Shown here: positions 1-64,000 of the stretch, in pieces | Layout: every line of letters begins with the position of its first letter | How positions within the stretch are numbered: position 1 is the first letter of the stretch | DNA from: Naegleria gruberi | Lineage: Eukaryota | Assembly: GCA_000004985.1 (NCBI GenBank) | Contig: GG738874.1 | Reading direction: 5' to 3' (one strand) | DNA: 64,000 nt | The notes under the pieces: generated by a model | The model's database searches: none | The model's input: the letters and a program-made list of their open reading frames with translations, nothing else | Told to the model about the DNA's origin: nothing | Made by a program: the position numbers and the translations under genes

Positions 1-1
1 C

Positions 2-1339
2 ATATTTAAAAATAATAATAATTTTAATCAAAGATTAGAATTTTTAGGAGATTCAATTTTAGAAATTATAATTTCACATTTTTTATTTGAAAATTTTAAA
101 AATGAAAATGAAAACTTCCTAACTAGGCAAAGATCAAAAATAGTTTCAAATCAAAATTTAAATGAAATTGGTAAATTATTAAAAATAGATAAATATGTAT
201 ATTATAAAATTAATTTAAATGATAAAATAATTTCAGATATAATTGAAAGATTAATTGGTGGTCTATTTTTAGATCAAGGTTTAGATTTTTGTATTTTATT
301 TATTAAAAATAATATTTTAAAATTTTATTTAAAAAATATAAAAATTAAAAATAATTATCATAGTTATGAAATTCCAAATTTATATAAATATAAATTAAAT
401 AATGAATTAAATTATAAATTAAATTTATTAGAAAAGGAAATTGGAATTGTTTTTAATAATAAATTTTTATTATTAGAATCAATTACACATCAATCATTTA
501 AATTACCATTTATAGTAAATAATTATGAATTTAATTATCAAAGATTAGAATTTTTAGGAGATTCAATTTTAAAATTTATAATTTGTTTATATTTATTTTT
601 AAAATATTCAAATTTAAATGAAAATGAATTAACAAATTTAAAACAATTAATTATTAATAATAATAATTTAAATTTAAATAATTTTATTTCTAATTTTATT
701 TTATTTGATAATAATTTAATTAATATTGAAAATATTAAATGTGATGTTTTAGAATCTTTAATTGCTGCTATTTATTTAGATAAATTTGGTTTTTATAAAT
801 TTAATAATAATTCAAATAATAATTTATATACTAATAATAATTTAAATAATACTAATATAGAAATAATTGATATATATTCTAAATTTATATATAATAATAT
901 TATATGTAAAATTGAAATTGATCCAAATAATATTCAAATACCATATAAAACACAATTACAAATGTTATTACAAAAATATTATAAATTATTACCTATATAT
1001 GAAACAATTCAATCCAATTTTGATTTTATTACAATTATTTATTTAAATAATATTAAATTTATTAATGGAGAAGGTAAAGATAAAAAACAATCCGAAAATA
1101 ATACTGCTAAATATGGTATTGAATTAATTAATAATTATATTAACAAGTATAATACATGTCCCTCTTTAGAATATTTATTAAATGGTAATAATTTAAAAAC
1201 ATTTTTTAATAATTTAAATATTACATTTGATTTGAAACATTTAATTGAGGTGAATAATCAATCTACAGCAGCTGCTGATACAACTAATTCAAATGATGAA
1301 TTGATGATTAACATTTTATATTCCAATCTATTAGAATAA
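2..1339 (+). CDS. Dicer-like RNase III endoribonuclease, C-terminal portion (5'-partial at window edge): two RNase III domains plus a dsRBD-like tail
   Basis: Open frame from nt 2 to the TAA at 1337-1339. The track shows only 962..1339 because there is no upstream Met. The RNase III catalytic signature QRLEFLGDSIL occurs twice (about nt 29-61 and 539-571), each followed by the conserved acidic/Gly segments (ERLIGG..LDQG; ESLIAAIYLD). The C-terminal part (PYKTQLQMLLQK...KYGIELI) looks like a dsRBD. Coding DNA is extremely AT-rich with N/K/I/Y-rich inserts. Confidence 0.75.
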   Translation: MFKNNNNFNQRLEFLGDSILEIIISHFLFENFKNENENFLTRQRSKIVSNQNLNEIGKLLKIDKYVYYKINLNDKIISDIIERLIGGLFLDQGLDFCILFIKNNILKFYLKNIKIKNNYHSYEIPNLYKYKLNNELNYKLNLLEKEIGIVFNNKFLLLESITHQSFKLPFIVNNYEFNYQRLEFLGDSILKFIICLYLFLKYSNLNENELTNLKQLIINNNNLNLNNFISNFILFDNNLINIENIKCDVLESLIAAIYLDKFGFYKFNNNSNNNLYTNNNLNNTNIEIIDIYSKFIYNNIICKIEIDPNNIQIPYKTQLQMLLQKYYKLLPIYETIQSNFDFITIIYLNNIKFINGEGKDKKQSENNTAKYGIELINNYINKYNTCPSLEYLLNGNNLKTFFNNLNITFDLKHLIEVNNQSTAAADTTNSNDELMINILYSNLLE

Positions 1340-1434
1340 ACTATCAATCTAAACATTCTAGTATATAAAACATAATAAAACATATAACAATTAAATATAT
1401 ATAAAAACACATATTTAAATAATAATTTATTATA

Positions 1435-2514
1435 TTAAATAATTCCAACAACTTTTAAAACAATCAAAACAATTGCAATGGCAGCACCCAAAGCTAAAAA
1501 TATTAATAATAAAATACAAAATAAATTTCTACCAATTTTTGAATGTTTTTCAGCCTTTACAATATTTTCCTTTCCTTGTTCAATTCTATAAGAAGTTTCT
1601 TCAATTCGATCTTCAATTAAATCTAAATCTTCACCTTGTTGAATTGTTAAAAAATGTAATTCTTTAAAAATTCCATTAATTTCTCTAATTGAATTTTCAA
1701 CTTCAATTATATCTTTTTCTCTTTCAATTAATATTTTTGTATTAAATTCAATTTCATTATCTAATTGTTCATCTTGTAATTGATATTTATTTCCATTATA
1801 GGAATTATTTAATAAAGATGAATTTTCACTTGATTGATATTTTAAATATTCTTGATTTTTTTGAAATTGTTGTAAAGTTTCTTTTTGTACTTTTAAACAA
1901 TTTGTTGTTTGTTTTTTATATTCTTGTAAAATTTGATCCATTTGATTTTTTAATTTTTCAATTTTCTTTTTTTGTAAATTTAAATTTTTAAATAATTTTT
2001 CATAATGTTCTAATTTTATAATTAAATTTGATAAATTTTCAACTTTTTGTGAAGATTTTTTAATTATAACTGAAAGTGATTCTCTATGTTCATGTGTATC
2101 TTTAATTGTTCCTAATATAGTATTAGTAGATTTTTGTATAGAAAGTGTTGCCTTATTAATTTCAGATAATAATTTTTCAATTTCTGAACAAACTTCTGAA
2201 AATTCTTCTTCTTGATCTGTTTGATTTTGATTTTGATTATTATAATTATTTTGATGATTATTTTGATTATTATTATTAGGTGATGATGATTTAAATGTCG
2301 TTGATTGTTGTTGTTGTTGTTGTTTAGATGATGATCGTCCACCACTGCCATTATTACCACTATTACCACCACTAATACCGTTAGAAGTTACAGCTTGTTT
2401 TCTCATATTATTATTATTATTAGAATTATCATAGTTATTATTATTATTATTATTAGATAGAGAAGGTGATGTTGAACCTCCCTTCTTTTCTCTGATAACA
2501 TCTCGGAATGACAT
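1435..2514 (-). CDS. Qa-SNARE syntaxin (t-SNARE) with N/Q-rich low-complexity N-terminus and C-terminal transmembrane anchor
   Basis: 359-aa ORF. The SNARE motif has the central Gln (FLTIQQGEDLDLIEDRIEETSYRIEQGKENIVKAEK). A hydrophobic C-terminal segment LFCILLLIFLALGAAIAIVLIVL is followed by a short tail. The Habc-like helical region is preceded by poly-N/poly-Q. Confidence 0.75.
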   Translation of the reverse strand: MSFRDVIREKKGGSTSPSLSNNNNNNNYDNSNNNNNMRKQAVTSNGISGGNSGNNGSGGRSSSKQQQQQQSTTFKSSSPNNNNQNNHQNNYNNQNQNQTDQEEEFSEVCSEIEKLLSEINKATLSIQKSTNTILGTIKDTHEHRESLSVIIKKSSQKVENLSNLIIKLEHYEKLFKNLNLQKKKIEKLKNQMDQILQEYKKQTTNCLKVQKETLQQFQKNQEYLKYQSSENSSLLNNSYNGNKYQLQDEQLDNEIEFNTKILIEREKDIIEVENSIREINGIFKELHFLTIQQGEDLDLIEDRIEETSYRIEQGKENIVKAEKHSKIGRNLFCILLLIFLALGAAIAIVLIVLKVVGII

Positions 2515-2903
2515 TTTTTTTATTGTTATTACTGTTGCTGATGATGATATTATTATAATGGATTCTAATTTGATAATGGTATCTTTTTTTCAGTGTTGTT
2601 ATTATCCAGGGGGGCGGAAAGTGAAGAAAAATGTTGAGTAAAGGAAAAAATGAACAATAAACAAATATTTTGTAATATGTAGTTTATTTTTGAGTTTGAC
2701 ATTTTTTTCAGCAAGAAAAGTAACTCAATGAATTCATACACTATTAAACTTTGTAATCAGCTACCACGAAATGGTAGAATTATTTAAATTAAATCGTCTT
2801 TTTTAACAGTAAACAAGATTTAGAACGATTTGAGAATAGCTATTTTTTTGTTTTTGCTCATATCTCAAGAACGAATGTTGGTTATCAACCTCAAAATAGT
2901 AAA

Positions 2904-2953
2904 NNNNNNNNNNNNNNNNNNNNNNNNNNNNNNNNNNNNNNNNNNNNNNNNNN
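2904..2953. other. assembly gap (50 N)
   Basis: Run of n characters in the sequence. Confidence 0.95.
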
Positions 2954-3235
2954 TCGTTGATTGTTGTTGTTGTTGTTGTTTAGATGATGATCGTCCACCA
3001 CTATTACCATTATTACCACCACTAATACCGTTTGAAGTTACAGCTTGTTTTCTCATATTATTATTATTATTATTAGAATTATCATAGTTATTATTATTAT
3101 TATTAGATAGAGAAGGTGATGTTGAACCTCCCTTCTTTTCTCTGATAACATCTCGGAATGACATTTTTTTTATTACTGTTGATGATGATATTATAATGGA
3201 TTCTAATTTGATAATCAACTTTTCAACATGTTATC
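2954..3235 (-). repeat. partial duplicate (about 95% identical) of the 5' end of the syntaxin gene at 2280..2590: first ~85 codons plus 5' flank, abutting the gap
   Basis: nt 2954-3235 align with 2288-2590 (tcgttgattgttgttgtt...ataatggattctaatttgataat) with a few indels and substitutions (GGNNGNSGG vs GGNSGNNGSGG). The ORF track shows the same N-terminal peptide MSFRDVIREKKGGSTSPSLSNNNN in both 1435..2514 and 2865..3218. Confidence 0.5.
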
Positions 3236-3421
3236 AACAACAATAACAACAACACCTGTTGTTATGAGAAATGAATAATATAGAGGTAATATTAAACATG
3301 TTTCAATGATGATAAACAATTTATCATCTTTTTTATTTTGTTATACATTGAAGAGTCGTCTACTACCAATAACAAGAAACATACTCTCTTTTTCAAACGT
3401 ATTGTTCCCGCTCAACTAGTT

Positions 3422-4267
3422 TTACTCTTCCTTTTCTTCATTTTCTTCTTTTAAATAATTTAAATGATCAGTCCATTTCAAATCATCTGAACGTGGTAAA
3501 TAACCAGTTAATTTTGTAACAATAAATTCCATACTTCTCCAAAAGTTAATGGAGTGAAGTGGATAATTCAACCAACCAGTTGTAATACAATAATAAGTAT
3601 CAAATGGTGATTTGTGATGATAATTATGTGAAGATCTACTTAACAGAATACCACTTGATTGTAAAATCTTTACAATAGTTGGTACTTGGTATTGATGTGA
3701 CCATTTATGAATTTGATTAGTAAAAGCAATCATTAAAGCTAAGAAAGTATAATATAAAGTAAAGAATAAATCATTTGAATATGAAATTAATGGAATTGCA
3801 CCTAACATACAAGAAACCAATGCATTATCACCATTAGTTTCAATAAAATCATGTTTACACATTGCACTAGGAGCAATATGATGTTCACGGAATGATCTAA
3901 TAAATGTTTGACCCACCAATGGTGCATCAAGTGTACCCCAAGTATCAGCAATCCAATGAACAATACCACTAATAAAATCTGCTGTTAACATACCAAGAAA
4001 AATACCAATAATTACTTGATATCCTAATTGAATAATATTAACTTCACTAATATAGGCTAATTTAACAGATTGATATAAATTTAAAGGTAATAATATTAAA
4101 TAATATAATGTAATAAAGAATATTTCCATCATTCTTTTAGATGTACTATAACCTGATTTGAGTATTTCTTCCTTTTCTTGTTTGGCTTTTTTAAAGAATT
4201 CATGATTAGGCTTGACTGTTGTAGCTGTAGTATTATCTGCAGGTGCAGCCTTGATTTGATCTGTCAT
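3422..4267 (-). CDS. plasmanylethanolamine desaturase / TMEM189 (Kua, PEDS1-like) membrane desaturase
   Basis: 281-aa ORF with the TMEM189 histidine boxes and surrounding blocks: HWIADTWG, FREHHIAPSAMCKHDFIETNGDN, FTNQIHKWSH, HNYHHKSPFDTYYCITTGWLNYPL. Several TM helices. Confidence 0.8.
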   Translation of the reverse strand: MTDQIKAAPADNTTATTVKPNHEFFKKAKQEKEEILKSGYSTSKRMMEIFFITLYYLILLPLNLYQSVKLAYISEVNIIQLGYQVIIGIFLGMLTADFISGIVHWIADTWGTLDAPLVGQTFIRSFREHHIAPSAMCKHDFIETNGDNALVSCMLGAIPLISYSNDLFFTLYYTFLALMIAFTNQIHKWSHQYQVPTIVKILQSSGILLSRSSHNYHHKSPFDTYYCITTGWLNYPLHSINFWRSMEFIVTKLTGYLPRSDDLKWTDHLNYLKEENEEKEE

Positions 4268-4919
4268 TTACAAAGAGAGAGTAGGTGTGTGTGTGGATGG
4301 TAGTGATGGTGATATGTGATAATAATAGGTGATGAATATTATTATTATTATATAATTGAAAATAATTGTGTCCAGGAGGTTGAGGTTAGGTTGTTGTTGT
4401 TGTCGGGGAGAATGTGATGGTGTTGTTGGGGTATTTTTTTAGGCTTGAATATTTTGGTTCTACTTGTTCCCGTTGTGCTTAGCGTGCGACTGAATAAGTT
4501 GATTCGGTGTGAGCCTTCTAATATTCCTTATTCAATATTCATATATTTACAATATAAGCCTTCTTTAATTGGCATAACATCTTTTTCTGTTGCATACTTG
4601 TTGGAGGGAAATGATATTGTGTGATGGTGAATGGACTCCATTGTGTGTGGTTAATAATTTCATCAACTTGATTTTAACTTTCCAATCGTTGGTCGCACCA
4701 TGCACTAGCATTTGCAAAAATTGTCCACTAAATTGTACAAATAAATCAATTCACATAATAGCTCTATATTTGTAGATAAAAAGACACTACTCCATTCAAT
4801 TGAAGATGTTATTCATTGAATATTATTGAATTAATAGTAGACTCCACTCGATCAGTTGAAAAAAGATCACAATAAACCTTAATAACAATAAATCAATAAT
4901 TTTTTAAATCAACACAAAT

Positions 4920-7900
4920 TTATTGTTGAAACTCTGATATTGGTTGATTATAAACAATTTCTGGAGGTGGAACAAGACCAAGAGTTAATTGTTGTTTTGG
5001 AACTTGTTGTTGTTGCAAAATTGGTTGTTTTGGTGGTGGTGGCATTCTCATTTGTTGTTGTTGGTAGTATTGTTGTTGTTGTTGTTGGTGAGGATTGAGA
5101 GGACGGTTGGAAGGAATGTTAGTACAGTTTGCTTGTTGATTTGTTTGTAAAACTATTGGAACATGTTGTGAATTCATTGGTAATACTTGAGCTGTTTGAT
5201 AGTGGTGATACATTTTCATCATTTTACCATTACTAGTTGACATGTAAAAACCACCATTAAAATTTGGACAATCTTTCATTAAATAATCATCAATAATCAT
5301 CTTGTAAGAATCCAATGAACCATTTAACTCTGATTTAAATATTACATAATTTAACATTGGACATCCATCAAAATGTGCTTGATGAATAATATCATTCATA
5401 CAAGTATTTCCATAATTACTACCACTGCTACCACTAGTGCAACTACCACTACTGCTACTACTACAAGTGGATGATGATCTTGACATTGTTACTGATGGTA
5501 ATTGTGGACAATTTTGAACTTGAAGTAATTTCAATTTGTATGTTTCTAATTGAATATGATTCTTCAATTGTGAATTATTTCTTAAAAATAATTTAGCAAG
5601 TGAATTGGAATGAATATATAAATTTTCTAACATGTTCAAATTCAATAATTGTAAACCCTTAATTGAATTATTATGAATATGTGGTGATACAAGTGCATGA
5701 CAATTTGATAAAACCAATGCTTGTAATCTTGATGCATTTTCTTCACTTAAATATTCATTCAATACTTGATCTGTTAAATGAGCAGCATTAGAAATACTCA
5801 AATATTCAACATTTTTAAAAAATTGAAACAAGTTATTCATTCTATCATTTGGATAAACACAAAGTGAAATTGCAACCTTTGATAAATTACTTGTACCTAA
5901 AAGGTTAATATTTTCTAATATTTTACAATCAGTAAGATTCAATGAATTTAAATTTGGACAATTTAAATTTAAATTTCTAATATTTACACATCTAGAAATT
6001 TGTAAATTAGAAAAATCATTACCACAATTAATTGAAAGTGTATGTAATATTGGATGTCCTTCAGATGGTAATTTAAATAAAACTAATTCTGTTAATTTTG
6101 GTAATTGTGTTAATTCTAATTCTGTTAATTGATTACAAGCATCAATACTAACAGATTCAAGTTTTGAACAATTATTAAATTTGATAAATGTTAATTGATC
6201 ACACATAAACAATTGAACACTTGTTAAAAGTTTTGAACTCAAATTAAATTGAGTAACACTTTGTAAATCCAAAATATCTAACTTTTCACATCTATCAAGT
6301 GCTGTTACAATTTTATCATTTTGGAAAATGTTCAATGAACTTGATCTAATACTAAATGTTTCAATAGTTAATTCAGAATCTTCAATAATTGGCAAATCAA
6401 GTTGTGAAATGGATTCAAACTTTAAAAGTGAAATCTTCTTATTACTATTAGAACCAAATATTAAATTAGATAACTTGTTTAACTTGGAAATTGAAATACT
6501 TGTAATATTTGAATTATTAATAGATACAGGTTGTGAAATGATAGTATTTTCATTACATTCAAGTTTAATTTGTTCCAAGCATTCCAAACCATTCAATACT
6601 TTAGTTAGCATTAAAGAATTAACATCATTCCAATTTGAAATGTGTAAATTCTTTAAATATTTAAACTTTTTAACAAACAAGTTAACATTTTCATAATTAT
6701 CAACACCTAAAAATCTAACAACAAGTGTTGATAACTTGTCTGCCTTGCTATTAGTAGCAATTTCACATAATTGTTCGTTATTAATAGAGAACTTTGGAGT
6801 GTTTAAGCACTTGAGTGTTTTTAAATTTTTACAATTTCTTAATAAAAAGTTAACATGATCAAAAGTAACACTCTTAACATGATCCAAGTTTAAATGTTCT
6901 AATCTATCAGCAATACTTGTTAAAATAGGTTCAATATGTTCAATTTCTAATGTGCTAGCATCAATATCAATCAAAGCTTTACAAGTTTTACAAATTTGTA
7001 ACAAGGCTTCTGACTTGAGTTGACAAGATGTTAATTGATTATTAATTAATGTTGCTCTATTAACAATCTTGATCTTTTTTAAATTAGTATAAATAGAAAG
7101 GAATTGTGCAAGTGAGGCTTGATCAATTGAATACAAAATTAATTGTTCAAAAGGAGAAGCAACATTATACATTCCAAATACTTGATAATGGAATAAAACT
7201 AAAGCATTCATAGAAACCAATGATGGAATCAATTTGGTAATATCTTCGTTACGCCATAACAAATTTGTTCTACTTGTACGATGGAAATGTTTTGAAACTT
7301 TACCAACACTCTTGATCAACTCAATTCTATTAATAAAAGACATTATTTGATATAAAACTTGTGCTGGAATTATTCCCAACTTCCATTTTGTTGTTCTTGT
7401 TAAAGAGGCTATCGAAGTAGAAGATTCTATTTTAACCTTCTTACATTGTTGTGTATCTTCTAATAAATTATTGGAGGTGTTGAAAATATCTTCTGTGGCG
7501 CTAATTTCATCGTTTGAACGTTTTCTTAATGCTGATGATGATTCATCGTTACTTGTTGTTATCATATGGGCGGTATTGGAGAAGAGAGAAAATGGTGGTT
7601 GGTTAAAGTTTGTTGGTTGGGATTGTGGTGGATAGAGAATTGTACTAGTTGGAATTTGGAAAGAAGGGAATGAAAAGAATCGATTATTATTATTATTCAT
7701 GGTACTATTATTTTGTTGTTGTTGTTGATAGTGAGGAGGATAAGAAAACATTGTATTTATATTAGTGATGTTATTATTGTTATAATTTGAACCATTATTT
7801 TGATGAGATGGTGGAGCAAGAATAACACTTGAAGCAATTTGATGGGAAGGAGTTATTGTTGATGAGTAATGTTGTTGTTGAGGAGTAGATGTTGTGGTGA

Positions 7901-8042
7901 ATTGATTGTTCATTTTTTCCAATTGGATTCCCATTGAAAAATCAAGCCTTTCGCTGCCAGGTTTGATAAATCTTTCCTCTGTCGTCAAGTAGCGTTCTAT
8001 TTTAAATTCCTTTTCATGCGAAGTGTTCCTGCTATTCGTCAT
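4920..8042 (-). CDS. F-box / leucine-rich-repeat protein (FBXL-like, Cys-containing LRRs) with N/Q-rich N-terminal region
   Basis: 1040-aa intronless ORF; ATG at 8040-8042. F-box-like segment WKLGIIPAQVLYQIMSFINRIELIKSVGKVSKHF. Long array of LxxLxLxxCxxL-type repeats (LEHLNLDHVKSVT, LKTLKCLN, LDILDLQSVTQ, LTELELTQLPKLTEL...). poly-Q/N and poly-S low complexity. Confidence 0.65.
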   Translation of the reverse strand: MTNSRNTSHEKEFKIERYLTTEERFIKPGSERLDFSMGIQLEKMNNQFTTTSTPQQQHYSSTITPSHQIASSVILAPPSHQNNGSNYNNNNITNINTMFSYPPHYQQQQQNNSTMNNNNNRFFSFPSFQIPTSTILYPPQSQPTNFNQPPFSLFSNTAHMITTSNDESSSALRKRSNDEISATEDIFNTSNNLLEDTQQCKKVKIESSTSIASLTRTTKWKLGIIPAQVLYQIMSFINRIELIKSVGKVSKHFHRTSRTNLLWRNEDITKLIPSLVSMNALVLFHYQVFGMYNVASPFEQLILYSIDQASLAQFLSIYTNLKKIKIVNRATLINNQLTSCQLKSEALLQICKTCKALIDIDASTLEIEHIEPILTSIADRLEHLNLDHVKSVTFDHVNFLLRNCKNLKTLKCLNTPKFSINNEQLCEIATNSKADKLSTLVVRFLGVDNYENVNLFVKKFKYLKNLHISNWNDVNSLMLTKVLNGLECLEQIKLECNENTIISQPVSINNSNITSISISKLNKLSNLIFGSNSNKKISLLKFESISQLDLPIIEDSELTIETFSIRSSSLNIFQNDKIVTALDRCEKLDILDLQSVTQFNLSSKLLTSVQLFMCDQLTFIKFNNCSKLESVSIDACNQLTELELTQLPKLTELVLFKLPSEGHPILHTLSINCGNDFSNLQISRCVNIRNLNLNCPNLNSLNLTDCKILENINLLGTSNLSKVAISLCVYPNDRMNNLFQFFKNVEYLSISNAAHLTDQVLNEYLSEENASRLQALVLSNCHALVSPHIHNNSIKGLQLLNLNMLENLYIHSNSLAKLFLRNNSQLKNHIQLETYKLKLLQVQNCPQLPSVTMSRSSSTCSSSSSGSCTSGSSGSNYGNTCMNDIIHQAHFDGCPMLNYVIFKSELNGSLDSYKMIIDDYLMKDCPNFNGGFYMSTSNGKMMKMYHHYQTAQVLPMNSQHVPIVLQTNQQANCTNIPSNRPLNPHQQQQQQYYQQQQMRMPPPPKQPILQQQQVPKQQLTLGLVPPPEIVYNQPISEFQQ

Positions 8043-8577
8043 CCGTTAGAAGAAGAATTTCAAGGAGCGAGGAGTAGTAGCCTTGTCGTGTGAGGTGTTC
8101 ATTTGCTGTCAGTAACATTCTAATAGAAGATTTTGCAACAAATGTTACGTAATAAGGAGGACCTCATACAAACTCCTACCATTCGGAGAGCTAATCAAAT
8201 ACAATGCATTGTATCATTAATTGGAAGATGATGTGTCAGTATTAGATTGCATATTACTTTTGGTTGGATCAGTAAAAAAAAGTGATAATGGATTACATTA
8301 GAAGAGGAATTAGAATCGAAATACACGTGTCTGTAATATTTTGGTGATTCAGATATCCTCTCTGAATTGATAAGTCAGAGATTGGAAAGTAACTTGGAAA
8401 CTTAATGTTCCAATACAAGTTCATTATAATATTCTAATACCTCTCTGTGTTGGTGTTCATAGTTTAATTGATCTTCTAAAATGTTATTAGATTGTTATCA
8501 GATTCAAGACTCAATTTATTCACATTATTCATATAACAAGTTCAATTAAATTTATTGGAAGTTTGTATTTGATGAAA

Positions 8578-8632
8578 TTTGGCGCCTTAATTATTGTACA
8601 TTTAATCATCTACAATAACGAAGTTTGGCGCC
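8578..8632 (+). promoter_or_regulatory. two E2F-like TTTGGCGCC motifs 26 and 72 bp upstream of the 8658 ATG
   Basis: tttggcgcc at 8578-8586 and 8624-8632. E2F consensus TTTSGCGC. Confidence 0.35.
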
Positions 8633-8657
8633 ATTTTTAAAAAATAAAATATAAAAA

Positions 8658-10346
8658 ATGTCTCAAGGTTCTCCACAGGTTTTGTTTGAGGACGCTAAGG
8701 CCTATTTGCAAACAACAAATGAAAATGGAAAATCCATTTATGATATGTTAATAGATATTGTTTCATATTTACAGGATCATAAGGATGCTAAGGAAATTAA
8801 TTTAAAAAAACTTGTTGAACAATTATCCGAAGATGGATTTAAATATGGAGAACGATCAGGATTTGATGAATTATGGAAATTATCTAAACCTAATCCCGAG
8901 TCATGCAATAAAGCTAGAGAAATAGTGGAGGTTCTTTCAAAACAACAAAATGTAATGAAGGAAGAATTCTCAAAGAGAAAAAAAGCAATTGAAGAATTGA
9001 ATGTAAAGAAAGATGGTGATGATGATAATCAAGATGATCCAGTAGAAGAAAATCCAGATATTATGTATTTGTACAGTAACGAAGATGGTGTTTCTAATTT
9101 GATTGAGGATTTTTATGCTTTAGAATTAGTAGGAGTAGGTTTGCCACATGAGGAAATTGCGAAACTTTCAGTTGCTATTCAAAATTTGAAATCATCAAAG
9201 TCTTTACGGTATTTAAGATTTGTAGGAAAAATACTAGGAATTGAATCGCATTACTATGTTGTTGAAAGTAATTACTACTTTAAAGAAAAAGTTCCACAAG
9301 ATAAAATTCATGAAAGTGGAGGTAAAGCTGGTTTAAATAGATTTACATATTGGGTATTGAGATCTAAGGATTCATTGACTAATTTTGTAAATTTACCTGA
9401 TGTAACACCTCAACAAATTAATGCTGCAAGAAATATTTCAAAATTATTTACAGGTAATTTAGAAAAGGAAATTATTTCATATCCTCCATTCCCAGGTAAT
9501 GAAGCAAATTACTTGAGAGCTCAAATAGCAAGAATTGTGCATTCAACAACTATTGCACCATTTGATCTATTTGAAGAGAGAGAAGTAACAGAAGCCAATG
9601 ACGAAGATGATGACGATTCAAATGAAAAGAAGAAGAAGAATGAAATTAAATATAAGGAAGTATTACCTCCACCAGTTAAAACCAAAGCATTTGAATTGAA
9701 AGATCCAGAAGGAATGAAATCACTTGAACATTGGGTTCATCTCTATCCAGGTATTTTGAAATCAGGATTTATTACTAAGGAACCACTTCCTGGTGATCAA
9801 GAACCAGCTGATCCAGAGGATGATAAAGATCCAGAAGTACCAAGTTTCAAATTATTACAGGAAGATGATGGTCTCAAAAAATGTAAAGAGGCAGGAGCTT
9901 CACCAAAGAAAAAGTCAGAAGATGATGATAATGATGACGATGGAGAAAATAAGGAAGCAAAACTTTCATGTTGGAAAGTTAGTTTCAGTAATGTGAGAAA
10001 ACAGACATGTCATCACAAATCATTCAAAGTGGTTATGCTTAGTAGTTTGAGATGGCAAGGTGCTCACACATTTTATAGAAATATTGGACCAATTTGTCAT
10101 TTTGGTAATGTGTACATTGGATATGGTATTAAGAATACTGGTATTCCTTACACTCCAATTCTTCCTTCAAAGGTTGTTGAAGATGTTAAAGAACCAGTTG
10201 ACCAAGTGGATCCAAAACCAAATGATGCTAAGAGAATGTTACAAGGTCTTGAACCAACTAGTGAAGATAAACCAGAGGATGATAATCCAAATGACGACGA
10301 AGATGGAGGTAATGATAATGATCCTGAAGAAGAGGATGATGAATAA
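8658..10346 (+). CDS. acidic protein resembling radial spoke head protein 4/6 (RSPH4A/RSPH6A family)
   Basis: 562-aa ORF; ATG at 8658 in aaaaaATG context. N-terminal block FEDAKAYLQTTNENGKSIYDMLIDIVSYL and C-terminal block LSSLRWQGAHTFYRNIGPICHFGNVYIGYGIKN match my memory of Radial_spoke family conserved regions. Asp/Glu-rich termini are typical of RSP4/6. The call rests on recollection, not a search. Confidence 0.5.
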   Translation: MSQGSPQVLFEDAKAYLQTTNENGKSIYDMLIDIVSYLQDHKDAKEINLKKLVEQLSEDGFKYGERSGFDELWKLSKPNPESCNKAREIVEVLSKQQNVMKEEFSKRKKAIEELNVKKDGDDDNQDDPVEENPDIMYLYSNEDGVSNLIEDFYALELVGVGLPHEEIAKLSVAIQNLKSSKSLRYLRFVGKILGIESHYYVVESNYYFKEKVPQDKIHESGGKAGLNRFTYWVLRSKDSLTNFVNLPDVTPQQINAARNISKLFTGNLEKEIISYPPFPGNEANYLRAQIARIVHSTTIAPFDLFEEREVTEANDEDDDDSNEKKKKNEIKYKEVLPPPVKTKAFELKDPEGMKSLEHWVHLYPGILKSGFITKEPLPGDQEPADPEDDKDPEVPSFKLLQEDDGLKKCKEAGASPKKKSEDDDNDDDGENKEAKLSCWKVSFSNVRKQTCHHKSFKVVMLSSLRWQGAHTFYRNIGPICHFGNVYIGYGIKNTGIPYTPILPSKVVEDVKEPVDQVDPKPNDAKRMLQGLEPTSEDKPEDDNPNDDEDGGNDNDPEEEDDE

Positions 10347-10361
10347 AAATGTTTATTATAA

Positions 10362-13300
10362 TTACATGAGTTTCTTAACTTCATTGTGTAAGATGACTAA
10401 AAAATCAGAGTATGACTTATCAACTGGACTTGATGAAATTCCAGAACCAAACTTATCTTCAACCATTCTAATAAAGAATGATCCATCTGTTCCTTCATTA
10501 CTTTCCTTATAAATATAAATTCCACCATGTTGAACACCTCTGGAAATTAATTCCTTTACAATGAATTGAACCTTACTAGAATAAGGAGCATTAGGAATTG
10601 ATAAATCATCAACATTTAAATTTTCTAACATTGAGAATACAGGTTTAGAAGTTGAAAGTGTAATTTGATCGATAGAATCAACTCCAAATAATTCTTGAAT
10701 TCTATCTTGAGGAGCATCTTTACCAATCCAGAATAAACATTCATTTCCATCACTCATTAAATAAATTCCATCAGAAGAAACAATACTTGATGAAGGAGGT
10801 AAAATTGGTGGCATTGGATATCTTGAACCATCACTATTATATGATATTGGAATAATTTCATCTTGTTCATTATCTTCTTGATCATGTACTTCATCATTGA
10901 AAGTTAAATTTTGAATTTCATATAAACGTGGATAACAATAATTAATAGCTTGAGCACATGAAAATTTCATCAATAAATGGAAAGAATGAATTTTCTTATC
11001 AAGTGAAACACGTGTATAACGACAGAAAGCAGGTGATTTTGCTAAACCTAAAAAGTATAAAGGTAAATATTTCAAAGTTTCAGGTAAAACTAAATGACTT
11101 GATCCAGAATTTGTTGTACAATTCTTTCTATAACATGCTAATAAATTTGTTAATCTATCACAAATCATATCACGAACAGTATCTAAAGTATCTCTATTTT
11201 GAATTACTTGATGAACAAATAAACGTGAATAAAGAGCTAAACAAGCACCAATATCAGATCTTCTATATAAAGTATTAAAATCAGTTGCAGTTTTCAATTT
11301 TAAAGTTTGAACACGTAAATATCTTTTACCATCAGATGAATTTGTATAAACAAGTGCACATTGAATATAATGATTACCAGATTCACTTGCACCTAATAAA
11401 TTACTTTCATCATGTTTAAATTCAACACCAAATGATGTATCAGAATCAATAACTGCCAAATCCATAACTTCATCTTGTTGTTGTAAAAAGTGACCAAAAT
11501 ATCTTCTAATACCAATACCACTACTTGTTCTAATTTTGAAAATTGCATCATAACCTGATTCTCTTTCTAAATGTCTATTTAAATCTAAAATTAAACGTTC
11601 TTCATCTCTTTTAACACTAAATTGATGATATAAATAAACATGTCCACCTGTTGTTTGTGCTGCTGATGATAAATTAGCTGTTTCTATATATGTTTTTGGG
11701 AATAGGAAAATATCAATACCAATAGCCTTCTTAGCACATGAAATTCCTAAATTCTTCCAAAATCCTAATTCTGGAATGAAAATTTCCTTCTCTCTATCTG
11801 TACCATATAATTTATATGGATTTCTTCTTTCTTGATCAGATTCAGAGGCATTTGGTCCAAGAGTAAAATTACCTTGTCCCAAAGTTGGAATTTTTGAAGT
11901 GAAAAGTAAAACTCTACCACCACTTTCACTCAATAATTCTTCTGCACATTTCATTGCACTACCTGCAACATTATCATTGGAACGTTCACCAAGTTTTGAT
12001 GCTGTTTCATAGAAACGATTAAAAAATTCATCAACTTGTTCATGATTAACATGTTCACTACTTGTTGATGATCCATAAATAATATCACCAAATGTAATGG
12101 AAGCTTCTTGATGAATTGGTACAAATGAATTTTGTAAATCTGCAACAATCATCACTTGAGGATGAACATGTTTGATTTCACTTGTGTTATTATTATTATT
12201 ATTACCATTGTTACCAATATTATTATTGTTATTACTATTAATTGTATTATTATTAGATTTTCTAAAATTATAAAATTGAATATTCTTTGCAAAAGTAATA
12301 AAAACAACGTTGGAATTTCTAAATTTTGGACCAAAAGTTTTGAAACAAGTTTTTAAACCTTCAATAACAGATCTTAAAAGACCAGATTCAATAGCATCAT
12401 GACCAACATCAATAACATAAACAAATGTTTGTGGTTTTGGTTCTCTTGCCTTACTATTATATTGTTGAGTTGCAATAAAATCAACATCACCAACACTTAA
12501 TTCTGGTCTTTGTAAAATATCAGTTCTAACACCATAAACATCTGTTGGACAATAATACCAATCAGGTGTATTATTTGAAAATCCACAAAAATTACATTGA
12601 TACTTCTTTCCATTATCAACAAATTTCATAAATGGATTCATATAAGCTCTACATCTTGAACATCTTAAAATTTCATAATTAGTAAAATCAACAATTGGAG
12701 TATGATTTGGTTGATCTTGTGGATTTAAATTTGCCATTGGTTGAACAATTGCACCCATCATTAATTGTGATGCATCAAGTAATTTCTTTGTATTTGGAAC
12801 ACAATAAAGAGTTGGTCTAATACGATGTGGTGTACATGATCCTCTACAAATAATTTTCATTCTTCTATCTGCTGGTGGAGGTGGTACATTAAAATAAGGT
12901 GTAATATTTGATGTATTGGGTCCTTGTTGAATAGCATTAGTATTGAATGGTAAATTTGGACTAGATGATCCAAATAATCCACTTAAAACACCTCCTCCAT
13001 TGTTATTAGTGTTATTGTTATTGTTATTCATTTGTTGTGATTGACCTCCCAATGCAAAATTATTCAATGTTGATGAAGATCCTAAACTTGTAACTGGACT
13101 ATTCATTGAATTTGTTAACATGTAATGTTCTAAAAAGCTTGCTGTTTCATATTCATGCATTGTAGTATGTTCTTTCAATGGTAATATAGCTGGTGTTGGC
13201 ATGGAAGAGGCTTTTTGTACCTTTTTAGGAACACCTAAATTATTAGGAGTATTTTGAGTAGTAGGTGTAGTAGTACTTTGATCTGGTATCATTGAGTTTG

Positions 13301-13886
13301 TAGTAGAAAAACCAGAATTGGATGATACTTGTTGTTGTTGCATAAAACCTTGTTGTTGTTGTACCAATGGAGTTGAGAAGGAAGAAACATGTGGATGTGC
13401 AGAAGTAGCAGATGTTTGTCCAGTAGAATCTCTTGGATCAAAACTTAAACTTGTTGGTGGAGGTGGTAAGGCTGCTGTTGTTGTATTAGTAGTACCCATC
13501 ATACTTGTTGGAGTTGAAGGATTATTCATCATTGGATTAAAGAATTGTTGTTGCTGTTGATGAGGAATATTCATTGTAGGAGGTGGAGTTGTAGTTGTAT
13601 TACTACCCATCATCATTGGATTATAAAAACCTTGTGTTGATTGTTGTTGTTGTTGTTGATTCATCATTGGATTGTAAAAGCCTTGTTGTTGTTGTTGAGG
13701 ATTGAAAAAACCACCAACAGTAGGACTTTCAGTAGCTTGTTGTTGTTGTGGATTATAAAAGCCTTGTTGTTGTTGACCAAATCCACCATTGTTATCACCA
13801 CCACCCATTGTTGATGATGATGGTTGTTGTGGTGGTTGTTGTTGTTGATTCAACGCAGTGTTCGGCATAAAAAATTGTTGAGACAT
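10362..13886 (-). CDS. COPII vesicle coat subunit Sec24
   Basis: 1174-aa intronless ORF. Q/P/N-rich N-terminus. Sec23/24 zinc finger (YQCNFCGFSNNTPDWYYCPTD; CSRCRAYMNPFMKF), then trunk, beta-barrel, helical and gelsolin-like regions with good conservation (GGRVLLFTS, IRTSSGIGIRRYFGHF). Confidence 0.85.
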   Translation of the reverse strand: MSQQFFMPNTALNQQQQPPQQPSSSTMGGGDNNGGFGQQQQGFYNPQQQQATESPTVGGFFNPQQQQQGFYNPMMNQQQQQQSTQGFYNPMMMGSNTTTTPPPTMNIPHQQQQQFFNPMMNNPSTPTSMMGTTNTTTAALPPPPTSLSFDPRDSTGQTSATSAHPHVSSFSTPLVQQQQGFMQQQQVSSNSGFSTTNSMIPDQSTTTPTTQNTPNNLGVPKKVQKASSMPTPAILPLKEHTTMHEYETASFLEHYMLTNSMNSPVTSLGSSSTLNNFALGGQSQQMNNNNNNTNNNGGGVLSGLFGSSSPNLPFNTNAIQQGPNTSNITPYFNVPPPPADRRMKIICRGSCTPHRIRPTLYCVPNTKKLLDASQLMMGAIVQPMANLNPQDQPNHTPIVDFTNYEILRCSRCRAYMNPFMKFVDNGKKYQCNFCGFSNNTPDWYYCPTDVYGVRTDILQRPELSVGDVDFIATQQYNSKAREPKPQTFVYVIDVGHDAIESGLLRSVIEGLKTCFKTFGPKFRNSNVVFITFAKNIQFYNFRKSNNNTINSNNNNNIGNNGNNNNNNTSEIKHVHPQVMIVADLQNSFVPIHQEASITFGDIIYGSSTSSEHVNHEQVDEFFNRFYETASKLGERSNDNVAGSAMKCAEELLSESGGRVLLFTSKIPTLGQGNFTLGPNASESDQERRNPYKLYGTDREKEIFIPELGFWKNLGISCAKKAIGIDIFLFPKTYIETANLSSAAQTTGGHVYLYHQFSVKRDEERLILDLNRHLERESGYDAIFKIRTSSGIGIRRYFGHFLQQQDEVMDLAVIDSDTSFGVEFKHDESNLLGASESGNHYIQCALVYTNSSDGKRYLRVQTLKLKTATDFNTLYRRSDIGACLALYSRLFVHQVIQNRDTLDTVRDMICDRLTNLLACYRKNCTTNSGSSHLVLPETLKYLPLYFLGLAKSPAFCRYTRVSLDKKIHSFHLLMKFSCAQAINYCYPRLYEIQNLTFNDEVHDQEDNEQDEIIPISYNSDGSRYPMPPILPPSSSIVSSDGIYLMSDGNECLFWIGKDAPQDRIQELFGVDSIDQITLSTSKPVFSMLENLNVDDLSIPNAPYSSKVQFIVKELISRGVQHGGIYIYKESNEGTDGSFFIRMVEDKFGSGISSSPVDKSYSDFLVILHNEVKKLM

Positions 13887-13920
13887 TTTTTGCTGATAAA
13901 AACTCTTCCTATCATCTGAA

Positions 13921-13928
13921 TGACGTCA
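13921..13928. promoter_or_regulatory. perfect CRE/ATF-type palindrome TGACGTCA in the divergent promoter between Sec24 (-) and the 14421 gene (+)
   Basis: gaaTGACGTCAtaat. Confidence 0.25.
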
Positions 13929-14420
13929 TAATATTATTATGTAATGTTGTTCATATTATCTAAAAGTGTTAATTTGACGATAGAGAAGGGTAGCAGTCCA
14001 ATTTGCCGAGTCGACTTGAAATTACAGACTGCTAAAAATAAATAATTCTTCATCTGACTTTTGAGAAAAATCAGAAAAACTCGATTACTAAATTGAATTA
14101 ATTGGATTCGGATTCATTATGTGATATTAGTGTTAGTCATTGGTGTTATTGTTTTACCTTGAAGTCTGACAATTCCGCACGTGTTTTTCATTTACCAAAT
14201 CTGAATTTAAAAATAAACCAAATTCAATTTATTTATGTTGTAAACCCGGAAAACGTGTAGATCGACTCGGTATTTTTTACTTCTACCTAGAGAAGTGGAA
14301 GAAGGAAACAAAAAATTAGCAAATATGATAATATTATCATTGTAAAGTTATTTAGATCTTTGAGTTCATTCACTTGGTAGTGATGAAAAAGCAAATTAAT
14401 CTAAAAATAAATATAAAAAA

Positions 14421-15935
14421 ATGTCTGAAAGTAAAGAAGGCTGTTTTGAAAAAGTTGCAAATTCATATGAAAGTGATGATGATGAAAAATTATCAATTGA
14501 TGATTTATATGCATTGGCTATTGAATTAAAATATGAAGGAAAACATAAAATGGCAAAACAATCATGTATTGAAGGAATTGAAAAATTAAAATCATCATCA
14601 TCTTTTACTAAAGAAGAAAGATCACTTTTAATTTCATTTTATAATTTAATTTCACAAATATGTATGGATTTAAAGGAATATGAAAATTCAATTGATTATT
14701 GTAAATTATTAATTGAATTGGATTCAAATTATTTTGAGGCTAGATATAGAATGGCATATTTGTTAAATTATTTGAAATTAAATGATTTATCTATTAATTT
14801 AATTAATGAATCATTGAATTTAATTGATAATAATCATCCTTTAAAGGAAAAATTTAAATCACTTTTGGAAAGTATTGAAAAATCAAAAGAACATCATCAC
14901 CATCATCACCACCACCATCATCATGATGATTGTGATGATTGTAAAGTTAAATCAAAAGATGATAAGATTTTTGTACATTTAATTAGAAAATTTGGAGAAT
15001 TTTCAAACATTGACCCATTTATTAGTATGATTGAAGGGAAAAAGAATCACTATATCATGACAAATCAAGTACAAAGTAGTGAAAAGGCAATGAAGCATTC
15101 TAATAATGATATTGTCATGCAGTGTATGAATTTTCATAAGAATATTGTGAAAAATGATACTTCTAGTGAATCTTTCCATTTATTAATTCTAGTTAATTCC
15201 TCATTCTCTGTTGAAGAATTTAAGAATGATGAATTATTCATATTGGTTCATAGTTGTGCAGTCATCGAAACAAATAGATTTTTTGAAGATATTAGGAATA
15301 GCTCTGAAATGGTTGAAATGATAGAATCGAGTAATATTTTCATTCTAGACAATCATTCTACAGAGGTTAAAGAAGCTATTGAATGTTTGAGTTGTAATTC
15401 AAGTGTAATTTCAATGGATCAACTGAAACCAAATACTATTATCCACTCAATTTTAGGATTTGACTTTGAAACTTATTTGAATGATATGGGCTGGATGAAA
15501 TTGATTTCCAACCAACAAGTCAAGTCAACAGATACAGTAGTACCATTCGTTTTCACATCAAGAAAACCACTCAATGTTGACAAGTTAAGATTGCTTTTTT
15601 CTTCTGATAATTCTCAGATAGATAACTTGAAAAGTATTGTATTGAGATCTAAGGGATTTGTATGGAATTGTAATGATAATAATTATCTTTATGATTGGTC
15701 ATTTTCTAGTAATGAATTGAAGATTGAAAAGAAGATGCTCTTTTTAGCAGCCTATGATAAACTGAATAGATTACATCCTCTAAGAGTTGAAGAATTGAAA
15801 AAGATTAACAAGTGGATTGAACCTATGGGAGATAGAAGGAATGAAATAGCATTTATTTGTAGAAAGACAAATTCAATTCCAGATCCAGAAAAATTCATCC
15901 ATTCATTCTTAAGTGGATTCCAACTTGATCAATAA
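14421..15935 (+). CDS. hypothetical protein: TPR-like N-terminus, His11 run, C-terminal region resembling the CobW/COG0523 C-terminal domain (no GTPase P-loop)
   Basis: 504-aa ORF. SKEHHHHHHHHHHHDDCDDCK (CAT/CAC repeat at about 14884-14925). C-terminal LKSIVLRSKGFVWNCNDNNYLYDWSFSSNELKIE resembles the CobW_C pattern (vlRaKGfvwl...). No GxxxxGK[ST] motif. Confidence 0.4.
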   Translation: MSESKEGCFEKVANSYESDDDEKLSIDDLYALAIELKYEGKHKMAKQSCIEGIEKLKSSSSFTKEERSLLISFYNLISQICMDLKEYENSIDYCKLLIELDSNYFEARYRMAYLLNYLKLNDLSINLINESLNLIDNNHPLKEKFKSLLESIEKSKEHHHHHHHHHHHDDCDDCKVKSKDDKIFVHLIRKFGEFSNIDPFISMIEGKKNHYIMTNQVQSSEKAMKHSNNDIVMQCMNFHKNIVKNDTSSESFHLLILVNSSFSVEEFKNDELFILVHSCAVIETNRFFEDIRNSSEMVEMIESSNIFILDNHSTEVKEAIECLSCNSSVISMDQLKPNTIIHSILGFDFETYLNDMGWMKLISNQQVKSTDTVVPFVFTSRKPLNVDKLRLLFSSDNSQIDNLKSIVLRSKGFVWNCNDNNYLYDWSFSSNELKIEKKMLFLAAYDKLNRLHPLRVEELKKINKWIEPMGDRRNEIAFICRKTNSIPDPEKFIHSFLSGFQLDQ

Positions 15936-15944
15936 TAATAATTA

Positions 15945-17267
15945 TTATTTCTTATTGGCATTCAATCTTTCAATAGCTTTTTCTCTAATCTTTTGTACAG
16001 GAAGAGGGAAATCTTCTTCAATTTGTTTGAGAGATTCTTTTGTTAACACGTACAAATCGCAATATGTACCAGCTCTTACTGAAGCCATTCTAGTTTGGTC
16101 CATAATCACACTGATTTCACCAAAGAATTTACCAGCATCCAATGTTGCTAATACTTTTGGTTCAGGATCTTCAGTAACAACTTGAACATAACCTTTCAAA
16201 ATAAAGTACATTTCTCTTCCAATTTCACCCTTCTTCACAATCTTAGTTCCTGGCAAAACGACTTGAGGTCTGAGAGCCATGACCATTGATGTAATAAATG
16301 TTTTGTTAGCACCTTCGACTTTAAACAAATCGACTTTCTCAATAAGTTCAGCATTCATTGAAAGATAAATTTCAGATTGTAAATACCAAGGAAGATCTTC
16401 TAATACAAGAGTTTCATCCCAACCAGATCTAGCTTTCCAAACGAAATGATAATATCTTTCAATTTTTCCTCTAATAGTTTCTGGAATCTTTCTATAGGTC
16501 ATGTACTGCTTGAGAGAGTCAAGCTTTTGCTTTCTCTTTGATTTTTCTTGATTGCTTGATTCTAAAATGTTACCCACGGCACCGACGACTAAAATCACTA
16601 GAGCTACACCTACAATATTACAAGCTTGAGAAAAGACACATTGACTAATTGTAACAGGAGATGAACCCCCATAACCTGTCATGGAAGTAAGGACCCACAT
16701 AAATCCTCTGATATATCTCGACATGGCACCAGGAATTGATTTATCTTGGATAATGGTCGATTTCTGTGTCCATACCTGAACTGTTTGAACTGGATCGGTC
16801 ATTACAATAATATACCAACCACAAGCTAAGCAGTGAGTTGCAATGAAGAAGTAAAACACGTATCTCAGAATTTGAATAGCAGTAATTGGAATAATTTCAA
16901 CTTCAGACTCAAACTGACTAAAGTACTGATTGATTCTGACAGCCCTAACACATCTAATCATTCTAATCCACATTCCCAATTTCAAATCAATTATCAATAA
17001 AACATAATCCAATGGTATCATGGATATTAAATCTGTGTAGAAGAAAAATGTTTTAACATATTTCTTTGAAATCATTTTGTAATCATAAATATATATACCA
17101 TCTGTTCCAGAAATTCTTTTAAAGAAACAGAGAATAAAGTCAAATAATAAAATAAGGTCAGCTGTCACATCAAATATTACCCAAATGCCTGACCATAATG
17201 GTTGATTCATGTATGTATACAAAGTAACTCTTAATGTTACTGTAAAGAAATTATAAAAAGTGGCCAA
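15945..17267 (-). CDS. cyclic-nucleotide-binding-domain K+ channel (S4-like segment, pore TSMTGYGG, C-linker + CNBD); N-terminal exon(s) probably upstream of 17267
   Basis: Arg-rich S4-like helix RMIRCVRAVRINQY. K+ selectivity signature LTSMTGYGGSSP. CNBD motifs FGEISVIMDQTRMASVRAGTYCDLYVLTKESL. The reading frame stays open upstream of the track start (the track's first residue is a TTG codon, no ATG), so a 5' exon is inferred. Confidence 0.65.
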   Translation of the reverse strand: MATFYNFFTVTLRVTLYTYMNQPLWSGIWVIFDVTADLILLFDFILCFFKRISGTDGIYIYDYKMISKKYVKTFFFYTDLISMIPLDYVLLIIDLKLGMWIRMIRCVRAVRINQYFSQFESEVEIIPITAIQILRYVFYFFIATHCLACGWYIIVMTDPVQTVQVWTQKSTIIQDKSIPGAMSRYIRGFMWVLTSMTGYGGSSPVTISQCVFSQACNIVGVALVILVVGAVGNILESSNQEKSKRKQKLDSLKQYMTYRKIPETIRGKIERYYHFVWKARSGWDETLVLEDLPWYLQSEIYLSMNAELIEKVDLFKVEGANKTFITSMVMALRPQVVLPGTKIVKKGEIGREMYFILKGYVQVVTEDPEPKVLATLDAGKFFGEISVIMDQTRMASVRAGTYCDLYVLTKESLKQIEEDFPLPVQKIREKAIERLNANKK

Positions 17268-17660
17268 GAAACAAAGGAATACCCAAAGTGTTGCTAATTT
17301 ATACCTCTCGGGTATTGTTAGTGGTTCTACTACTTGTGTTTTCCAATATCTAAATTGTTGTTTAAATTACTATTTGAAATTAAACCAACCTTTGAAATGT
17401 TTCCTTCCTTGATTCATGTTCTTCAACTTTAATTACTAATTGTTTATCCTTTCCGACTTCTTCCTATTATTATTGGTTTTTCATTAAGATGGATCTAAAT
17501 AGTGTGATCTTACCTCCTTCATCCACTTGGGTGGTTTTATTTCCTTCACCTTCTTCTTTGGTTTTTCAGGCTCTTTTGGTGGTTGTGTTGCAGCAGGAGG
17601 TGGTTGTGAACTCATTTTTCTTTATAAATTACTTTGTTGTTCAACTACAATGTTATCAAT

Positions 17661-17672
17661 TTTGGCGGGAAG
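17661..17672 (+). promoter_or_regulatory. E2F-like TTTGGCGGGAAG motif 12 bp upstream of the EF-hand gene ATG
   Basis: Matches the classical E2F site TTTGGCGGGAA. Confidence 0.35.
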
Positions 17673-17683
17673 AATTTAAAAAA

Positions 17684-18268
17684 ATGTCTCGACCAATTAT
17701 TACCACTTCTTCTTTTCCTCAGACAACAACAACAATACAGAGTCATAATATCAATGGAGGACGCATTGTCTCAATGACATCGGTGTTTGAAACACCTCTC
17801 ACCAATAGAATGAAAAGAGATATTGAAGAGATATTTGAATTGTATGATACCGATCGGAAGGGTTACCTAACTAAAATTGAATATAAATTAGCTTACATAT
17901 CACTCATGGGACATAAACCATCAAAGTTTGAAAGGAAGGAATTGTTTTCATCAAGTAGACCTGTAGTAAGGAGACAATTCTTCATGGAATTGATGAATAA
18001 GAAATTAATGAGATCTGATCAGCAAGATAGAATCAGAGAAATATTCAATACAATTGACAGTGAAAGGAAAGGCTTTATTACTCTTAAGGATTTAACTAGG
18101 AGTGTATCTGCAATTTTAAATTATGAAAAACAATTTGGAAAAGGAACAAATAGTTTATCAAGTTTAGGATTGGAATCTCTATTGACTGAATTTGATGTTG
18201 ATAGAGCAAATAGAATCAGTTATACTACATTTTGTTCATTAATTTTGAAAAATAATTTAACAGTGTAG
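17684..18268 (+). CDS. EF-hand calcium-binding protein
   Basis: ATG at 17684 (aaaaaaATG). Two clear EF-hand loops: YDTDRKGYLTKIEY and IDSERKGFITLKDL. The track ORF starts earlier at a non-ATG codon. Confidence 0.6.
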   Translation: MSRPIITTSSFPQTTTTIQSHNINGGRIVSMTSVFETPLTNRMKRDIEEIFELYDTDRKGYLTKIEYKLAYISLMGHKPSKFERKELFSSSRPVVRRQFFMELMNKKLMRSDQQDRIREIFNTIDSERKGFITLKDLTRSVSAILNYEKQFGKGTNSLSSLGLESLLTEFDVDRANRISYTTFCSLILKNNLTV

Positions 18269-18525
18269 TTTTCTTATCAAGTTGATCCTTTCATGGATTT
18301 TAGAGCTTGAAAATTGGTTCAGATCCAATACTCAATTGACTTGCTGTTTGCTTACCATCCTTTCAGAATATCATGCAACTTCATTGAGAATCACTATCCA
18401 GAATTGACTGAGTTATTGAGTAATAATCCTAGAGTCAAGTTTAAAAATAGATATTTCTATAATTGGAATAACAATTTTAAAATTGAAAATAAAATTAAAA
18501 CAATATTTTTAACATCAAGACAAGA

Positions 18526-18597
18526 AGCAAATTGGCGCAGTGGAAGCGCGATGGGCTCATAACCCATAGGTCCTAGGATCGAAACCTAGATTTGCTA
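18526..18597 (+). tRNA. initiator tRNA-Met (anticodon CAT)
   Basis: AGCAAAT acceptor stem pairing with ATTTGCT (A1:U72, the eukaryotic initiator hallmark). D-arm GCGC/AGTGGAA/GCGC. Anticodon arm ATGGG-CTCATAA-CCCAT with three G:C pairs. T-arm CTAGG-ATCGAAA-CCTAG (A54/A60 initiator T-loop, AUCGAAA). Discriminator A. Confidence 0.85.
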
Positions 18598-18698
18598 AAC
18601 CTTTTGGTTTTTTAAGTTTTTTTATGATTTGAATATATTTTGAGATAATAGGAAGTGATAATGAGTTCATATCAACTGGTTTCAATTTACTAAATCAA

Positions 18699-19259
18699 CT
18701 ATTTTCTTGGAACAATAATCAATTCATCAAATCCAGTTTCAGGATCAACTTGTCTTTCAAAATATACATCAGTCAACTCATTCAATACAATCTCAGCAGT
18801 TGTATAAACATTTGCTGTAATCAAATGACCTCCAAAAGTCTGTCCAGTTTTTCCATCAGAAATTGAAATGTGAATATGAGGAATAATATCTGAATAATCC
18901 TTGGTTGTTTCATTGTAATTTGCACTGATCGTTCCAACGAGAGAAACAATTTCATACGTTCCAGAATCAAATGTCGTATAGTGATGATTATTTGCTAGCC
19001 TGAGAACAGCTTTTGTGACTGATCCGACAACTGCTTGAATACTCACTGCTCTCAATTTATTAATCCTTGCAAAATCAATGAGTGTACTCATTATTTCTTG
19101 TGTTGGTTTTAATCTCATTGGATAGCCAATCATTCTTGATGGAAAAGCTTGTGGAATTACATTCTTATTATTGGATGAAGCAGAGGAAGATTCACTTGAT
19201 CCGATTATCATCATCATGACCAACAATAGCACAACAACAACATACTTTGAATGGTTCAT
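18699..19259 (-). CDS. secreted PPC/DUF296-domain protein
   Basis: 186-aa ORF with an N-terminal signal peptide (YVVVVLLLVMMMIIGSSES), then a domain resembling the plant/prokaryote PPC (DUF296) fold (RAVSIQAVVGSVTKAVLR..., YEIVSLVGTIS..., ISISDGKTGQTFGGHL). Identification is by recollection of family consensus. Confidence 0.45.
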   Translation of the reverse strand: MNHSKYVVVVLLLVMMMIIGSSESSSASSNNKNVIPQAFPSRMIGYPMRLKPTQEIMSTLIDFARINKLRAVSIQAVVGSVTKAVLRLANNHHYTTFDSGTYEIVSLVGTISANYNETTKDYSDIIPHIHISISDGKTGQTFGGHLITANVYTTAEIVLNELTDVYFERQVDPETGFDELIIVPRK

Positions 19260-19270
19260 TTTTATAAAAT

Positions 19271-20255
19271 TTAAATTTTATCCAAACAAGTTCTGCTTTC
19301 ATTAAATGTAAAGTCAACCAATGATATTAATACAATTACAAATATTTCATCTCGTATTTTTGTTGCATCTTCTCCAAATAATTTCAATTTCAAAGAATCA
19401 ACCTCTTTGGTATTTGTGTTGAGTTTGTTATAAGAAGAGGTTAGTAATGATGCATTCGAGTTCACTTTCAAATTCCAAGAAGCAAATCCATCTCGAATTG
19501 ATTATTAAGAAAATGATATAAAATTGAATTAACTTACTTTCATCCTCTCTGGAATCAAATGAAAAGTTATTTGATCCAATGTTAAATTTACCATCACGTG
19601 TATAAAATCTTGGATAGGCATCCTCGTCTTCTTGAACATCCCAAGTAGAATATTCAACTTTTTGATAAACATGTTTGGAAATTAATTCACAAACTTCCTC
19701 TCCACATTCGAATAAAAAGTATTCATTCAATAAACGTTTCCATAATGATCTAATACCATCAGTTTTGGTAATTGCACTAGTTTTCAGTTCAACTACTCTT
19801 TTTGAGTTCTTAATATTACCTTCTACCTTTTTGGTCAACCATTTCTCAAATTTATATTCTTCAACCTCATTATCTTTTAGTTTATCAGCATCATAACTTG
19901 TACCAAGATCAAATGCCTTTGTAATTTGAGTGATCAAATCACCTTTCTTTTTTTTTACTTTGTTATTGGAGGAGTATTCATCAAATTTTCTCTTATTTAC
20001 TTTTAACTCTTTTTCATTTGGTTTTTGAAAGGCTTGTTGTTTCTTGAGAGCTTTCATTCTTGTACAATTAATATTTCCTAATTTTCTAATATCGGAAGAT
20101 ACTCTCAAGGAAATGACCAATGGATTTGATTCAAGTAATTCTTCCCTAATCACTTTACAACATGATGAAAAATTAATGACATCCCTATTTGATGAAGACA
20201 TAAAAAACACAATCTGATCCAAGACTTCGCTAGGAATATTTTCAAATTGATTCAT
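19271..20255 (-). CDS. hypothetical protein with F-box-like N-terminus; two exons (19538..20255 and 19271..19491; 46-nt intron GTAAGT..AG)
   Basis: ATG at 20253-20255. N-terminal IPSEVLDQIVFFMSS is F-box-like. ORF 19428..20255 runs into a GTAAGT donor after ...SFDSREDE. The acceptor cgag|ATGGATTTG restores frame into track ORF 19271..19471. No recognisable catalytic domain. Confidence 0.4.
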
Positions 20256-20412
20256 TTTTTCTAAGATTTAAAAAACAATGCAGCATTACAACGTACTTAC
20301 AACGTGAACTTTGAGAAACTTCTAGTATTTGGTGGATAATTTAGTTTTTAAAAGATTTTACAAGTTCATCCTTGTTCATCCTTGCTTAAATGTGTATTTT
20401 ACACGTCCGACG

Positions 20413-22062
20413 ATGCAAGATGTCAATTCTCCAACTTTAAAAAAAAACATCAACAACACAATAGCAATTCTAATGTCAAAACAACAACAACAACAACAAC
20501 AACATGACAATACTTTAACTACTGCCACTAATCATCAAATTCAACAAAATGTTAATAATTTACCAATGGAAATATTGAGTGAAATTCAAAGTTATATTCA
20601 TGATGAATGGTTAAATTTTAGACTTGTTTGTAAATATTGGTCAATTATATTTTGTGAATATTTAAATATTAAATTAAATATTAAAGATTGTAATAATATT
20701 ATAGATTTATGTAATAGTAATATTTTATTACAAACTAATGAACTTTGTATTAATAATGTTCCAAAAAAAGTAATAGAAGCTATTTATTCTAATAATCAAT
20801 TATTTAAAAATATTAAAAAATTAACTTTTTATGGAAATATTAATTTAAATAGTATTGAAAAATTATTTTTAAAATCAAATTCATTTATTTATAATTTAAA
20901 TAGTTTATATATACAATCAAATGATATTACTAAATTAATGAAAATTTATAAAAAAGGAATACAAATAGCAAATAAAAATAAAAATAAAAAAAGTATTGGA
21001 TTATTTAATTATTTAATTTATTTAAATAATAATATAAATTATGAATATTTAAATAAATCATTAGAAGTAAATAATATTGAAGCAATTGAATATATGATAA
21101 AAAATTCTGAAAATAACTTTGAATGGTTATTAAAAGGTTCTAAATTAGGAAATTTAAAAATACAACTTGATTTGGCGTTTTATTATTATAATACTAGTCA
21201 ACATTTACTTGCTTTGGAATTATTTGAAAAAATATTTTATAATTTAAAATATGTTGAAAAAAATAATAATGAAATTAATTTTGATTTTTCATTCTATTTA
21301 GGTGAATATTACTATTATGGAAATTATGGAATTGAAAAAGATTATAAAAAATCAAATTACTATTTTTTACATGGTGATATTAATGATCCAATAACTCAAG
21401 AATTTATTGCAGAGAGTTATACCTATTTACAAGATTATAAAAATTCCTTTAAATGGCATTTAAAATCATCTGAAAATGAAAGTGAACATTCATCATTTAC
21501 AATTTCATATTTATATTGTAGTGGAATTGTTACATGTCCTAATATGGAAGAGTCTATTAAACATTTGATTAAATCACCTAATTACTCAGTCACCATACTT
21601 CAATTTTTAAATTATTTTAAATTATTAAATCATTTAGAAAATTTAGATGAAATTTTACAAATTATTAATAATGTAAATTTGAATAATGATGAAATTTCAT
21701 ATGACAATGATGAAGAATATGAAAACAATTTAAAATTTGATTTAAATGAAAATTCAAATGAAAATGAAATTCTGGAAATGGTAAAATCGAATGGATGGTC
21801 ATGTAATTCATGCAACAAATCATTTAATGGATTTTATTATTCAACAATGAATGGTTTTACATTTGATTTATGTATGGATTGTTATTCAATGGAAATTATA
21901 GAAAAATTTAAACATGAGTTAAATAATAGAATTTTATTTAAAACACATATTTTAACAAATTATATTCCACTTTTGGAATATTGTAAAAAATGTAATAATA
22001 TTAATAATTTAAAACTTGATAATATTATTAATCAATTAAAAGAATGTAAATCAATTCATTAA
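20413..22062 (+). CDS. F-box-like / Sel1-repeat protein with conserved C-terminal Cys-rich module
   Basis: First ATG at 20413 (track start 20329 is TTG). poly-Q, then F-box-like NLPMEILSEIQSYIHDEW. Sel1-like repeats (YYYGNYGIEKDYKKSNYYF...). C-terminal CNSCNKSFNGFYYSTMNGFTFDLCMDCY...RILFKTHILTNYIPLLEYCKKC shared with the gene at 53800..55494. Confidence 0.6.
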   Translation: MQDVNSPTLKKNINNTIAILMSKQQQQQQQHDNTLTTATNHQIQQNVNNLPMEILSEIQSYIHDEWLNFRLVCKYWSIIFCEYLNIKLNIKDCNNIIDLCNSNILLQTNELCINNVPKKVIEAIYSNNQLFKNIKKLTFYGNINLNSIEKLFLKSNSFIYNLNSLYIQSNDITKLMKIYKKGIQIANKNKNKKSIGLFNYLIYLNNNINYEYLNKSLEVNNIEAIEYMIKNSENNFEWLLKGSKLGNLKIQLDLAFYYYNTSQHLLALELFEKIFYNLKYVEKNNNEINFDFSFYLGEYYYYGNYGIEKDYKKSNYYFLHGDINDPITQEFIAESYTYLQDYKNSFKWHLKSSENESEHSSFTISYLYCSGIVTCPNMEESIKHLIKSPNYSVTILQFLNYFKLLNHLENLDEILQIINNVNLNNDEISYDNDEEYENNLKFDLNENSNENEILEMVKSNGWSCNSCNKSFNGFYYSTMNGFTFDLCMDCYSMEIIEKFKHELNNRILFKTHILTNYIPLLEYCKKCNNINNLKLDNIINQLKECKSIH

Positions 22063-22436
22063 TAATAATTAAACTCAAATAAACAATTAATTTTCCATAT
22101 TTAAAAGTTCAAGGACAGGGGACATTGCTTCAGTATAGGTTTGCAGTGATTTGCCAGTTAGAGCTTACACGAAATCAGGTTGATTGAACTCCATTCTTCT
22201 GACAAAGGAGATAACATTTGGAGTAAAAGTGGTTGGAGAAGAAGCTGATGAAGAAACACATCTTCTTGATTTTTGCTGGAAACATGAACATGATGATTCA
22301 ATGAAACGAACGACAAAGCAATAAGGTTTATGATCATCAAGCAGAAAGCTTCAAGGTTGATGGAATGGTGATTGAGAAATTGATATCCCTTATTTCATAT
22401 TTTCCTTCTCCTTATAGTACCAATCTTTCAAGATTC

Positions 22437-22640
22437 TTAATGACAGGCAAATTTTTTCTCTTCTTTTTCCTTCTTGATTTTGGTGATTTGTGCCTCCTTT
22501 TTACATTCATAAACACCTTGAACCTCAGGGAAATAAATTCGTCCTCGTATAGTCATCTTTCTTTCACAATATCTCCAAATTTTATAACGACATTCTCCTC
22601 ATCACTTCCATCAAATTCAACGATGAACTCATTCTATTAC
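22437..22640 (-). pseudogene. SUI1/eIF1-like coding fragments (possible pseudogene or unresolved multi-exon gene)
   Basis: Minus-strand frames give ...EFDGSDEENVVIKFGDIVKER and MTIRGRIYFPEVQGVYECKKEAQITKIKKEKEEKKFACH*, resembling the eIF1/SUI1 core (..RNGRKTLTTVQGI...KKKFACNG..), but interrupted by stops and lacking the C-terminal half. The 1.3-kb region 22.06-23.40 kb has no long ORF. Confidence 0.25.
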
Positions 22641-23404
22641 AAAACAAGTAAGCTTCCAAGTTGCTTTCAGATTTTTCTTCAATGAGAAATTATAGTTGTT
22701 TGAAAATCACATCCAAAAATCCTTAACATTTCCTCAATTTCATAATAGGCAAACAACCAATCCAAACACTTTTCAATATTCCATTCTCATAGTTCTGTAG
22801 ACAAAACTTTCTGATATTTGCAACAAATTTGAAAAACTCTTTGAATTGCTTGTGTGATGACTTAAAGCTAATAGCAAACGGATCAGAAAACAAATATTCT
22901 CATCAATGAGCATTTTGCAAAATTTATCACGAATTCTAAAGGTTCTTCCTAAAGGAAAGCTTCGATACATCACAATCAAATCTAATCAAATATTCTTTCA
23001 TAATATTGGTCAACACTCGATGATAGTAAGTAAATTCTTCACCACCCACACGATTAGCAACTCGTTTCAGTATTCGCTCGAATGTAAACTTTCCCCCCAA
23101 GTACATAAAGTCATCGTAATAATCGTTTCCTTGATGTTTTGCCAGTAGGTTAAATACTTATTGTTCTTGTGCTTCGATTTCCCGCTTTTTTTAGTCAAGG
23201 TAAATTAAAAATTAAATAGAATTAAGGTGGCACTCTAATAAACCGGAATTTTTAAGGCAAAGTAAACTGTTAATGTTTGAGAAGATCCCAACGGAACATT
23301 ACCACTCTGGAGATACCATTCGAAGAGATTATATCCTATCATCAGATGTATTTGTAAAGAAATGCAATCTCCTTCTTTATTGTAATAATAAACTCAATAA
23401 TTTC

Positions 23405-25133
23405 TCAAAATAAGGATATTACAAAATTGAAAATATAGATTGAAAGAGATATAAAAGTAACCATAATTACCTCTTTTCTAAAAACAAAACCTAAAAGCCA
23501 ATATAAATTAACAAGTTCTTTTCTGAATCCATCTTCCATCAATAAAACTTTCATCAAGTGAAAACTTGAAATTGCAGAAACGTTGGCAGACATGAACATT
23601 CTATCTGTCATCCATCCTAAAATTGGTGAGATTAATTTTTGCATTGAAAGATTTTGTGAATATTTTGCAAAATCAAATCTCATATCAGTACTGGAGCACA
23701 ATAACCATGGAACGAGATAAGATTTACATAACCTTGATTGAAATTCTTGACAGAAAGATGGGTTGAACACTGACTTGTCCTTTTTCAATTCAATCTTAAT
23801 CATTTCATCGAGTAGAACTATAGAATCTATTGCCATTGTAATACCTTGTCCATAAATTGGATTAAGAGAACCTGCAGCATCACCAACAGCAATGAAATCT
23901 CTCACTCCTTTCAAATTTTCATAGTGAACATATTCACTTCCATTCTTTTCATAGTATGGAACAATCTTCTTTGGGATATCTTTGAATTTTTCAAGCATAA
24001 TTTTGGCATCTCTTTCCATAGTTGGATTTAATTTTGTAAATTCAATAATTTGTTCCTTAGCAGTTTCATATTGAACAGATTCAATCTTTTCATTATAAGT
24101 TGTTAATAAGATAAGGAAAGTGTTATCACTATATGGCATAAATAGAACACCTCTTCTATTTGGATAACACAATAAATGATAGATAATATAGTATGGATCA
24201 TCTAATTTTCTATTTTCTTGAACATTGTCAATTCTATCCTCTCTACTGATTGCAACTTTTCCTTCACTATCATATGAACTGTCTTTTGGTTCCATAAAAA
24301 TGGTTTGATATCCAATTTTACATTCAATTGATGATTTTGTGAGAATTTTCTTGTTTGGTGAAATTTCATTTTCAATGTTTTTCATTAAAGAGCTAGAACC
24401 AGCCCCTCCACAATTGACCAATAAATTACACTCAATAGTACGTGAAGAAGCAAATAAAACATGCTCAGCATCAGAAACCTTAGTTACAGTAATAGATTTA
24501 ACACGAGTAACCTTTTCTCCGTTCTCTGAAATAGTTTCAACTTTAATACCACTAGACGAAACATGATATCCATCAAGAAATTCAACATTTTTCAATTCCC
24601 TTTTAACTTTTTCTCTCAAAATAGTTTCAATTTGACCTCTAGAAGCCATAAGCAAAGGATTCTTTCTCAAATTCAAATGATCTGAAGTTCCTAATCCATT
24701 CTTATAATTATATCTAACTTCAGAAGCAGGATACTTTCAATTCATCTAAAAATCCAGGTAATAATCTTTCCCAAACAAGCATTGAACGATAGGCAATAAC
24801 ATGAGCTTGTTCACCTTGTCTACTTTTGGCAATCGATTCGTCTGGAACAATTTTAGAACGATCAATAATTATTACCTTTCTATAATATTTACTCATGATA
24901 ATGGCTGTTGTGAGACCAGAGAAGCTTCCACCAATGATGACAACTGTTTCACCTATTAATTTGTTATCTTGTTCCTTTAAAACACTGTCTATTTGTTCAA
25001 TTGGTACCTGACAGTCAAGGTATGGCTTGTAGAACTTTTCTTTTATCAACCAAAGGATTGGTATGATCATTGTGATAAGACAAATAATCATCAGCAACAT
25101 TTTGTTATTTTTTTTTTTCTTGTTGTTGAACAA
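23405..25133 (-). CDS. FAD-dependent aromatic-ring monooxygenase (UbiH/salicylate hydroxylase-like) with N-terminal TM anchor; exons 24735..25133 and 23405..24700 (34-nt intron)
   Basis: Exon 1 has TM helix plus Rossmann GxGxxG (VVIIGGSFSGLTTA) and ends ...LDELK before a GTATCC donor. Acceptor ataag|AATGGATTAGG joins in frame to the 423-aa ORF, which contains the FAD_binding_3 signature GDAAGSLNPIYGQGITMAIDSIVLLDEMI. Confidence 0.65.
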
Positions 25134-26213
25134 AGTGAAGAGACCAATGAGATCAATGAGGATTACTTTTGAACATAATTAAGTTTAAATTTGGTAGGTC
25201 ATGCAAATGTCATAGGTAAGTATGAAGTTCACTTTTGAATAGGGTATTACATCATGATTTAAAGTTGTTGTTGTAATGTAGTTTGTTTCTTCCTGTAATT
25301 GCATTAATAATACTCATTTGATCTTCCAGTAAATGCATTACTTGTGGAATTTCTAAAATGTCTTCATCTCAATAGAAAATGAAGTGTTCATCCTCTATTT
25401 TTTCCTCTCGTATTTAGTGATTCAATTGAGAATTTAAACCATTATCAAATTTGAATTTTGGTTTAAATTACACTTTATAGTTGGATCTTTGTTATTATCA
25501 AAGTAGATGTTTAAAATAAAGTTGACTATTTGATAATTATAATAATATTAATATTTCGGAACGACTTTCATTTTGTTAAATCCAAATTGTTGTGATTCCA
25601 TAAATTATAAAACTGTTAGAAGACGATAATCCGTTCAAATGTTACTGTTGTTCATTTTGGCCATTTTTTATAATTGTGTTTCGATTGAAAATTACCTTTT
25701 AATGCATTCAATGTTTAATAAAACTATTTATTAAACAGTTAATATTTATTGTAAATTTACAGTAAGAATGATCGGAAAATTTTGACTTTGACTCTTGGAT
25801 GATGGAAGGAACATGAAGCAAAATAACGGAAAGCCAAACCAAATATTGAATGAGGTCATATGGATACTATCCATGATTATCCATTGTATTAAAAAGATTC
25901 GACTGGTGAGTTCAAGTTAACATTTGAGGTGAATTAATGTACGAATTGTTGGCTCTCAAATCTCCTTTTCATTCAATAGAGATGGATTGTGTGGTGATCC
26001 CGTTGTTGTGTGTTTCAACAGCTATTAAAATGTTCAATAGACTACAGATGATTCTCAAACAACAATTTGGATGCTCTTCCATGTTGCATCTGTTGCTGCA
26101 ATTCAAAGGCTTTTTCGTTTTGCCTTCAAATTGGTTGGGGCATAGTGATGGTGAATAACAATTTCTGTTTTTAAAAAAAAAGCGGGTTACAAAAAAATCT
26201 TGAGTTAAAAAAT

Positions 26214-27512
26214 ATGGCTAGAAAGAATAAGAACAAATCAAAGGCAACAAACAACAACCAAAAGGAAGAAGAAAATACTCAAGATGAAACAACTGTAGAG
26301 GAAACAACATCGGAGGAACAAACTGAAACAACTTCTACACAAGAAAATACTGTCGAAGAAGAAAATAAGGAAGTTACATCATCTGAGGAATCTAAGCCAA
26401 CTAATGAAGAAACAAAGCCTGAAGTTGTTGAAGAACCAAAGACTGAAGAAACCACTCCAGTCGTCGTAGAGGAAACAGCCACTCCAGTCGTTGAATCTGC
26501 TCCAGAGGAAACAAAGACTGAAGTTGTCGAAGAACCAAAAGTTGAAGAAACAAAGACTGAAGAACCAACTCCAGTCGTCGAAGAACCAAAGGTTGAAGAA
26601 CCAACACCTGTTGTTGAAGAAAAGATTGAAGAACCAACTCCAGTAGTTGTTGAAGAAACTGTTAAGGTTGAAGAAACACCAGTCGTAGTTGAAGAACCTG
26701 TTAAAGTTGAAGAAACCAAGATTGAGGAACCAACAACTGTAGTTGAAGAACCTAAGGTTGAGGAACCAGTTGCTGTTGTTGAAGAACAGAAGATCGAGGA
26801 ACCAACACCTGTTGTTGAAGAAACTAAAATTGAGGAACCAAAAATTGAAGAACAAACTCCAGTTGTTGAAGAAAAGATTGAGGAACCAACTCCAGTTGTA
26901 GAAGAACCAGTTAAAGTTGAAGAACCAGTTAAGGTCGAAGAACCAACACCTGTTGTTGAAGAAAAGATTGAAGAACCAACACCAGTAGTTGTTGAAGAAA
27001 CTAAAATTGAGGAACCAAAAATTGAAGAACAAACACCTATTGTTGAAACACCAAAAGTCGAAGAAACTAAGGTCGAAGAACAAAAAGTCGAAGAAACAAT
27101 TGTGGAACCTAAGATTGAAGAACCTGTTGTTGCTGAAAAGATTGAAGAGCCAGTTAAAGTTGAAGAAGTCAAGGTCGAAGAACCAGTTAAAGTTGAAGAA
27201 CCAGTTAAGGTTGAAGAATCAAAACCAGTAGTTGAAGATGTTAAGGTTGTTGAAGAATCAGTTAAGGTTGAAGAACCAAAGACTGAACCAACCCCTGTCG
27301 TTGAAACACCAAAGGTCGAAGAACAAAAAGTCGAAGAACCAAAGACTGAATCAGTTAAAGTCGAAGAACCAGCTAAGGTCGAAGAACAACCAAAGACTGA
27401 AGCAACAGTGACGGAAACAACACCAGAAGTTAAACCAGTTTTGAATGAGACTAAGGAATCTAAGGAATCTAAGGAAACATCGGAAAAGAAGAAGAAGTGT
27501 ACGATCATGTAA
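26214..27512 (+). CDS. Glu/Pro/Val/Lys-rich tandem-repeat (PEVK-like) protein ending in a CaaX prenylation box (CTIM)
   Basis: 432-aa ORF. N-terminus is MARKNKNKSKA. The body is degenerate (K/T/V)(I/V)EE(P/Q)TPVVEE units with long internal direct repeats (e.g. 26575-26660 nearly identical to 26935-27000 and 26818-26900). The C-terminus SEKKKKCTIM* is polybasic plus C-a-a-X. Confidence 0.6.
   Translation: MARKNKNKSKATNNNQKEEENTQDETTVEETTSEEQTETTSTQENTVEEENKEVTSSEESKPTNEETKPEVVEEPKTEETTPVVVEETATPVVESAPEETKTEVVEEPKVEETKTEEPTPVVEEPKVEEPTPVVEEKIEEPTPVVVEETVKVEETPVVVEEPVKVEETKIEEPTTVVEEPKVEEPVAVVEEQKIEEPTPVVEETKIEEPKIEEQTPVVEEKIEEPTPVVEEPVKVEEPVKVEEPTPVVEEKIEEPTPVVVEETKIEEPKIEEQTPIVETPKVEETKVEEQKVEETIVEPKIEEPVVAEKIEEPVKVEEVKVEEPVKVEEPVKVEESKPVVEDVKVVEESVKVEEPKTEPTPVVETPKVEEQKVEEPKTESVKVEEPAKVEEQPKTEATVTETTPEVKPVLNETKESKESKETSEKKKKCTIM
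26560..27060 (+). repeat. in-frame tandem/direct DNA repeats encoding EEPTPVVEE-type units
   Basis: Near-identical blocks gaagaaccaacacctgttgttgaagaaaagattgaagaaccaac... recur at about 26575, 26818 and 26935. Confidence 0.6.
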
Positions 27513-28018
27513 ATTTTGAATAATTATTTAAAAGCTTTTCACTTTTTTTTTCAAGTTGCTGAGCTAGTAACTAAAATTAATTTTATTTAGTAAATTTGAC
27601 TGAGATGCCTTTGAAACACAATCGACATTTGAAAATAGTGGTGAAATTGAAATTGGAGGAATTCAACTTTTGAAGGGAATGAACATTCTGTTTTACATAC
27701 ATGTAATTCAATTAATATCAATCAAGATTTGAATAATACTGATTCTAGGAATATGAATAATCAAATAGCCTCATGAAGACATCTTGTTATTTAACTGACC
27801 GTGCAGATGAGACAAAGCCTATTAATAACTAAAATTGAAACTATTCCGACCAATGGAAACCTTAATCCAATCTAATGCTAGGAAATTATTATCAATGATT
27901 GAGGAATTCAAGAATAGTTGTATTTCTCCATTCAAAAACAAGAAAGCATTTGTCATTTACCAACTTGAATGTGAAACTGAATTGACAACTAAATTTAGAA
28001 AATAAAACATTTAAAAAA

Positions 28019-28546
28019 ATGTCATCATCAACCAAGCAATTTGCTAACTGTTGTTGTTGTAAAAAACGAGGAAATAGATTTGTTCCGAATAATGTGACAA
28101 TTACTAACAAAACAGGGACACGTTTGTGTGATAGTCATTATCAAAAACTAAGAAGATTTATTATTGGTAAAATAGTAGAGGAGGATTTCAAAGTTGAATA
28201 TTCGGCAGCCAACGGATTTTCACAACCAATAGGCATGGGAAAATGTAAACATGTGGATACAAGATCATGTGCTAATTGTAAAAGTGGTAATACTGTTTGT
28301 AAAGGAGTTGCTGTAGAAAAAGTATGGAATTTATTAAATCATGATGGAAAAGTTTTTGATAATCATAATGAAGTTGGAATTGTATCATTCAATGATGATG
28401 GAGTTTTTGTTTTCAAATCATTGGAGTGCGAAAATATTAAATTAAATAGGAATGGAGTTTGCACTGATTGTCATCAACTATATGAGAAATTACGACATTT
28501 GAAATACAAAAAAACAAACAATTCAGATGAAAATTTACTTTTGTAA
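28019..28546 (+). CDS. Cys-rich hypothetical protein (possible C2CH-type zinc-binding N-terminal module)
   Basis: 175-aa ORF; ATG in aaaaaaATG context. NCCCCKKRGNRF...TRLCDSHYQKLRRF gives a C-x2-C...C-x2-H spacing. Further Cys pairs follow (CANCKSGNTVCKG; CTDCH). Confidence 0.4.
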   Translation: MSSSTKQFANCCCCKKRGNRFVPNNVTITNKTGTRLCDSHYQKLRRFIIGKIVEEDFKVEYSAANGFSQPIGMGKCKHVDTRSCANCKSGNTVCKGVAVEKVWNLLNHDGKVFDNHNEVGIVSFNDDGVFVFKSLECENIKLNRNGVCTDCHQLYEKLRHLKYKKTNNSDENLLL

Positions 28547-28848
28547 AAAGATAAAATTGAGACTTTAAGTTTCTCAATTAAAATCTACTCTAACAAGATG
28601 AGATGAAAAAATAGATTCTCATTAGAGGAGAGATTATCCATCACAAGCTTGTAAAATTGGTGATTTCAGCTATTCAAGATGAAAAACTACAAAGATCTGA
28701 ACCACAAACTTCCAAAAAAAGTGGAAGAACAACATTTAAAGATGAAATGTTAATTGAATACTTCAAAGTTGGAAATGTTTAGGATTGTTATTGTGTATTC
28801 TTTGATGTAATTGGATTAAACTTTATTGCTATTTTAAGTGTAAAAAAA

Positions 28849-29470
28849 TTGTTTGCAATAACAACAATAGCCCAACGAGGTTTTCACATCTCACATTTAT
28901 CATTCAACAAATTTAACCTTAAGAAAACATTAAATTACCATGTGCAGGAGATGTGGAAATGCAAAAATAACAATATTAATATTGATAAAAGCTTAATGGA
29001 CGCAATAATGGAAAAAACACTCTCCCCCACTGAAGATACTTTGAAAATTACTCCTGCTTCATGGAATTTACTGCTCACACAATGTGCTGCAAATAATCAA
29101 TGCATATTTTACCGATACTTAAAAAGATGACTGCACTTGGACATGCACCTTTCGACAATGTTCTTTCTATGATTCTAACATCATCTACTAATACCTGAAG
29201 AATTATTGGAAATCATTAAATTTATTGAAAAACAAAGCTTGATCAAATTAAATGTTCTTCACTATGGAGCCTTATTTAGTAAGCTATCATCAGCAAACGG
29301 AAATATTAAGGAGATTCTTGATTTATATAAGGTTTGCGTAGATTGTCATGAAGCAACCAAGTATTTCTAAAGTGAGGAATAGAAAAATAGGAAATACGTG
29401 ATCAAAAAGTGTTCCTCGTATTTCATGATGGAAAATGTTCATGTGGAGACTTTTGACAATAGTTTGGGAT
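28849..29470 (+). pseudogene. degenerate PLS-type pentatricopeptide-repeat gene with DYW deaminase-domain remnant (frameshifted, with in-frame stops)
   Basis: PPR-like ITPASWNLLLTQCAANNQ (compare SWNALIAGYAQNG) and MTALGHAPFDNVLSMILTSS (compare P-D..TFVSVLSAC). In a second frame: KLNVLHYGALFSKL...KEILDLYKVCVDCHEATKYF* (compare KLAIAFGL...NLRVCGDCHNAIKLIS). In a third frame: EIRDQKVFLVFHDGKCSCGDF* (compare [25 protein letters not shown]). The three pieces are separated by TAA/TAG stops and a non-triplet spacing. Confidence 0.5.
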
Positions 29471-29655
29471 TCATATGCAGTTGCAATTAATTCAAATACA
29501 CAAATTCATTGTTCAATAAGATATAGTATTTTTGAGTACAAAATCAAATCTCAATGTTTAGTGTAATAATGTTGAGGTTACAAGTTGGTTGCTTTCTTTT
29601 GTTATCTTTTCAAAAAGTGAAGTAAATTGCTCCTTACTTTTACTGCTAATTTCAT

Positions 29656-30773
29656 TTACAAATAATTTTTACACAATTCTAGAGATGATGCCCATAAACG
29701 ATCTTGTAATTCTTCATCAACAGCAAATTGATTATCCTTATCCAATTTACAATCAGCATAATAGTGTCCTCCTTGTAATTCACTGGTAGGAGCAATTGAA
29801 AGATAGATCGAAGTTTGACTTCCTTGCCATGCTGACTTGGTTCCATACCACCAGAATGGATAGGATACAAGGAAATAGAGAGGATTCAATTCTCTCCAAA
29901 GTCTTTGTTAGTTAAATAATTATTCAATAATTCCCAAACTTTGTAAACCATGTCGAAACTTAGCCAAACTTACCTAGTACGAACAACACCAGGATGCAAA
30001 GAATAAGCAGTTGCAGTAGTATTTGGATCAGATCTAAATTCTCTTTCCAATTTACGTGTAAATACCATGTTACTGAACTTTGAACGTCCATATAATCTTT
30101 CAGTTTTAACTTCCTTACATTCATTATTCAAAGTGTTTAAATCAAATGAACAAAATCCACTTAGAACAGATTTCTTAGATGAAGTAACAGGAGTGGCTTC
30201 ATCCTTAGTGAGAGGACCCCACTGTTCACCAGCTCTTGATGAAACACTAATAACACGTCCATTACTCTTCTTAATTAAATCAATCAATAATTTAGTTAAT
30301 AAGAAATGGCCTAAATGGTTTGTACCAAATTGAAGTTCAACATTTTGCTTTGTAACACCATGAGGTGTCATCATAATACCAGCATTATTCAATAAAACAT
30401 CCAATCTGTCATATTTTTCAATAAAATCAACACAGAATGACTTGACACTTGCTAAATCAGCCAAATCTAATTTCATAACTTGTACAGATCCAGTCTTGGA
30501 TGTTTTTTGTTGATTTAAAATTTCTTGTTGTACTTGTTCACCTGAACTTAAACTTCTACAAGCCAAAATAACAGTAGCTCCCTTGGAATAGAACAAATTA
30601 GCAGCTTCATAACCAATACCAGCCACTGATGGTCCAGTAACTATAATTACTTTACCACTCAAGTTGGTATGTGAAAGTAATTCGGAAGAGACAGATCCTC
30701 CATTAAAAAAATGTTTACCTAAAGCAAGTAATCCTAAACCTGCAACTCCACATGTCAATGTAACTGGATCCAT
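29656..30773 (-). CDS. short-chain dehydrogenase/reductase, retinol dehydrogenase (RDH11/12)-like; exons 29974..30773 and 29656..29902 (71-nt intron)
   Basis: Exon 1 has TGPSVAGIGYEAA (TGxxxGxG), NNAGIM and YGRSKFSNMVFTRKL (YxxxK), and ends ...HPGVVRT before a GTAAGT donor. Acceptor aaag|ACTTTGG joins to ...RLWRELNPLYFLVSYPFWWYGTKSAWQGSQTSIYL...GGHYYADCK, the RDH12-type C-terminus. Confidence 0.75.
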
Positions 30774-31600
30774 TATTTTGTGAAAAGATTTGAAAAGATG
30801 ATGAGAACGTGGTGATGTTGAATTTTTTTTATTAAATTTTATTTTCTTGTGTAGGTATTTTCCTACAAGTGCGACAATGAGATTTTTCCATCAAGGAATG
30901 ATTACTTCAATTATAAAGGTTTACAATTAAGATTTCATATTATTGGTTGAAGACTGTGAAATTGAAAAAGATTGAAAACGGTATTGCAATTCAGCATGTT
31001 GAGGATAACCTTATTTAATTAGTAAGGTGCATAAAATATAACTAAACAAGAACACAAGACTTTATATCGACATATGCGTATATATTTGGAGTAGCATGCT
31101 ATTACAGCTATAAATCATGAATTGTAATGTTGTAGAGCTCTCATTGTGTAGATCACTTTAATGCCAACTGTTAACAATCAATGTTTAAAGTGTTATTGCA
31201 AAAACTCTGCTCATCATAAGTTGTGCATTGCTTGTCGCATCTGAATTACAGCTTTTTAACAAACTACATATTTGAATCTGACAATCTTTTCACAGAGGGC
31301 GCTTAGATCTATCAAAGAGACCAATCATTCTCCATATTTACTTTTAATGAAGCAAACATGCGAAGGTAATTTTTATTCTATCCATTTTCTGATGGGTGGA
31401 GGTGAGGGCATGCATTAACTGAAACAGTTGGGGTGGAGATTTTCTATTTTCAAAAGGTAGTGGATGGAGTGTTGTTTCTAGCTTCCTCAAATAAAAACAA
31501 TATCAAGAAGAACACTCTAATAACAAATTTTGTTTTGCCTTATATAACAATTATATTGTGTAAATAAAAATCGAGAATAACATGATGACAGAAGAACAAT

Positions 31601-32485
31601 ATGAAAAAACTAAGCTTAAAGTCAATGAAACGAAACCAAGAAGAGGTTTTTGGTGAAAATAAGGAAGATGAAGAGGTAGCCTTTATAAATCGGAAAATGA
31701 TCAGTAGGCATAGTAGTAATTTACATCATCACCATCACAATCATCATCGAAGCAAGAAAGAGCCACCACATAAGATAAATACCACAACAAATACAACAGT
31801 AACAGAAATAGATGACAATGAGGAGGGAGTTTCTTCAATTGGTGAATCACCAAGAGGAAGAAATACTCTGCAGCACAATGAAATGTCCTCCTCACACTAC
31901 TCTAAAACCATATTTCCAAAGAGTTTACTTGATTCCTATGTTAAGGCAAGGCAGGTTAAAAAACAACAGCGAGAAGCGATCATACGAGCACAAACACCAA
32001 ATCATGAAGCTGTTCAAAGGGAGAAGAGGTATGAAAGATATAAAAAAGAGAAGAAAGCAGGAGGAAATTATATTGCATCTGGTGATTTTAAACCAACAGA
32101 TGTTTTACCATTCGATGATTTGAAACGGATAGTGGTTAAAAATCAAGAAATATTCAAAGAAACCACAGAGAGGGTACTCACACCCCAACCAACCTTAACC
32201 AGTGTAAATTCCAATAGATCCCTACTCAGTGTAAAATCAGATTCATTTAGAAGAAGTAGAACACCATCTCCTTCACTACATTCATCACAATCTGTAAAAT
32301 ACTTTAGAGACCAACCTTCAAGGTCTGATTCACGAATGAGTTTGGCTGATGTTGCTACTGTTTTTGAAAATTATTTATCGAGGACTTCATCATTTAGTAC
32401 AGTAAGCAGTTCAAGTTCGAATAGTAACAGCCCAACAGGTTTAAAGAAAGGTGCATCATTTTCGAGAAGAATTGTCAATCAATGA
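31601..32485 (+). CDS. Ser-rich hypothetical protein with poly-His stretch
   Basis: 294-aa ORF; ATG at 31601. HHHHHNHHRSKKEPPHK. The S/T-rich C-terminal half resembles phospho-regulated linker regions. No recognisable domain. Confidence 0.35.
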   Translation: MKKLSLKSMKRNQEEVFGENKEDEEVAFINRKMISRHSSNLHHHHHNHHRSKKEPPHKINTTTNTTVTEIDDNEEGVSSIGESPRGRNTLQHNEMSSSHYSKTIFPKSLLDSYVKARQVKKQQREAIIRAQTPNHEAVQREKRYERYKKEKKAGGNYIASGDFKPTDVLPFDDLKRIVVKNQEIFKETTERVLTPQPTLTSVNSNRSLLSVKSDSFRRSRTPSPSLHSSQSVKYFRDQPSRSDSRMSLADVATVFENYLSRTSSFSTVSSSSSNSNSPTGLKKGASFSRRIVNQ

Positions 32486-32731
32486 CAATTCTAATAAAAT
32501 TGAATTTAATTTTTCTACATCATTGCTAAATATTTGTATTGAGGTTGTATTATATAAGGATAAGGGTTGAACAAGAGTTGTTGCTTGTCTCTTTCAAGAA
32601 TGGTCGTAGTTTATCCGTTGAGGGTTCTAAAACTTCATCGAATGGAGTTGGTTACTTTTTAAATTTCCCTCCAATTTTCAAACCCGTAACGGATGGAGAT
32701 TTGTAAAATCAAAAAAAAATAAAGCTATTGA

Positions 32732-35700
32732 ATGGAGGAAACACAACAAACACCTCAGCCAGAAGAAGAATCACGAACACAATCATCAAATATTGAGGAA
32801 GAAATTTCAACATCAGTCAATGAAGTTGTAAATTCTCAACCATCTGATGAGGCCTCAACAGCACTTCAACAAACTGAAGAACATCAAGATATTTCCAGTA
32901 AGGAACAACATGATGATGTTGATCACCAAGAAAACAACAATGAGAAGCCTCAAGAAAATGATACCTTAGTAGTTGAAGAAAATCCAGAAAATCATATGGA
33001 AGAAGAATACACCAGTGTTGGTCATTCTGTCAAAACAACCAATGATGAGAAGGAGGCTATTAGTGAAGAGATTTTAGAAACAACAAATAACGAGTTAATA
33101 TCTATTTCCCAAGCCTTGAATTACACTGCCGAAGGATTACATGAAAGTCATGAATACATTAACACTCTTACAGAACAAATTGAGGCAAAGAATAATGAAA
33201 TCCAGAAAGTAATGGAGGTATTAGAGGAACACAAATCAATTATTACTCAAAAGGATGACGAAATCTCAACAATTACTCAAGAATCCGAAAATACTAAAAA
33301 GTTATTGGGGCAGACAACATCTCAGATGAATACAATTTCCGAGAATTTGGCCAATGCTTTGGAGGAACTTTTAGAATCAGATCTCAAGTTGAAGGGGATT
33401 ACTAAGGAACTAACAGTCTCAAAGGAAGAAATTGAAAATTTGTCCAAAAGCATTTCAGAGAAAGAATCATTGATCGAAGAGCTCAACAATAATCTTGGTT
33501 CAGCAAAGGCAGAATTGGAAGCATCTAAGGAAGATGTTTCTTTAAAGAGTGCTATTATTGAACAATTAACTAGTGAGATTAATGTTGGAAAGGAAGCAAT
33601 TCAAAAATTAGAAGACAATGTCAATGAAAAGAGTCAAGAGGTTGATTCTTTAAGGTTGATTATTGAAGAAAAAGCTTCACTTAATGAACTATTGAAACAA
33701 CAAGTCGATGAAACAAAACAATCTCTTGAAGAAACTTTGAATAATTTAACAAAAGCAAAGGAAGAAATAGAAAGCGTAGAAAATTCTCTTAAGGAAACAA
33801 CTCAAAAGTTAGAAGAAACAAATACGCAACTCACATCATTGTCAAGCCAAGTTGAGCAAGACAAAGATGAGTTAAAACAGATTAGTGAAGAGCTTGAAAC
33901 TGTGAAAGAAAACTGTAGTCAAAAATCAGCTGAACTGGAGAAGACCATTTCAGAACTGAAAGAAACATCTGACAATTTGGAGGATCAAAAGAAAGTGCTT
34001 GAAGAAAAAACTCAAGAATTAACTTCCACAACAGAAGAGCTCTCTAAAACGAAATCATTATTGGAAAGCACTACCACTGAATTCAACGAAAAATTAAAAA
34101 TTGCTTCCGATAGTTTGCAAATAACTACCCAAGAACTCGAAGAAACCAAAGGAAAATTAGAACAAACCCAACAACAATTGGATAAAATGAGCTCTGAATT
34201 GGAAATTAAGACACAGGATCTTTCTCAGGCAATTGAAACTTTAGATCTCACAAATATCGAATTAAGTGAACTCAAAGAAACCATGTCAAATACTACCATT
34301 GAACTTGATAAAACGAAGGAGATTTTAAAGTCCACAAACGAAGAACTTTTGGCAACAAAAGAATCCCTTGAAACAACCAGTGAAGAATTGTCTACAACTA
34401 AAGACACGCTTGCAACAACAACCGAGGAGTTTTCTTTTACAATGGAACAATTAGATAATACTAAAAAAGAACTCTCTGAAACAACCACCAAATTAGAGGA
34501 AACATCTGCTGAATTGGTTTCTATTAAGGAGGATCTTTCCGACACAAGACAAAAGCTTGAATCTACTTGCGGTTTATTGTCTGAAACTCAAACCAAATTA
34601 GAAGAATCTAACAAAAATCTTGAAGATGCAAACTGTACAATCAAAACTACTGAAGATGAATTATCTAGTGTTAAGGGTGAACTTGAATCCACAGCAAAAA
34701 ATCTGGTTGACACCAAGCAAGAGCTTTCAGAAACTATTTCTGACTTGCAACAGACAAAAGAGAGTTTGTCAGAAACTAAGGAAACACTTGCAAGCACTGA
34801 GGATAACCTGCACAAAATAGAGGACGAGTTATCTCAATCAAGAACAACTTTATCAGAGACATCAGAAGAACTTATTGAGACAAAAAATAGGTTGACTGCC
34901 ACCTTGGATGAGCTTTCCACTACCAAAGAAGACCTTAGAAACACAGAAAAAGATCTTTCCCAAAGAACAAGCGATTTGGGAATGACTTCAATGGAATTAA
35001 TAAGCACAAAGGAAGAGCTTACAGAAACAAAACAAACACTCTCTCAAACTTCTGAAAATTTAGAAACTACAAAAACAACATTGGAAGAAACATCTTCCGA
35101 TCTTGAGAAAACAAAAGAAGAACTTGCAAAGAAAACTGAAAATCTGGAAGACACTACCAAAAATCTAGAGAGTACAAAAAGAACATTGGAGGAAACTTGC
35201 AAAGAACTTGAAGCAACAAACAACACACTTCTTAGTACTAGTGAAGAGCTAACTACAACAAAGACTGACCTCGAAAACACAAGGCAAACCCTAGTTGAGA
35301 CATGCTCTAACTTGGAAAACACTAAAGCAAAACTTCAAGATACTGAAATTACACTCACCGAAACAATCAATGTTCTTAATTCAACAAAGCAAGAGTTAGA
35401 TAGTACAAACGAAGAACTCTCAAATACCAAGAATTCTTTGAAAGCCACTGAGCTTGAATTGAGTGATACAAAGGAAAATCTTTCTAAAACTGGTGAAGAA
35501 CTTGTTCAAACTAAATTAACTCTTTCCTCAACTTCTGATGAATTAAGCAACACGAAACAAGCTTTATCTGCAACTACGGAAGATCTCAACAGTACAAGAG
35601 ACGTTCTGAAAAGTACTGAGAATGAGCTTTCTCAAAGAACAAGCGATTTGGGAATGACATCTATGGAATTAATAAGCACAAAGGAAGAGCTTACAGAGAC

Positions 35701-38170
35701 AAAACAAACACTCTCTCAAACCCGCGATACATTAAGATCCACTCAACAGTATTTAGAAGATACTAACACTTCACTGAACTCTGCAAATGAAACCATACGA
35801 ATTACAACAAAAGAACTTGAGAAAACTCAATCCGAACTCGATTTGACAAAGAAAAATCTTGACGTCACAACAACAGAATTACAAGACACAAAGGAGGCAT
35901 TTACCACAACCAAGTCAGATTTAGAGTCAAAACTTTCAGAAACCACTAACCAATTGAATAATACAACTGCCACTCTGAACGAAACTCAAACAACTCTTAC
36001 TCTAACTCAACAAACTCTTTCGTCAATCGAATCAGATTTAAATGGTACTAGAGAAACCCTAAACAAAACAAAGAATAATTTAGATGGCATGACTGACTCT
36101 TACGAATCAACTTTATCTGCTCTCAATCATACAAAACAAGTCTTACAAGAAACTGAAGAAAAGCTATCCGAAACTTGTAAAACTCTTGATGAACGAGTAT
36201 ATGAATTGAGTACTACTTCACAGATTCTTAAAAATACAAGAGACCTTCTTCAAAACACTGAAGAAAAGTTGAAGAGTAAAACTGAGGAATGGGAACTTTT
36301 GTTGGTGGTAAGATCTGAATTGGAGAAGGAACTTGAAGAAATGACCAACAAAAACACCAAAAATGAAGAAGAAATCAAAGAGTTACTCCACATCAAATCT
36401 GATCTCACTGCTGAACGAAATAAGTTGATTGAGAATCTCAACCAAACTACCTCTAATCTGAAGCAAACAGAACACACTCTTGAAGAAACAACTCAAAAAC
36501 TTAACATCACTGAAAATGTTCTTCAAGAAACCTCTATCACCCTTAAAGCAACAACAGAGGATCTGAATTGTAAAAATGAAAGATTGGAGCAAGCAGAAAA
36601 TTCTTTGGAGAGTTTGAGACAAAAATATGACACCTCTGTTAAAGAGTTGAAGGCAGCTCACATTACCATAGATCAAGCAAATGTTTTGGTATTGGAACAA
36701 CAAGAATCCCTCGCAGAAAGGCAGAGAAGCATTGATAAACTTGAGAATACAGTTGTTGAGCTTAATAAGATCATTAGTGAAAGGGATGAAACCATAAAAC
36801 AAAGAGATTCAACAATTAAGAGCCTTGAACAAGTCGTTGCAGAAAAAATAGGAATAATCAACGATAGAGATCAAGAAATAAGTGAAAGAATCGACAACCA
36901 CAACCAATTGTTCGCCGAGAAAACTAATCTTGATAGTGAAATAGCAAACTTGAAGTCTGAATATCAAAAACTGGATGAAATTTGTAATTTTAAGAAAGAA
37001 CAGCTTATCAAATCCCAAGTTATCATTACTAGTTGGATTGAAGAGAATAATGTCAAAGCCAAAACTATCGCACAACTTTACGAAATAGTCAATAAGAAGG
37101 ATTCAGAGATTGAAAATCTTTTCACTTCGGGCAATAAGATCATGGAAGGACTTAGTCTAGAAATTAAACAACTTGAAATCAAATTACAAGAAGCAAACAC
37201 TAATATACAATCATTAACTGATAAGGATAATGAAAATATGGATCAAATTCGTCAACTTTGGGAAAAGATTAAAGACAGAGACAATATAATCGAGGAGCAA
37301 ACAAGAGAAAGCATTAGAGTTGAGGAAGAAAAGAGATCCTCAGATGGTAAATTCAGAAAAGAGATTGAAAGACTCACAATGGTTGAAATGGATCTTGAAT
37401 ATGCTGTAAAGGAACGTGAAGATTCTTTGTTTGATATCAAGAAAGAAAATGAAAATCTTACACAACAACACATTGCCATCGATTTAGAAAACAAACAACT
37501 CAAACAACAATTCCAAATCAAACAAAAGAAAATTGAAGAGCTTAACCTTAAATTGGTTATGGAACAAAAAAGAAATGAAAGAAATGAGAAGGCCAAGTCA
37601 AGCTTTGTTAGAAATATAAGAGATAGAACTCTTGGTGCAACAACAGATGTAGATCAAAAGAATTTGTTGGTCATTCAAGATCTTGGAAAGAAGTATGACG
37701 ACCTCGCTCAAAAATATGAATTGCTTGTTACTGAAAGAAATGATTTAAAGAAATTGTGTAAATCTTTACAATATGCACTTGACAAGAAAGATGGTGAAGA
37801 TGGCAAGAGAATTCAAACATTAGAAAGCAAGTTGCAACAAGAACAAACAGAAAAGAATATCTTCAGAAACGAAAAGAAGGAAATTGAAAAAAAGATGGAA
37901 ACCATTTCAACAGAAAATAAGCAACTCAATTTGAACATGAATAGACTTCACAATACCACCACTCAAATGTTGAGAAAACAAGAAAAGATTACAACTTATT
38001 TGGACAACAATAACGAAGTAGTTTCTTCGTTTGCACTTTCACCAAGAGTTAAACCAACAACAAATATTCCATCAAATGTAGGAGCCAATTCTTTAGTTAG
38101 TCCAAGAAACTTAACTGGTGTCTCTAAACCATCAACACCAAGAATTGCTTCAACCAGATCAACCAAATAA
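32732..38170 (+). CDS. giant (1812 aa) coiled-coil protein with degenerate (T/S)xEEL(S/T)xTKxxL repeats and an S/T/P-rich C-terminal tail
   Basis: Intronless 5.4-kb ORF. Acidic N-terminus. About 1000 aa of 14-residue-type periodic repeats (TSEELSTTKDTLATTTEE..., TKQELSETISDLQQTKESL...). An internal near-identical duplication (LSQRTSDLGMTSMELISTKEELTETKQTLSQT at about 34960 and 35630). The tail PRVKPTTNIPSNVGANSLVSPRNLTGVSKPSTPRIASTRSTK. Confidence 0.6.
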   Translation: MEETQQTPQPEEESRTQSSNIEEEISTSVNEVVNSQPSDEASTALQQTEEHQDISSKEQHDDVDHQENNNEKPQENDTLVVEENPENHMEEEYTSVGHSVKTTNDEKEAISEEILETTNNELISISQALNYTAEGLHESHEYINTLTEQIEAKNNEIQKVMEVLEEHKSIITQKDDEISTITQESENTKKLLGQTTSQMNTISENLANALEELLESDLKLKGITKELTVSKEEIENLSKSISEKESLIEELNNNLGSAKAELEASKEDVSLKSAIIEQLTSEINVGKEAIQKLEDNVNEKSQEVDSLRLIIEEKASLNELLKQQVDETKQSLEETLNNLTKAKEEIESVENSLKETTQKLEETNTQLTSLSSQVEQDKDELKQISEELETVKENCSQKSAELEKTISELKETSDNLEDQKKVLEEKTQELTSTTEELSKTKSLLESTTTEFNEKLKIASDSLQITTQELEETKGKLEQTQQQLDKMSSELEIKTQDLSQAIETLDLTNIELSELKETMSNTTIELDKTKEILKSTNEELLATKESLETTSEELSTTKDTLATTTEEFSFTMEQLDNTKKELSETTTKLEETSAELVSIKEDLSDTRQKLESTCGLLSETQTKLEESNKNLEDANCTIKTTEDELSSVKGELESTAKNLVDTKQELSETISDLQQTKESLSETKETLASTEDNLHKIEDELSQSRTTLSETSEELIETKNRLTATLDELSTTKEDLRNTEKDLSQRTSDLGMTSMELISTKEELTETKQTLSQTSENLETTKTTLEETSSDLEKTKEELAKKTENLEDTTKNLESTKRTLEETCKELEATNNTLLSTSEELTTTKTDLENTRQTLVETCSNLENTKAKLQDTEITLTETINVLNSTKQELDSTNEELSNTKNSLKATELELSDTKENLSKTGEELVQTKLTLSSTSDELSNTKQALSATTEDLNSTRDVLKSTENELSQRTSDLGMTSMELISTKEELTETKQTLSQTRDTLRSTQQYLEDTNTSLNSANETIRITTKELEKTQSELDLTKKNLDVTTTELQDTKEAFTTTKSDLESKLSETTNQLNNTTATLNETQTTLTLTQQTLSSIESDLNGTRETLNKTKNNLDGMTDSYESTLSALNHTKQVLQETEEKLSETCKTLDERVYELSTTSQILKNTRDLLQNTEEKLKSKTEEWELLLVVRSELEKELEEMTNKNTKNEEEIKELLHIKSDLTAERNKLIENLNQTTSNLKQTEHTLEETTQKLNITENVLQETSITLKATTEDLNCKNERLEQAENSLESLRQKYDTSVKELKAAHITIDQANVLVLEQQESLAERQRSIDKLENTVVELNKIISERDETIKQRDSTIKSLEQVVAEKIGIINDRDQEISERIDNHNQLFAEKTNLDSEIANLKSEYQKLDEICNFKKEQLIKSQVIITSWIEENNVKAKTIAQLYEIVNKKDSEIENLFTSGNKIMEGLSLEIKQLEIKLQEANTNIQSLTDKDNENMDQIRQLWEKIKDRDNIIEEQTRESIRVEEEKRSSDGKFRKEIERLTMVEMDLEYAVKEREDSLFDIKKENENLTQQHIAIDLENKQLKQQFQIKQKKIEELNLKLVMEQKRNERNEKAKSSFVRNIRDRTLGATTDVDQKNLLVIQDLGKKYDDLAQKYELLVTERNDLKKLCKSLQYALDKKDGEDGKRIQTLESKLQQEQTEKNIFRNEKKEIEKKMETISTENKQLNLNMNRLHNTTTQMLRKQEKITTYLDNNNEVVSSFALSPRVKPTTNIPSNVGANSLVSPRNLTGVSKPSTPRIASTRSTK

Positions 38171-38193
38171 TAATAAAATTAAATACAAAAAAA

Positions 38194-38781
38194 ATGGGCA
38201 AACGAAAGGATAGATCGGAAAAGAAGGAAAAATCAAAAAAGAAAAAGTATGAATATGAAGAGGATTCAAATGTATTACCTCTTGATACAATGTTTGCAAC
38301 ATTAATTAAAAATTATCCAAAAGATGTAAATAACTTCCGAGATTTATTACAAAATTTAGATGATGGATATTATGTTGATATTTCGGAATTAGAGGATCGT
38401 TCAGTTAAAAATATACTCACTGATATGTTTAAAGAACATTTTAATTTAAAACGTGATAAAGAAACTAGAGAATATAAGAAAAGATCATCACAAAAGGATG
38501 AATCATTGGTAAAGATATTCGAAGATTTTACAGAAAATTATAAGCCCGAAACAACTCAACCAAAATCTTTATTGGAAGCACATACACAAAAATTTAATAG
38601 TAGTCAACCAGAAGTGGAAAGGAGAAATTTAGAAAGCAGAGGATATATGACTTGGAATAGAGATCGTGATATGGAAAATCCTTGTTTAGCAGTAGATAAG
38701 AAAAGATTAATGGATACTGTTAATAATGCAGCAAAATTCTCTCAAAAGTTCAATTCTACGACAGAATACAAATTTATGTAG
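38194..38781 (+). CDS. Lys/Glu-rich hypothetical protein
   Basis: 195-aa ORF, MGKRKDRSEKKEKSKKKKYEYEED... No domain recognised. Confidence 0.35.
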   Translation: MGKRKDRSEKKEKSKKKKYEYEEDSNVLPLDTMFATLIKNYPKDVNNFRDLLQNLDDGYYVDISELEDRSVKNILTDMFKEHFNLKRDKETREYKKRSSQKDESLVKIFEDFTENYKPETTQPKSLLEAHTQKFNSSQPEVERRNLESRGYMTWNRDRDMENPCLAVDKKRLMDTVNNAAKFSQKFNSTTEYKFM

Positions 38782-38782
38782 A

Positions 38783-39477
38783 TTATTTCTTTTCACGTTT
38801 TTCCCTTTTGATTGTATCTGCTAACATATTTGCTATTTCAGATAATCTCTTATTTAACATTCCACTATTGGACGTTCCACCTAATATTGGAATAGAATAG
38901 GAAAATTGAACAGAGCTTTCTTTTGATTTTTTTAGTAATACATCCGAAGGAGCATTCAAAATTGGATCATAAAATAGTGGTGGAAGATTATCATCATCAA
39001 CTGTTGTTGCTTTCTTTGATGTTTTAGGCTTTGATCCCTTTGTTTTTTTCCTATTATTAAATCTTTCTATANAAATCATCCAATCCTAAANNNNNNNNNN
39101 NNNNNNNNNNNNNNNNNNNNNNNNNNNNNNNNNNNNNNNNGNATATGACACATAATAAACCATTTGATTAACAAGGAATGCAATGTCACTTAATTCCGAA
39201 TTAATATCTGGCAAAACAACATCAGTATCATAGGTTCCTCCAAAATTACAAAAGTTTCATCCTTAGGATCTCCAACAGACATTAAATCATATCGTTTTGT
39301 TGATGTGACTGTATAGAAAGGACTTCTCGGTATTGTTCGTTTTATTAATGTAAGTGAGGCTCTACTATTTTTTTGTGCAGCCAATTGTTGTTGTTGAAGT
39401 TGCTGCTGTTGTTGCAGGAGTAATTGTTGTTTGATTAATGAACTCATTTTTTTATGTAGTTTGTTTTGGCGGTTCAA
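38783..39477 (-). CDS. Q-rich hypothetical protein, interrupted by assembly gap (partial model joining ORFs 39190..39477 and 38783..39079)
   Basis: Two same-strand ORFs flank the N run 39091..39140. The N-terminal part carries (CAA/CAG)n poly-Q. The stop abuts the convergent gene 38194..38781 (1 nt between stop codons). Confidence 0.3.
39091..39140. other. assembly gap (50 N; isolated n also at 39072 and 39142)
   Basis: Run of n characters. Confidence 0.95.
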
Positions 39478-39492
39478 AAATTGTAAACCTTT

Positions 39493-41106
39493 TTATTTCC
39501 AATTATCAAAATTGAATTGATCAGAACTGTTAGAATTATTGGAAGTTTCTTTTCTGATTGGAATTATTGATGAAGGTATAATAGAAGAGGAATTGGAAGT
39601 ACTCTTTAAATTTAAATATTTTCCAACTTTGGATTGAGTGGCGGTGGTGGCAGGATTTTGTTCAATTCCAGACGGATTAGAAAACCAATTACCAAACTTT
39701 TCCTTATCTTCATTAGAAACTACTTGTGTTCTTTCTTCCTTATCCTTTTGTCTCTTTTCATCCTCAGTGAATGGATTGTAAAATATAGAGATATTTTCAA
39801 TTTGTACATCTTCCAATGGTTTATCTTCATCATCTACTGGAATATTTTCAATCTTTTGAAGTAATTTTAATCCACCGACTAATTTTCCAAATACTGTATG
39901 CTTATTATCCAAATGAGGAGTTTCCTTGAATGTAATGAAAAATTGGCTAGAATTAGTATTTGGTCCCTTATTAGCCATACTTAGAGTTCCAATTGTGTCA
40001 TGACGAAGTTTTGGTGAGATTTCATCCTTAAACTCACCTCCCCAAATACTCTTCCCTCCTCTACCTGTTCCAGTTGGATCACCTCCTTGAATCATAAATC
40101 CTTTAATGAGTCTATGAAATTTAACTCCATTGTAATATCCTCTTGAACACAAACTCAGGAAATTATCACATGTTTGTGGACAAAGATATGGATAAAGTTC
40201 AACATTTAAATCGCCTAGGTTTGTGTGTAATGATACAAATGATTTCTTATTTTTAAACTCTTTCCTTATTCTATCATATTGTTCCAATTTCTGTTTCCAA
40301 TATTGTTCAGTAATTTTCTCAGTTTCATGACTTTTAGTTCTCACATTCATAACAGAAGAAGTTAATGAAGATGATTTAGTGTCACTACTCAAAACTCCAA
40401 AACTTTGTTCTCCACTTCTCAAAGAAGAGCTTGTAAGTGCCACTTCTTCTTCTCCACTTTCAATTTTCTTTTTCTTTCTCTTTTCCATTTCTTCCAAAAC
40501 TTTTGAAGTTGCACTATTTAAATTAATCTTTTCACTAGCTCTTTCCAAAACAGAATCATCTTCATTCTTTCTTTTTTTATCTCGTTGTTCAATTTCATGT
40601 TGTATTGTTTTAATATCTCTTGGATGTAATGGATCTTGTAATGAAATAATATCTTCCTTTGTAAATTCTGTATGATCCAATAAATCATACATAATTTCTC
40701 CTTCCTTTAAATTTATTCTTTCAATTGCACTATATGCATAGACATTTCCTGTTTTTGCAATACAAACAATATGTGACTGATCGGTAAATATTTTGCGTGA
40801 GACTGGACAGTATGGTTTTCCTTCATCATTGGTTGCAATTTTTAATCTAATAATATCTTTAAAATCCAAAGGATTACCAGTGATTGGATGTATTTTATGT
40901 TTTCTAATCCATGGCATTATATTTAATATATCAAACATGTAACCATCTCTTGTTGTAACTGCTTCTCCTTTAATAGGTTGAAGAGAGAAGGCACAATGAT
41001 TAAAAGCAAGGGAAACTCCTTGTTTTTGTTCTACTTGTGTCTTGTTACGTGATGATAATTCCGATGCTCTGATGAATAAGTGACCATTCTTTTTAGAGTG
41101 AGACAT
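39493..41106 (-). CDS. U-box + cyclophilin peptidyl-prolyl cis-trans isomerase-like 2 (PPIL2/Cyp60-type)
   Basis: 537-aa ORF. N-terminal U-box region (CAFSLQPIKGEAVTTRDGYMFDILNIMPWI...). C-terminal cyclophilin domain FHRLIKGFMIQGGDPTGTGRGGKSIWGGEFKDE...NSSQFFITF...HTVFGKLV. Confidence 0.8.
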   Translation of the reverse strand: MSHSKKNGHLFIRASELSSRNKTQVEQKQGVSLAFNHCAFSLQPIKGEAVTTRDGYMFDILNIMPWIRKHKIHPITGNPLDFKDIIRLKIATNDEGKPYCPVSRKIFTDQSHIVCIAKTGNVYAYSAIERINLKEGEIMYDLLDHTEFTKEDIISLQDPLHPRDIKTIQHEIEQRDKKRKNEDDSVLERASEKINLNSATSKVLEEMEKRKKKKIESGEEEVALTSSSLRSGEQSFGVLSSDTKSSSLTSSVMNVRTKSHETEKITEQYWKQKLEQYDRIRKEFKNKKSFVSLHTNLGDLNVELYPYLCPQTCDNFLSLCSRGYYNGVKFHRLIKGFMIQGGDPTGTGRGGKSIWGGEFKDEISPKLRHDTIGTLSMANKGPNTNSSQFFITFKETPHLDNKHTVFGKLVGGLKLLQKIENIPVDDEDKPLEDVQIENISIFYNPFTEDEKRQKDKEERTQVVSNEDKEKFGNWFSNPSGIEQNPATTATQSKVGKYLNLKSTSNSSSIIPSSIIPIRKETSNNSNSSDQFNFDNWK

Positions 41107-41307
41107 TTTTTTTGATATTTAAATCTAATAATACTGTTGTTGGAATGAATAAATTGAAGATGAATCATTGGATAAATTTTCAGCTTATTTACTGATAGAA
41201 CATGATAATTGAAAATAATATGTAGGGGTAATCATTATTTATTAAAGAAATCATTGAATTCTCTCTCTAGATAATATATAGTACACTCAACTGTTACAAG
41301 ATCAAAA

Positions 41308-42467
41308 TTATTTCTTGAGCTTTGAACTCACGTTTGGAAGAAGACTGAGAATAACATCAACTGTATTAATTTCAAGTCGTTAATATTATGAATTTTCAAA
41401 GATAATATATTACATACCCATTGGTTCGACTTCCTTCTTTGAAACAAGGTCAAATTCAAAGACAAATAAACAGAAATGCTAAAATAAACATGTAAATATA
41501 TGTGTCACAAACTATTTCACTTACTTTAAAAGCAGTATTCAAGTGAGCTTCTTCACCCAATTTCTTAACTTCTTCAAAGTGAGAGTGATAAATGTGAGCA
41601 TAAACTCTGAACAATCGTTTAAAGATTTGCTTGACTTCAGATTTAAAGTTTGTTGGGAAAGGAACATCTGGAGAAGGTGGGAACAATTGTTCATTGTTAA
41701 CCCTGGATTCAATCCAACCCATCAAAAATTCCATATATTGTGGAGCACTGACACGAATTGGCTTGGTAATGTTATCTTCAGGATTCATCCACAAATATTC
41801 ATATTCTACAAGTTGTGTGTAAACATTCAAAGAAGGAAATAATTATTACATACCAGCACCAGCACACATGACAGGGCATGAAGAAGCAGTACAGAATTCA
41901 GAAATACTTCCGTACAATAAATTGGTTGTATTGAAGAAATCAACAGCTAAATAGATCCATATTATGTATCAAATTTCATCATAAACACTTACTATGGACA
42001 GCTAGTAAATCGTAAATAACAAAAGATCATAATATTACTAGTACTTACCCAACCATTCGTTCAATTCTTCACCTTGTGGGAGTTTAACTGCTTGGCTCAA
42101 ATCACCACTTCCAAGAGTAGCTGTGTTAGAATAAATTTTGTTATTTGACACAATTCAATTAATGATCTTACCTTTAGCTGCTTTGTGTAATTCCTTTCTC
42201 TTTCCTCCGTGAGATTTCTTTGGACGAAAAGTGTTGCTATTCTTGTTTCCGCTATGATTGTATCAAAGCCAAAAACAAGTCATCAAGAGATTTTGATGAT
42301 GAATATTTTCAAAATAAGAAAAATAATCCAAGTGGTGAATCAATTAACAAATTTATAATAGAGACGATAATAGTTATTCATCATCATCATCAATAAGAAT
42401 AAAAAGGCTGATGATTAAAATCAAGAGAATATTATTTCTAAACGTACAAAATTCCTAACAATGGCAT
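41308..42467 (-). CDS. MOB kinase activator (Mob1); 7-exon model
   Basis: Exons (minus strand, window coordinates, +/-1 nt): 42448..42467 (MPLLGIF), 42172..42251, 42049..42120, 41854..41946, 41525..41805, 41418..41478, 41308..41360. Donors are GTACGT/GTAAGA/GTAAGT/GTATGT; acceptors are AG. The spliced product reads [19 protein letters not shown]...[30 protein letters not shown]...[33 protein letters not shown]...[52 protein letters not shown]..., collinear with metazoan Mob1. The last exon is the least certain. Confidence 0.7.
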
Positions 42468-42553
42468 TTTTTTGTTGTTTTATTTGATTCCCAAGACATT
42501 TCGAGTTGTGAGTGATGGAAGAAGATTTAGTTCCTTATGGATTGATAATGTCA

Positions 42554-44062
42554 TTAATAGAGAGGAAAGTTCGTATCTACTTGTTGTCTCCATGAGTTGA
42601 TTCCTCCATCAATATTCTTAACATTGGTAAATCCATTTTGAATGAGAAGTTTAGTTGCTGAGACAGATGCTATTCCTCTACGACACATGACATAAATAGG
42701 GAAATCATTGATTGAGGATGATTTTTTTGAAATTTCATCCTTAATTGCTTGAATGGTTTCTGGTTTCTCCATCTTTTTAAGTGGGAAATTTACAGCATGT
42801 GGAACAGATGCAATATTATATTGAATATTTTCTCTTACATCCAATAGTATGTGATTGCTATTAGAGCTATCTTTCAATATAATTTGTTCAAATTCCTTGG
42901 CTGTTATTCTATTTTCTGATTGTAAGGAATCAGATGGAGTTGAGGCAATCTTATCAGTACATACTAATGATTGACCTTCTGGAATTAAACTGGTAATGAC
43001 TGGATTTTCTCCACAAACCTTACAACCTACTTGTCTTCCTCTAATTTTTGCACATCGGAAAGAGCAAGTCTTGGCATTGAAGAGTAACATTTTTTGTACA
43101 AGTAATTCACAATTATTCTTTACAGATTCCTCATCGTCCATTTCCATAAGCAATTTTTGAGCTTCCAAAGCTTGTAAACATCCAATAATTCCAGGAACAA
43201 TTCCCAAAACACCTCCATCTGAACAGCTCGTTACAGTTGCTGCTGGTGGAGGCTCAGGATAGAGGCATCTATAGCATGGTCCCTTAGTTTCTCCCCTTCT
43301 ATAGTTATATATTGTCAATTGACCCTCAAATTTAACAGCACTTCCACTCACTAATGGTTTTCCAGCTAATACACAAGCATCATTAACTAAATAACGAGTT
43401 GTGACATTATCGCTGCAATCCATAACTACATCATATTGTTTAACTAATTCCAATCCATTCAATTCTGAGAAAGGAGTATTATAACACTCAACTTGGACAT
43501 TGTGATTCATAAGTTGACACGACATTTTGGCTGAAACAGTTTTGAGTAGTCCAGTACGATGTTCATTGTGAATAACTTGTCTATGTAAATTACTACTGTC
43601 AACCACGTCAAAATCAACAAAACCCAATTTACCAACACCTGCAGCAGCAAGATATAAAGCAGCAGGCGAACCCAATCCACCAGCGCCGACAAGTAATATA
43701 CTTCCCTTACAAAGCTTTGATTGTCTCTTAACACCAATTTCTGGTAATAATAAATGTCTACTGAAACGAGCAATTTGGTCATTTGTCAACTCCTTATTCA
43801 TTTCATCATAAATATATGGAAGTGTTTTCTTTAATTCATCACCACCACTATTATTTGCATTACTATCAATACTAGTATTATCAACCAATGACACTTGTTG
43901 ACCATTCGTTTCAATTCCACTCAATTTTTCTTCCAATTTTCTAATATGTTCTCTCAAATGCTCATTCTCCTCAGTGAGTCTTTTAATAATCTCCTCCGAT
44001 GAAGAAGAGGCAGTGGAACAACATTCAAAGCCTTCTTCTGTTGCTGGTTGCTTGTTCAACAT
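42554..44062 (-). CDS. adenylyltransferase and sulfurtransferase MOCS3/Uba4 (ThiF/MoeB domain + C-terminal rhodanese)
   Basis: 502-aa ORF. LLVGAGGLGSPAALYLAAAGVGKLGFVDFDVVDSSNLHRQ. Zinc-binding CxxC pairs (CYRC...CKVCGENP). Rhodanese active-site region YVMCRRGIASVSATKLL. Confidence 0.85.
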   Translation of the reverse strand: MLNKQPATEEGFECCSTASSSSEEIIKRLTEENEHLREHIRKLEEKLSGIETNGQQVSLVDNTSIDSNANNSGGDELKKTLPYIYDEMNKELTNDQIARFSRHLLLPEIGVKRQSKLCKGSILLVGAGGLGSPAALYLAAAGVGKLGFVDFDVVDSSNLHRQVIHNEHRTGLLKTVSAKMSCQLMNHNVQVECYNTPFSELNGLELVKQYDVVMDCSDNVTTRYLVNDACVLAGKPLVSGSAVKFEGQLTIYNYRRGETKGPCYRCLYPEPPPAATVTSCSDGGVLGIVPGIIGCLQALEAQKLLMEMDDEESVKNNCELLVQKMLLFNAKTCSFRCAKIRGRQVGCKVCGENPVITSLIPEGQSLVCTDKIASTPSDSLQSENRITAKEFEQIILKDSSNSNHILLDVRENIQYNIASVPHAVNFPLKKMEKPETIQAIKDEISKKSSSINDFPIYVMCRRGIASVSATKLLIQNGFTNVKNIDGGINSWRQQVDTNFPLY

Positions 44063-44516
44063 TTTTTTGAGTGCGTTTTAATTAAATTTTAAAAACGAAC
44101 CAAAACAACCCCAATAAAATAATGCTAAGAAATTGAGGAGGAAAAAATAAGCTATTCAATTTCGTTCTATGTTGAACATAATGTTAGATGGGAAATAGGG
44201 AAGTGATATGAATGGTACAATCTTGATGATGATTGTGTTTAAATAGGTGAACAATCTCTGAAAAGTCGCTGATTACAAATTAAACGCTAGACAGTAACTG
44301 ATGAAGCATTGTACAATATCACTCAATTCTTTTTTTCATTCAATCCCATTCATACTCTTTTGATTCTCACTGTTGTAATTATTTATAATTGAGAATCAAA
44401 ATTTCCGTTTCATAGATTTGAGGAAGGCAATATCATCAATTAAATAATACTTCCGATAATTCCTCATCCGATCAAGTCAATGAAACCAATGGTGAAACAA
44501 ATTAAAGAGAAAAAAA

Positions 44517-45592
44517 ATGCAAGTCTTTAAAATTGTTAGACAATGCACGTTGGTGTTTTCCATTTGTCTCTTTTGTGCCATAATGACTGTTGGCTTGGTA
44601 TTATTAACACCATTATCAATGTTCGGATATGGTAATTTTGTGTTTAAAGTTTATTGCTTGTGGGCAGGAAGAGGATATTGGAGTTTTATTTTCTTATTGG
44701 AAAAGCTTGATCAAGTAGAATTGGTTTGGTACGGAGACAAGATTCCAAAATATGAAAATAGTATTTGTATTTCTAATCATGTGGCTGATACTGATTTTAT
44801 TGTTATTCAAACTTTCGGAATGAGAAAAGGTATGCTTGGTCATACTAAGTTTATGATGAAGGAAATTATCAAGTATGTAATTATTGTTGTTACATAGATT
44901 GTTTTAAAGTATTATTATTATAATAATTATCTATTTAATTTTGTAATCAATTCGGATTTTTAACAAATTGACTAATTTATTAATGATGACGATCAATAAT
45001 TTAAAGATATATTCCTGGAGTTGGATGGGGATGTTATTTATTAAATCACATTATGATGGCTAGAAATTGGACAAAGGATAAGGAATCTATTGAGAGGACT
45101 TTCGGAAATATTAAATCAAAGAAGATACCAGTTTGGATTATTTCATTCCTGGAAGGAACAAGATTCACTCCTCAAAAATTGGAAGCTTGTAAAAAGTTCT
45201 GTGAGGAAAAGGGAATTAAACCAACTGAACGTGTTTTGACTCCAAGAGTTAAAGGATTCAAGGCAACTGTTTCCAATTTTGCCAATTCACACATTGAATA
45301 CGTTTATGATTTCACTATTGCCTATGAAGATGGTCCAATCTCTGTCATGCAACTCATGAAAATGCCATTTACTGGTAGAAAGATCCACGTACACGTAAAG
45401 AGAATTCCAATTAAGGATGTTCCATATGAAAGTGATGAAAAAATTGAAAAATGGGTCTATGATCGTTTCTATGAAAAGGATAGATTGTTGAAACAATTTG
45501 CAGAAACCAAATCATTTGGTCCAATTGTTGAAGAACCATACAATTATGAAGATTTCATTACTGAACCAATGAAGAGAATGTCCAAATTGTAA
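44517..45592 (+). CDS. lysophospholipid acyltransferase, LPGAT1/LCLAT1-like (AGPAT family); exons 44517..44873 and 45008..45592
   Basis: Exon 1 has N-terminal TM and acyltransferase motif I NHVADTD, and ends ...KEIIK before a GTATGT donor. Acceptor tttaaag|ATATATTCC gives ...YIPGVGWGCYLLNHIMMARNWTKDKESIERTF (compare KYVPIIGWAMYL...KRSWEKDKEHIENTF). Motif III FLEGTRF and the LPGAT-type C-terminal domain (VLTPRVKGFKA...) follow. Confidence 0.7.
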
Positions 45593-45613
45593 AATGATTG
45601 TAAAAAATAAATA

Positions 45614-46168
45614 TTATTTAACCTTGAACTCTCTATAATATTTGAAACACATTAAACTGTCCGTCTCGTAATACTTTTTAACTTCAGTAACACCTCTCGA
45701 ATTATCTTTATACCATTCCTCCACTTTTTCCTCAACTTCTGAAGAGGTTGAATCATTATCGAAGGGAGTAGAGAGCCCTTCTCTTTCCAATTGTTTTTGT
45801 TTCTTTCTGATTTTTTTCTTTGATTTGGTTGCACACCACTCTTCAAACTTTTCATTTTGGTGTTTTTGTTTGGCGTTATGTTTAGATTCATGTTTAGCTT
45901 CTTCCAATTCCTTTAAATCTTGAGTTCTATTTGATAATTTAATTTGTAATTCAATTTGAGTATCTGTCATTGTATGTGTTTTCCAATATTTTTGATCTCT
46001 TGCTGGAAATTGAGTTTCCAAGTCGAGTTTATTTTCTTTTCCTGTTTGTCCAAAAATTCCACGAACTTTCTTTCTGTGGGCCTTTCGGGAGTAGGTTCTA
46101 GCTTCTGTCGTGGCAAATTCATCACTCAAGCATTCCATTGCCCCATTTTTATTTTTGCTTCTTGCCAT
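45614..46168 (-). CDS. basic hypothetical protein (starts MARSKNKNG)
   Basis: The ORF frame is open to 46375, but the first ATG is at 46166-46168 in aaaaaaaATG context. Lys/Arg-rich, no domain recognised. Confidence 0.35.
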   Translation of the reverse strand: MARSKNKNGAMECLSDEFATTEARTYSRKAHRKKVRGIFGQTGKENKLDLETQFPARDQKYWKTHTMTDTQIELQIKLSNRTQDLKELEEAKHESKHNAKQKHQNEKFEEWCATKSKKKIRKKQKQLEREGLSTPFDNDSTSSEVEEKVEEWYKDNSRGVTEVKKYYETDSLMCFKYYREFKVK

Positions 46169-46491
46169 TTTTTTTAAAGATCTAGTGTGTGAAATTGAAG
46201 AATCACAAAAGATTGAAATCAATGAAATTTTTCTTAATCGGATTGTCATGCTTAAGGTTTTAAATGGATAATGGACTTGGAAGTGCCGAATAATCAAATT
46301 ACTAGCGAGGATGCATTTTGAAAGATTTGACATCCATCCGTATTTATCTGTCAAATACATTCGATTAAAAATCATTGTTTTGAAATGCCCTCACTAGTTA
46401 GACCATATCGATTTTGATAGAAATCCTATGCTCAGCAGTGATTCGTTTAAGATTATTTGAAAAGGGCTACAAATATTCTGAATAAATATAA

Positions 46492-47487
46492 CTATTTCCA
46501 TGTTGAAAAGTAATAAGGTAGTGACATGGTAACTTTTTCCATAACATAATATTCATCTACTCCTATACGTGTTGATTGAAAATAGATAAGAGGATCTAAC
46601 AGTTTCAAAAATAAATGCTTATAAATAGACTCTTTTGAATCGATTTTTCTCTCAGTTTCCTTCTCAATTTCATTCCACAATTCTTCCTTTCTCTGGAAAA
46701 TATCCTCAACTATTCCAGTTAAGAATTCAGTATTAATATTTTTCATTTTGAATACATCTTCATTGTAATTCCATTCAAATATATTAGTACCATTAACAGT
46801 AGTAGAAAGTGAACTCTCCACATAATTTCCACTTCTCACTGAAATATTAAATAATTTGGAATTAACATGTATTGGATAACCACAATCCATATAAATAGTA
46901 TAATCAATATTCAAAGTATGTGAACTTGAATTAAAATAACATGAATTATTATAATCCAATCGATGTACTTGAACATCTACCTTCTCCAATTCCAACAATT
47001 TTTTCACATGTTGAGACTTGATAATTAGTCCAGTATCATCCTCAAATTTCTTTACACAAAAATCCTTTGCCAACAAGACAGAAAATTGTTTTTTAAGATT
47101 AATATCTTTCTTGGTGTAATTAGTAATCCAACCAAATCCAGACATTGATCCTCCTTGAATATTGTTGTCCATATAATAACTATCCAATAAACAATCTCTC
47201 AATAATTTACAAAATGGTTTTGATTCAATCTTTCTCTTCTTGGTAGGTTCCTTTTCTTCTTTAGTTTTGTAGCAAATTGAATGTTGGGAAATCTTTTCCT
47301 TCAAATCAATTAATTGTGATGAGGAAAGTGATTTGTAATTTGCATAATAACTTTCAGCAAATCTCTCACAAGTCATTACTTGATGAAATGTTCTACTAAT
47401 AACAAATGGAAAGCAACATTTCCAATCTCGATGATTGAGAAAGAGTAAAACTTCATGTACAATATCTGCTTGATCAAAGACTGACAT
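46492..47487 (-). CDS. hypothetical protein
   Basis: 331-aa ORF with ATG start. No recognisable domain. Moderately conserved-looking composition (not low-complexity). Confidence 0.35.
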   Translation of the reverse strand: MSVFDQADIVHEVLLFLNHRDWKCCFPFVISRTFHQVMTCERFAESYYANYKSLSSSQLIDLKEKISQHSICYKTKEEKEPTKKRKIESKPFCKLLRDCLLDSYYMDNNIQGGSMSGFGWITNYTKKDINLKKQFSVLLAKDFCVKKFEDDTGLIIKSQHVKKLLELEKVDVQVHRLDYNNSCYFNSSSHTLNIDYTIYMDCGYPIHVNSKLFNISVRSGNYVESSLSTTVNGTNIFEWNYNEDVFKMKNINTEFLTGIVEDIFQRKEELWNEIEKETERKIDSKESIYKHLFLKLLDPLIYFQSTRIGVDEYYVMEKVTMSLPYYFSTWK

Positions 47488-47687
47488 TTTTTATTAGGTA
47501 ATTCATTAAATTTTGAAAGTGATAAGATTATTTTCTTTACAATTTAGAGTTTCAAAGAAACATCATCAAGCCTAATTATTCATCAACCCAATATTAATTC
47601 CGCCATAACATTCTGTTGCTTCTTCCCTCCTTGCAGCAAGTCCATTCAATCAAATAAAATTTAATTTTCAAATTGAAAAAATAAAAA

Positions 47688-48044
47688 ATGTTCCGTCTTG
47701 TTGCTAAGCCATCCATCAAGTCTGCTGCTACTCTCTTCGCTAGACCAAGCTTCAATAGATATTACTCTGTTAATGCTGCTGCTCAAGGTTCTTTCCTCTC
47801 AAAGGATGAAGTCACTGAACGTATTATTAATGTCTTGAAGAAGCACGAAAAGGTCGACCCAACCAAGGTTGCCCCATCCTCTCACTTTGTTAATGATTTG
47901 GCTTTGGATTCATTGGACTCAACAGAAGTTGTTATGGAAGTTGAAAATGAATTTGGAATTGAAATCCCTGATGAAGAAGCTTTCAAGTTGCAAAGCGTTG
48001 AAGATTGCATTAAATACATTTCATCCAATCCAATGGCCAAATAA
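47688..48044 (+). CDS. mitochondrial acyl carrier protein (NDUFAB1-type)
   Basis: 118 aa. N-terminal presequence (MFRLVAKPSIKSAATLFARPSFNRYYS). Phosphopantetheine attachment motif DLALDSLDSTEVVMEVENEFGIEIPDEEA. Confidence 0.85.
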   Translation: MFRLVAKPSIKSAATLFARPSFNRYYSVNAAAQGSFLSKDEVTERIINVLKKHEKVDPTKVAPSSHFVNDLALDSLDSTEVVMEVENEFGIEIPDEEAFKLQSVEDCIKYISSNPMAK

Positions 48045-48326
48045 ATAATTAAAAACAAATAGTAATATATTCAAAAGAACAAGATGTAAGGTGTAATACT
48101 ATTATTATTGGGAAACAAGTCATCAGAGGACATTTAAACAATAATTTGGAAAATAAAAATCATCAAGCTTGATTTGGTTCATCCTATCCGATTTTACTAG
48201 TAATACTGTAATTATTATGTTTGAAACTGTTTAGTCAATACGTTGATGGTAAATTATCAACTATTATTAAACATTAGAATATCTTCAACACTTATAATTT
48301 AAATTATTTAAATAATAGATGAAAAA

Positions 48327-48999
48327 ATGTCTTTGAATAATTGGAAGCTTTTAGAACAAAGACCAGTAGTTAAAACCAAATGGGTGAGCGTTTATGAGGA
48401 AAAATTGGATACTGGCAATGGAATAATTGATCCATTCTTTGCCATCCATTATCAGAATTGGTGTCTGGTCATTGCCATCACACCCTCTAAAAAAGTTTTA
48501 ATTAATCAACAATATAGAAGAGGATGTGATAGAGTAATAAAGGAATTTCCAACAGGAGCCCGAGAGGAAGGAGAAGATCCTAAACCAACAGCACTCAGAG
48601 AATTATTGGAAGAGGTGAGTTTCGGAATGTAATTGTCAATCTTATATGAAAATAATAATTCGGAATTAGACTGGATATGAATTATTGAACAATGATGAAA
48701 ATGCTGATGTCTTTGAATTATATTCAACACTTCACGAAGATGCCAATAGAAATCCATGTATTTGTAATGCTTACTTGATGATGGTGAAGGAAGAACCAAC
48801 TCACAAACAATCATTGGATCAACATGAACAAATTCTCGTATCCAAAGAAAGCCTTGAACAAGTAAGAAAGTGGTGTTTTGATGGAACCATGCAGAGTGGA
48901 CTTCATATTGCCATGTTTTTCAGAGGAGTCAAATTACTTCACAAATTGGGTCACATTGATGGAGCTGCCTTATTATTCAATGATGATGACCAAGAATAA
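48327..48999 (+). CDS. Nudix hydrolase; exons 48327..48614 and 48670..48999 (55-nt intron GTGAGT..TAG)
   Basis: Splicing joins ...GAREEGEDPKPTALRELLEE | TGYELL..., giving a Nudix box G-x5-E-x7-REuxEExGu. Unspliced, ORF1 ends VSFGM* and ORF2 starts out of context. Confidence 0.7.
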
Positions 49000-49158
49000 T
49001 TGTAGATAAATGTAAATGCCTTAAAGTAGTACCAAGCTGATCATTATATATAATAGTATTAATAATAATAATAGAGAAATTGAACTCGTGAGGTGCCTAA
49101 TGACAAATGATCAGCAGTTTAGTAGTTAACCGTTTCCAAATCTTAAACTTTTATTAAT

Positions 49159-49170
49159 ATGGCGCCAAAA
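49159..49170 (+). promoter_or_regulatory. palindromic E2F-like motif ATGGCGCCAAAA 26 bp upstream of the 49196 ATG
   Basis: GGCGCCAAA is the reverse complement of TTTGGCGCC. Confidence 0.35.
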
Positions 49171-49195
49171 TAATTACGTTATTCTTTCAAAGAAA

Positions 49196-50275
49196 ATGTC
49201 TCAACGTTTTCCAGTCTATAAACCGCTTGGAGGATCATCACAAAAGAACCTAAGCAATGCTAGTTTTAACTCTGAGAGGAGACCTTCATCAGCTACTTTG
49301 CAAAGACCTACATTAAGGAAATCAAACTCACACAACATGGATGATTCAATAGCAATGATCAGAGGAGGTGGTACGCAATCAAATGTTCCATCTTTTCATT
49401 CATCAACAAATAGACCATCTTCTGCATACGGAAGATATAAGGATGTAGATAATACAACAAATGTACATAATAATAATAATAGAATAGGAGACTATAATCC
49501 AACAACTTCCAAAAGGCCTCAATCATCATACTCTCGAACAACTCCCACTTTTAATAGTAATAATCATAACAACAATTATCAGCAACGAAGTAATTCTAGT
49601 AATGAGTATGTTCCAAAGAATTATCTTAAGAAAAATAGCAGGCAAGATATGTTGGGTTCATTCCCAACCGAGGAGGATATGAAGAAATCAATTACAGGAA
49701 GAAAAAATTCTGTAAAAAGGATCCAGAAATACCAGGAGGAATATCTCCCTCCTCATACATGTAATGTGTTTTATCAGCAAGGAAGACATGCTGTTAAGAA
49801 TACACAATGCAAAAGATGCTCAATGGCATTCAGACAGCAGCAACCAAAAAAACCAACACCTAAACCAAAGAAACCTCAACTAATTGAAAGACCTCCAAGC
49901 CCAGAAGGAATATTTATGGTTAAGGAAAATGTGAATAATGCTCCAATGTACATAGATCCAGCACAAAATCTCAGTGAAACGAAACAATTACTCAAGGATA
50001 ATATCAAACAATTACTTTATCATTATAGAGACGAGAAAGATAAGCTTTATAATCTTTCAAAAGGTGTACAGACAGGTTATCTCGATGAGCCTTACATTGA
50101 TTATTCAGTATCTGTAAAACCAAATCGAGTGAGATCTCAAAAGGAATTTAATGACTATGTCTCTAGAGGAAAGAGAATTGAACTCTTTGATGATGACGAA
50201 TACCTTAGACTAATGAAAGAATATGGAGTTGATTGCGAGCCAAACTGTTTTCAAATAGAGGGAAGACAATGTTAA
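49196..50275 (+). CDS. Ser/Asn-rich hypothetical protein
   Basis: 359-aa ORF; ATG 49196. Low-complexity N-terminal half. C-terminal half not low-complexity (..YHYRDEKDKLYNLSKGVQTGYLDEPYIDYSV..). Confidence 0.35.
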   Translation: MSQRFPVYKPLGGSSQKNLSNASFNSERRPSSATLQRPTLRKSNSHNMDDSIAMIRGGGTQSNVPSFHSSTNRPSSAYGRYKDVDNTTNVHNNNNRIGDYNPTTSKRPQSSYSRTTPTFNSNNHNNNYQQRSNSSNEYVPKNYLKKNSRQDMLGSFPTEEDMKKSITGRKNSVKRIQKYQEEYLPPHTCNVFYQQGRHAVKNTQCKRCSMAFRQQQPKKPTPKPKKPQLIERPPSPEGIFMVKENVNNAPMYIDPAQNLSETKQLLKDNIKQLLYHYRDEKDKLYNLSKGVQTGYLDEPYIDYSVSVKPNRVRSQKEFNDYVSRGKRIELFDDDEYLRLMKEYGVDCEPNCFQIEGRQC

Positions 50276-50490
50276 TTCATTTTCAATACCTCACAATAAT
50301 ACATTAATTTATTTTTAATTCACATTGATAAACTGAATGAAGAATATTCATGTTGTTGTAGTATACGACCAACAATTTTTGGTATCGCCCTGGGCTTTAA
50401 ACGTTGTACAATTTATTTAAACACTTGACTTTCCAATTTCAGTTTTTCATTTTCCGCTATACATTTTAGTTCTGACATTCAAGAAAAAAA

Positions 50491-52134
50491 ATGCCATTAC
50501 CCAACATCCTTCCTACACCAAATACATCGAGAAAACAGTCTGTACACAATAATAACAACCAAGCACAACAACCATCATCCAAGAATGTCAATAACACTAA
50601 TAATACAACCAGTACAACTCCATCCCATATAACCAACACCAACACCACAACCACCACTGCTACTGCTACTGCTACCACTCAACTAACCAATCAACAAACA
50701 ACAAACATGTCAAAATCACCACCTAATGATTCAAGCCTTCATCCTTCATCAGCAACAACGTCACAAAAGAGAGGAAAAGTTTTGGGAATGATATCAATGT
50801 TTGAAAATTTGAATCCTGACAAGACAAGTAAACCAACAACAACAACAAGTGAGAAAATAGCACTTTCGAATGCTCTTCAAGATGAAGAAAAGAAGAAGAG
50901 ATTTAGAGCTAGAAGTAATTCATTTGATTTAAATTCTCCATCGACAGCATCGGTAGTAACAACCAATTCCACAAATATTACCAACACTGCTAATATTTCT
51001 TCTCAAGTTTCGAATAATCAAAAAACTAATCCACCACCTAATATTTTCCATAATATTTCAAAGAATATCTATAATAATATTAATACACAATTAAATACTA
51101 ATAACACTAATAATACCAATGTGAATAATAATACTACTCATCACAATACAGCAGTTAATAATATTAAAGAAAATGAAGAAGAAGAAAAGAGCCGATTGAC
51201 TAGAACACCATCAATGGTTCAAGGATTAAAAGCTAGATTTGAAAAGTTACAATTTAGTGTATTAGAACAACTTAAAAAAGAAGAGGAATGGATGCAAAAG
51301 AAAAAAGAACGTCAATTAACTGCCAGAAGTCATGGTGATAATCATCAAAGTTCACATAGAAGTGATACTTCATCATGTGAATCCGAAACTAATCATAGAA
51401 ATTCTGTAGAATTAAGTTCTCACAATCAAAAACACAATGATTCCATGCTAATGTATGATCATGATATTATTTCAACCGATGATGAATATTCAGAGGAGGA
51501 TGAACAAGAAATTCATCAAATGATGGAAACAGAGAATGACTATCATCAACATCATTCAATGGATGAAAACAAGAGAAGATCACAAGAGGAAAGAATTCAT
51601 CAACATGTTTTTGATACTCTCATGATTTCACCTCCTCCACAAATTGTTGCAGGAATGGCAGCTCAAAGTAGACAATCATTGTTTTATCATGAACTGTATG
51701 GTGAAACAGCTAGTTCTTCAACACCTTCTCCAATGGATGTTACAGATCCTTCAAGTACTTCTTCAATGAATAATGATGATTGGCTTGAATCTCAAATGAA
51801 TAGACATCAAAGATATAACATTTCAGATTTGGATTTATTGACAGCTTATAGACATAAATCTCAATTATATCAAATGCAAAATCCAGCAAATGTAATGATG
51901 AATCCATTCATTCAAGATTCTCAAGTTGTTTTAGGTAGTGATGCTGAAGAGGAGGATTACGCAGAAGATGGTGGTGAATATCTTTCATCTGACAATGATC
52001 AAACAGATATTGACCCAGAACATAGAAGATCAAGTGTAGATATGATTGGTGGAGTTTTGGATCGACAAAGTGAAGAAGAATTCACAAGTTGGGAAAAACA
52101 AATGGAAGAATTTGGAAAAGCTCTCGTCATTTGA
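50491..52134 (+). CDS. Asn/Thr-rich hypothetical protein
   Basis: 547-aa ORF; aaaaaaaATG start. poly-T/N/A low complexity. Acidic C-terminal region. Confidence 0.35.
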   Translation: MPLPNILPTPNTSRKQSVHNNNNQAQQPSSKNVNNTNNTTSTTPSHITNTNTTTTTATATATTQLTNQQTTNMSKSPPNDSSLHPSSATTSQKRGKVLGMISMFENLNPDKTSKPTTTTSEKIALSNALQDEEKKKRFRARSNSFDLNSPSTASVVTTNSTNITNTANISSQVSNNQKTNPPPNIFHNISKNIYNNINTQLNTNNTNNTNVNNNTTHHNTAVNNIKENEEEEKSRLTRTPSMVQGLKARFEKLQFSVLEQLKKEEEWMQKKKERQLTARSHGDNHQSSHRSDTSSCESETNHRNSVELSSHNQKHNDSMLMYDHDIISTDDEYSEEDEQEIHQMMETENDYHQHHSMDENKRRSQEERIHQHVFDTLMISPPPQIVAGMAAQSRQSLFYHELYGETASSSTPSPMDVTDPSSTSSMNNDDWLESQMNRHQRYNISDLDLLTAYRHKSQLYQMQNPANVMMNPFIQDSQVVLGSDAEEEDYAEDGGEYLSSDNDQTDIDPEHRRSSVDMIGGVLDRQSEEEFTSWEKQMEEFGKALVI

Positions 52135-52784
52135 GGAGATCAACAACCACTTGATGAATCAGCCTCGAGTCAACATATTTTCCAATTTATTCAACAACAA
52201 TCACCAATAATTTTGTAAAGAACATAACACAATTTTGTAAAATAAAGTTTAATCCTATCCAATCTAATGGATACTTGAAATTTTGAACTATTTACAATTC
52301 AGATTACGATTTGTTATGGATTAAAGTTTTTCTGTTGACTTTCCTTCTTAACAACAGAAAAGATAATCTATTGACTCATCATTTGCCATAGACAGAAAAT
52401 ATGTGAAGTCACAACTTTGAAGTTAATATTTCACTTTTCTTAATCTTTTATTGTTCAACCACAAGTTTCTCTTTCTAAATTGATCAAATTCAAAGGTGAT
52501 AAATAGATGGTCATGTTGCTATCTTTTCTAAACAATAACTTACTGAACCAACAATCAATAGATTAGTTGCCTTCACTGTTCATACAGTCAAAGACTGTAG
52601 CGGGATTGTCGCCATATTCCTGGCAGGCTTCCCGTCTAAATTATTAAATGAAAACAAATAATTAAATTATTTATTAAAATAATACTAATTCATTTTCACA
52701 ACATATGACTGTGCAGATTAAGAAGGAGCAAAAAGCCAAATATGGAGTGAGTCTGTTTATGATTATTATTTTGATATAGTGAAT

Positions 52785-52902
52785 GGCTACGGCCATATCA
52801 CGATGAATGCACCTCATCCCGTCCGATTTGAGAAGTTAAGCATCGTCGAGCCACATCAGTACTGAGGTTGGAGACAACTTGGGAACCTGTGGTGCTGTAG
52901 TC
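52785..52902 (+). rRNA. 5S ribosomal RNA
   Basis: GGCTACGGCCATATCACGATGAATGCACCTCATCCCGTCCGATTTGAGAAGTTAAGCATCGTCGAGCCACATCAGTACTGAGGTTGGAGACAACTTGGGAACCTGTGGTGCTGTAGTC aligns position-for-position with canonical eukaryotic 5S (GTCTACGGCCATACCACCCTGAA...GGGTGCTGTAGGC). Helix I termini are complementary. Confidence 0.85.
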
Positions 52903-52907
52903 TTTTT
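52903..52907 (+). terminator. RNA polymerase III terminator (T5) of the 5S gene
   Basis: TTTTT immediately after the 5S 3' end. Confidence 0.7.
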
Positions 52908-53173
52908 GATTTTGCGCCACTTTTTTTACAAACTTACGTTAGACAGTAGGACATTTCTTCAACTGATTCATGATTCTTTGTCTATGAGGATGAACAACAT
53001 GCTCAATTATTACAAAACATGAACCAAGTTTGTGTCCAGAAACAAAAATCAGTTCATGATAGAATTTCTTTTGCAACTTTCTAAAAATATACATCTCCAT
53101 CAAATAAGAATAAAAAACAAAGCAGCTGAAATCAAGAAAAACAATTCAACAAGTAAAAAAAACAACCAACATA

Positions 53174-53635
53174 ATGCAATTATTTGTCAAGACACTCACT
53201 GGAAAAACAATCACTTTGGAAGTTGAATCAAATGATTCAATTGAAAATGTCAAGTCAAAGATTCAAGAAAAGGAAGGAATTTCACCAGATCAACAAAGAC
53301 TCATCTTTGGTGGAAAACAATTGGAAGATGGAAGAACTATTAATGATTACAACATTCAAAAAGATTCAACTCTTCATTTGGTGTTGAGATTAAGAGGAGG
53401 AATGCAACTCTTTGTAAAAACCTTAACTGGAAAAACAATTACTATTGAAATGGAAGCGAATGATACTATTGAGAATATGAAACAAAAGATATTTGATAAG
53501 GAAGGCATTCCTTCAGATCAACAACGATTGATTTATGCAGGAAAACAATTAGAAGATGGAAGAACAATTAGTGATTACAACCTTCAAAAGGATTCTACTG
53601 TGCATTTGGTGTTGAGATTGAGAGGAGGTGGTTAA
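53174..53635 (+). CDS. divergent tandem di-ubiquitin-like protein (two 76-aa ubiquitin-fold repeats, about 85% and 82% identical to ubiquitin, ending GGG)
   Basis: [76 protein letters not shown] plus a second, more divergent repeat. K48/K63/G76 are retained, but there are 11 and 14 substitutions relative to canonical ubiquitin. Confidence 0.75.
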
Positions 53636-53799
53636 ATAAACATTGTATCATAAATTCTCCCAATTCTCAAATCGGGAGAAGATTCAAGAATTAGTCACTG
53701 GTTGACCGGTGCGAATGAAATTTGGCCTTTGAACTTCGGATACTCGAAAAATCAGATATCTTATTGATATTGTAATCTTCAAAATTTTTGTTAAAAAAA

Positions 53800-55494
53800 A
53801 TGACACAACAGCCACCTCACATTCCACCAGAAATTCTTTCTCTCATAAAAAGTTATTTTTGTCATGGACGTGAATGGGAATTTTTAATGACAAGTTTTAG
53901 ATTTGTTTGCAATGATTGGTATCAAGTTTATTGTCATGATAAGGTGAATCGTATTCGCATAGAATTAACTTCAAATTCTATCACTACATTGGGGAGATCT
54001 AATATTGAAAAATTATGTATGGAGGGCAATAGTTGTTTATTAGGAGTTGATAAAATACAATTTTGCAATGTTGGTACACAAGAATTGCAAGCTATATTGA
54101 ATTGTAATAATTTTACGAATTTAGAGCATTTATTTATTTCTGGGCATTTTGATGTAAAAGTTTTTGAAGAAATTGTAACGAGCGAACCTAATTTATTTAT
54201 TTATAATTTAAAATATTTCTATATATATCATTTGACACCTAACATAGAGGAAATGGTTAGAGTTTTTCAAAAATGTGTTTCAATATCTAATCATCCTTCC
54301 TTTTATTATTTAATATTTATATTAAATACTAATATTATATATTTAAAAAGAGCTGTCGAATTAAATTATTTACCAGCCATTACGAGAATGAAAGAATTAA
54401 CAACGAATGAAAATGAAAAAGTGGAATTGATGATTAAAGGAGCTCAATTGGGTGATTATACTATGCAATTTGATTTGGCTAATTATTATAAAACTAGTGA
54501 ACAACATTCGGAGGCAATACAATGGTTTTTGAAAGCACTAGCTCACAATAACAAAAAAGAAAATCTCACTATTTATAATTATTTAGGAAACTGTTATTTG
54601 GAAGGATCTGGTCTTGAAAAAGATATTAAAAAGGCCCAATATTGGTTTGAAAAAAGTGCACTGAAAGGAAATGCATATGGTCAATTCGGTGTTGCATCCT
54701 GTCATGATGAAAATCATTCTTATACCAAAGCATTTGAATGGTATAAAAAAGCAGCAGACCATGGGGACTCTAATGCTTTATTCAATGTTGCTTATTGTTA
54801 TGAATGGGGTGAGGGTGTTGAAAAGGATCTCTCCAAATCATTTGAATGGTTCCTAAAGTCTGCTGAAAAAGGAGATGCTGAAGCTCAGTATCGTATTGGT
54901 ATGCGTTATACAATGGGAAAAGGAGTTGAAAGAGATTTATATAAGGCATTCAATTGGTATTATAAATCCTCCAAAAACGGATATATAAATTCCATGTTTC
55001 AACTTGGATATATGTATGCTAGTGGTAAAGGAACATCGTTTGATGGAGCTAAATCATTGAAATGGCTAAGTAGGGCAAGTGAAGGTTACGAACATGCTAA
55101 AACAGTTATTGGATTTTTAAATCATTTTGGATTGAATTCAATGAGCAAGGAACTCAATTATGCTGATCAAATGAATATTTCAGAATCAATTAAGAAGAAT
55201 ACAATTGAATCTCTTCGCAAGTGTGGTGCTTGTGATAATATTTGCAAGGGATTTTTCAAATCAACTTTAGATGGCGGATTATCTTTTAATGTTTGTAATG
55301 ATTGTTTAAAATGTATGGATTTGGAACAGATCAAGGAAAAATTTAAATCTGAAATTGGAGACAGAATACTGTATCACACTCATTACCTTGCAAATTTCCT
55401 TCCTCTCATCATTTATTGTAGAGATGAGAATAAGGTTGTTAATTCAAACCTGGAGAGTTTTATTACACAACTGGAAGATTGTGCCAAAGAATAA
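53800..55494 (+). CDS. F-box-like / Sel1-repeat protein with conserved C-terminal Cys-rich module (paralog of 20413..22062)
   Basis: ATG at 53800 (track start 53788 is TTG). HIPPEILSLIKSYF F-box-like region. About 7 Sel1-like repeats (AQYWFEKSALKGNAYGQFGVASCH, AFEWYKKAADHGDSNALFNVAYCYEWGEGV, ...). C-terminal CGACDNICKGFFKSTLDGGLSFNVCNDCLKCMDLEQIKEKFKSEIGDRILYHTHYLANFLPLIIYC. Confidence 0.6.
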   Translation: MTQQPPHIPPEILSLIKSYFCHGREWEFLMTSFRFVCNDWYQVYCHDKVNRIRIELTSNSITTLGRSNIEKLCMEGNSCLLGVDKIQFCNVGTQELQAILNCNNFTNLEHLFISGHFDVKVFEEIVTSEPNLFIYNLKYFYIYHLTPNIEEMVRVFQKCVSISNHPSFYYLIFILNTNIIYLKRAVELNYLPAITRMKELTTNENEKVELMIKGAQLGDYTMQFDLANYYKTSEQHSEAIQWFLKALAHNNKKENLTIYNYLGNCYLEGSGLEKDIKKAQYWFEKSALKGNAYGQFGVASCHDENHSYTKAFEWYKKAADHGDSNALFNVAYCYEWGEGVEKDLSKSFEWFLKSAEKGDAEAQYRIGMRYTMGKGVERDLYKAFNWYYKSSKNGYINSMFQLGYMYASGKGTSFDGAKSLKWLSRASEGYEHAKTVIGFLNHFGLNSMSKELNYADQMNISESIKKNTIESLRKCGACDNICKGFFKSTLDGGLSFNVCNDCLKCMDLEQIKEKFKSEIGDRILYHTHYLANFLPLIIYCRDENKVVNSNLESFITQLEDCAKE

Positions 55495-55920
55495 TATTAG
55501 GATATTAAGCAAATTACACCAATCATTAGATTAACCCAAATATAAAATATTACATTTTTTAATTGCTTCAACCTTAATGAACTTGTCGCAAATAATTGAC
55601 AAGTTCAGGTTCATGTGAAATAATGACCGAAGAATTCAAGAAGTTTTCAATCTCTGGAAAAATCACCTCAGAAAACAACCATTGACTCTAATCTCAAAAT
55701 TTTCAAATAGGAACACGAAACTACGTGCACGTCCCAACACACATCTTAATCAGAACCGAATTCCTAAATAAACCATTTAGAACTTTCGAAGAAACAAGCG
55801 AACATTGAATGACCTTAATAGACAAGTTCTACAGTGCGTTCCTGACTGTTCTATAAAGCGAATAACAACTGGCAATAAATTCAATTTTTCACACATCTTT
55901 TAGAAATTAAATTCACAACT

Positions 55921-57011
55921 ATGTCTTCCTCAACAAATCAATCAAGCTACTCCACTACCGAGTGTATTTCAGAATCGGCAATTACCTTTGAATGCAACTA
56001 TTTATTTGACTCATGTGATGAGGAATGTCAATATGGTCCATCATTATCACATCATCAGAATTCAATACCGAATGTTGCTTCAATTCTATCATTGGATGAT
56101 TTGACCAATCTTTCAATTCAACATACTTCAAGAAACAGCTATGAAGATTTGTCAATTCTCAGTGATTCCGAAGGTGATGATGAAGATTGGATGAATCTCT
56201 TGTTTCATGATGGTTTGAGAATGCTTAATCACAATTCAAGGGAATGGATTATTGAACAGGTTAATTTTGATCATGATTGTAAGATTGTTAATGGAAAGAG
56301 GGATCTACCTCTTGAAAAGACTAATATTTCAATGAATATTAAGAATTTGGGTGAATTTATTGATATGAAGGAATGTGATCAATTTGGAACCTTGAATAAG
56401 TCAACATGTAAATTTGTCAAATCATCTGGTAATTATCACTATTATAGACCATCTCAATCATTAAGGAAAGCAAACTTAGAAAGACGTTGCTTGACTTGTT
56501 TTCATCGGAAAACTTTGGAATTACCTCCATGATGATTTCTCCTCCTTTGATGTTAGCTCACTGGTATGCTGTTTACCAAAAGAAAAGCATTGAACTGAAC
56601 AGTGCCAAATATTTGGAGTCTGAATGGATCTTCAATAATAGAGAACAATGTTTGGAATCAGTTGAATTGTTGCAAAGATATCCCAAGTCAATTCAAAAGA
56701 ACTTGAAGAGATATTCACAGGAAGAATTGGATCTTGTTTTCCCTAAAAAGATTGTTTGGAGAAGAATTTCATTCAGTACTATTCAGAAACATGGATTTAA
56801 CCTGCAAAGAGTTGAATCAAAAAGTGCTTCAGGCTCTCCTACCTATTCTATCAAGTGTGGATCTGAAACACTGCTTGAATTCATATCCTCATTAGAGTTT
56901 TGTTCCAATATTGTCAAGTTACTGACTCTTGTGTCTGTATCGGTCTTTTCTAGAACAATGGATCTTCCAGTTGACAATCTATGTGATCAATTGAAATTGA
57001 CTTTGAGATGA
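55921..57011 (+). CDS. hypothetical protein; two overlapping ORFs (55921..56532 and 56487..57011) imply a frameshift, an unrecognised intron or a pseudogene
   Basis: Same-strand ORFs overlap by 46 nt in different frames. No recognised domain. ATG at 55921. Confidence 0.3.
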
Positions 57012-57287
57012 TAAAATATTTGCCCTCATCACCAGATGGACAAGCAGTTCTTTATTTCAACTAAATAAAACCACATGTCAATGAGAATGTTTTTATTTTA
57101 TCCCCATGTATCCTAAAATGACATTCTGAAACCCAATGTTCAAATTTAGTGGACAACTTCTAATAGTGATAATTAGGTTCAGATTTGGTTGGATTTTAGG
57201 TAGTTGATTCTTAATAAATGCAAGTTTACTAAGGTTTCCATTTATGGAAGGGTATTTTTCGCCAAACTGATATTTTAACATGTGAAA

Positions 57288-57357
57288 TCGGGTGTGGTAT
57301 GTGGTAGCATTCCAGATTGTCACTCTGGCGACCCGGGTTCAATTCCCGGCACTCGAG
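57288..57357 (+). tRNA. tRNA-Asp (anticodon GTC)
   Basis: Acceptor TCGGGTG/CACTCGA (one G:U). Anticodon arm CCAGA-TTGTCAC-TCTGG. T-arm CCGGG-TTCAATT-CCCGG. Discriminator G. Short D-arm as in other tRNA-Asp. Confidence 0.8.
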
Positions 57358-57554
57358 ATTAATTTTTGACTTGATTCTTTATTTTTAACAAACAATGACT
57401 TTATAACTTCAAGACATATATCTGATCTACCTACTTCTCAATTTTTGTGAAATAAAGAATTGAAACCATCGAGAAAATAAGTTCAACTCTATTCGTTAAT
57501 TTTATTGCTAAAAAATTAGTTGAGTTAGATATTCAATGTACAAACTTGTATAAA

Positions 57555-58763
57555 TCAAGATCTGTTTTGCCATTTAGAAGATTCAATTCCCATTTCTACA
57601 GCATATTTCATGAAACGAAGAACATGATTTTTCTGGATGAGGGACAGAATTCCACTTTCATCATCAATGAATTTCTTTCTATTTTCATCACTACGATTAA
57701 TAATTGGAAAGACAACGCCATTCTTAAATGTTTGGGTAATTAACTGTTCAATATTTGTAAACTCTGGACTTGTTGCAAGGTTGGCAAATAAGTGCCCATT
57801 TTCTGCCACAGTTGTGAATTTGGAGTCCTTCCACAATAAGGCAACACCATCAAATGCCAAATAACGATCTGACAAGTTGTCAAATTTGGTCAACACAAAC
57901 ATGTAATTAATCTTGTGATCTTCAACGCACATCTTAGTATACTTGGCAAACAATGGCTTCAATTCTTCAAGTGTCTTGATGTGAGTCACGTCAATTGTAA
58001 AAATTACCAATTGAATTCGAAATTCCTCTTCGTATTGATTTGGAACAGTATTACATCCTTCAAATGGACCACTATTTGGTGGAATTAATCCTCTCAACAA
58101 GTGTTGGAAATAATTCTTTGCAGGTTCCCTTTCTACAACTCCTTTTTGTTTAGTTTCGTAAAATCCTGGCACATTCCACAAACGAATCTCAGCTCCATTT
58201 CTTATAGGAATAACACCAACTTCAGAAGATTTTGTAACAGAGTGATCAGAATCAGTAGCTTCAAAGAAACGTCCCGATTGAAATGTAATATTATCACATC
58301 CCAAAGCTTGTGCAATATTATTAAGGAGTCCGCTCTTTCCATCTCCTAAAGCTCCGAAACAAACAACATTTAAGGATTTGGTTTTCTTGCTTTCAAAGTG
58401 AATGGCCATCTTGTGGTGGATTTCTTCAAATAAGGTGATGGTAAGATCTGGATCTTTGAGGTTGAAACGTGGAATTTTGTGTTTCATTTCGAATCTGCCA
58501 GTCCAATTAGTTTTGGTGTTTTTGTTATTGGAAACTGTGACCCAGGCATCAAGAGAAAGATTGACATTCTGATCAGAAATTAAAACAAGTTGTGGTTTTT
58601 TGGTTGGATTCAATGTCAACAATGTTGTTTTTCCAGTTTCGTAATTGTAAACCGAAATGTTTTTGATTTCTTTTTCGAGACCTTTCAATTGAAAATGGTG
58701 CAAGTCGAGGAAGTTTGGAGTTTCTCCCGCTTCGTTTGGAATTGGAGAACTTGAGTTACCCAT
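57555..58763 (-). CDS. P-loop GTPase, IRG/IIGP-like (TRAFAC class), with N-terminal myristoylation motif MGNSSS
   Basis: 402-aa ORF. About 120-aa N-terminal region, then G1 VVCFGALGDGKSGLLNNIAQALG, switch-I Thr (DHSVTKSSE), G3-like LWNVPGF, G4 LTKFD. Mouse Irga6 is likewise N-myristoylated. Family assignment is by motif spacing, not by search. Confidence 0.5.
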   Translation of the reverse strand: MGNSSSPIPNEAGETPNFLDLHHFQLKGLEKEIKNISVYNYETGKTTLLTLNPTKKPQLVLISDQNVNLSLDAWVTVSNNKNTKTNWTGRFEMKHKIPRFNLKDPDLTITLFEEIHHKMAIHFESKKTKSLNVVCFGALGDGKSGLLNNIAQALGCDNITFQSGRFFEATDSDHSVTKSSEVGVIPIRNGAEIRLWNVPGFYETKQKGVVEREPAKNYFQHLLRGLIPPNSGPFEGCNTVPNQYEEEFRIQLVIFTIDVTHIKTLEELKPLFAKYTKMCVEDHKINYMFVLTKFDNLSDRYLAFDGVALLWKDSKFTTVAENGHLFANLATSPEFTNIEQLITQTFKNGVVFPIINRSDENRKKFIDDESGILSLIQKNHVLRFMKYAVEMGIESSKWQNRS

Positions 58764-58966
58764 AGTTTTGTTTTTTTATTATTGTTTAACTAAGCTGAAT
58801 GTTTCGAATATTAATTATTAGCAGGAAGATGTACAATTCACGTTTCAAAATCACGTTTTGAAAAGATCTAAAATGAAACATGACAGATACGAAACGTGAT
58901 CAGAACCTAATCCATTATAAAATTATTGAATCCAAATTCATTACAATAATCCAATCTTGAAAAAAA

Positions 58967-59908
58967 ATGGGAAACTTGTCTTCCAACAATATTGAATTCT
59001 ATTCACCAGAAGAACACTATAAAAAAATTACCAAAGAAATTCCGAATAATGCTTTCCATCTATTAGAACGATATTTATCTCAAAAAGATAAACCAATTCG
59101 TCTCCATAGAATTTTCGATTATCCTAGCGATTCTACAACTTTCACTATTCGATACTTTACTTACTTGTCAAGAGCTCAAGAATCAACAGTTTCAGAAACT
59201 ATTGAACCAGGATTGAAATATATTTACTTTTATCTTCATGGATCTGACATGTCAGGTATTCTTGCCAAATTGCCAAATAATGTTTGTGCCATTTCGTTTA
59301 ATGCAGATGGAATTAAGGATATTCATAATGAAGATTTATTATCTTTTAAGAGTGAATCAAGTACGTTGGTTATCTGTCTATTGAAATATGTATTGATTCT
59401 TTTATTTTCTTTACTTTTGGTAGTGTTGTCAATGTTTTATTTGCCAAATCAAGGCAATAAAAAACCACAACAAATTGGAAGCAAATATATTGAGATAACA
59501 AGTCAAAACTATAGTAATGGGAAAGGCACAATTCAATTGACTTTTGATATGAAATACTGTCGTACTGTTGAACAACAACTTCTAAAACTTGGAGTTACAC
59601 TGAACATTCCTCCAGAAGATAGTATAAGATATTCAGACAAAAAGCTTGTGAGTCAGGATCAAGACAAGATAACAAGCACAAACATTGTTTCTCCAACATT
59701 AAATGAAAAAATTGAAGAAAGTCATGATACTGAGTTAGTTCAAGCTAAACAGGATGAAAGTCAAGCTCCAATAGAATCTACTTATGATATTCAGAACAGT
59801 AGACAAGAAAATCCTAACTCACAAGATTCAGCTATTTCCAACACCAATATGCAACAAGAATTGAGTGGTGTAGCGTTTGAAAATGAAAATATTGATAAGA
59901 TAGAATAA
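58967..59908 (+). CDS. hypothetical membrane protein with N-terminal myristoylation motif MGNLSS
   Basis: 313-aa ORF, divergently oriented 203 bp from the GTPase gene. One TM helix (LVICLLKYVLILLFSLLLVVLSMFYL). Acidic/polar C-terminal tail. Confidence 0.4.
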   Translation: MGNLSSNNIEFYSPEEHYKKITKEIPNNAFHLLERYLSQKDKPIRLHRIFDYPSDSTTFTIRYFTYLSRAQESTVSETIEPGLKYIYFYLHGSDMSGILAKLPNNVCAISFNADGIKDIHNEDLLSFKSESSTLVICLLKYVLILLFSLLLVVLSMFYLPNQGNKKPQQIGSKYIEITSQNYSNGKGTIQLTFDMKYCRTVEQQLLKLGVTLNIPPEDSIRYSDKKLVSQDQDKITSTNIVSPTLNEKIEESHDTELVQAKQDESQAPIESTYDIQNSRQENPNSQDSAISNTNMQQELSGVAFENENIDKIE

Positions 59909-59909
59909 A

Positions 59910-60987
59910 TTATTTTTTGCTTGTTATTATAATTTTACATAATCTTGCCAAGAGTGCTGTAAGTTGAAGAGGTGTATCAACACCATCACTTATCCTTAAA
60001 TGACAATCACCAATCTCTTTGATAAATTGTAATTGAGCATATTCAGGCATTTGGACAGCTCCACTTCTAACAACTTTGGAAAGAGTAGAAATTACATCTT
60101 GAGAACTGTATCCCTCACCCATTAATTTAGTAAGCTCTTTTTGAGAACTCATTAAATCACCTTGAATACATGATCCAATAATTGTTTGAATAGCAACTGG
60201 ATGAGGTTGATCACAAACTTTGAAAACATTAGTGGCATTTACAATTCCAAAACCTTGATAGGTAGCTTGTAAACTATTAATTGCATTTCTCATGTCACCG
60301 TCTGAAGTATAGAGAATTGATTCCAAACCATCCTCTGTTTTTTGGACATGTTCTAATTCACAAATAACAATTAATCTGGTCAAGAGTTCAGCATCTGTCA
60401 GCCTCTTATATCTGACGAGAGCACATCTTGATTGAATTGGTTCAATAATTTTAGAGCTATCATTGCAAGCAAGAGCAAATCTAGTTGTTGAAGAATAAAT
60501 TTCCATAATACGTCTCATAGCTTGTTGAGCAGCTGATGTCATTGAATCAGCTTCATCCAAAATAACTATTTTGTGTCTATTTGGTGGAAGATTAACTTTC
60601 TTTTGAGCAAATTGTTTAATTTTGTTTCTCACAACATCAAGTGTTCTTTCATCAGAAGCGTTCAATTCTAAAACAGCTTCTTTATATACTTCCTTTCCCA
60701 ATAATGATCTAGCTAAACACATTATACTCGTTGTTTTACCAGTACCTATTATAAATCAATGGTGTGATCATCACAACTCCTATTTAATAAATTAAAATTA
60801 AAAACCTACCTGGTGGTCCAGACAAAATCAGATTCGGCATATTACCTTCCTCAGCAATAACTCTAAGTCTCATGACAGCCTCTTCGTTTCCGACAATATC
60901 ATCCATATCAATGGGACGATATCTTTCAACCCAAGGTCTGTCCATTTCTGTTGGCACACCTGAAGAAGAAGAATTTGATGCAATCAT
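59910..60987 (-). CDS. RFC2: replication factor C small subunit RFC2 (40-kDa subunit; AAA+ clamp loader); exons 60810..60987 and 59910..60745 (64-nt intron GTAGGT..TAG)
   Basis: Exon 1 is ...[44 protein letters not shown]. Splicing continues [16 protein letters not shown]...[23 protein letters not shown]...[54 protein letters not shown]... (Walker A split by the intron, DEAD box, SRC motif). Near-collinear with human RFC2. Confidence 0.85.
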
Positions 60988-61016
60988 TTTTTTTGAATTT
61001 AAAAAAGTGGAATATT

Positions 61017-61025
61017 TTTGGCGGC
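61017..61025 (+). promoter_or_regulatory. E2F-like TTTGGCGGC motif in the 56-bp divergent promoter shared by RFC2 (-) and the 61044 gene (+)
   Basis: ttttggcggcaag. RFC subunits are canonical E2F targets in other eukaryotes. Confidence 0.35.
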
Positions 61026-61043
61026 AAGTTTAAAAAAAATAAG

Positions 61044-62747
61044 ATGCTTGCTTCCAACTTGATGAAAAGCCTGACGAAGGAGAAGGGCAATCTTTCCGAT
61101 CATTCATCATCACACAAAGGACAGCATCATCAGCAAGATAGTCATCATGTTGATCATGATGGACCACTTCAATTTAAATTTCAAAATACAACAAATAATT
61201 GGGATGAATCTCCGAGTCTAAATAATAGTCTTCCTTCATCACCAATAATTAGATCTCCTGTAAAACCAAAAAGAAGTAGAGCAAATCAACAACATGACAA
61301 TAATCAGCATTCGAGTAGTAGTGGCAATTTATTGGATAATTCACCTTTTCAAAATTTATCAGTTGTTCAAAACTTTTCATTTCCTGATTTCTTACATAGA
61401 CAATCCATATTTTGGACAATATTAGTATTAACTTTAGGATATTTATTGGGTAGATGGGAGTTGTCATTATCTTGGTTTTTAGTTTTTACTATTGTAGTTT
61501 ATTCACTTTCTTCTAGAATTGCTAGAGATTCTTCAAGAACAATTAACGATTTATTGCGAGTTAAAAAATTAAAAGAGTGGAAGCAGTGGAGAGAGAATCA
61601 TCTTCCAAAGTATCTCACTTCGAATAATAGTGGGAAATTATTTACAAACACAACTGGAGACCAAACTGAAAACACAAAAAGAGATGCAACTCTTGCATGT
61701 GTAAATATTATAATGGATCAATTGTGGAGAGGATTCAATTCTGAATTTATTGTAAAAATGGCGAATGATTGGCTTAAAGAAAATCCAATAGCTTCCAACT
61801 TTGATATTCAAGTTTCATTTCTTGATATAGATAACGATAATCCCCCTTTCTTTACAATGATACACTGCTCAGAAAACACACCGAAGAAAACTGTAATTGA
61901 TGGCTGTTTGGAATACCATGGAGAGTTATTACTCCAATGGTTTGTAAAATTGTTGATTCCTATCCAATTTTTATTGAAAGATGTTTCTGCCAAGGTTAAA
62001 TCTAGAATTAGCATCGAATATTCTGACAATTTGGAGGAATTTGGAAGAACTATATCCAAGGTTGATTTTTGTTTTATGGAGTATCCTGAATTTAATGTAT
62101 CAGTTCAAATGTTCAATTCTTTAGATTTAACTGGATCCATTCCATCTCTTCAAAATCAATTGAAGCTAGGGTTTGAAAAAGCTCTTTTGAACTTTGTCTA
62201 TCCAAAATTTATTACCGTCTATCAATTTGGTGAAGGAAACTCTCCAGGATTAAATTTGGAAATTGATAAGATTGTTGTGGAAGGATTGGAGGATGAGATA
62301 AAGAGTAATTTATTTAACATTAATCAATTACTCAAAGCAATTAACAAATCATCAGGAGAAAGTAAGGAAAGTATCAAAACTGAAGTTTGTAACAATATTC
62401 TAACTCTCCTTTTCCAAGCAAGAGAACCAGGTAAAATTCCAATAGGAATGACAGAAACCATTAGAAATGGATTTCAAATTCTCAACATGTTGGCTTTTGA
62501 AGAAACTGAAAATGGTGAAGCCAATGAAAAGATTATGGAATTATTGTTAAAGACTGAAAACTTGATATTCATTGCTGATGTTGTTAGGAAATGTACTCTT
62601 GCCGATGAACTCGTAATGAACATATTATTCAAAGTTAAGAATACTTCACTTAAAAACCAAATCAATAAGAGGTTCCAAGAATTGGAATTGGCAGATATTC
62701 TTTTCCTAGTAGTTGGCAGAAATGATAGACCAAAATCCAACAATTAA
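61044..62747 (+). CDS. membrane-anchored protein with putative SMP (synaptotagmin-like mitochondrial lipid-binding) domain
   Basis: First ATG 61044 (track start 60951 is non-ATG). His/Gln-rich N-terminus. Two TM helices (IFWTILVLTLGYLLG; LSWFLVFTIVVYSL), followed by ATLACVNIIMDQLWRGFNSEFIVKMANDWLKEN, resembling the start of SMP domains (E..EWLN.ll...W). Weak call. Confidence 0.35.
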   Translation: MLASNLMKSLTKEKGNLSDHSSSHKGQHHQQDSHHVDHDGPLQFKFQNTTNNWDESPSLNNSLPSSPIIRSPVKPKRSRANQQHDNNQHSSSSGNLLDNSPFQNLSVVQNFSFPDFLHRQSIFWTILVLTLGYLLGRWELSLSWFLVFTIVVYSLSSRIARDSSRTINDLLRVKKLKEWKQWRENHLPKYLTSNNSGKLFTNTTGDQTENTKRDATLACVNIIMDQLWRGFNSEFIVKMANDWLKENPIASNFDIQVSFLDIDNDNPPFFTMIHCSENTPKKTVIDGCLEYHGELLLQWFVKLLIPIQFLLKDVSAKVKSRISIEYSDNLEEFGRTISKVDFCFMEYPEFNVSVQMFNSLDLTGSIPSLQNQLKLGFEKALLNFVYPKFITVYQFGEGNSPGLNLEIDKIVVEGLEDEIKSNLFNINQLLKAINKSSGESKESIKTEVCNNILTLLFQAREPGKIPIGMTETIRNGFQILNMLAFEETENGEANEKIMELLLKTENLIFIADVVRKCTLADELVMNILFKVKNTSLKNQINKRFQELELADILFLVVGRNDRPKSNN

Positions 62748-63053
62748 CATGTTAATTCACACAATATTAATTTTAAACATGGCGTGTATGGTACACTTCC
62801 AACTGTAATAACAATACTCGCTTATACGGTTTTTACTGCCCATAACGATTCCTCAACTTGACCGCGTTACCCATCACACATTGTTACAATATGTTTTTTG
62901 TGTTGGTTTTTTTTGCATCGTCTTTTGATTGGCCAGTTTGGGGCACGTCCATTTCACAAGGTGGTCACAAAAAACAAGCACGCAAAAAATAAAAACTGCT
63001 ACATCATCTCTTACCGCGCTCTTCTCTGAGATTCAACAAATAAGAAACCTCTG

Positions 63054-63065
63054 TTGACGTCAACT
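63054..63065. promoter_or_regulatory. 12-bp palindrome GTTGACGTCAAC (contains TGACGTCA) about 200 bp upstream of the 63265 ATG
   Basis: ctGTTGACGTCAACttttt. Confidence 0.25.
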
Positions 63066-63264
63066 TTTTGTGATAACAATTTTATTGTATAAAGGTTTGT
63101 CGGCCCTCGAGAAGAAATTTTGAATCGGAAGACATTGTAAATAATATCTACTATCAACATTAAATTATCATCATCATCAGCATATCACTGCTGCAATAAG
63201 AGTGATATCATAATCCTAGATTTCTACAGCAAGAGCATTTAGAACAATAACAACAATAATAATA

Positions 63265-64000
63265 ATGGAGCAACAACCTCAAATGCCACCATCAGCAAAT
63301 GGCATCAATCAGCAAGTCAAACCACACCCTTCTCAAACACAACATATATCCCCAAGTGTCAATGGAGGTGTGATGGATGGTTTACCACCGGGATCAGGTC
63401 AAGCTTTTGTTCAACCAGCACACCCTCACGTCCATTATCATCATGTTGATCCAAATATGCAAAGAAAACAAGTGATCCCTCCACAAGTAATAACCCAAAC
63501 AGGAACACAAATGCCATCTTACTATTATCCACAACAACCATATTATGCTGTACCTGGACAACCATATGGTATGTCACCACAATCATTTCCATATGCACCT
63601 TATGGTTATCAATATCCATATGGTGCACAAACAGCATATCCACCATATCCACACCAAGGACACCAACCTCATACAGTTCCTCCTATCCCTAATCAACCTC
63701 AAGTTACACAAGTTGTTGCTAAACCTGCAACACCATCAACCACTCCTAAACAGAAAAAAAAGAAATCTAAACCTGTTAACCAATCTAATGCTATTTTCCC
63801 TAGTCAATCTAAATCGATATGTCCAACTGATTCATTCAATGTTGGAAGAAAGAATGAAATTCTCTATTTGGTGGAGGGGTTTACAATGGATAGAGTTTTA
63901 CAAAATATTAATGTGCATATCCAATCAGGAAATGAGGTCACTATATCAGAAAAGCAAGTTTTGAAAATAGATATTTCATCCCTGGAAGGAAAGGCCCTCA
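63265..64000 (+). CDS. Pro/Gln/Tyr-rich protein, 3'-partial (runs off the window end)
   Basis: ATG at 63265 after (AAT)n. The frame stays open to nt 64000, so it is not in the track, which lists stop-terminated ORFs. MEQQPQMPPSANG...PYYAVPGQPYGMSPQSFPYAPYGYQYPYGAQTAYPPYPHQGHQP..., then a non-repetitive region ICPTDSFNVGRKNEILYLVEGFTMDRVLQN... Confidence 0.4.
   Translation, partial: MEQQPQMPPSANGINQQVKPHPSQTQHISPSVNGGVMDGLPPGSGQAFVQPAHPHVHYHHVDPNMQRKQVIPPQVITQTGTQMPSYYYPQQPYYAVPGQPYGMSPQSFPYAPYGYQYPYGAQTAYPPYPHQGHQPHTVPPIPNQPQVTQVVAKPATPSTTPKQKKKKSKPVNQSNAIFPSQSKSICPTDSFNVGRKNEILYLVEGFTMDRVLQNINVHIQSGNEVTISEKQVLKIDISSLEGKAL

Follow-up and report, generated by a model that had tools for sequence, protein, structure and literature searches.

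A complete RSP4/6-family radial spoke head gene of Naegleria gruberi, its presumed partner paralogue and an E2F-like upstream element

We analysed a stretch of 64,000 nucleotides of Naegleria gruberi DNA (the window). The open reading frame at 8658..10346 (+) is almost certainly a gene, both intact and functional, that encodes one of two RSP4/6-family spoke head subunits of N. gruberi flagella. In the ORF map of the window it runs unbroken from ATG to stop and encodes 562 amino acids. Its product, here called paralogue A, shows 100% identity over its full length to N. gruberi XP_002675993.1 (NAEGRDRAFT_49798, UniProt D2VID9), annotated as 'Radial spokehead-like protein'. The ORF is an already annotated, expected RSP4/6-family gene of N. 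gruberi; an expected component of a well-studied flagellate, and presumably an ordinary part of what makes its temporary flagella beat, it carries little weight alone. A full-text literature search on NAEGRDRAFT_49798 or '49798' found nothing relevant. Three further ORFs of the window are exact N. gruberi proteins, all from one 401.6-kb scaffold, and a contaminant reading of the ORF was considered and rejected. The original prediction had pointed to a heterolobosean amoeboflagellate and not to a dictyostelid, and the 100% protein identities place the source in N. gruberi.

Paralogue A matches the Radial_spoke family (PF04712) with 347.5 bits (E 2e-103) in two stretches, the best one spanning profile positions 217-492 of 493; the curated gathering cut-off of the family is 25.7 bits. 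At ~32% G+C, an ORF of 562 codons is far longer than expected by chance. The gene had been predicted to be radial-spoke-head-like from two sequence blocks, and the Pfam search agrees with that assignment. Both blocks are in this ORF, and in an alignment of 58 sequences from across the eukaryotes they sit on columns that the family conserves. That alignment has 16 invariant and 23 near-invariant columns, all of them kept in paralogue A; the invariant residues retained include G190, Y199, R287, W466, G468, Y486, G488 and G490. The N-terminal family consensus is AKAxLxxxxxxGxSLYDHL. In the PDB, phmmer returned nine matches, and all nine are RSP4/6-type chains from axoneme structures of T. brucei, human, bovine, mouse and Chlamydomonas. 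They include T. brucei 9e5c_2m and 2q, human RSPH4A, bovine RSPH6A and, in line with the comparison proposed at the outset, both Chlamydomonas RSP4 and RSP6. RSP9 chains were absent from this search at E<=0.01.

Structural comparison leads to the same family. The AlphaFold2 (AF2) model of paralogue A has a pLDDT of 78 and a pTM of 0.68. Together with Foldseek it shows an alpha/beta head core preceded by an arm of helices at the N-terminus, which is the RSP4/6 fold. Ranks 1-22 of the Foldseek search of the PDB are RSP4/6-type chains (E 6e-29 to 7e-20, TM-score to target <=0.83). Ranks 23-40 are chains of ~240-310 residues from the same radial-spoke/axoneme entries (E 1e-7 to 4e-12); the output gives entry names only, and these chains are taken to be RSP9. 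Beyond RSP4/6-type and presumed RSP9 chains, the search gave nothing below E=1. The gene and the parts of its protein are as follows.

8658..10346, + strand: complete single-exon CDS, RSP4/6-family radial spoke head protein, paralogue A (ORF, PF04712, annotated protein)
8658..9017, + strand: N-terminal helical region, aa 1-120 (AF2 helices, family consensus)
9012..9098, + strand: acidic linker/loop 1, aa 119-147 (charge profile, low pLDDT at aa 124-131)
9099..9560, + strand: alpha/beta head core, first half, aa 148-301 (invariant columns, pLDDT mostly 91-98)
9561..9665, + strand: disordered insert, acidic then basic, aa 302-336, containing EANDEDDDDSNEKKKKNEIKYKE (charge, pLDDT)
9783..9962, + strand: long acidic, lysine-rich surface loop, aa 376-435 (charge, pLDDT 58-88)
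9963..10157, + strand: C-terminal beta-sheet block of the head core, aa 436-500, including LRWQGAHTFYRNIGPICHFGNVYIGYGIKN (AF2, invariant residues)
10233..10343, + strand: acidic C-terminal tail, aa 526-562 (charge; pLDDT <50 at aa 539-558)

The N-terminal region is modelled as helices at aa 6-17, 27-40, 49-64, 69-75 and 80-120. It contains the first block, FEDAKAYLQTT, at aa 10 (nt 8685-8717) and IYDMLIDIVSYL at aa 27 (nt 8736-8771); the whole conserved motif, FEDAKAYLQ...SIYDMLIDIVSYL (nt 8685-8771), aligns to residues 11-46 of T. brucei 9e5c_2m. By family homology, this region would form the head-to-neck part of the protein. The first half of the core holds the invariant residues G159, G190, Y199, N227, L246, G266, E282, L286, R287 and I293, and is the best-conserved stretch relative to the T. 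brucei, human and Chlamydomonas chains. The C-terminal block, where pLDDT reaches 97, is built of strands at aa 439-443, 458-463, 469-476 and 479-488. The second predicted block, LRWQGAHTFYRNIGPICHFGNVYIGYGIKN, lies here at aa 464-493 (nt 10047-10136) and carries the invariant W466, G468, Y486, G488 and G490.

Paralogue A contains 111 D/E and 75 K/R residues (net charge -36), and a strong net negative charge is a property of the whole family. Its acidic segments (aa 119-150, 301-330, 376-435 and 526-562) coincide with low pLDDT. The original prediction spoke of strongly acidic tails: the acidity is confirmed and so is the C-terminal tail, while the N-terminus is not acidic and the remaining acidic segments lie in internal loops. 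Loop 1 (-11 net over aa 121-150) varies in sequence among orthologues and retains its composition. The insert at aa 302-336 has a net charge of -8 in the 301-330 window and pLDDT <50 at aa 325-336, and the loop at aa 376-435 has a net charge of -9 over aa 376-405 and, at aa 421-430, a stretch of DDDNDDD; both positions are rich in E in the family consensus. The C-terminal tail holds 12 D/E in its best 20-aa window and stays acidic throughout the five Naegleria/Willaertia orthologues, its sequence itself not being conserved.

The best sequence match among solved structures is T. brucei 9e5c chain 2m ('flagellar radial spoke component, putative'; 157 bits, E 5.7e-45), whose Leishmania orthologue is annotated RSP4/6. 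The match spans the N-terminal motif, the core and the C-terminal block, and chain 2m has long acidic inserts at positions equal to those of paralogue A. Identity over trimmed alignment columns is only ~37%, and the kinetoplastid proteins are more acidic (net charge about -70 to -78, compared with -36 in paralogue A). RSP4 and RSP6 of Chlamydomonas reinhardtii (PDB 7jtk, 7jr9, 7jrj) share the Pfam family and the fold. The minimal-head chains give TM-scores of 0.76-0.83 against paralogue A, normalised to target, and the sequence matches are partial, at about 83-103 bits. The Chlamydomonas pair is reported to be a lineage-specific duplication (PMC10309588), and consequently neither RSP4 nor RSP6 is a one-to-one orthologue of a Naegleria paralogue. 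The top Foldseek matches are vertebrate RSPH4A/RSPH6A (human PDB 8j07, bovine 9fqr, mouse 7dmp; E 6e-29, phmmer about 113-118 bits). These proteins have a role in the spoke head core, as in the family of paralogue A, but carry a long additional N-terminal extension (716 aa), and the 4A/6A split is a separate duplication. Mutations in RSPH4A cause primary ciliary dyskinesia. The same disease results from RSPH9 mutations (PMC10309588). Mammals and protists are described as differing in spoke head composition (bioRxiv 867192).

N. gruberi has a second paralogue, B (P0121, 494 aa, 'predicted protein'), which is 28% identical to A and is also found in N. fowleri and Willaertia. Like A, it is a member of the PF04712 family, and it is the presumed partner of A in the head lobe. 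Unlike A, it is without long acidic inserts, and none of its 20-aa windows contains 10 or more D/E. The paralogue A clade joins T. brucei chain 2m in 193 of 200 NJ bootstraps, and paralogue B joins chain 2q, not 2m, in 161 of 200 (phmmer 126 vs 76.5 bits). As A and B each group with a different T. brucei head subunit, the RSP4/6 duplication, as read from these sequences, predates the Heterolobosea/Euglenozoa split. Since A and B have different T. brucei head subunits as their orthologues, the spoke head was probably asymmetric (heterodimeric) already in the ancestor of Discoba and did not first become so in kinetoplastids.

Orthologues of paralogue A occur at 59-62% identity in N. fowleri, N. 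lovaniensis and an ENA Naegleria contig, and at 49-51% identity in Willaertia. With these full-length orthologues from four other vahlkampfiid genomes/contigs it shares more than 130 invariant positions. The F-box / RSP / Sec24 gene order is kept in the three Naegleria loci, and the Willaertia locus retains the downstream Sec24 neighbour alone. For the neighbouring F-box and Sec24 ORFs of the window no exact protein match was found; presumably these plain ORFs differ from the annotated gene models.

The biology of the organism agrees with this gene content. A source that builds 9+2 axonemes had been predicted, and electron microscopy of the N. gruberi axoneme shows nine doublets and a central pair (PMC11772885). 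Other axonemal genes, which the original prediction proposed to look for, are documented in the literature: the genome has 6 dyneins of the inner and 4 of the outer arm, besides CPC1/SPEF2, PF16/SPAG6 and microtubule inner proteins, and most of these genes are induced in differentiation (PMC10802493). An orthologue of outer-arm LC4 has also been reported (PMC4415241). Within the window, none of the 31 ORFs of at least 180 aa matched another axonemal Pfam family.

By analogy with known spokes, paralogue A would be made when amoebae begin flagellate differentiation and would be taken into the 9+2 axoneme as it grows. An RSP4/6-RSP9 tetramer is at the core of each head lobe, and in Chlamydomonas each lobe has a heterodimeric pair plus RSP9 (PMC10309588). 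In N. gruberi, the alpha/beta core of A would pair with paralogue B and RSP9 to form each head lobe. We infer the A/B heterodimer from the Chlamydomonas pair and from the presence of both T. brucei paralogues in structure 9e5c. A search with human RSPH9 as protein query gave at least 120 matches; those listed are all vertebrate, with no Naegleria RSP9 among them. The N-terminal helices of A would extend to the neck and stalk. The acidic loops of Chlamydomonas RSP4/RSP6 face the central pair (PMC10309588). Assuming the same orientation, the disordered acidic loops and C-terminal tail of paralogue A may provide a negative head surface toward the central-pair projections.

Three other readings were weighed. 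The protein could be a head protein of the RSP9 type instead of the RSP4/6 type: RSP9 and RSP4/6 both belong to PF04712 and have a core fold in common, and presumed RSP9 chains follow the RSP4/6 chains at Foldseek ranks 23-40. However, the 562 aa of paralogue A far exceed the 276 aa of RSPH9, and phmmer at E<=0.01 gives RSP4/6-type chains exclusively. The Foldseek E-values are stronger for RSP4/6 chains than for the presumed RSP9 chains (1e-7 to 4e-12), and the conserved N-terminal helical region aligns with RSP4/6-type T. brucei 9e5c_2m. We consider this assignment extremely unlikely. Just as unlikely is a copy in decay or without function, the work being left to paralogue B. The existence of two paralogues, A being just 28% identical to B, would suit such a scenario, but the 562-codon ORF is unbroken and its 130+ invariant positions are kept in full-length orthologues from the four other vahlkampfiid genomes/contigs. 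In addition, the kinetoplastid A-type orthologue is built into the spoke (chain 9e5c_2m), and both copies of an ancient duplication have been retained.

The gene might also have been retained but repurposed, with its main role elsewhere than in the flagellum, such as in the mitotic spindle of the amoeba. In N. gruberi, some central-pair genes (CPC1/SPEF2, PF16/SPAG6) are up-regulated not only in differentiation but also in mitosis (PMC10802493), and the promoter of paralogue A has E2F-like elements, which mark cell-cycle genes in other eukaryotes. Against this, N. gruberi does make 9+2 flagella, and paralogue A retains every family-invariant core residue together with the acidic loops. Both paralogues are kept across flagellate Naegleria and Willaertia, RSP4/6 is almost exclusive to flagellate species (PMC10309588), and no sign of an extra role for paralogue A was found. 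Repurposing is thus very improbable, and the related suggestion of a non-flagellate organism with a repurposed protein does not apply, as N. gruberi builds flagella. A working subunit of the flagellar spoke head is the reading that we adopt for paralogue A.

The region upstream of the gene, which it has in common with a divergent F-box/LRR gene (4920..8042, - strand), contains two copies of a short element.

8043..8657, no strand: divergent intergenic region of 615 bp, presumed promoter region (ORF map)
8578..8586, no strand: distal TTTGGCGCC (reverse strand GCGCCAAA), candidate promoter element, 80 bp upstream of the ATG
8624..8632, no strand: proximal TTTGGCGCC, candidate promoter element, 34 bp upstream of the ATG

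TTTGGCGCC has 3 matches in the 64 kb, against 0.04 expected. SCGCCAAA is present 22-80 bp upstream of the start codon for both paralogues at every Naegleria/Willaertia locus examined, the orthologous B genes included; each orthologue and paralogue examined has a copy at a distance of 22-72 bp. With the E2F-family consensus GCGSSAAA / TTTSSCGC taken from PMC4862756, there are two exact GCGCCAAA matches, at -80 and -34. The upstream elements of N. fowleri A and N. lovaniensis A are also exact matches to this consensus, and four other loci have CCGCCAAA, with one mismatch to it. Judged by its sequence, the upstream element is conserved, non-random and E2F-like; we do not claim that the gene belongs to an E2F-regulated set. 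A flagellum-specific element was considered and rejected. The sole extra Willaertia copy lies upstream of a non-flagellar WDR26-like (GID/CTLH) gene, and within the window the element also precedes genes of unknown function.

A more novel reading, and an unlikely one, is that the E2F-like element belongs to a transcriptional switch for flagellar genes in the amoeba-to-flagellate transformation. The element is a concrete candidate cis-element in Naegleria, which according to a 2025 review is without RFX, FOXJ1 and XAP5 (PMC12183034). If the proposal were true, an E2F/DP-type factor would have been recruited for ciliogenesis in an organism without these regulators, and this recruitment would echo the E2F4/5-MCIDAS programme of animal multiciliated cells.

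The gene at 8658..10346 encodes a radial spoke head protein of the RSP4/6 family, as the original prediction had proposed from N- and C-terminal peptide blocks. The Pfam search that it suggested was positive, with PF04712 Radial_spoke as the sole family (347.5 bits against a cut-off of 25.7, E 2e-103). Phmmer against all PDB chains matched nine sequences, all of them RSP4/6-type. The top match is T. brucei 9e5c_2m (E 5.7e-45), and the others include 9e5c_2q, human RSPH4A (8j07_G), bovine RSPH6A (9fqr_FP), mouse RSPH4A (7dmp_B), and Chlamydomonas RSP4 and RSP6. The three peptides quoted in the prediction map to aa 10-20, 27-38 and 464-493 of the 562-aa protein, and both blocks proved typical of the family: the N-terminal one agrees with the consensus AKAxLxxxxxxGxSLYDHL, and the C-terminal one contains the invariant residues W466, G468, Y486, G488 and G490. 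All 16 columns that are invariant in a 58-sequence eukaryote-wide alignment are kept in the Naegleria protein.

An AlphaFold2 model built from an input alignment of 58 sequences reached a mean pLDDT of 78 and a pTM of 0.68, with 91-98 in the core; its low-pLDDT stretches fall at the acidic inserts. When the model was compared with the PDB by Foldseek, ranks 1-22 were all RSP4/6-type chains (E 6e-29 to 7e-20). Ranks 23-40 came from the same axoneme and spoke entries; these chains, ~240-310 residues long, we take to be RSP9, the output giving entry names only. Beyond rank 40 Foldseek returned no PDB match below E=1.

The gene and its surroundings are as follows.

8658..10346, plus strand: spoke gene, one ATG-to-stop frame of 562 codons
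Upstream of the spoke gene: 615-bp intergenic region separating it from the divergent F-box gene
10347-10361: stop-to-stop gap between the spoke gene and Sec24, 15 bp, AAATGTTTATTATAA; the convergent Sec24 gene lies at 10362..13886, minus strand

No rival ORF longer than 150 aa overlaps the spoke gene on either strand, and the G+C content of its coding sequence is 32.7% versus ~30% for the whole window. All 562 residues of the translation agree with N. gruberi EFC43249.1 / XP_002675993.1 (NAEGRDRAFT_49798), which UniProt lists as "Radial spokehead-like protein" (D2VID9). Since the annotated model is identical to the plain ORF, and the orthologues share end (5/5) and start (4/5) positions in the alignment, the gene is complete and without introns. 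Orthologues are found in N. lovaniensis (60-62% identity), N. fowleri (59-60%), a Naegleria-like ENA contig (58-59%) and Willaertia magna (49-51%).

NAEGRDRAFT_49798 lies on a 401,612-bp scaffold, and three further window ORFs match N. gruberi proteins of that scaffold exactly. Thus, the window is N. gruberi nuclear DNA. The spoke gene is therefore already known, an annotated and expected gene of a known flagellate. No further axonemal Pfam families were detected among the 31 window ORFs of at least 180 aa; because eukaryotic flagellar genes are dispersed in the genome, this is no counter-evidence. A protein search baited with human RSPH9 gave at least 120 matches; those listed were all vertebrate, with no Naegleria RSP9 among them. 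The exact protein match also bears out the predicted amoeboflagellate source, and the 9+2 axonemes expected of it have been seen by electron microscopy as a central pair with nine doublets (PMC11772885). Other axonemal genes, whose presence the prediction proposed to check, have been reported. PMC10802493 gives six inner-arm and four outer-arm dyneins along with CPC1/SPEF2, PF16/SPAG6 and microtubule inner proteins, the majority of which are induced as cells differentiate, and PMC4415241 an outer-arm LC4 orthologue.

The protein carries 111 D/E and 75 K/R residues (net -36). Acidic residues cluster internally (aa 119-150, 301-330 and 376-435) and in the C-terminal tail (aa 526-562), so that of the "acidic tails" originally described only the C-terminal one stands; the N-terminus is not acidic. 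According to PMC10309588, RSP4/6-family subunits and RSP9 form the core of each spoke head lobe; summarising Grossman-Haham 2021 and Gui 2021, it places the acidic loops of RSP4/RSP6 on the head face meeting the central pair, where an electrostatic part in controlling the beat is proposed for them. Core, N-terminal helical arm, acidic loops and acidic tail are all present in the Naegleria protein, and net charge is negative throughout the family (-19 to -78 in 13 proteins compared). For these reasons it would be expected, by analogy with the family, to serve as a structural head subunit touching the central apparatus.

N. gruberi has a second family member, paralogue B (494 aa), coded outside the window. 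It is 28% identical to the spoke protein described here (paralogue A), and lacks the long acidic inserts; orthologues of B occur in Willaertia, N. fowleri and the ENA contig. In the PDB, A and B show reciprocal preferences: A scores 157 bits versus T. brucei chain 2m and 119 versus chain 2q, while B scores 76.5 and 126 bits, respectively. A neighbour-joining tree was built from 454 trimmed columns with 200 bootstraps; it is distance-based, open to long-branch effects and includes partial T. brucei sequences taken from HMMER alignments. In this tree A grouped with T. brucei 2m, Leishmania and Lotmaria in 193/200 bootstraps and B with T. brucei 2q in 161/200. A clade of A plus B appeared in 0/100 bootstraps of a separate, earlier neighbour-joining run. 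The simplest reading of these sequence comparisons suggests that the A/B duplication is older than the split between Heterolobosea and Euglenozoa, unlike the Chlamydomonas RSP4/RSP6 pair, which PMC10309588 reports as lineage-specific. We regard the orthology of A and B with trypanosome subunits as a minor lead.

The order F-box/LRR (minus), spoke (plus), Sec24 (minus) is kept in the three Naegleria orthologue loci, and in Willaertia Sec24 likewise lies downstream of the spoke gene. The spoke and Sec24 stop codons are 22-66 bp apart in N. fowleri, N. lovaniensis, the ENA contig and Willaertia. In N. gruberi they are 15 bp apart, and therefore both 3' UTRs must overlap the adjoining coding sequence. 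Unlike the spoke gene and the three other exactly matching ORFs, the plain F-box/LRR (4920-8042, minus) and Sec24 ORFs had no exact database protein match; their annotated models probably rely on alternative starts or on introns. In both proteins the N-terminus is long, of low complexity and rich in Q/N. Rfam and ARAGORN found no RNA gene within ~8 kb of the spoke gene.

Elsewhere the window contains:

15945-17267, minus: CNG/HCN-like channel ORF with ion-transport and cyclic-nucleotide-binding domains
17684-18268, plus: EF-hand protein, 194 aa from the likely true ATG at 17684 (listed ORF begins at 17489)
18526-18597, plus: tRNA-Met (CAT)
32732-38170, plus: very long ORF, 1812 aa
~39086-39214: assembly gap (run of N) inside the minus-strand gene from 39447
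52785-52903, plus: 5S rRNA gene (105 bits)
57288-57357, plus: tRNA-Asp (GTC)

The channel ORF begins with TTG in the ORF list and is therefore likely to be a single exon of a longer gene. The EF-hand protein is a putative divergent centrin/calmodulin-like protein, because Chlamydomonas centrin/caltractin is its top PDB match (E 1.7e-10), closely followed by calmodulins. The 1812-aa ORF gave only weak, sub-cut-off Pfam matches of coiled-coil type (crescentin rod, TPR/MLP1, EzrA) and could encode a large structural protein built of coiled coils. ORF translations across the gap contain runs of X. The 5S rRNA and the two tRNAs are the only RNA genes found by Rfam and ARAGORN in the window, scattered between protein-coding genes.

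TTTGGCGCC occurs twice ahead of the spoke ATG, at distances of 80 and 34 bp; the window has three copies versus 0.04 expected. The looser SCGCCAAA (TTTGGCGS), which overlaps the E2F-family consensus GCGSSAAA (PMC4862756), is over-represented as well, with six copies versus 0.57 expected, every one 16-80 bp upstream of a plausible gene-start ATG:

8578-8586 and 8624-8632: spoke gene
17661-17668: EF-hand protein (-16 to -23 from ATG 17684)
39465-39472: minus-strand gene from 39447
49162-49169: NAEGRDRAFT_80083
61017-61024: 567-aa protein from 61044

Across 51 kb from seven loci of orthologues and paralogues (L006-L008 belong to paralogue B) there are eight copies (L001:2979, L003:2976, L004:774, L005:2975, L006:2929, L007:2947, L008:2968 and L008:290). 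Each A or B gene there has exactly one, 22-72 bp upstream, and the element is kept at A/B genes across N. gruberi, N. fowleri, N. lovaniensis, the ENA contig and Willaertia; the rest of the upstream sequence has no obvious between-species similarity at these loci. The remaining copy lies upstream of a WDR26-like gene in Willaertia, so the element is not exclusive to flagellar genes. Judged from sequence, SCGCCAAA appears to be a real, conserved promoter feature. No published description of it was found in the literature searched, and a 2025 review describes Naegleria as lacking RFX, FOXJ1 and XAP5, with its cilia-gene regulators unidentified (PMC12183034). The conserved E2F-like promoter element is a second minor lead.

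What the first reader, a model, noticed from the sequence alone, without database searches (positions are those of the whole stretch)
20413..22062. Two-member family: F-box-like N-terminus + Sel1 repeats + a conserved, apparently undescribed C-terminal Cys-rich module
The gene at 20413..22062 and the one at 53800..55494 (33 kb apart) share the same architecture. At the C-terminus they share a collinear block: C-x2-C...F-x-(L/V)C-x-DC...E-KFK-x-E...RIL(F/Y)-(K/H)-TH-x-L-x-N-(Y/F)-(I/L)-PL-(L/I)-x-YC. This looks like a small zinc-ribbon-like domain that I cannot place in any family I know. A third F-box-like gene (19271..20255) sits immediately upstream of the first, in divergent orientation. 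Sel1 repeats plus an F-box suggests substrate adaptors for SCF ubiquitin ligases, and the Cys module may be a novel substrate- or ligand-binding domain.
Basis: seen in the sequence. Interest (0 to 1): 0.6.

Follow-up and report, generated by a model that had tools for sequence, protein, structure and literature searches.

The report
Naegleria F-box/Sel1 proteins with degenerate ZZ finger
Two genes in this Naegleria gruberi window belong to a small family found only in that species, and the first third of their "unknown" cysteine-rich tail is a degenerate ZZ-type zinc finger followed by a family-specific helical tail, so this is a modest variant of a known domain and not a new one.

Summary
The ORFs at 20413..22062 and 53800..55494 are collinear paralogues (28% identity, E 6e-49), and their C-terminal block matches at E ~3e-18. 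The window is Naegleria gruberi. An exhaustive profile search of 1.84 billion proteins found only three carriers of the block, all from N. gruberi. Gene 1 is absent from public protein sets, so the family has at least four members, not two.

The "undescribed" reading is only partly right. The first ~36 residues of the block are a divergent ZZ zinc finger:
- Pfam PF00569 scores 26.1 bits on protein 1 (cut-off 21.4).
- An independent ZZ HMM ranks protein 1 and paralogue P0003 first and second of 498 sequences.
- The family-versus-ZZ profile comparison gives P 3.9e-4, and 0 of 300 column shuffles reach that score.
- The spacing between ligand pairs 1 and 3 is the ZZ spacing.

The second ZZ zinc site is lost. 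The remaining ~55 residues (FK-E-IG-R...TH-L-N-F-PL...YC...C) match nothing known. The F-box-like call holds in two of the three members that have an N-terminus. The most likely function is SCF substrate receptor, which is inferred and not shown. Structure prediction failed. Interest is low to moderate: a new variant of a known kind.

The parts
20413..22062 (+). Gene 1 (protein 1, 549 aa): F-box-like, then a conserved ~150-aa linker, eroded Sel1 repeats, a ZZ-like finger and a family-specific tail. The gene is 18% GC and the protein is not in public protein sets.
   Evidence: ORF; composition and open-frame probability; absent from the collection.
20554..20652 (+). F-box-like motif of protein 1 (aa 48-80: LPMEILSEIQSYIHDEWLNFRLVCKYWS)
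   Evidence: Pfam PF12937 scores 22.8 bits on the full protein and 27.7 bits on the N-terminus alone (cut-off 24.3).
21787..21891 (+). ZZ-like zinc finger of protein 1 (aa 459-493). Ligand pair 1 is C464/C467 and pair 3 is C487/C490. The pair 2 positions hold T478 and G481.
   Evidence: Pfam PF00569 26.1 bits; own ZZ HMM 22.1 bits, the top hit of 498 sequences; 0 of 2000 shuffles reach the real score.
21892..22059 (+). Family-specific C-terminal extension of protein 1 (aa 494-549), with invariant F499 K500 E502 R506 T511 H512 L514 P519 L520 C524 N532 I539 L542 C545
   Evidence: Alignments; no Pfam or PDB match.
53800..55494 (+). Gene 2 (protein 2, 564 aa). The public model NAEGRDRAFT_49810 / D2VIG3 covers only aa 197-564.
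53818..53940 (+). Weak F-box-like motif of protein 2 (aa 7-47), homologous to those of protein 1 and P0002
   Evidence: Pfam PF12937 14.7 bits, below cut-off; family alignment with invariant P, E, I, L, S-Y, E-W, R-V-C, W.
54439..55095 (+). Sel1 repeat region of protein 2 (approximately aa 214-432, five repeats)
   Evidence: Pfam PF08238 E 2.9e-42, 142 bits, 5 stretches. The boundaries are approximate.
55213..55317 (+). ZZ-like finger of protein 2 (approximately aa 472-506). Pair 1 is C475/C478, there is an extra C482, and pair 3 is C499/C502.
   Evidence: Homology to the protein 1 module. It is not detectable as ZZ on its own.
55318..55491 (+). Family-specific C-terminal extension of protein 2 (aa 507-564)
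19428..20255 (-). Divergently transcribed neighbour (275 aa) with a borderline F-box at its N-terminus; otherwise unrelated to the family
   Evidence: Pfam PF00646 17.4 bits against a 20.5 cut-off; no similarity to proteins 1 or 2 by tblastn.

Best explanation
The two genes belong to a family of at least four paralogues found only in Naegleria gruberi. Each protein has an N-terminal F-box-like motif, a conserved ~150-aa linker, a variable number of Sel1 (TPR-like) repeats and a conserved ~95-aa C-terminal block. The first ~36 residues of that block are a divergent ZZ-type zinc finger. It keeps ligand pairs 1 and 3 (one Cys4 site, with the canonical 19-20-residue spacing) and has lost the central Cys pair and the canonical His pair of the second site. 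It probably binds one zinc where a ZZ domain binds two. The last ~55 residues are a family-specific, predicted helical tail with one invariant His and two invariant Cys. The likely function, by inference only, is as substrate receptors of SCF ubiquitin ligases: the F-box docks on Skp1, and the Sel1 solenoid with the ZZ-derived module forms the substrate-binding surface. Shown here: paralogy, domain matches, ligand pattern and taxonomic restriction. Inferred: zinc stoichiometry, Skp1 binding and substrate recognition.
For: Paralogy. Organism and family size. ZZ evidence: Pfam PF00569 at 26.1 bits, E 7.4e-6, on the protein 1 module. A ZZ HMM built from ten reference ZZ domains (each verified as ZZ by Pfam) ranks protein 1 (22.1 bits) and P0003 (13.1 bits) first and second of 498 sequences, with the next best at 5.3 bits. 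None of 2000 residue shuffles reaches the real score for either. hhalign of family against ZZ gives score 24.7, P 3.9e-4 over 33 columns, and 0 of 300 column shuffles reach it (maximum 18.65). Pair 1 to pair 3 spacing is 19-20 aa, against 18-20 in canonical ZZ. KCMF1, S. pombe Nbr1 and dystrophin ZZ domains are the best relevant PDB matches. F-box-like is above the Pfam cut-off in protein 1 (27.7 bits) and P0002 (27.5-29.8 bits), and FBXO42 and TIR1 F-boxes are among the four (non-significant) PDB hits to the N-terminal profile. Sel1. The ZZ ligand pattern CCCCCCHH and the binuclear cross-brace are described in PMC4506424.
Against: Protein 2 and P0002 show no ZZ signal on their own. hhalign probability is only 35%. 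The family profile finds no significant PDB ZZ; dystrophin scores E 1.4. No usable structure model was obtained (pLDDT 42.7 and 53.7), so the fold and the metal-site geometry are untested. ZZ accounts for only about a third of the conserved block. The F-box-like match is below cut-off in protein 2, and P0003's model has no F-box. No evidence bears on Skp1 binding or substrates.
Confidence: 0.6

Rival explanations
1. The Cys block is an independent small zinc ribbon or treble clef that is not derived from ZZ. Its resemblance to ZZ would come from convergence on two C-x2-C knuckles and a hydrophobic-D-hydrophobic-C motif.
For: Two of four members score at background against ZZ. hhalign probability is 35%. 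There is no significant PDB hit with the family profile. Six of the eight canonical ligands are not all present.
Against: Protein 1 passes Pfam's curated ZZ threshold. Two members hit independently at the homologous position. Shuffle controls exclude a composition effect. The inter-knuckle spacing matches ZZ, and non-ligand positions also match: G-F-(Y/R)-Y before pair 2 and (F/Y)-D-(L/I/V)-C at pair 3. Dystrophin-type ZZ domains also lack the central Cys pair and still score 70-75 bits.
Confidence: 0.2
2. Gene 1 (20413..22062) is a decaying, non-functional paralogue rather than a working gene.
For: Its GC content is 18% against ~31% for the window. It has N/Q/K-rich low-complexity inserts. 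Its Sel1 repeats are nearly erased (14.8 bits). It is absent from public protein sets.
Against: The 549-codon frame is open, where chance gives ~1e-27. It retains every residue that is invariant across the four modules. It has the best ZZ score of the family and an F-box-like score above cut-off.
Confidence: 0.12
3. The proteins are Sel1 scaffolds that do not work through SCF. On this view the F-box-like motif is a degenerate helical cap with no Skp1 binding.
For: The Pfam match covers only positions 2-35 of 47. It is below cut-off in protein 2, and P0003 has none in its model. The N-terminal profile gives no significant PDB F-box hit (E 0.44).
Against: Two members pass the curated cut-off. 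The L-P-x-E-I-L and V-C-x-x-W signature residues are invariant in three members. P0003's model may be truncated, as the public model of gene 2 is.
Confidence: 0.25

Closest known systems
ZZ-type zinc finger (Pfam PF00569), e.g. KCMF1, p62/SQSTM1, CBP/p300, HERC2
   Same: An N-terminal C-x2-C knuckle, 19-20 residues, then (F/Y)-(D/N)-(L/I/V)-C-x2-C. An aromatic pair lies ahead of ligand pair 2. The domain sits in proteins of the ubiquitin system. The protein 1 match is above the Pfam threshold.
   Different: Ligand pair 2 (C-x2-C) is replaced by Thr and Gly/Asp/Arg. The His pair is absent at its canonical place. A ~15-residue conserved insertion (FK-E-IG-R) and a ~40-residue helical tail with invariant H, C, C follow. 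Of the acidic residues that p62-type ZZ domains use to bind N-terminal Arg (recalled from memory, not tested), only the one equivalent to D149 is mostly kept.
Dystrophin / utrophin-type ZZ domains
   Same: They also lack the central Cys pair (R-Y-R-S-L-K-H) and carry an extra Cys shortly after the first knuckle. G-F-x-Y-x-(S/T)-(L/M) and (Y/F)-D-(I/L)-C align without gaps to protein 1. Dystrophin is the only ZZ found by the family profile in the PDB.
   Different: Dystrophin ZZ keeps the His pair and is reported to have two zinc-binding regions (PMC4540588). It sits after WW and EF-hand domains and binds beta-dystroglycan. The match is not significant (E 0.4-1.4).
F-box proteins with repeat-type substrate-binding domains (FBXL, FBXW, Kelch-type FBXO such as FBXO42; TIR1)
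   Same: An N-terminal F-box-like motif is followed by a repeat solenoid presumed to bind substrate.
   Different: The solenoid here is Sel1/TPR-like and ends in a ZZ-derived module. I found no described F-box/Sel1/ZZ architecture in the literature searches I ran, and those searches were not exhaustive.

Membership tests
ZZ zinc finger (PF00569) | Sequence match to the Pfam model above the gathering score (21.4 bits) | tested here: inconclusive
   Met by protein 1 (22.3 bits full length, 26.1 bits for the module). Not met by protein 2 (no hit), P0002 (no hit) or P0003 (11 bits, E 0.4). At family level hhalign gives P 3.9e-4 at 35% probability, above all 300 column shuffles.
ZZ zinc finger (PF00569) | Eight zinc ligands in the pattern CCCCCCHH forming two cross-braced sites (PMC4506424) | tested here: not met
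   Pairs 1 and 3 are invariant Cys (C464/C467, C487/C490). Pair 2 is T plus G/D/R. There is no His pair within ~12 residues of pair 3, and a single invariant His lies 25-29 residues downstream. Dystrophin-type members of PF00569 also lack the Cys of pair 2, so this does not exclude descent from ZZ.
ZZ zinc finger (PF00569) | Spacing of 18-20 residues between ligand pairs 1 and 3, and a (Y/F)-D-(L/I/V/F)-C-x2-C motif | tested here: met
   The spacing is 19, 20, 20 and 20 residues. The motifs are FDLC, FNVC, FDIC and FDVC.
ZZ zinc finger (PF00569) | RING-like treble-clef fold | tested here: inconclusive
F-box / F-box-like (PF00646 / PF12937) | Match above the Pfam gathering score (24.3 bits for PF12937) | tested here: met
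   Protein 1 N-terminus 27.7 bits and P0002 27.5-29.8 bits. Protein 2 reaches only 14.7 bits but is homologous in alignment.
F-box / F-box-like (PF00646 / PF12937) | Binding to Skp1 | not testable with these tools
Sel1 repeat (PF08238) | Match above the gathering score (30.7 bits) with multiple repeats | tested here: met
   Protein 2 142 bits (5 repeats), P0002 44.9 bits (2 repeats), P0003 225.6 bits (8 repeats). Protein 1 reaches only 14.8 bits, so its repeats are eroded.

The most novel reading that the evidence does not exclude
The ~55-residue extension is more than a tail. Its invariant His512, Cys524 and Cys545 would rebuild a second metal site in place of the lost ZZ site 2. The fourth ligand would vary: the extra Cys after the first knuckle in three members, or Cys527 of the C-K-K-C in protein 1. 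That would make a re-wired binuclear ZZ derivative unique to N. gruberi, used by an SCF-type ligase as a new substrate-reading or terminus-reading module.
Probability: 0.2. Interest if true: 0.4.

Novelty: new variant of a known kind. Interest (0 to 1): 0.25.

Why it matters
If correct, this shows how a ZZ finger can lose one metal site and gain a lineage-specific extension inside an F-box/Sel1 architecture that appears not to have been described. It adds a small species-restricted set of candidate ubiquitin-ligase adaptors to the Naegleria gene inventory. It also corrects two annotations: gene 1 is missing from public protein sets, and the public model of gene 2 lacks its first 196 codons, including the F-box-like motif. 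It does not open a major question. Species-specific gene families are very common in Heterolobosea (PMC12482156).

Tried and rejected
1. Word-index homologue searches. The 102-aa module found nothing, not even the identical N. gruberi protein. The query without Sel1 repeats found only that protein. The full-length family alignment was swamped by generic Sel1 proteins and did not return the family at all.

3. Family profile against the PDB. The top hit was Mycoplasma RbfA at E 0.011. I rejected it because it is the only RbfA entry among the six matches listed, its alignment runs across the C-x2-C knuckle without matching its Cys residues, and I suspected similar lysine/asparagine/isoleucine-rich composition (not measured). 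CDNF/ARMET hits at E ~1 were also rejected.

4. The genomic loci of P0002 and P0003 are not on record. I therefore could not check whether P0003 has an unannotated F-box exon.

5. Viral and metagenome DNA scans with the module's two most conserved peptides found no relatives.

6. A C-terminal CaaX prenylation motif around the invariant last Cys was considered and rejected. The Cys lies at -3 to -7 from the end in the four members, and where it is at -4 (protein 2, CAKE) the motif is not CaaX-like.

7. No Pfam match to B-box, MYND, RING or other zinc-ribbon families reached E < 0.05.

Full report
**What is there.** The window is AT-rich eukaryotic DNA (GC 0.21-0.35). The ORF at 53800..55494 is 100% identical over 368 aa to a Naegleria gruberi NEG-M predicted protein (NAEGRDRAFT_49810, D2VIG3), which identifies the organism. 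They align end to end at 28% identity, E 6e-49. Taken separately, the N-terminal ~200 aa match at E ~1e-14 and the C-terminal 105 aa at E ~3e-18 (40% identity). The window holds no third copy. Both frames are far longer than chance allows in this composition (P ~1e-27 and ~4e-23).

**Family size and distribution.** I searched a profile of the two modules exhaustively with HMMER against 1.84 billion representative proteins. Only three proteins had E <= 0.001, all from N. gruberi NEG-M and on three different scaffolds:
- P0001 is protein 2.
- P0002 (D2V8K2, 458 aa) has the same F-box-like start, two Sel1 repeats and the module.
- P0003 (D2VZ22, 497 aa) has eight Sel1 repeats and the module but no F-box in its model.

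Protein 1 was not among the hits, and no Met-start version of it is in the 15-billion-protein collection. It therefore appears unannotated, or modelled without the module. The family has at least four members. Scans of viral and metagenome DNA with the module's most conserved peptides found no relatives. As far as these collections show, the module is confined to one species. I could not verify how completely other Naegleria proteomes are represented in them.

**The Cys-rich block.** The four-member alignment has these invariant residues in protein 1 numbering: C464, C467, G473, F474, T478, F484, C487, C490, F499, K500, E502, R506, T511, H512, L514, P519, L520, C524, N532, I539, L542, C545.

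Evidence that the first part is a divergent ZZ finger:
- Pfam places ZZ (PF00569) on aa 459-493 of protein 1. The score is 22.3 bits in the full protein and 26.1 bits (E 7.4e-6) on the module alone, against a 21.4 cut-off.
- PDB phmmer hits, though weak, are ZZ domains of KCMF1, S. pombe Nbr1 and dystrophin.
- I built an independent ZZ HMM from ten reference ZZ domains. I wrote these from memory, and Pfam verified each as ZZ at 30-75 bits. Against all 496 ORF fragments of the window plus P0002 and P0003, protein 1 (22.1 bits, E 3e-6) and P0003 (13.1 bits, E 0.002) ranked first and second at the homologous position. The next best scored 5.3 bits.
- None of 2000 residue shuffles reached the real score for either protein. 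Protein 2 and P0002 scored at background.
- hhalign of the family profile against the ZZ profile aligns 33 columns (score 24.7, P 3.9e-4, probability 35%). None of 300 column-shuffled family alignments reached that score; the maximum was 18.65.
- The spacing between the first C-x2-C and the (F)-(D/N)-(L/I/V)-C-x2-C is 19-20 residues, as in canonical ZZ domains (18-20).

These results together make descent from ZZ the best reading for the first ~36 residues.

**How it differs from ZZ.** The canonical ZZ ligand pattern is CCCCCCHH, forming two cross-braced zinc sites (PMC4506424). Here ligand pairs 1 and 3 (one Cys4 site) are invariant. Pair 2 is replaced by Thr and Gly/Asp/Arg, and no His pair follows pair 3 at the usual distance. 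The only invariant His lies 25-29 residues downstream. With permissive settings, hhalign opens a 15-residue insertion (FK-E-IG-R...) and puts T-H-x-L on the ZZ His region, but at negligible posterior confidence. Dystrophin and utrophin ZZ domains also lack the Cys of pair 2 and still score 70-75 bits. An incomplete ligand set therefore does not exclude descent from ZZ, but I do not file the module as a canonical ZZ. The remaining ~55 residues have no Pfam or PDB match. They include an invariant (Y/F)-C and an amphipathic C-terminal helix with an invariant Cys. AF2 predicts helices there at pLDDT 70-80, while the finger itself is below 50.

**The rest of the protein.** F-box-like (PF12937) is above the cut-off in protein 1 (27.7 bits on the N-terminus) and in P0002 (27.5-29.8 bits). 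It is weak in protein 2 (14.7 bits). In three members the residues L/I-P-x-E-I-L, S-Y, E-W, R-x-V-C and W are invariant. FBXO42 and TIR1 F-boxes are among the four weak, non-significant PDB matches to the N-terminal profile. Between the F-box and the Sel1 repeats lies a ~150-aa region that is 34-40% identical among three members and has no Pfam match. A low-confidence AF2 model shows alternating strand and helix there, which suggests an LRR-like structure; this is inference only. Sel1 repeats are strong in protein 2, P0002 and P0003 and eroded in protein 1.

**Mechanism.** The most likely function is as a substrate receptor of an SCF ubiquitin ligase. The F-box would bind Skp1, and the Sel1 solenoid capped by the ZZ-derived module would bind substrate. 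ZZ domains elsewhere are protein-interaction modules and are frequent in ubiquitin-system proteins (PMC4506424). This step is inferred from domain content and nothing here tests it. Rivals:
- The finger is convergent and not ZZ-derived (0.2).
- Gene 1 is a decaying copy (0.12). Its open frame and its retention of every invariant residue argue against this.
- The proteins are scaffolds that do not use SCF (0.25).

**Novelty and verdict.** What remains unusual is a probably mononuclear ZZ derivative with a species-specific ~55-aa extension, in an F-box/Sel1 architecture that I did not find described. Species-specific families are very common in Heterolobosea. I rate it a new variant of a known kind, with interest 0.25. 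The most novel reading still open is that H512, C524 and C545 rebuild a second metal site. I give that a probability of about 0.2; it needs a structure or a metal analysis.

Noticed in passing
window 53174..53635 (+): A tandem di-ubiquitin ORF (two ubiquitin domains, Pfam 199.7 bits, ending RLRGGG) ends 165 bp upstream of F-box gene 2 on the same strand. Its repeats are only 86% and 82% identical to canonical ubiquitin (sequence recalled from memory) and differ from each other. That is unusually divergent for ubiquitin.
   Followed up: partly
window 20413..22062: Gene 1 is 18% GC, against ~31% for the window and for its paralogue. It has poly-Q and N/K-rich inserts and nearly erased Sel1 repeats, yet its frame is intact. 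It is absent from public protein collections under any Met start.
   Followed up: yes
window 53800..54390: The public gene model for gene 2 (NAEGRDRAFT_49810, 368 aa) starts at Met197 of the ORF. The 196 upstream codons are open and homologous to the N-termini of protein 1 and P0002, so the model appears truncated and loses the F-box-like motif.
   Followed up: yes
window 19428..20255 (-): The divergent neighbour of gene 1 has a borderline F-box at its N-terminus (17.4 bits against a 20.5 cut-off) and no other similarity to the family. Its exact sequence is not in the public collection.
   Followed up: partly
window 26214..27512 (+) and 26279..27508 (-): Two long ORFs (432 and 409 aa) overlap almost fully on opposite strands, which suggests a repetitive or compositionally biased stretch.
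   Followed up: no
window 32732..38170 (+): An 1812-aa ORF lies in a strongly A-rich stretch (AT skew 0.28 over 32001-36000). It was not examined.
   Followed up: no
window 15945..19259: The neighbours upstream of gene 1 are ordinary, unrelated genes: a cyclic-nucleotide-binding ion-channel fragment, an EF-hand protein, and a PCC-domain protein with a hydrophobic N-terminal stretch.
   Followed up: partly

What the first reader, a model, noticed from the sequence alone, without database searches (positions are those of the whole stretch)
57555..59908. Myristoylated IRG-like GTPase paired head-to-head with a second myristoylated membrane protein
The minus-strand gene encodes a GTPase (GxxGxGKS, switch-I T, WNVPG, TKFD) behind a 120-aa N-terminal domain. 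Its G-motif spacing and N-terminal MGNSSS recall immunity-related GTPases (IRG/IIGP; mouse Irga6 is myristoylated), a family tied to cell-autonomous defence and rare outside vertebrates. Its neighbour lies 203 bp away on the other strand, so the two presumably share a bidirectional promoter. That gene also begins MGN-L-SS (myristoylation consensus MGxxxS) and has a TM helix. Two acylated membrane-targeted proteins from one promoter suggests a co-regulated membrane-associated module, possibly defence- or trafficking-related.
Basis: partly seen in the sequence, partly recalled or inferred. Interest (0 to 1): 0.6.

Follow-up and report, generated by a model that had tools for sequence, protein, structure and literature searches.

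The report
Orphan Naegleria GTPase and neighbour gene
Two adjacent, divergently transcribed Naegleria gruberi genes are real: one is a very divergent GTP-binding protein found almost nowhere else and belonging to no named family (IRG included), the other an unannotated orphan membrane protein. Nothing beyond their adjacency and a small repeated DNA motif between them shows that they work together.

Summary
The window is Naegleria gruberi. The minus-strand ORF (57555-58763) is NAEGRDRAFT_58312, a 402-aa "hypothetical protein". The plus-strand ORF (58967-59908, 313 aa) lies 203 bp away and has no counterpart among the NCBI or UniProt proteins searched. Both ORFs, the MGN starts, the G motifs and the TM helix are present as described.

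A 98%-identical environmental contig shows purifying selection on both genes. The first protein is a G-domain protein: G1 GALGDGKS, switch-I Thr and G4 TKFD sit in canonical order, and every top fold match is a GTPase. No Pfam, NCBIfam or PADLOC family reaches threshold. An exhaustive HMMER scan of 1.84 billion proteins found only a N. gruberi paralog fragment, one 25%-identical protist homolog, and a weak P-loop hit.

IRG membership is not supported:
- The window protein has no IIGP profile match.
- The G1-G4 spacing is 48 aa longer than in Irgb6.
- No flanking helical domains are predicted.
- G3 is NxxG rather than DxxG in both full-length members.

Myristoylation is plausible for the neighbour and weaker for the GTPase, which has Pro after Ser6. 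Head-to-head spacing of about 200 bp is routine in this genome, and the homolog's locus lacks the neighbour. Three copies of TCACGTTT in the spacer are the only hint of shared regulation.

The parts
57555..58763 (-). CDS of the orphan GTPase (402 aa plus stop), equal to NAEGRDRAFT_58312
   Evidence: ORF. 100% identity to the NCBI N. gruberi hypothetical protein. dN/dS about 0.2 against L001 over the N-terminal 228 codons.
58389..58763 (-). N-terminal domain, aa 1-125. It starts MGNSSSP, has no family match, and appears beta-rich.
   Evidence: Coordinates. Pfam gives only sub-threshold noise (FBA_1, TTR-52). It aligns with the N-terminal region of homolog P0004, including the conserved block LxAW..NTK..W..FE..IP..DP. 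The AF2 model here is unusable, with pLDDT below 35.
57558..58388 (-). G domain, aa 126-402. Predicted topology is beta1-alpha1-beta2-beta3-alpha2-beta4-alpha3-beta5-alpha4-beta6-alpha5 with three insertions.
58332..58355 (-). G1 / P-loop GALGDGKS (aa 137-144)
   Evidence: Conserved as GQQGVGKS in P0004.
58227..58241 (-). Switch-I region SVTKS with candidate G2 Thr177
   Evidence: VTK aligns with VTK of the IRG-like protein P0005 in BLASTP.
58164..58178 (-). G3 WNVPG (aa 196-200). Asn197 sits where the Mg-coordinating Asp normally is, and Phe201 where Ras has the catalytic Gln.
   Evidence: It aligns with INTFG of P0004, WDSPG of P0005 and IDTPG of septin Cdc10.
57879..57890 (-). G4 TKFD (aa 292-295), the guanine-specificity motif
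   Evidence: TKFD in paralog P0003 and TRVD in P0004. Thr and Asp are invariant.
57690..57728 (-). Most conserved block of the family, FKNGVVFPIINRS (aa 346-358). It covers beta6 and a candidate G5 with invariant Ser358.
   Evidence: Invariant columns F346 K347 N348 V350 V351 F352 P353 S358 N361. Strand E350-353.
58764..58966 (.). 203-bp divergent spacer, the presumed bidirectional promoter region
   Evidence: It shows 5.4% substitutions plus two 1-nt indels against L001, compared with about 1% in the flanking coding sequences.
58838..58845 (+). TCACGTTT copy 1
   Evidence: 7 copies in the window against 1.35 expected, three of them in this spacer. Unchanged in L001.
58851..58858 (+). TCACGTTT copy 2
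   Evidence: Unchanged in L001.
58892..58899 (-). TCACGTTT copy 3, in inverted orientation
   Evidence: Unchanged in L001. Poisson P for three or more copies in 203 bp is 1e-8 to 2e-6.
58967..59908 (+). CDS of the orphan neighbour (313 aa plus stop). It starts MGNLSSN and has no counterpart among the NCBI/UniProt proteins searched.
   Evidence: ORF. The only database relative is P0002, from an ENA metagenome. dN/dS about 0.07, P = 3e-4, with two in-frame indels in the acidic tail. No family hit in Pfam, NCBIfam or PADLOC.
59366..59443 (+). Predicted single TM helix LVICLLKYVLILLFSLLLVVLSMFYL (aa 134-159)
   Evidence: Kyte-Doolittle 19-residue window up to 2.92. Coordinates and flank charges (N side -2, C side +3).

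Best explanation
These are two separate, lineage-restricted Naegleria genes that happen to share a short divergent spacer.

Gene 1 (NAEGRDRAFT_58312) is a founding member of a tiny, unclassified family of TRAFAC-type G proteins. It has an N-terminal domain of about 125 aa, apparently beta-rich, followed by an enlarged G domain.

Shown:
- G1, switch-I Thr and the G4 [T][KR]xD motif are intact and conserved.
- The overall fold is a G domain.

Inferred:
- It binds a guanine nucleotide.
- Because the G3 Asp is Asn in both full-length members and the residue after G3 is Phe rather than a catalytic Gln, hydrolysis is probably slow. If it occurs, it probably depends on a partner or on dimerisation, as in septin, GIMAP, Toc, IRG and dynamin-type GTPases that lack the Ras Gln.
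- The protein would then act as a nucleotide-dependent switch or assembly unit, with the N-terminal domain as targeting or effector module.
- The Gly2 start may carry myristate and hold it on a membrane. This is the weakest step.

Gene 2 is a genuine, apparently unannotated, single-pass membrane protein with no detectable relatives.

The 203-bp spacer most likely serves as promoter for both genes and carries three copies of TCACGTTT, which may be a shared transcription-factor site. Functional coupling of the two proteins is not shown.
For: Identity and restriction:
- 100% match to the N. gruberi hypothetical protein.
- The exhaustive phmmer scan of 1.84 billion representatives gave only 4 hits at E <= 1e-3. 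They are the protein itself, a N. gruberi paralog fragment (NAEGRDRAFT_70565, 61% identical), one full-length 25%-identical metagenomic homolog, and a repeat-inflated P-loop hit.

G domain:
- The motifs are in canonical order.
- The secondary-structure order is that of a G domain.
- Foldseek top hits are GTPases.
- The best Pfam hit is MMR_HSR1 over G1-G3.

NxxG conservation:
- WNVPG in the window protein and INTFG in P0004.
- These align with WDSPG and IDTPG of canonical GTPases.

Selection: dN/dS is 0.2 and 0.07, with the spacer about 5 times more diverged.

Ordinary arrangement: 4 of 10 head-to-head pairs are 278 bp apart or less.

Motif cluster: 3 of the window's 7 TCACGTTT copies sit centrally in the spacer, in both orientations, and are unchanged in L001.
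Against: - No nucleotide-binding or hydrolysis data exist.
- Both AF2 models are low-confidence (pLDDT 37 and 48), so the fold matches are only indicative.
- The Asn in G3 could mean a non-hydrolysing or even non-binding pseudo-GTPase.
- Pro7 violates the PROSITE myristoylation pattern.
- The homolog P0004 has Phe at position 6 and an in-frame ATG 12 codons upstream, so acylation is not a demonstrably conserved family feature.
- The absence of substitutions in the three motif copies is not significant by itself: about 1.5 changes would be expected in 24 nt.
- No expression data could be obtained.
Confidence: 0.55

Rival explanations
1. The GTPase is an IRG/IIGP-type immunity-related GTPase, myristoylated like Irga6. 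With the acylated neighbour it forms a co-regulated cell-autonomous defence or trafficking module.
For: - TKxD G4 and a GxxxxGKS P-loop are shared with IRGs, and the protein starts MG.
- Irgb6 is among the top three (non-significant) PDB profile hits, matching both the P-loop and the G4 region.
- The only out-of-family protein found by the exhaustive scan, P0005, is itself IRG-like: Irgb10 E 5e-8 and IIGP 62 bits.
- P0005 aligns with the window protein over G1-G3 at 27% identity.
- The patchy, lineage-restricted distribution with a paralog is compatible with a fast-evolving defence gene.
- There is a motif cluster in the shared spacer.
Against: - The window protein has no IIGP profile hit at E <= 1, and P0004 is below cutoff with a P-loop-only match.
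- The P0005 score is summed over four repeated P-loop segments.
- G1-G4 spacing is 155 aa against 107 in Irgb6.
- G3 is NxxG, not DLPG.
- No N- or C-terminal helical domains are predicted.
- There is no PADLOC hit.
- The neighbour is absent from the homolog's locus.
- Only two gene copies are seen in N. gruberi, so there is no expansion.
Confidence: 0.07
2. The protein is a pseudo-GTPase. It is a G-domain scaffold that has lost Mg-dependent catalysis, and perhaps nucleotide binding, through the Asp-to-Asn change in G3. It serves a purely structural or adaptor role.
For: - Asn replaces the G3 Asp in both full-length family members.
- There is no catalytic Gln after G3.
- All family profiles score below threshold, showing strong divergence of the G domain.
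Against: - G1 (GxxxxGKS), the switch-I Thr and the guanine-specificity G4 Asp remain conserved across 25%-identical homologs, which is hard to explain without nucleotide binding.
- Purifying selection is detectable.
- From my own knowledge, functional GTPases without the G3 Asp exist. MglA, for example, has Thr there.
Confidence: 0.2
3. The pairing is pure coincidence. The two genes are regulated and function independently, and the shared MGN start and the TCACGTTT cluster have no joint meaning.
For: - Head-to-head gaps of 157-278 bp are common in the window.
- The two proteins share no similarity.
- The neighbour is absent next to the homolog in L003.
- If roughly 2% of eukaryotic proteins are N-myristoylation candidates (10.1101/2021.06.22.449375), several adjacent MG-consensus pairs are expected by chance in a genome of about 15,000 genes. 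This is my own estimate.
Against: - Only 3 of 35 long ORFs in the window start MG, and two of them are this pair.
- Three copies of an 8-mer in 203 bp are far beyond chance, P between 1e-8 and 2e-6. They sit at the midpoint in both orientations.
Confidence: 0.35

Closest known systems
IRG / IIGP immunity-related GTPases (Pfam PF05049; Irga6, Irgb6, Irgb10)
   Same: - GxxxxGKS P-loop and TKxD G4.
- A hydrophobic residue instead of the catalytic Gln after G3.
- An MG start, as in myristoylated Irga6.
- Irgb6 is among the best, though non-significant, PDB sequence hits.
   Different: - No IIGP profile match.
- G3 is NVPG rather than DLPG.
- G1-G4 is 48 aa longer.
- The N-terminal domain is not helical, and there is no C-terminal helical domain of about 160 aa.
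- Absent from the top structural matches.
Septin / paraseptin group of TRAFAC GTPases (septins PF00735, AIG1/GIMAP PF04548, Toc33/34)
   Same: - Best, though still non-significant, sequence hit is septin Cdc10, aligned from the P-loop through xxPGF.
- Enlarged G domain with no catalytic Gln.
   Different: - All profile scores are below cutoff: Septin 20.4 against 26.2 and AIG1 12.8 against 27, for P0004 only.
- G4 is TKFD, not the septin AKAD.
- No septin unique element and no AIG1 conserved box is recognisable.
- Asn replaces the G3 Asp.
MMR_HSR1 / Era-like generic GTPase domain (PF01926)
   Same: Top Pfam hit for the window protein. It covers G1 to beyond G3, aa 133-258.
   Different: - 18.1 bits is below the 21.9 cutoff.
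- G4 is TKxD rather than NKxD.
- There is an insertion of about 40 aa between alpha2 and beta4, and one of about 40 aa after G4.
- The N-terminal domain is unrelated.
Dynamin-superfamily large GTPases (mitofusin Fzo1, atlastin, GBP1, RNF112)
   Different: - TM-scores are only 0.34-0.43, from a low-confidence model.
- Dynamin_N reaches E 0.026 on the P-loop of P0004 only.
- No stalk, middle or helical-bundle domain.
- The protein is only 402 aa.
GTPases lacking the G3 aspartate (e.g. MglA, with Thr in place of Asp) and pseudo-GTPases
   Same: The Mg-coordinating Asp of DxxG is replaced, here by Asn, while the other G motifs are kept.
   Different: No sequence relationship was tested or expected. 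MglA is a small bacterial Ras-like protein. The comparison concerns mechanism only and rests on my own knowledge.

Membership tests
IRG / IIGP (PF05049) | Significant match to the IIGP family profile | tested here: not met
   The window protein has no IIGP hit at E <= 1. Homolog P0004 scores 18.2 bits against a cutoff of 24, over aa 108-137 (P-loop) only.
IRG / IIGP (PF05049) | G domain flanked by an N-terminal helical region and a large C-terminal helical domain | tested here: not met
   Predicted secondary structure has strands and coil in aa 1-105 and only about 45 aa of helix after beta6. The models are low-confidence, so this is indicative only. There is also too little sequence after G4, 107 aa including alpha4, beta6 and alpha5.
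IRG / IIGP (PF05049) | Canonical G motifs GxxxxG(K/M)S, DxxG and TKxD with IRG-like spacing | tested here: not met
   G1 and G4 are present. G3 is NVPG. G1-to-G4 is 155 aa against 107 in Irgb6.
Septin (PF00735) | Profile match above the gathering score, AKAD-type G4 and the septin unique element | tested here: not met
   The window protein has no hit. P0004 scores 20.4 bits against 26.2. G4 is TKFD. The best PDB hit, Cdc10, has E 0.026 and is not significant.
AIG1 / GIMAP (PF04548) | Profile match above the gathering score | tested here: not met
   P0004 scores 12.8 bits against 27. The window protein has no hit.
MMR_HSR1 (PF01926) | Profile match above the gathering score | tested here: not met
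   Both the window protein and P0004 score 18.1 bits against a cutoff of 21.9. This is the closest miss.
TRAFAC-class P-loop GTPase (superclass) | Walker A GxxxxGK[ST], switch-I Thr and [NT]KxD, in that order, on a G-domain fold | tested here: met
TRAFAC-class P-loop GTPase (superclass) | Walker B / G3 hhhhDxxG with Asp | tested here: not met
   The sequence is RLWNVPG. Asn197 aligns with the Asp of WDSPG and IDTPG. P0004 also has Asn.
N-myristoylated proteins (NMT substrates) | Met-Gly start matching G-{EDRKHPFYW}-x(2)-[STAGCN]-{P} (PROSITE PS00008, from my own knowledge) | tested here: inconclusive
   The neighbour MGNLSSN matches. The GTPase MGNSSSP fails only the final {P} position. Homolog P0004, MGNKPF, fails at position 6 and has an upstream in-frame ATG. 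Dedicated NMT predictors were not available.
N-myristoylated proteins (NMT substrates) | Myristate actually attached to Gly2 | not testable with these tools
   This needs metabolic labelling with a myristate analogue, or an in vitro NMT assay.
Bidirectional-promoter gene pair / conserved module | Arrangement conserved in other genomes, or correlated expression | tested here: not met
   The homolog's locus L003 has no relative of the neighbour (tblastn E > 1; ORFs). L001 keeps the arrangement but is 98% identical and so uninformative. No expression data could be obtained.

The most novel reading that the evidence does not exclude
The two genes form a Naegleria-specific, co-transcribed membrane module. 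A Gly2-acylated G protein from a previously undescribed family (N-terminal beta domain, Asn in place of the Mg-coordinating G3 Asp) would act on or with the orphan single-pass protein. Both would be driven from a shared TCACGTTT-bearing bidirectional promoter. Functionally this would be an amoebal analogue of the IRG, GIMAP or septin-type dimerising GTPases used in cell-autonomous defence or membrane remodelling.
Probability: 0.07. Interest if true: 0.6.

Novelty: new variant of a known kind. Interest (0 to 1): 0.3.

Why it matters
If the biochemistry holds, this would be a natural G-protein family that keeps the P-loop, switch-I Thr and guanine-specificity motif but has Asn instead of the Mg-coordinating Asp. 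That would make it a useful test case for how much of the canonical GTPase machinery is dispensable.

It is also an example of a lineage-restricted G protein that current family libraries do not recognise. The N. gruberi entry is only a "hypothetical protein" with no domain.

Practically, the analysis adds a probable missing gene model (58967-59908) to N. gruberi and a candidate promoter element. It does not extend IRG-type immunity GTPases to Heterolobosea.

Tried and rejected
- Word-indexed homology searches with the GTPase, the neighbour and a family alignment returned only the proteins themselves, P0002 and P0004.
- Metagenome and viral contig scans for relatives of either protein found nothing.
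- PADLOC gave no hit for the window GTPase or the neighbour, only a weak AAA-ATPase (PtuA) hit for P0004. NCBIfam gave nothing above its cutoffs.
- The G-domain-only model was better, though still low-confidence, and could not discriminate between GTPase families.
- The afdb50 library was not available.
- Looking up the locus of paralog NAEGRDRAFT_70565, to see whether it also has a paired neighbour, failed.
- Literature and supplement searches for the gene ID or expression data found nothing.
- A literature search for a rule on Pro at position 7 of NMT substrates found nothing explicit.
- The two proteins share no domain.
- There is no inverted duplication around the two ATGs.
- TCACGTTT or CACGTTT does not occur upstream of the homolog in L003.
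- I rejected the P0005 hit (E 7e-7) as evidence of IRG membership. The score is summed over four repeated P-loop segments, and the pairwise match covers only G1-G3.
Full report
**Source and observation.** The window is AT-rich (about 31% GC). The minus-strand ORF 57555-58763 is 100% identical to NAEGRDRAFT_58312, a 402-aa "hypothetical protein" of Naegleria gruberi with no precomputed Pfam domain. The plus-strand ORF 58967-59908 (313 aa) starts 203 bp from it, head-to-head.
- MGNSSSP at the N terminus.
- GALGDGKS at aa 137-144.
- SVTKS at aa 175-179.
- WNVPG at aa 196-200.
- TKFD at aa 292-295.
- MGNLSSN at the start of the neighbour, and a very hydrophobic segment at its aa 134-159.

**Are both genes real?** The neighbour has no counterpart among the NCBI or UniProt proteins searched. 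Its only database relative is P0002, a gene call on a 3-kb ENA metagenome contig (L001). L001 is collinear with window 58079-61079 at 98.3% identity, so it comes from a close natural variant of N. gruberi.
- The spacer has 11 substitutions and two 1-nt indels in 203 bp. The two coding regions have about 1% substitutions.
- The neighbour has 7 synonymous and 2 nonsynonymous changes (dN/dS about 0.07, P = 3e-4). Its two indels (-6 and +9 nt) are in frame and lie in its acidic, polar tail.
- The 228 covered codons of the GTPase have 4 synonymous and 3 nonsynonymous changes (dN/dS about 0.2, P = 0.04).
- Codon 2 of the neighbour carries a synonymous change, so its Gly2 is kept. The GTPase's MGNSSSP is unchanged in L001.

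Both are therefore genuine, constrained protein-coding genes. The neighbour appears to be a missing gene model.

**What the GTPase is.** No family library recognises it.
- The best Pfam hit is MMR_HSR1 at 18.1 bits (cutoff 21.9), covering G1 to beyond G3. IIGP, AIG1, septin and dynamin models give nothing at E <= 1.
- PADLOC gave no hit for the window protein, and NCBIfam nothing above its cutoffs.
- PDB sequence searches give no significant match.

An exhaustive phmmer scan of 1.84 billion representative proteins found only four proteins at E <= 1e-3:
- the query itself;
- P0003, which is NAEGRDRAFT_70565, a 123-aa annotated fragment of a N. gruberi paralog, 61% identical over the C-terminal 114 aa;
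- P0004, a full-length 401-aa homolog at 25% identity from metagenome assemblies of an unidentified eukaryote (GC 37%);
- P0005, discussed below.

No hit came from any other Naegleria species or from the protist transcriptome collections held in the database. The family is therefore extremely narrow.

The alignment of the three members conserves:
- the P-loop;
- Asn in G3 (WNVPG / INTFG);
- G4 ([T][KR]xD);
- a strong block FKNxVVFP...S..N around beta6;
- in the N-terminal domain, LxAW..NTK..W..FE..IP..DP.

**The IRG question.**
- The G4 is TKxD and the protein starts MG.
- Irgb6 is among the three best PDB profile hits, at E 0.07.
- P0005, the only out-of-family hit, is itself IRG-like, with Irgb10 at E 5e-8 and IIGP at 62 bits.

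However, the P0005 score is the sum of four repeated P-loop segments, and the pairwise match to its one complete G domain covers only G1-G3 at 27% identity. Septin Cdc10 (0.026), Rab18 (0.09) and Toc33 (0.2) score as well as Irgb6. The distance from G1 to G4 is 155 aa against 107 in Irgb6. No flanking helical domains are predicted, and IRGs are absent from the structural top lists. Membership in IIGP is therefore not supported. The protein sits, unassigned, among the enlarged TRAFAC G domains that have a hydrophobic residue instead of the Ras catalytic Gln.

The G3 motif has Asn where the Mg-coordinating Asp belongs, in both full-length members despite only 25% identity. The P-loop Lys/Ser, switch-I Thr and G4 Asp are conserved. 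I infer from this that the protein binds a guanine nucleotide but hydrolyses it slowly or only with help, through dimerisation or a partner. A non-hydrolysing pseudo-GTPase is the main alternative.

**Myristoylation.** Only 3 of 35 long ATG-initiated ORFs in the window start MG, and two of them are this pair.
- The neighbour fits the PROSITE pattern.
- The GTPase has Pro directly after Ser6, which that pattern excludes.
- The homolog P0004 has Phe at position 6 and an in-frame ATG 12 codons upstream.
- Literature held here says G-myristoylation covers about 2% of a proteome and tolerates departures from the optimal S6K7 (10.1101/2021.06.22.449375). It gives no rule on Pro7.
- The neighbour's TM flanks (N side net -2, C side +3) suggest by the positive-inside rule that the C-terminal side is cytosolic. 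That would conflict with a cytosolic acylated N terminus. The 133-aa N-terminal domain argues the other way.

Acylation thus remains a reasonable but untested idea.

**Is it a module?** Head-to-head pairs with gaps of 157-278 bp make up 4 of 10 such pairs in the window, and convergent genes abut within 1-21 bp in 4 of 9 cases. The arrangement is what this compact genome does everywhere. The two proteins share no similarity. In the 13-kb contig carrying the P0004 homolog there is no relative of the neighbour. The paralog's locus could not be retrieved and no expression data were found.

One positive observation is new. The spacer contains three copies of TCACGTTT (58838, 58851, and 58892 inverted), out of seven in the whole window where 1.35 are expected. 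They are centred on the spacer midpoint, and all are unchanged in L001 although the spacer is 5% diverged. Poisson P for the cluster is 1e-8 to 2e-6. This is a credible shared cis-element. It says nothing about the proteins acting together.

**Verdict.** The locus holds a real, previously unclassified, lineage-restricted G protein with a non-canonical NxxG G3 and a novel N-terminal domain. Next to it is a probable unannotated orphan membrane-protein gene. It is not an IRG. The "acylated defence module" remains speculation. Interest is modest.

Noticed in passing
window 58838-58845(+), 58851-58858(+), 58892-58899(-): Three copies of the 8-mer TCACGTTT cluster at the midpoint of the 203-bp spacer. 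The window holds 7 copies against 1.35 expected. All three are unchanged in the 98%-identical contig L001. This is a candidate transcription-factor site. Other copies are at 38793(+), 41328(+) (222 bp upstream of ORF 39493-41106(-)), 38449(-) and 11221(-).
   Followed up: partly
window 58967-59908(+): The 313-codon ORF has no counterpart among the NCBI or UniProt proteins searched. Its only relative is a metagenome gene call, yet it is under clear purifying selection. It is probably a gene missed by the reference annotation. Its stop codon lies 1 bp from the stop codon of the convergent RFC gene (59910), so the 3' UTRs must overlap the opposite coding sequence.
   Followed up: yes
window 59910-60987(-): Replication factor C small-subunit gene (Rep_fac_C, AAA). 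A 64-nt GT-AG intron at 60746-60809 splits the Walker A motif GPPG|TGKTT. In L001 the intron carries indels that are not multiples of three, whereas exon 1 carries an in-frame +3 indel.
   Followed up: partly
window 57288-57357(+) and 18526-18597(+): tRNA-Asp(GTC) lies 198 bp beyond the 3' end of the GTPase gene, on the opposite strand. A tRNA-Met(CAT) lies further upstream in the window.
   Followed up: no
window 55921-56532(+) and 56529-57011(+): Two consecutive ORFs of 203 and 160 aa, on the same strand but in different frames, overlap by 4 nt. They have no family hits. They may be one gene interrupted by a short intron or a frameshift.
   Followed up: no
window 1-2000 and 20001-22000: Two stretches are far more AT-rich than the rest of the window (GC 15% and 21%, against about 31%).
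   Followed up: no
L003 3460-4173(-) and 2071-3312(+): In the metagenomic contig carrying the 25%-identical GTPase homolog, the convergent downstream gene also starts MG (MGQNQP). The homolog itself reads MFEVCHWNYKQK-MGNKPF, so its MGN start depends on which ATG is used. The second ATG has the A-rich context seen at both window genes.
   Followed up: partly
P0005 (ENA contig, 869 aa): The only out-of-family hit is an IRG-like protein. Its gene call contains four near-identical repeats of a P-loop-bearing segment of about 165 aa, followed by one complete G domain. It looks like tandem exon or gene fragments read through by a prokaryote-style gene caller.
   Followed up: partly
window 32732-38170(+): A very long ORF (1812 aa) lies in a region of strong AT skew (0.23-0.33). 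I did not examine it.
   Followed up: no
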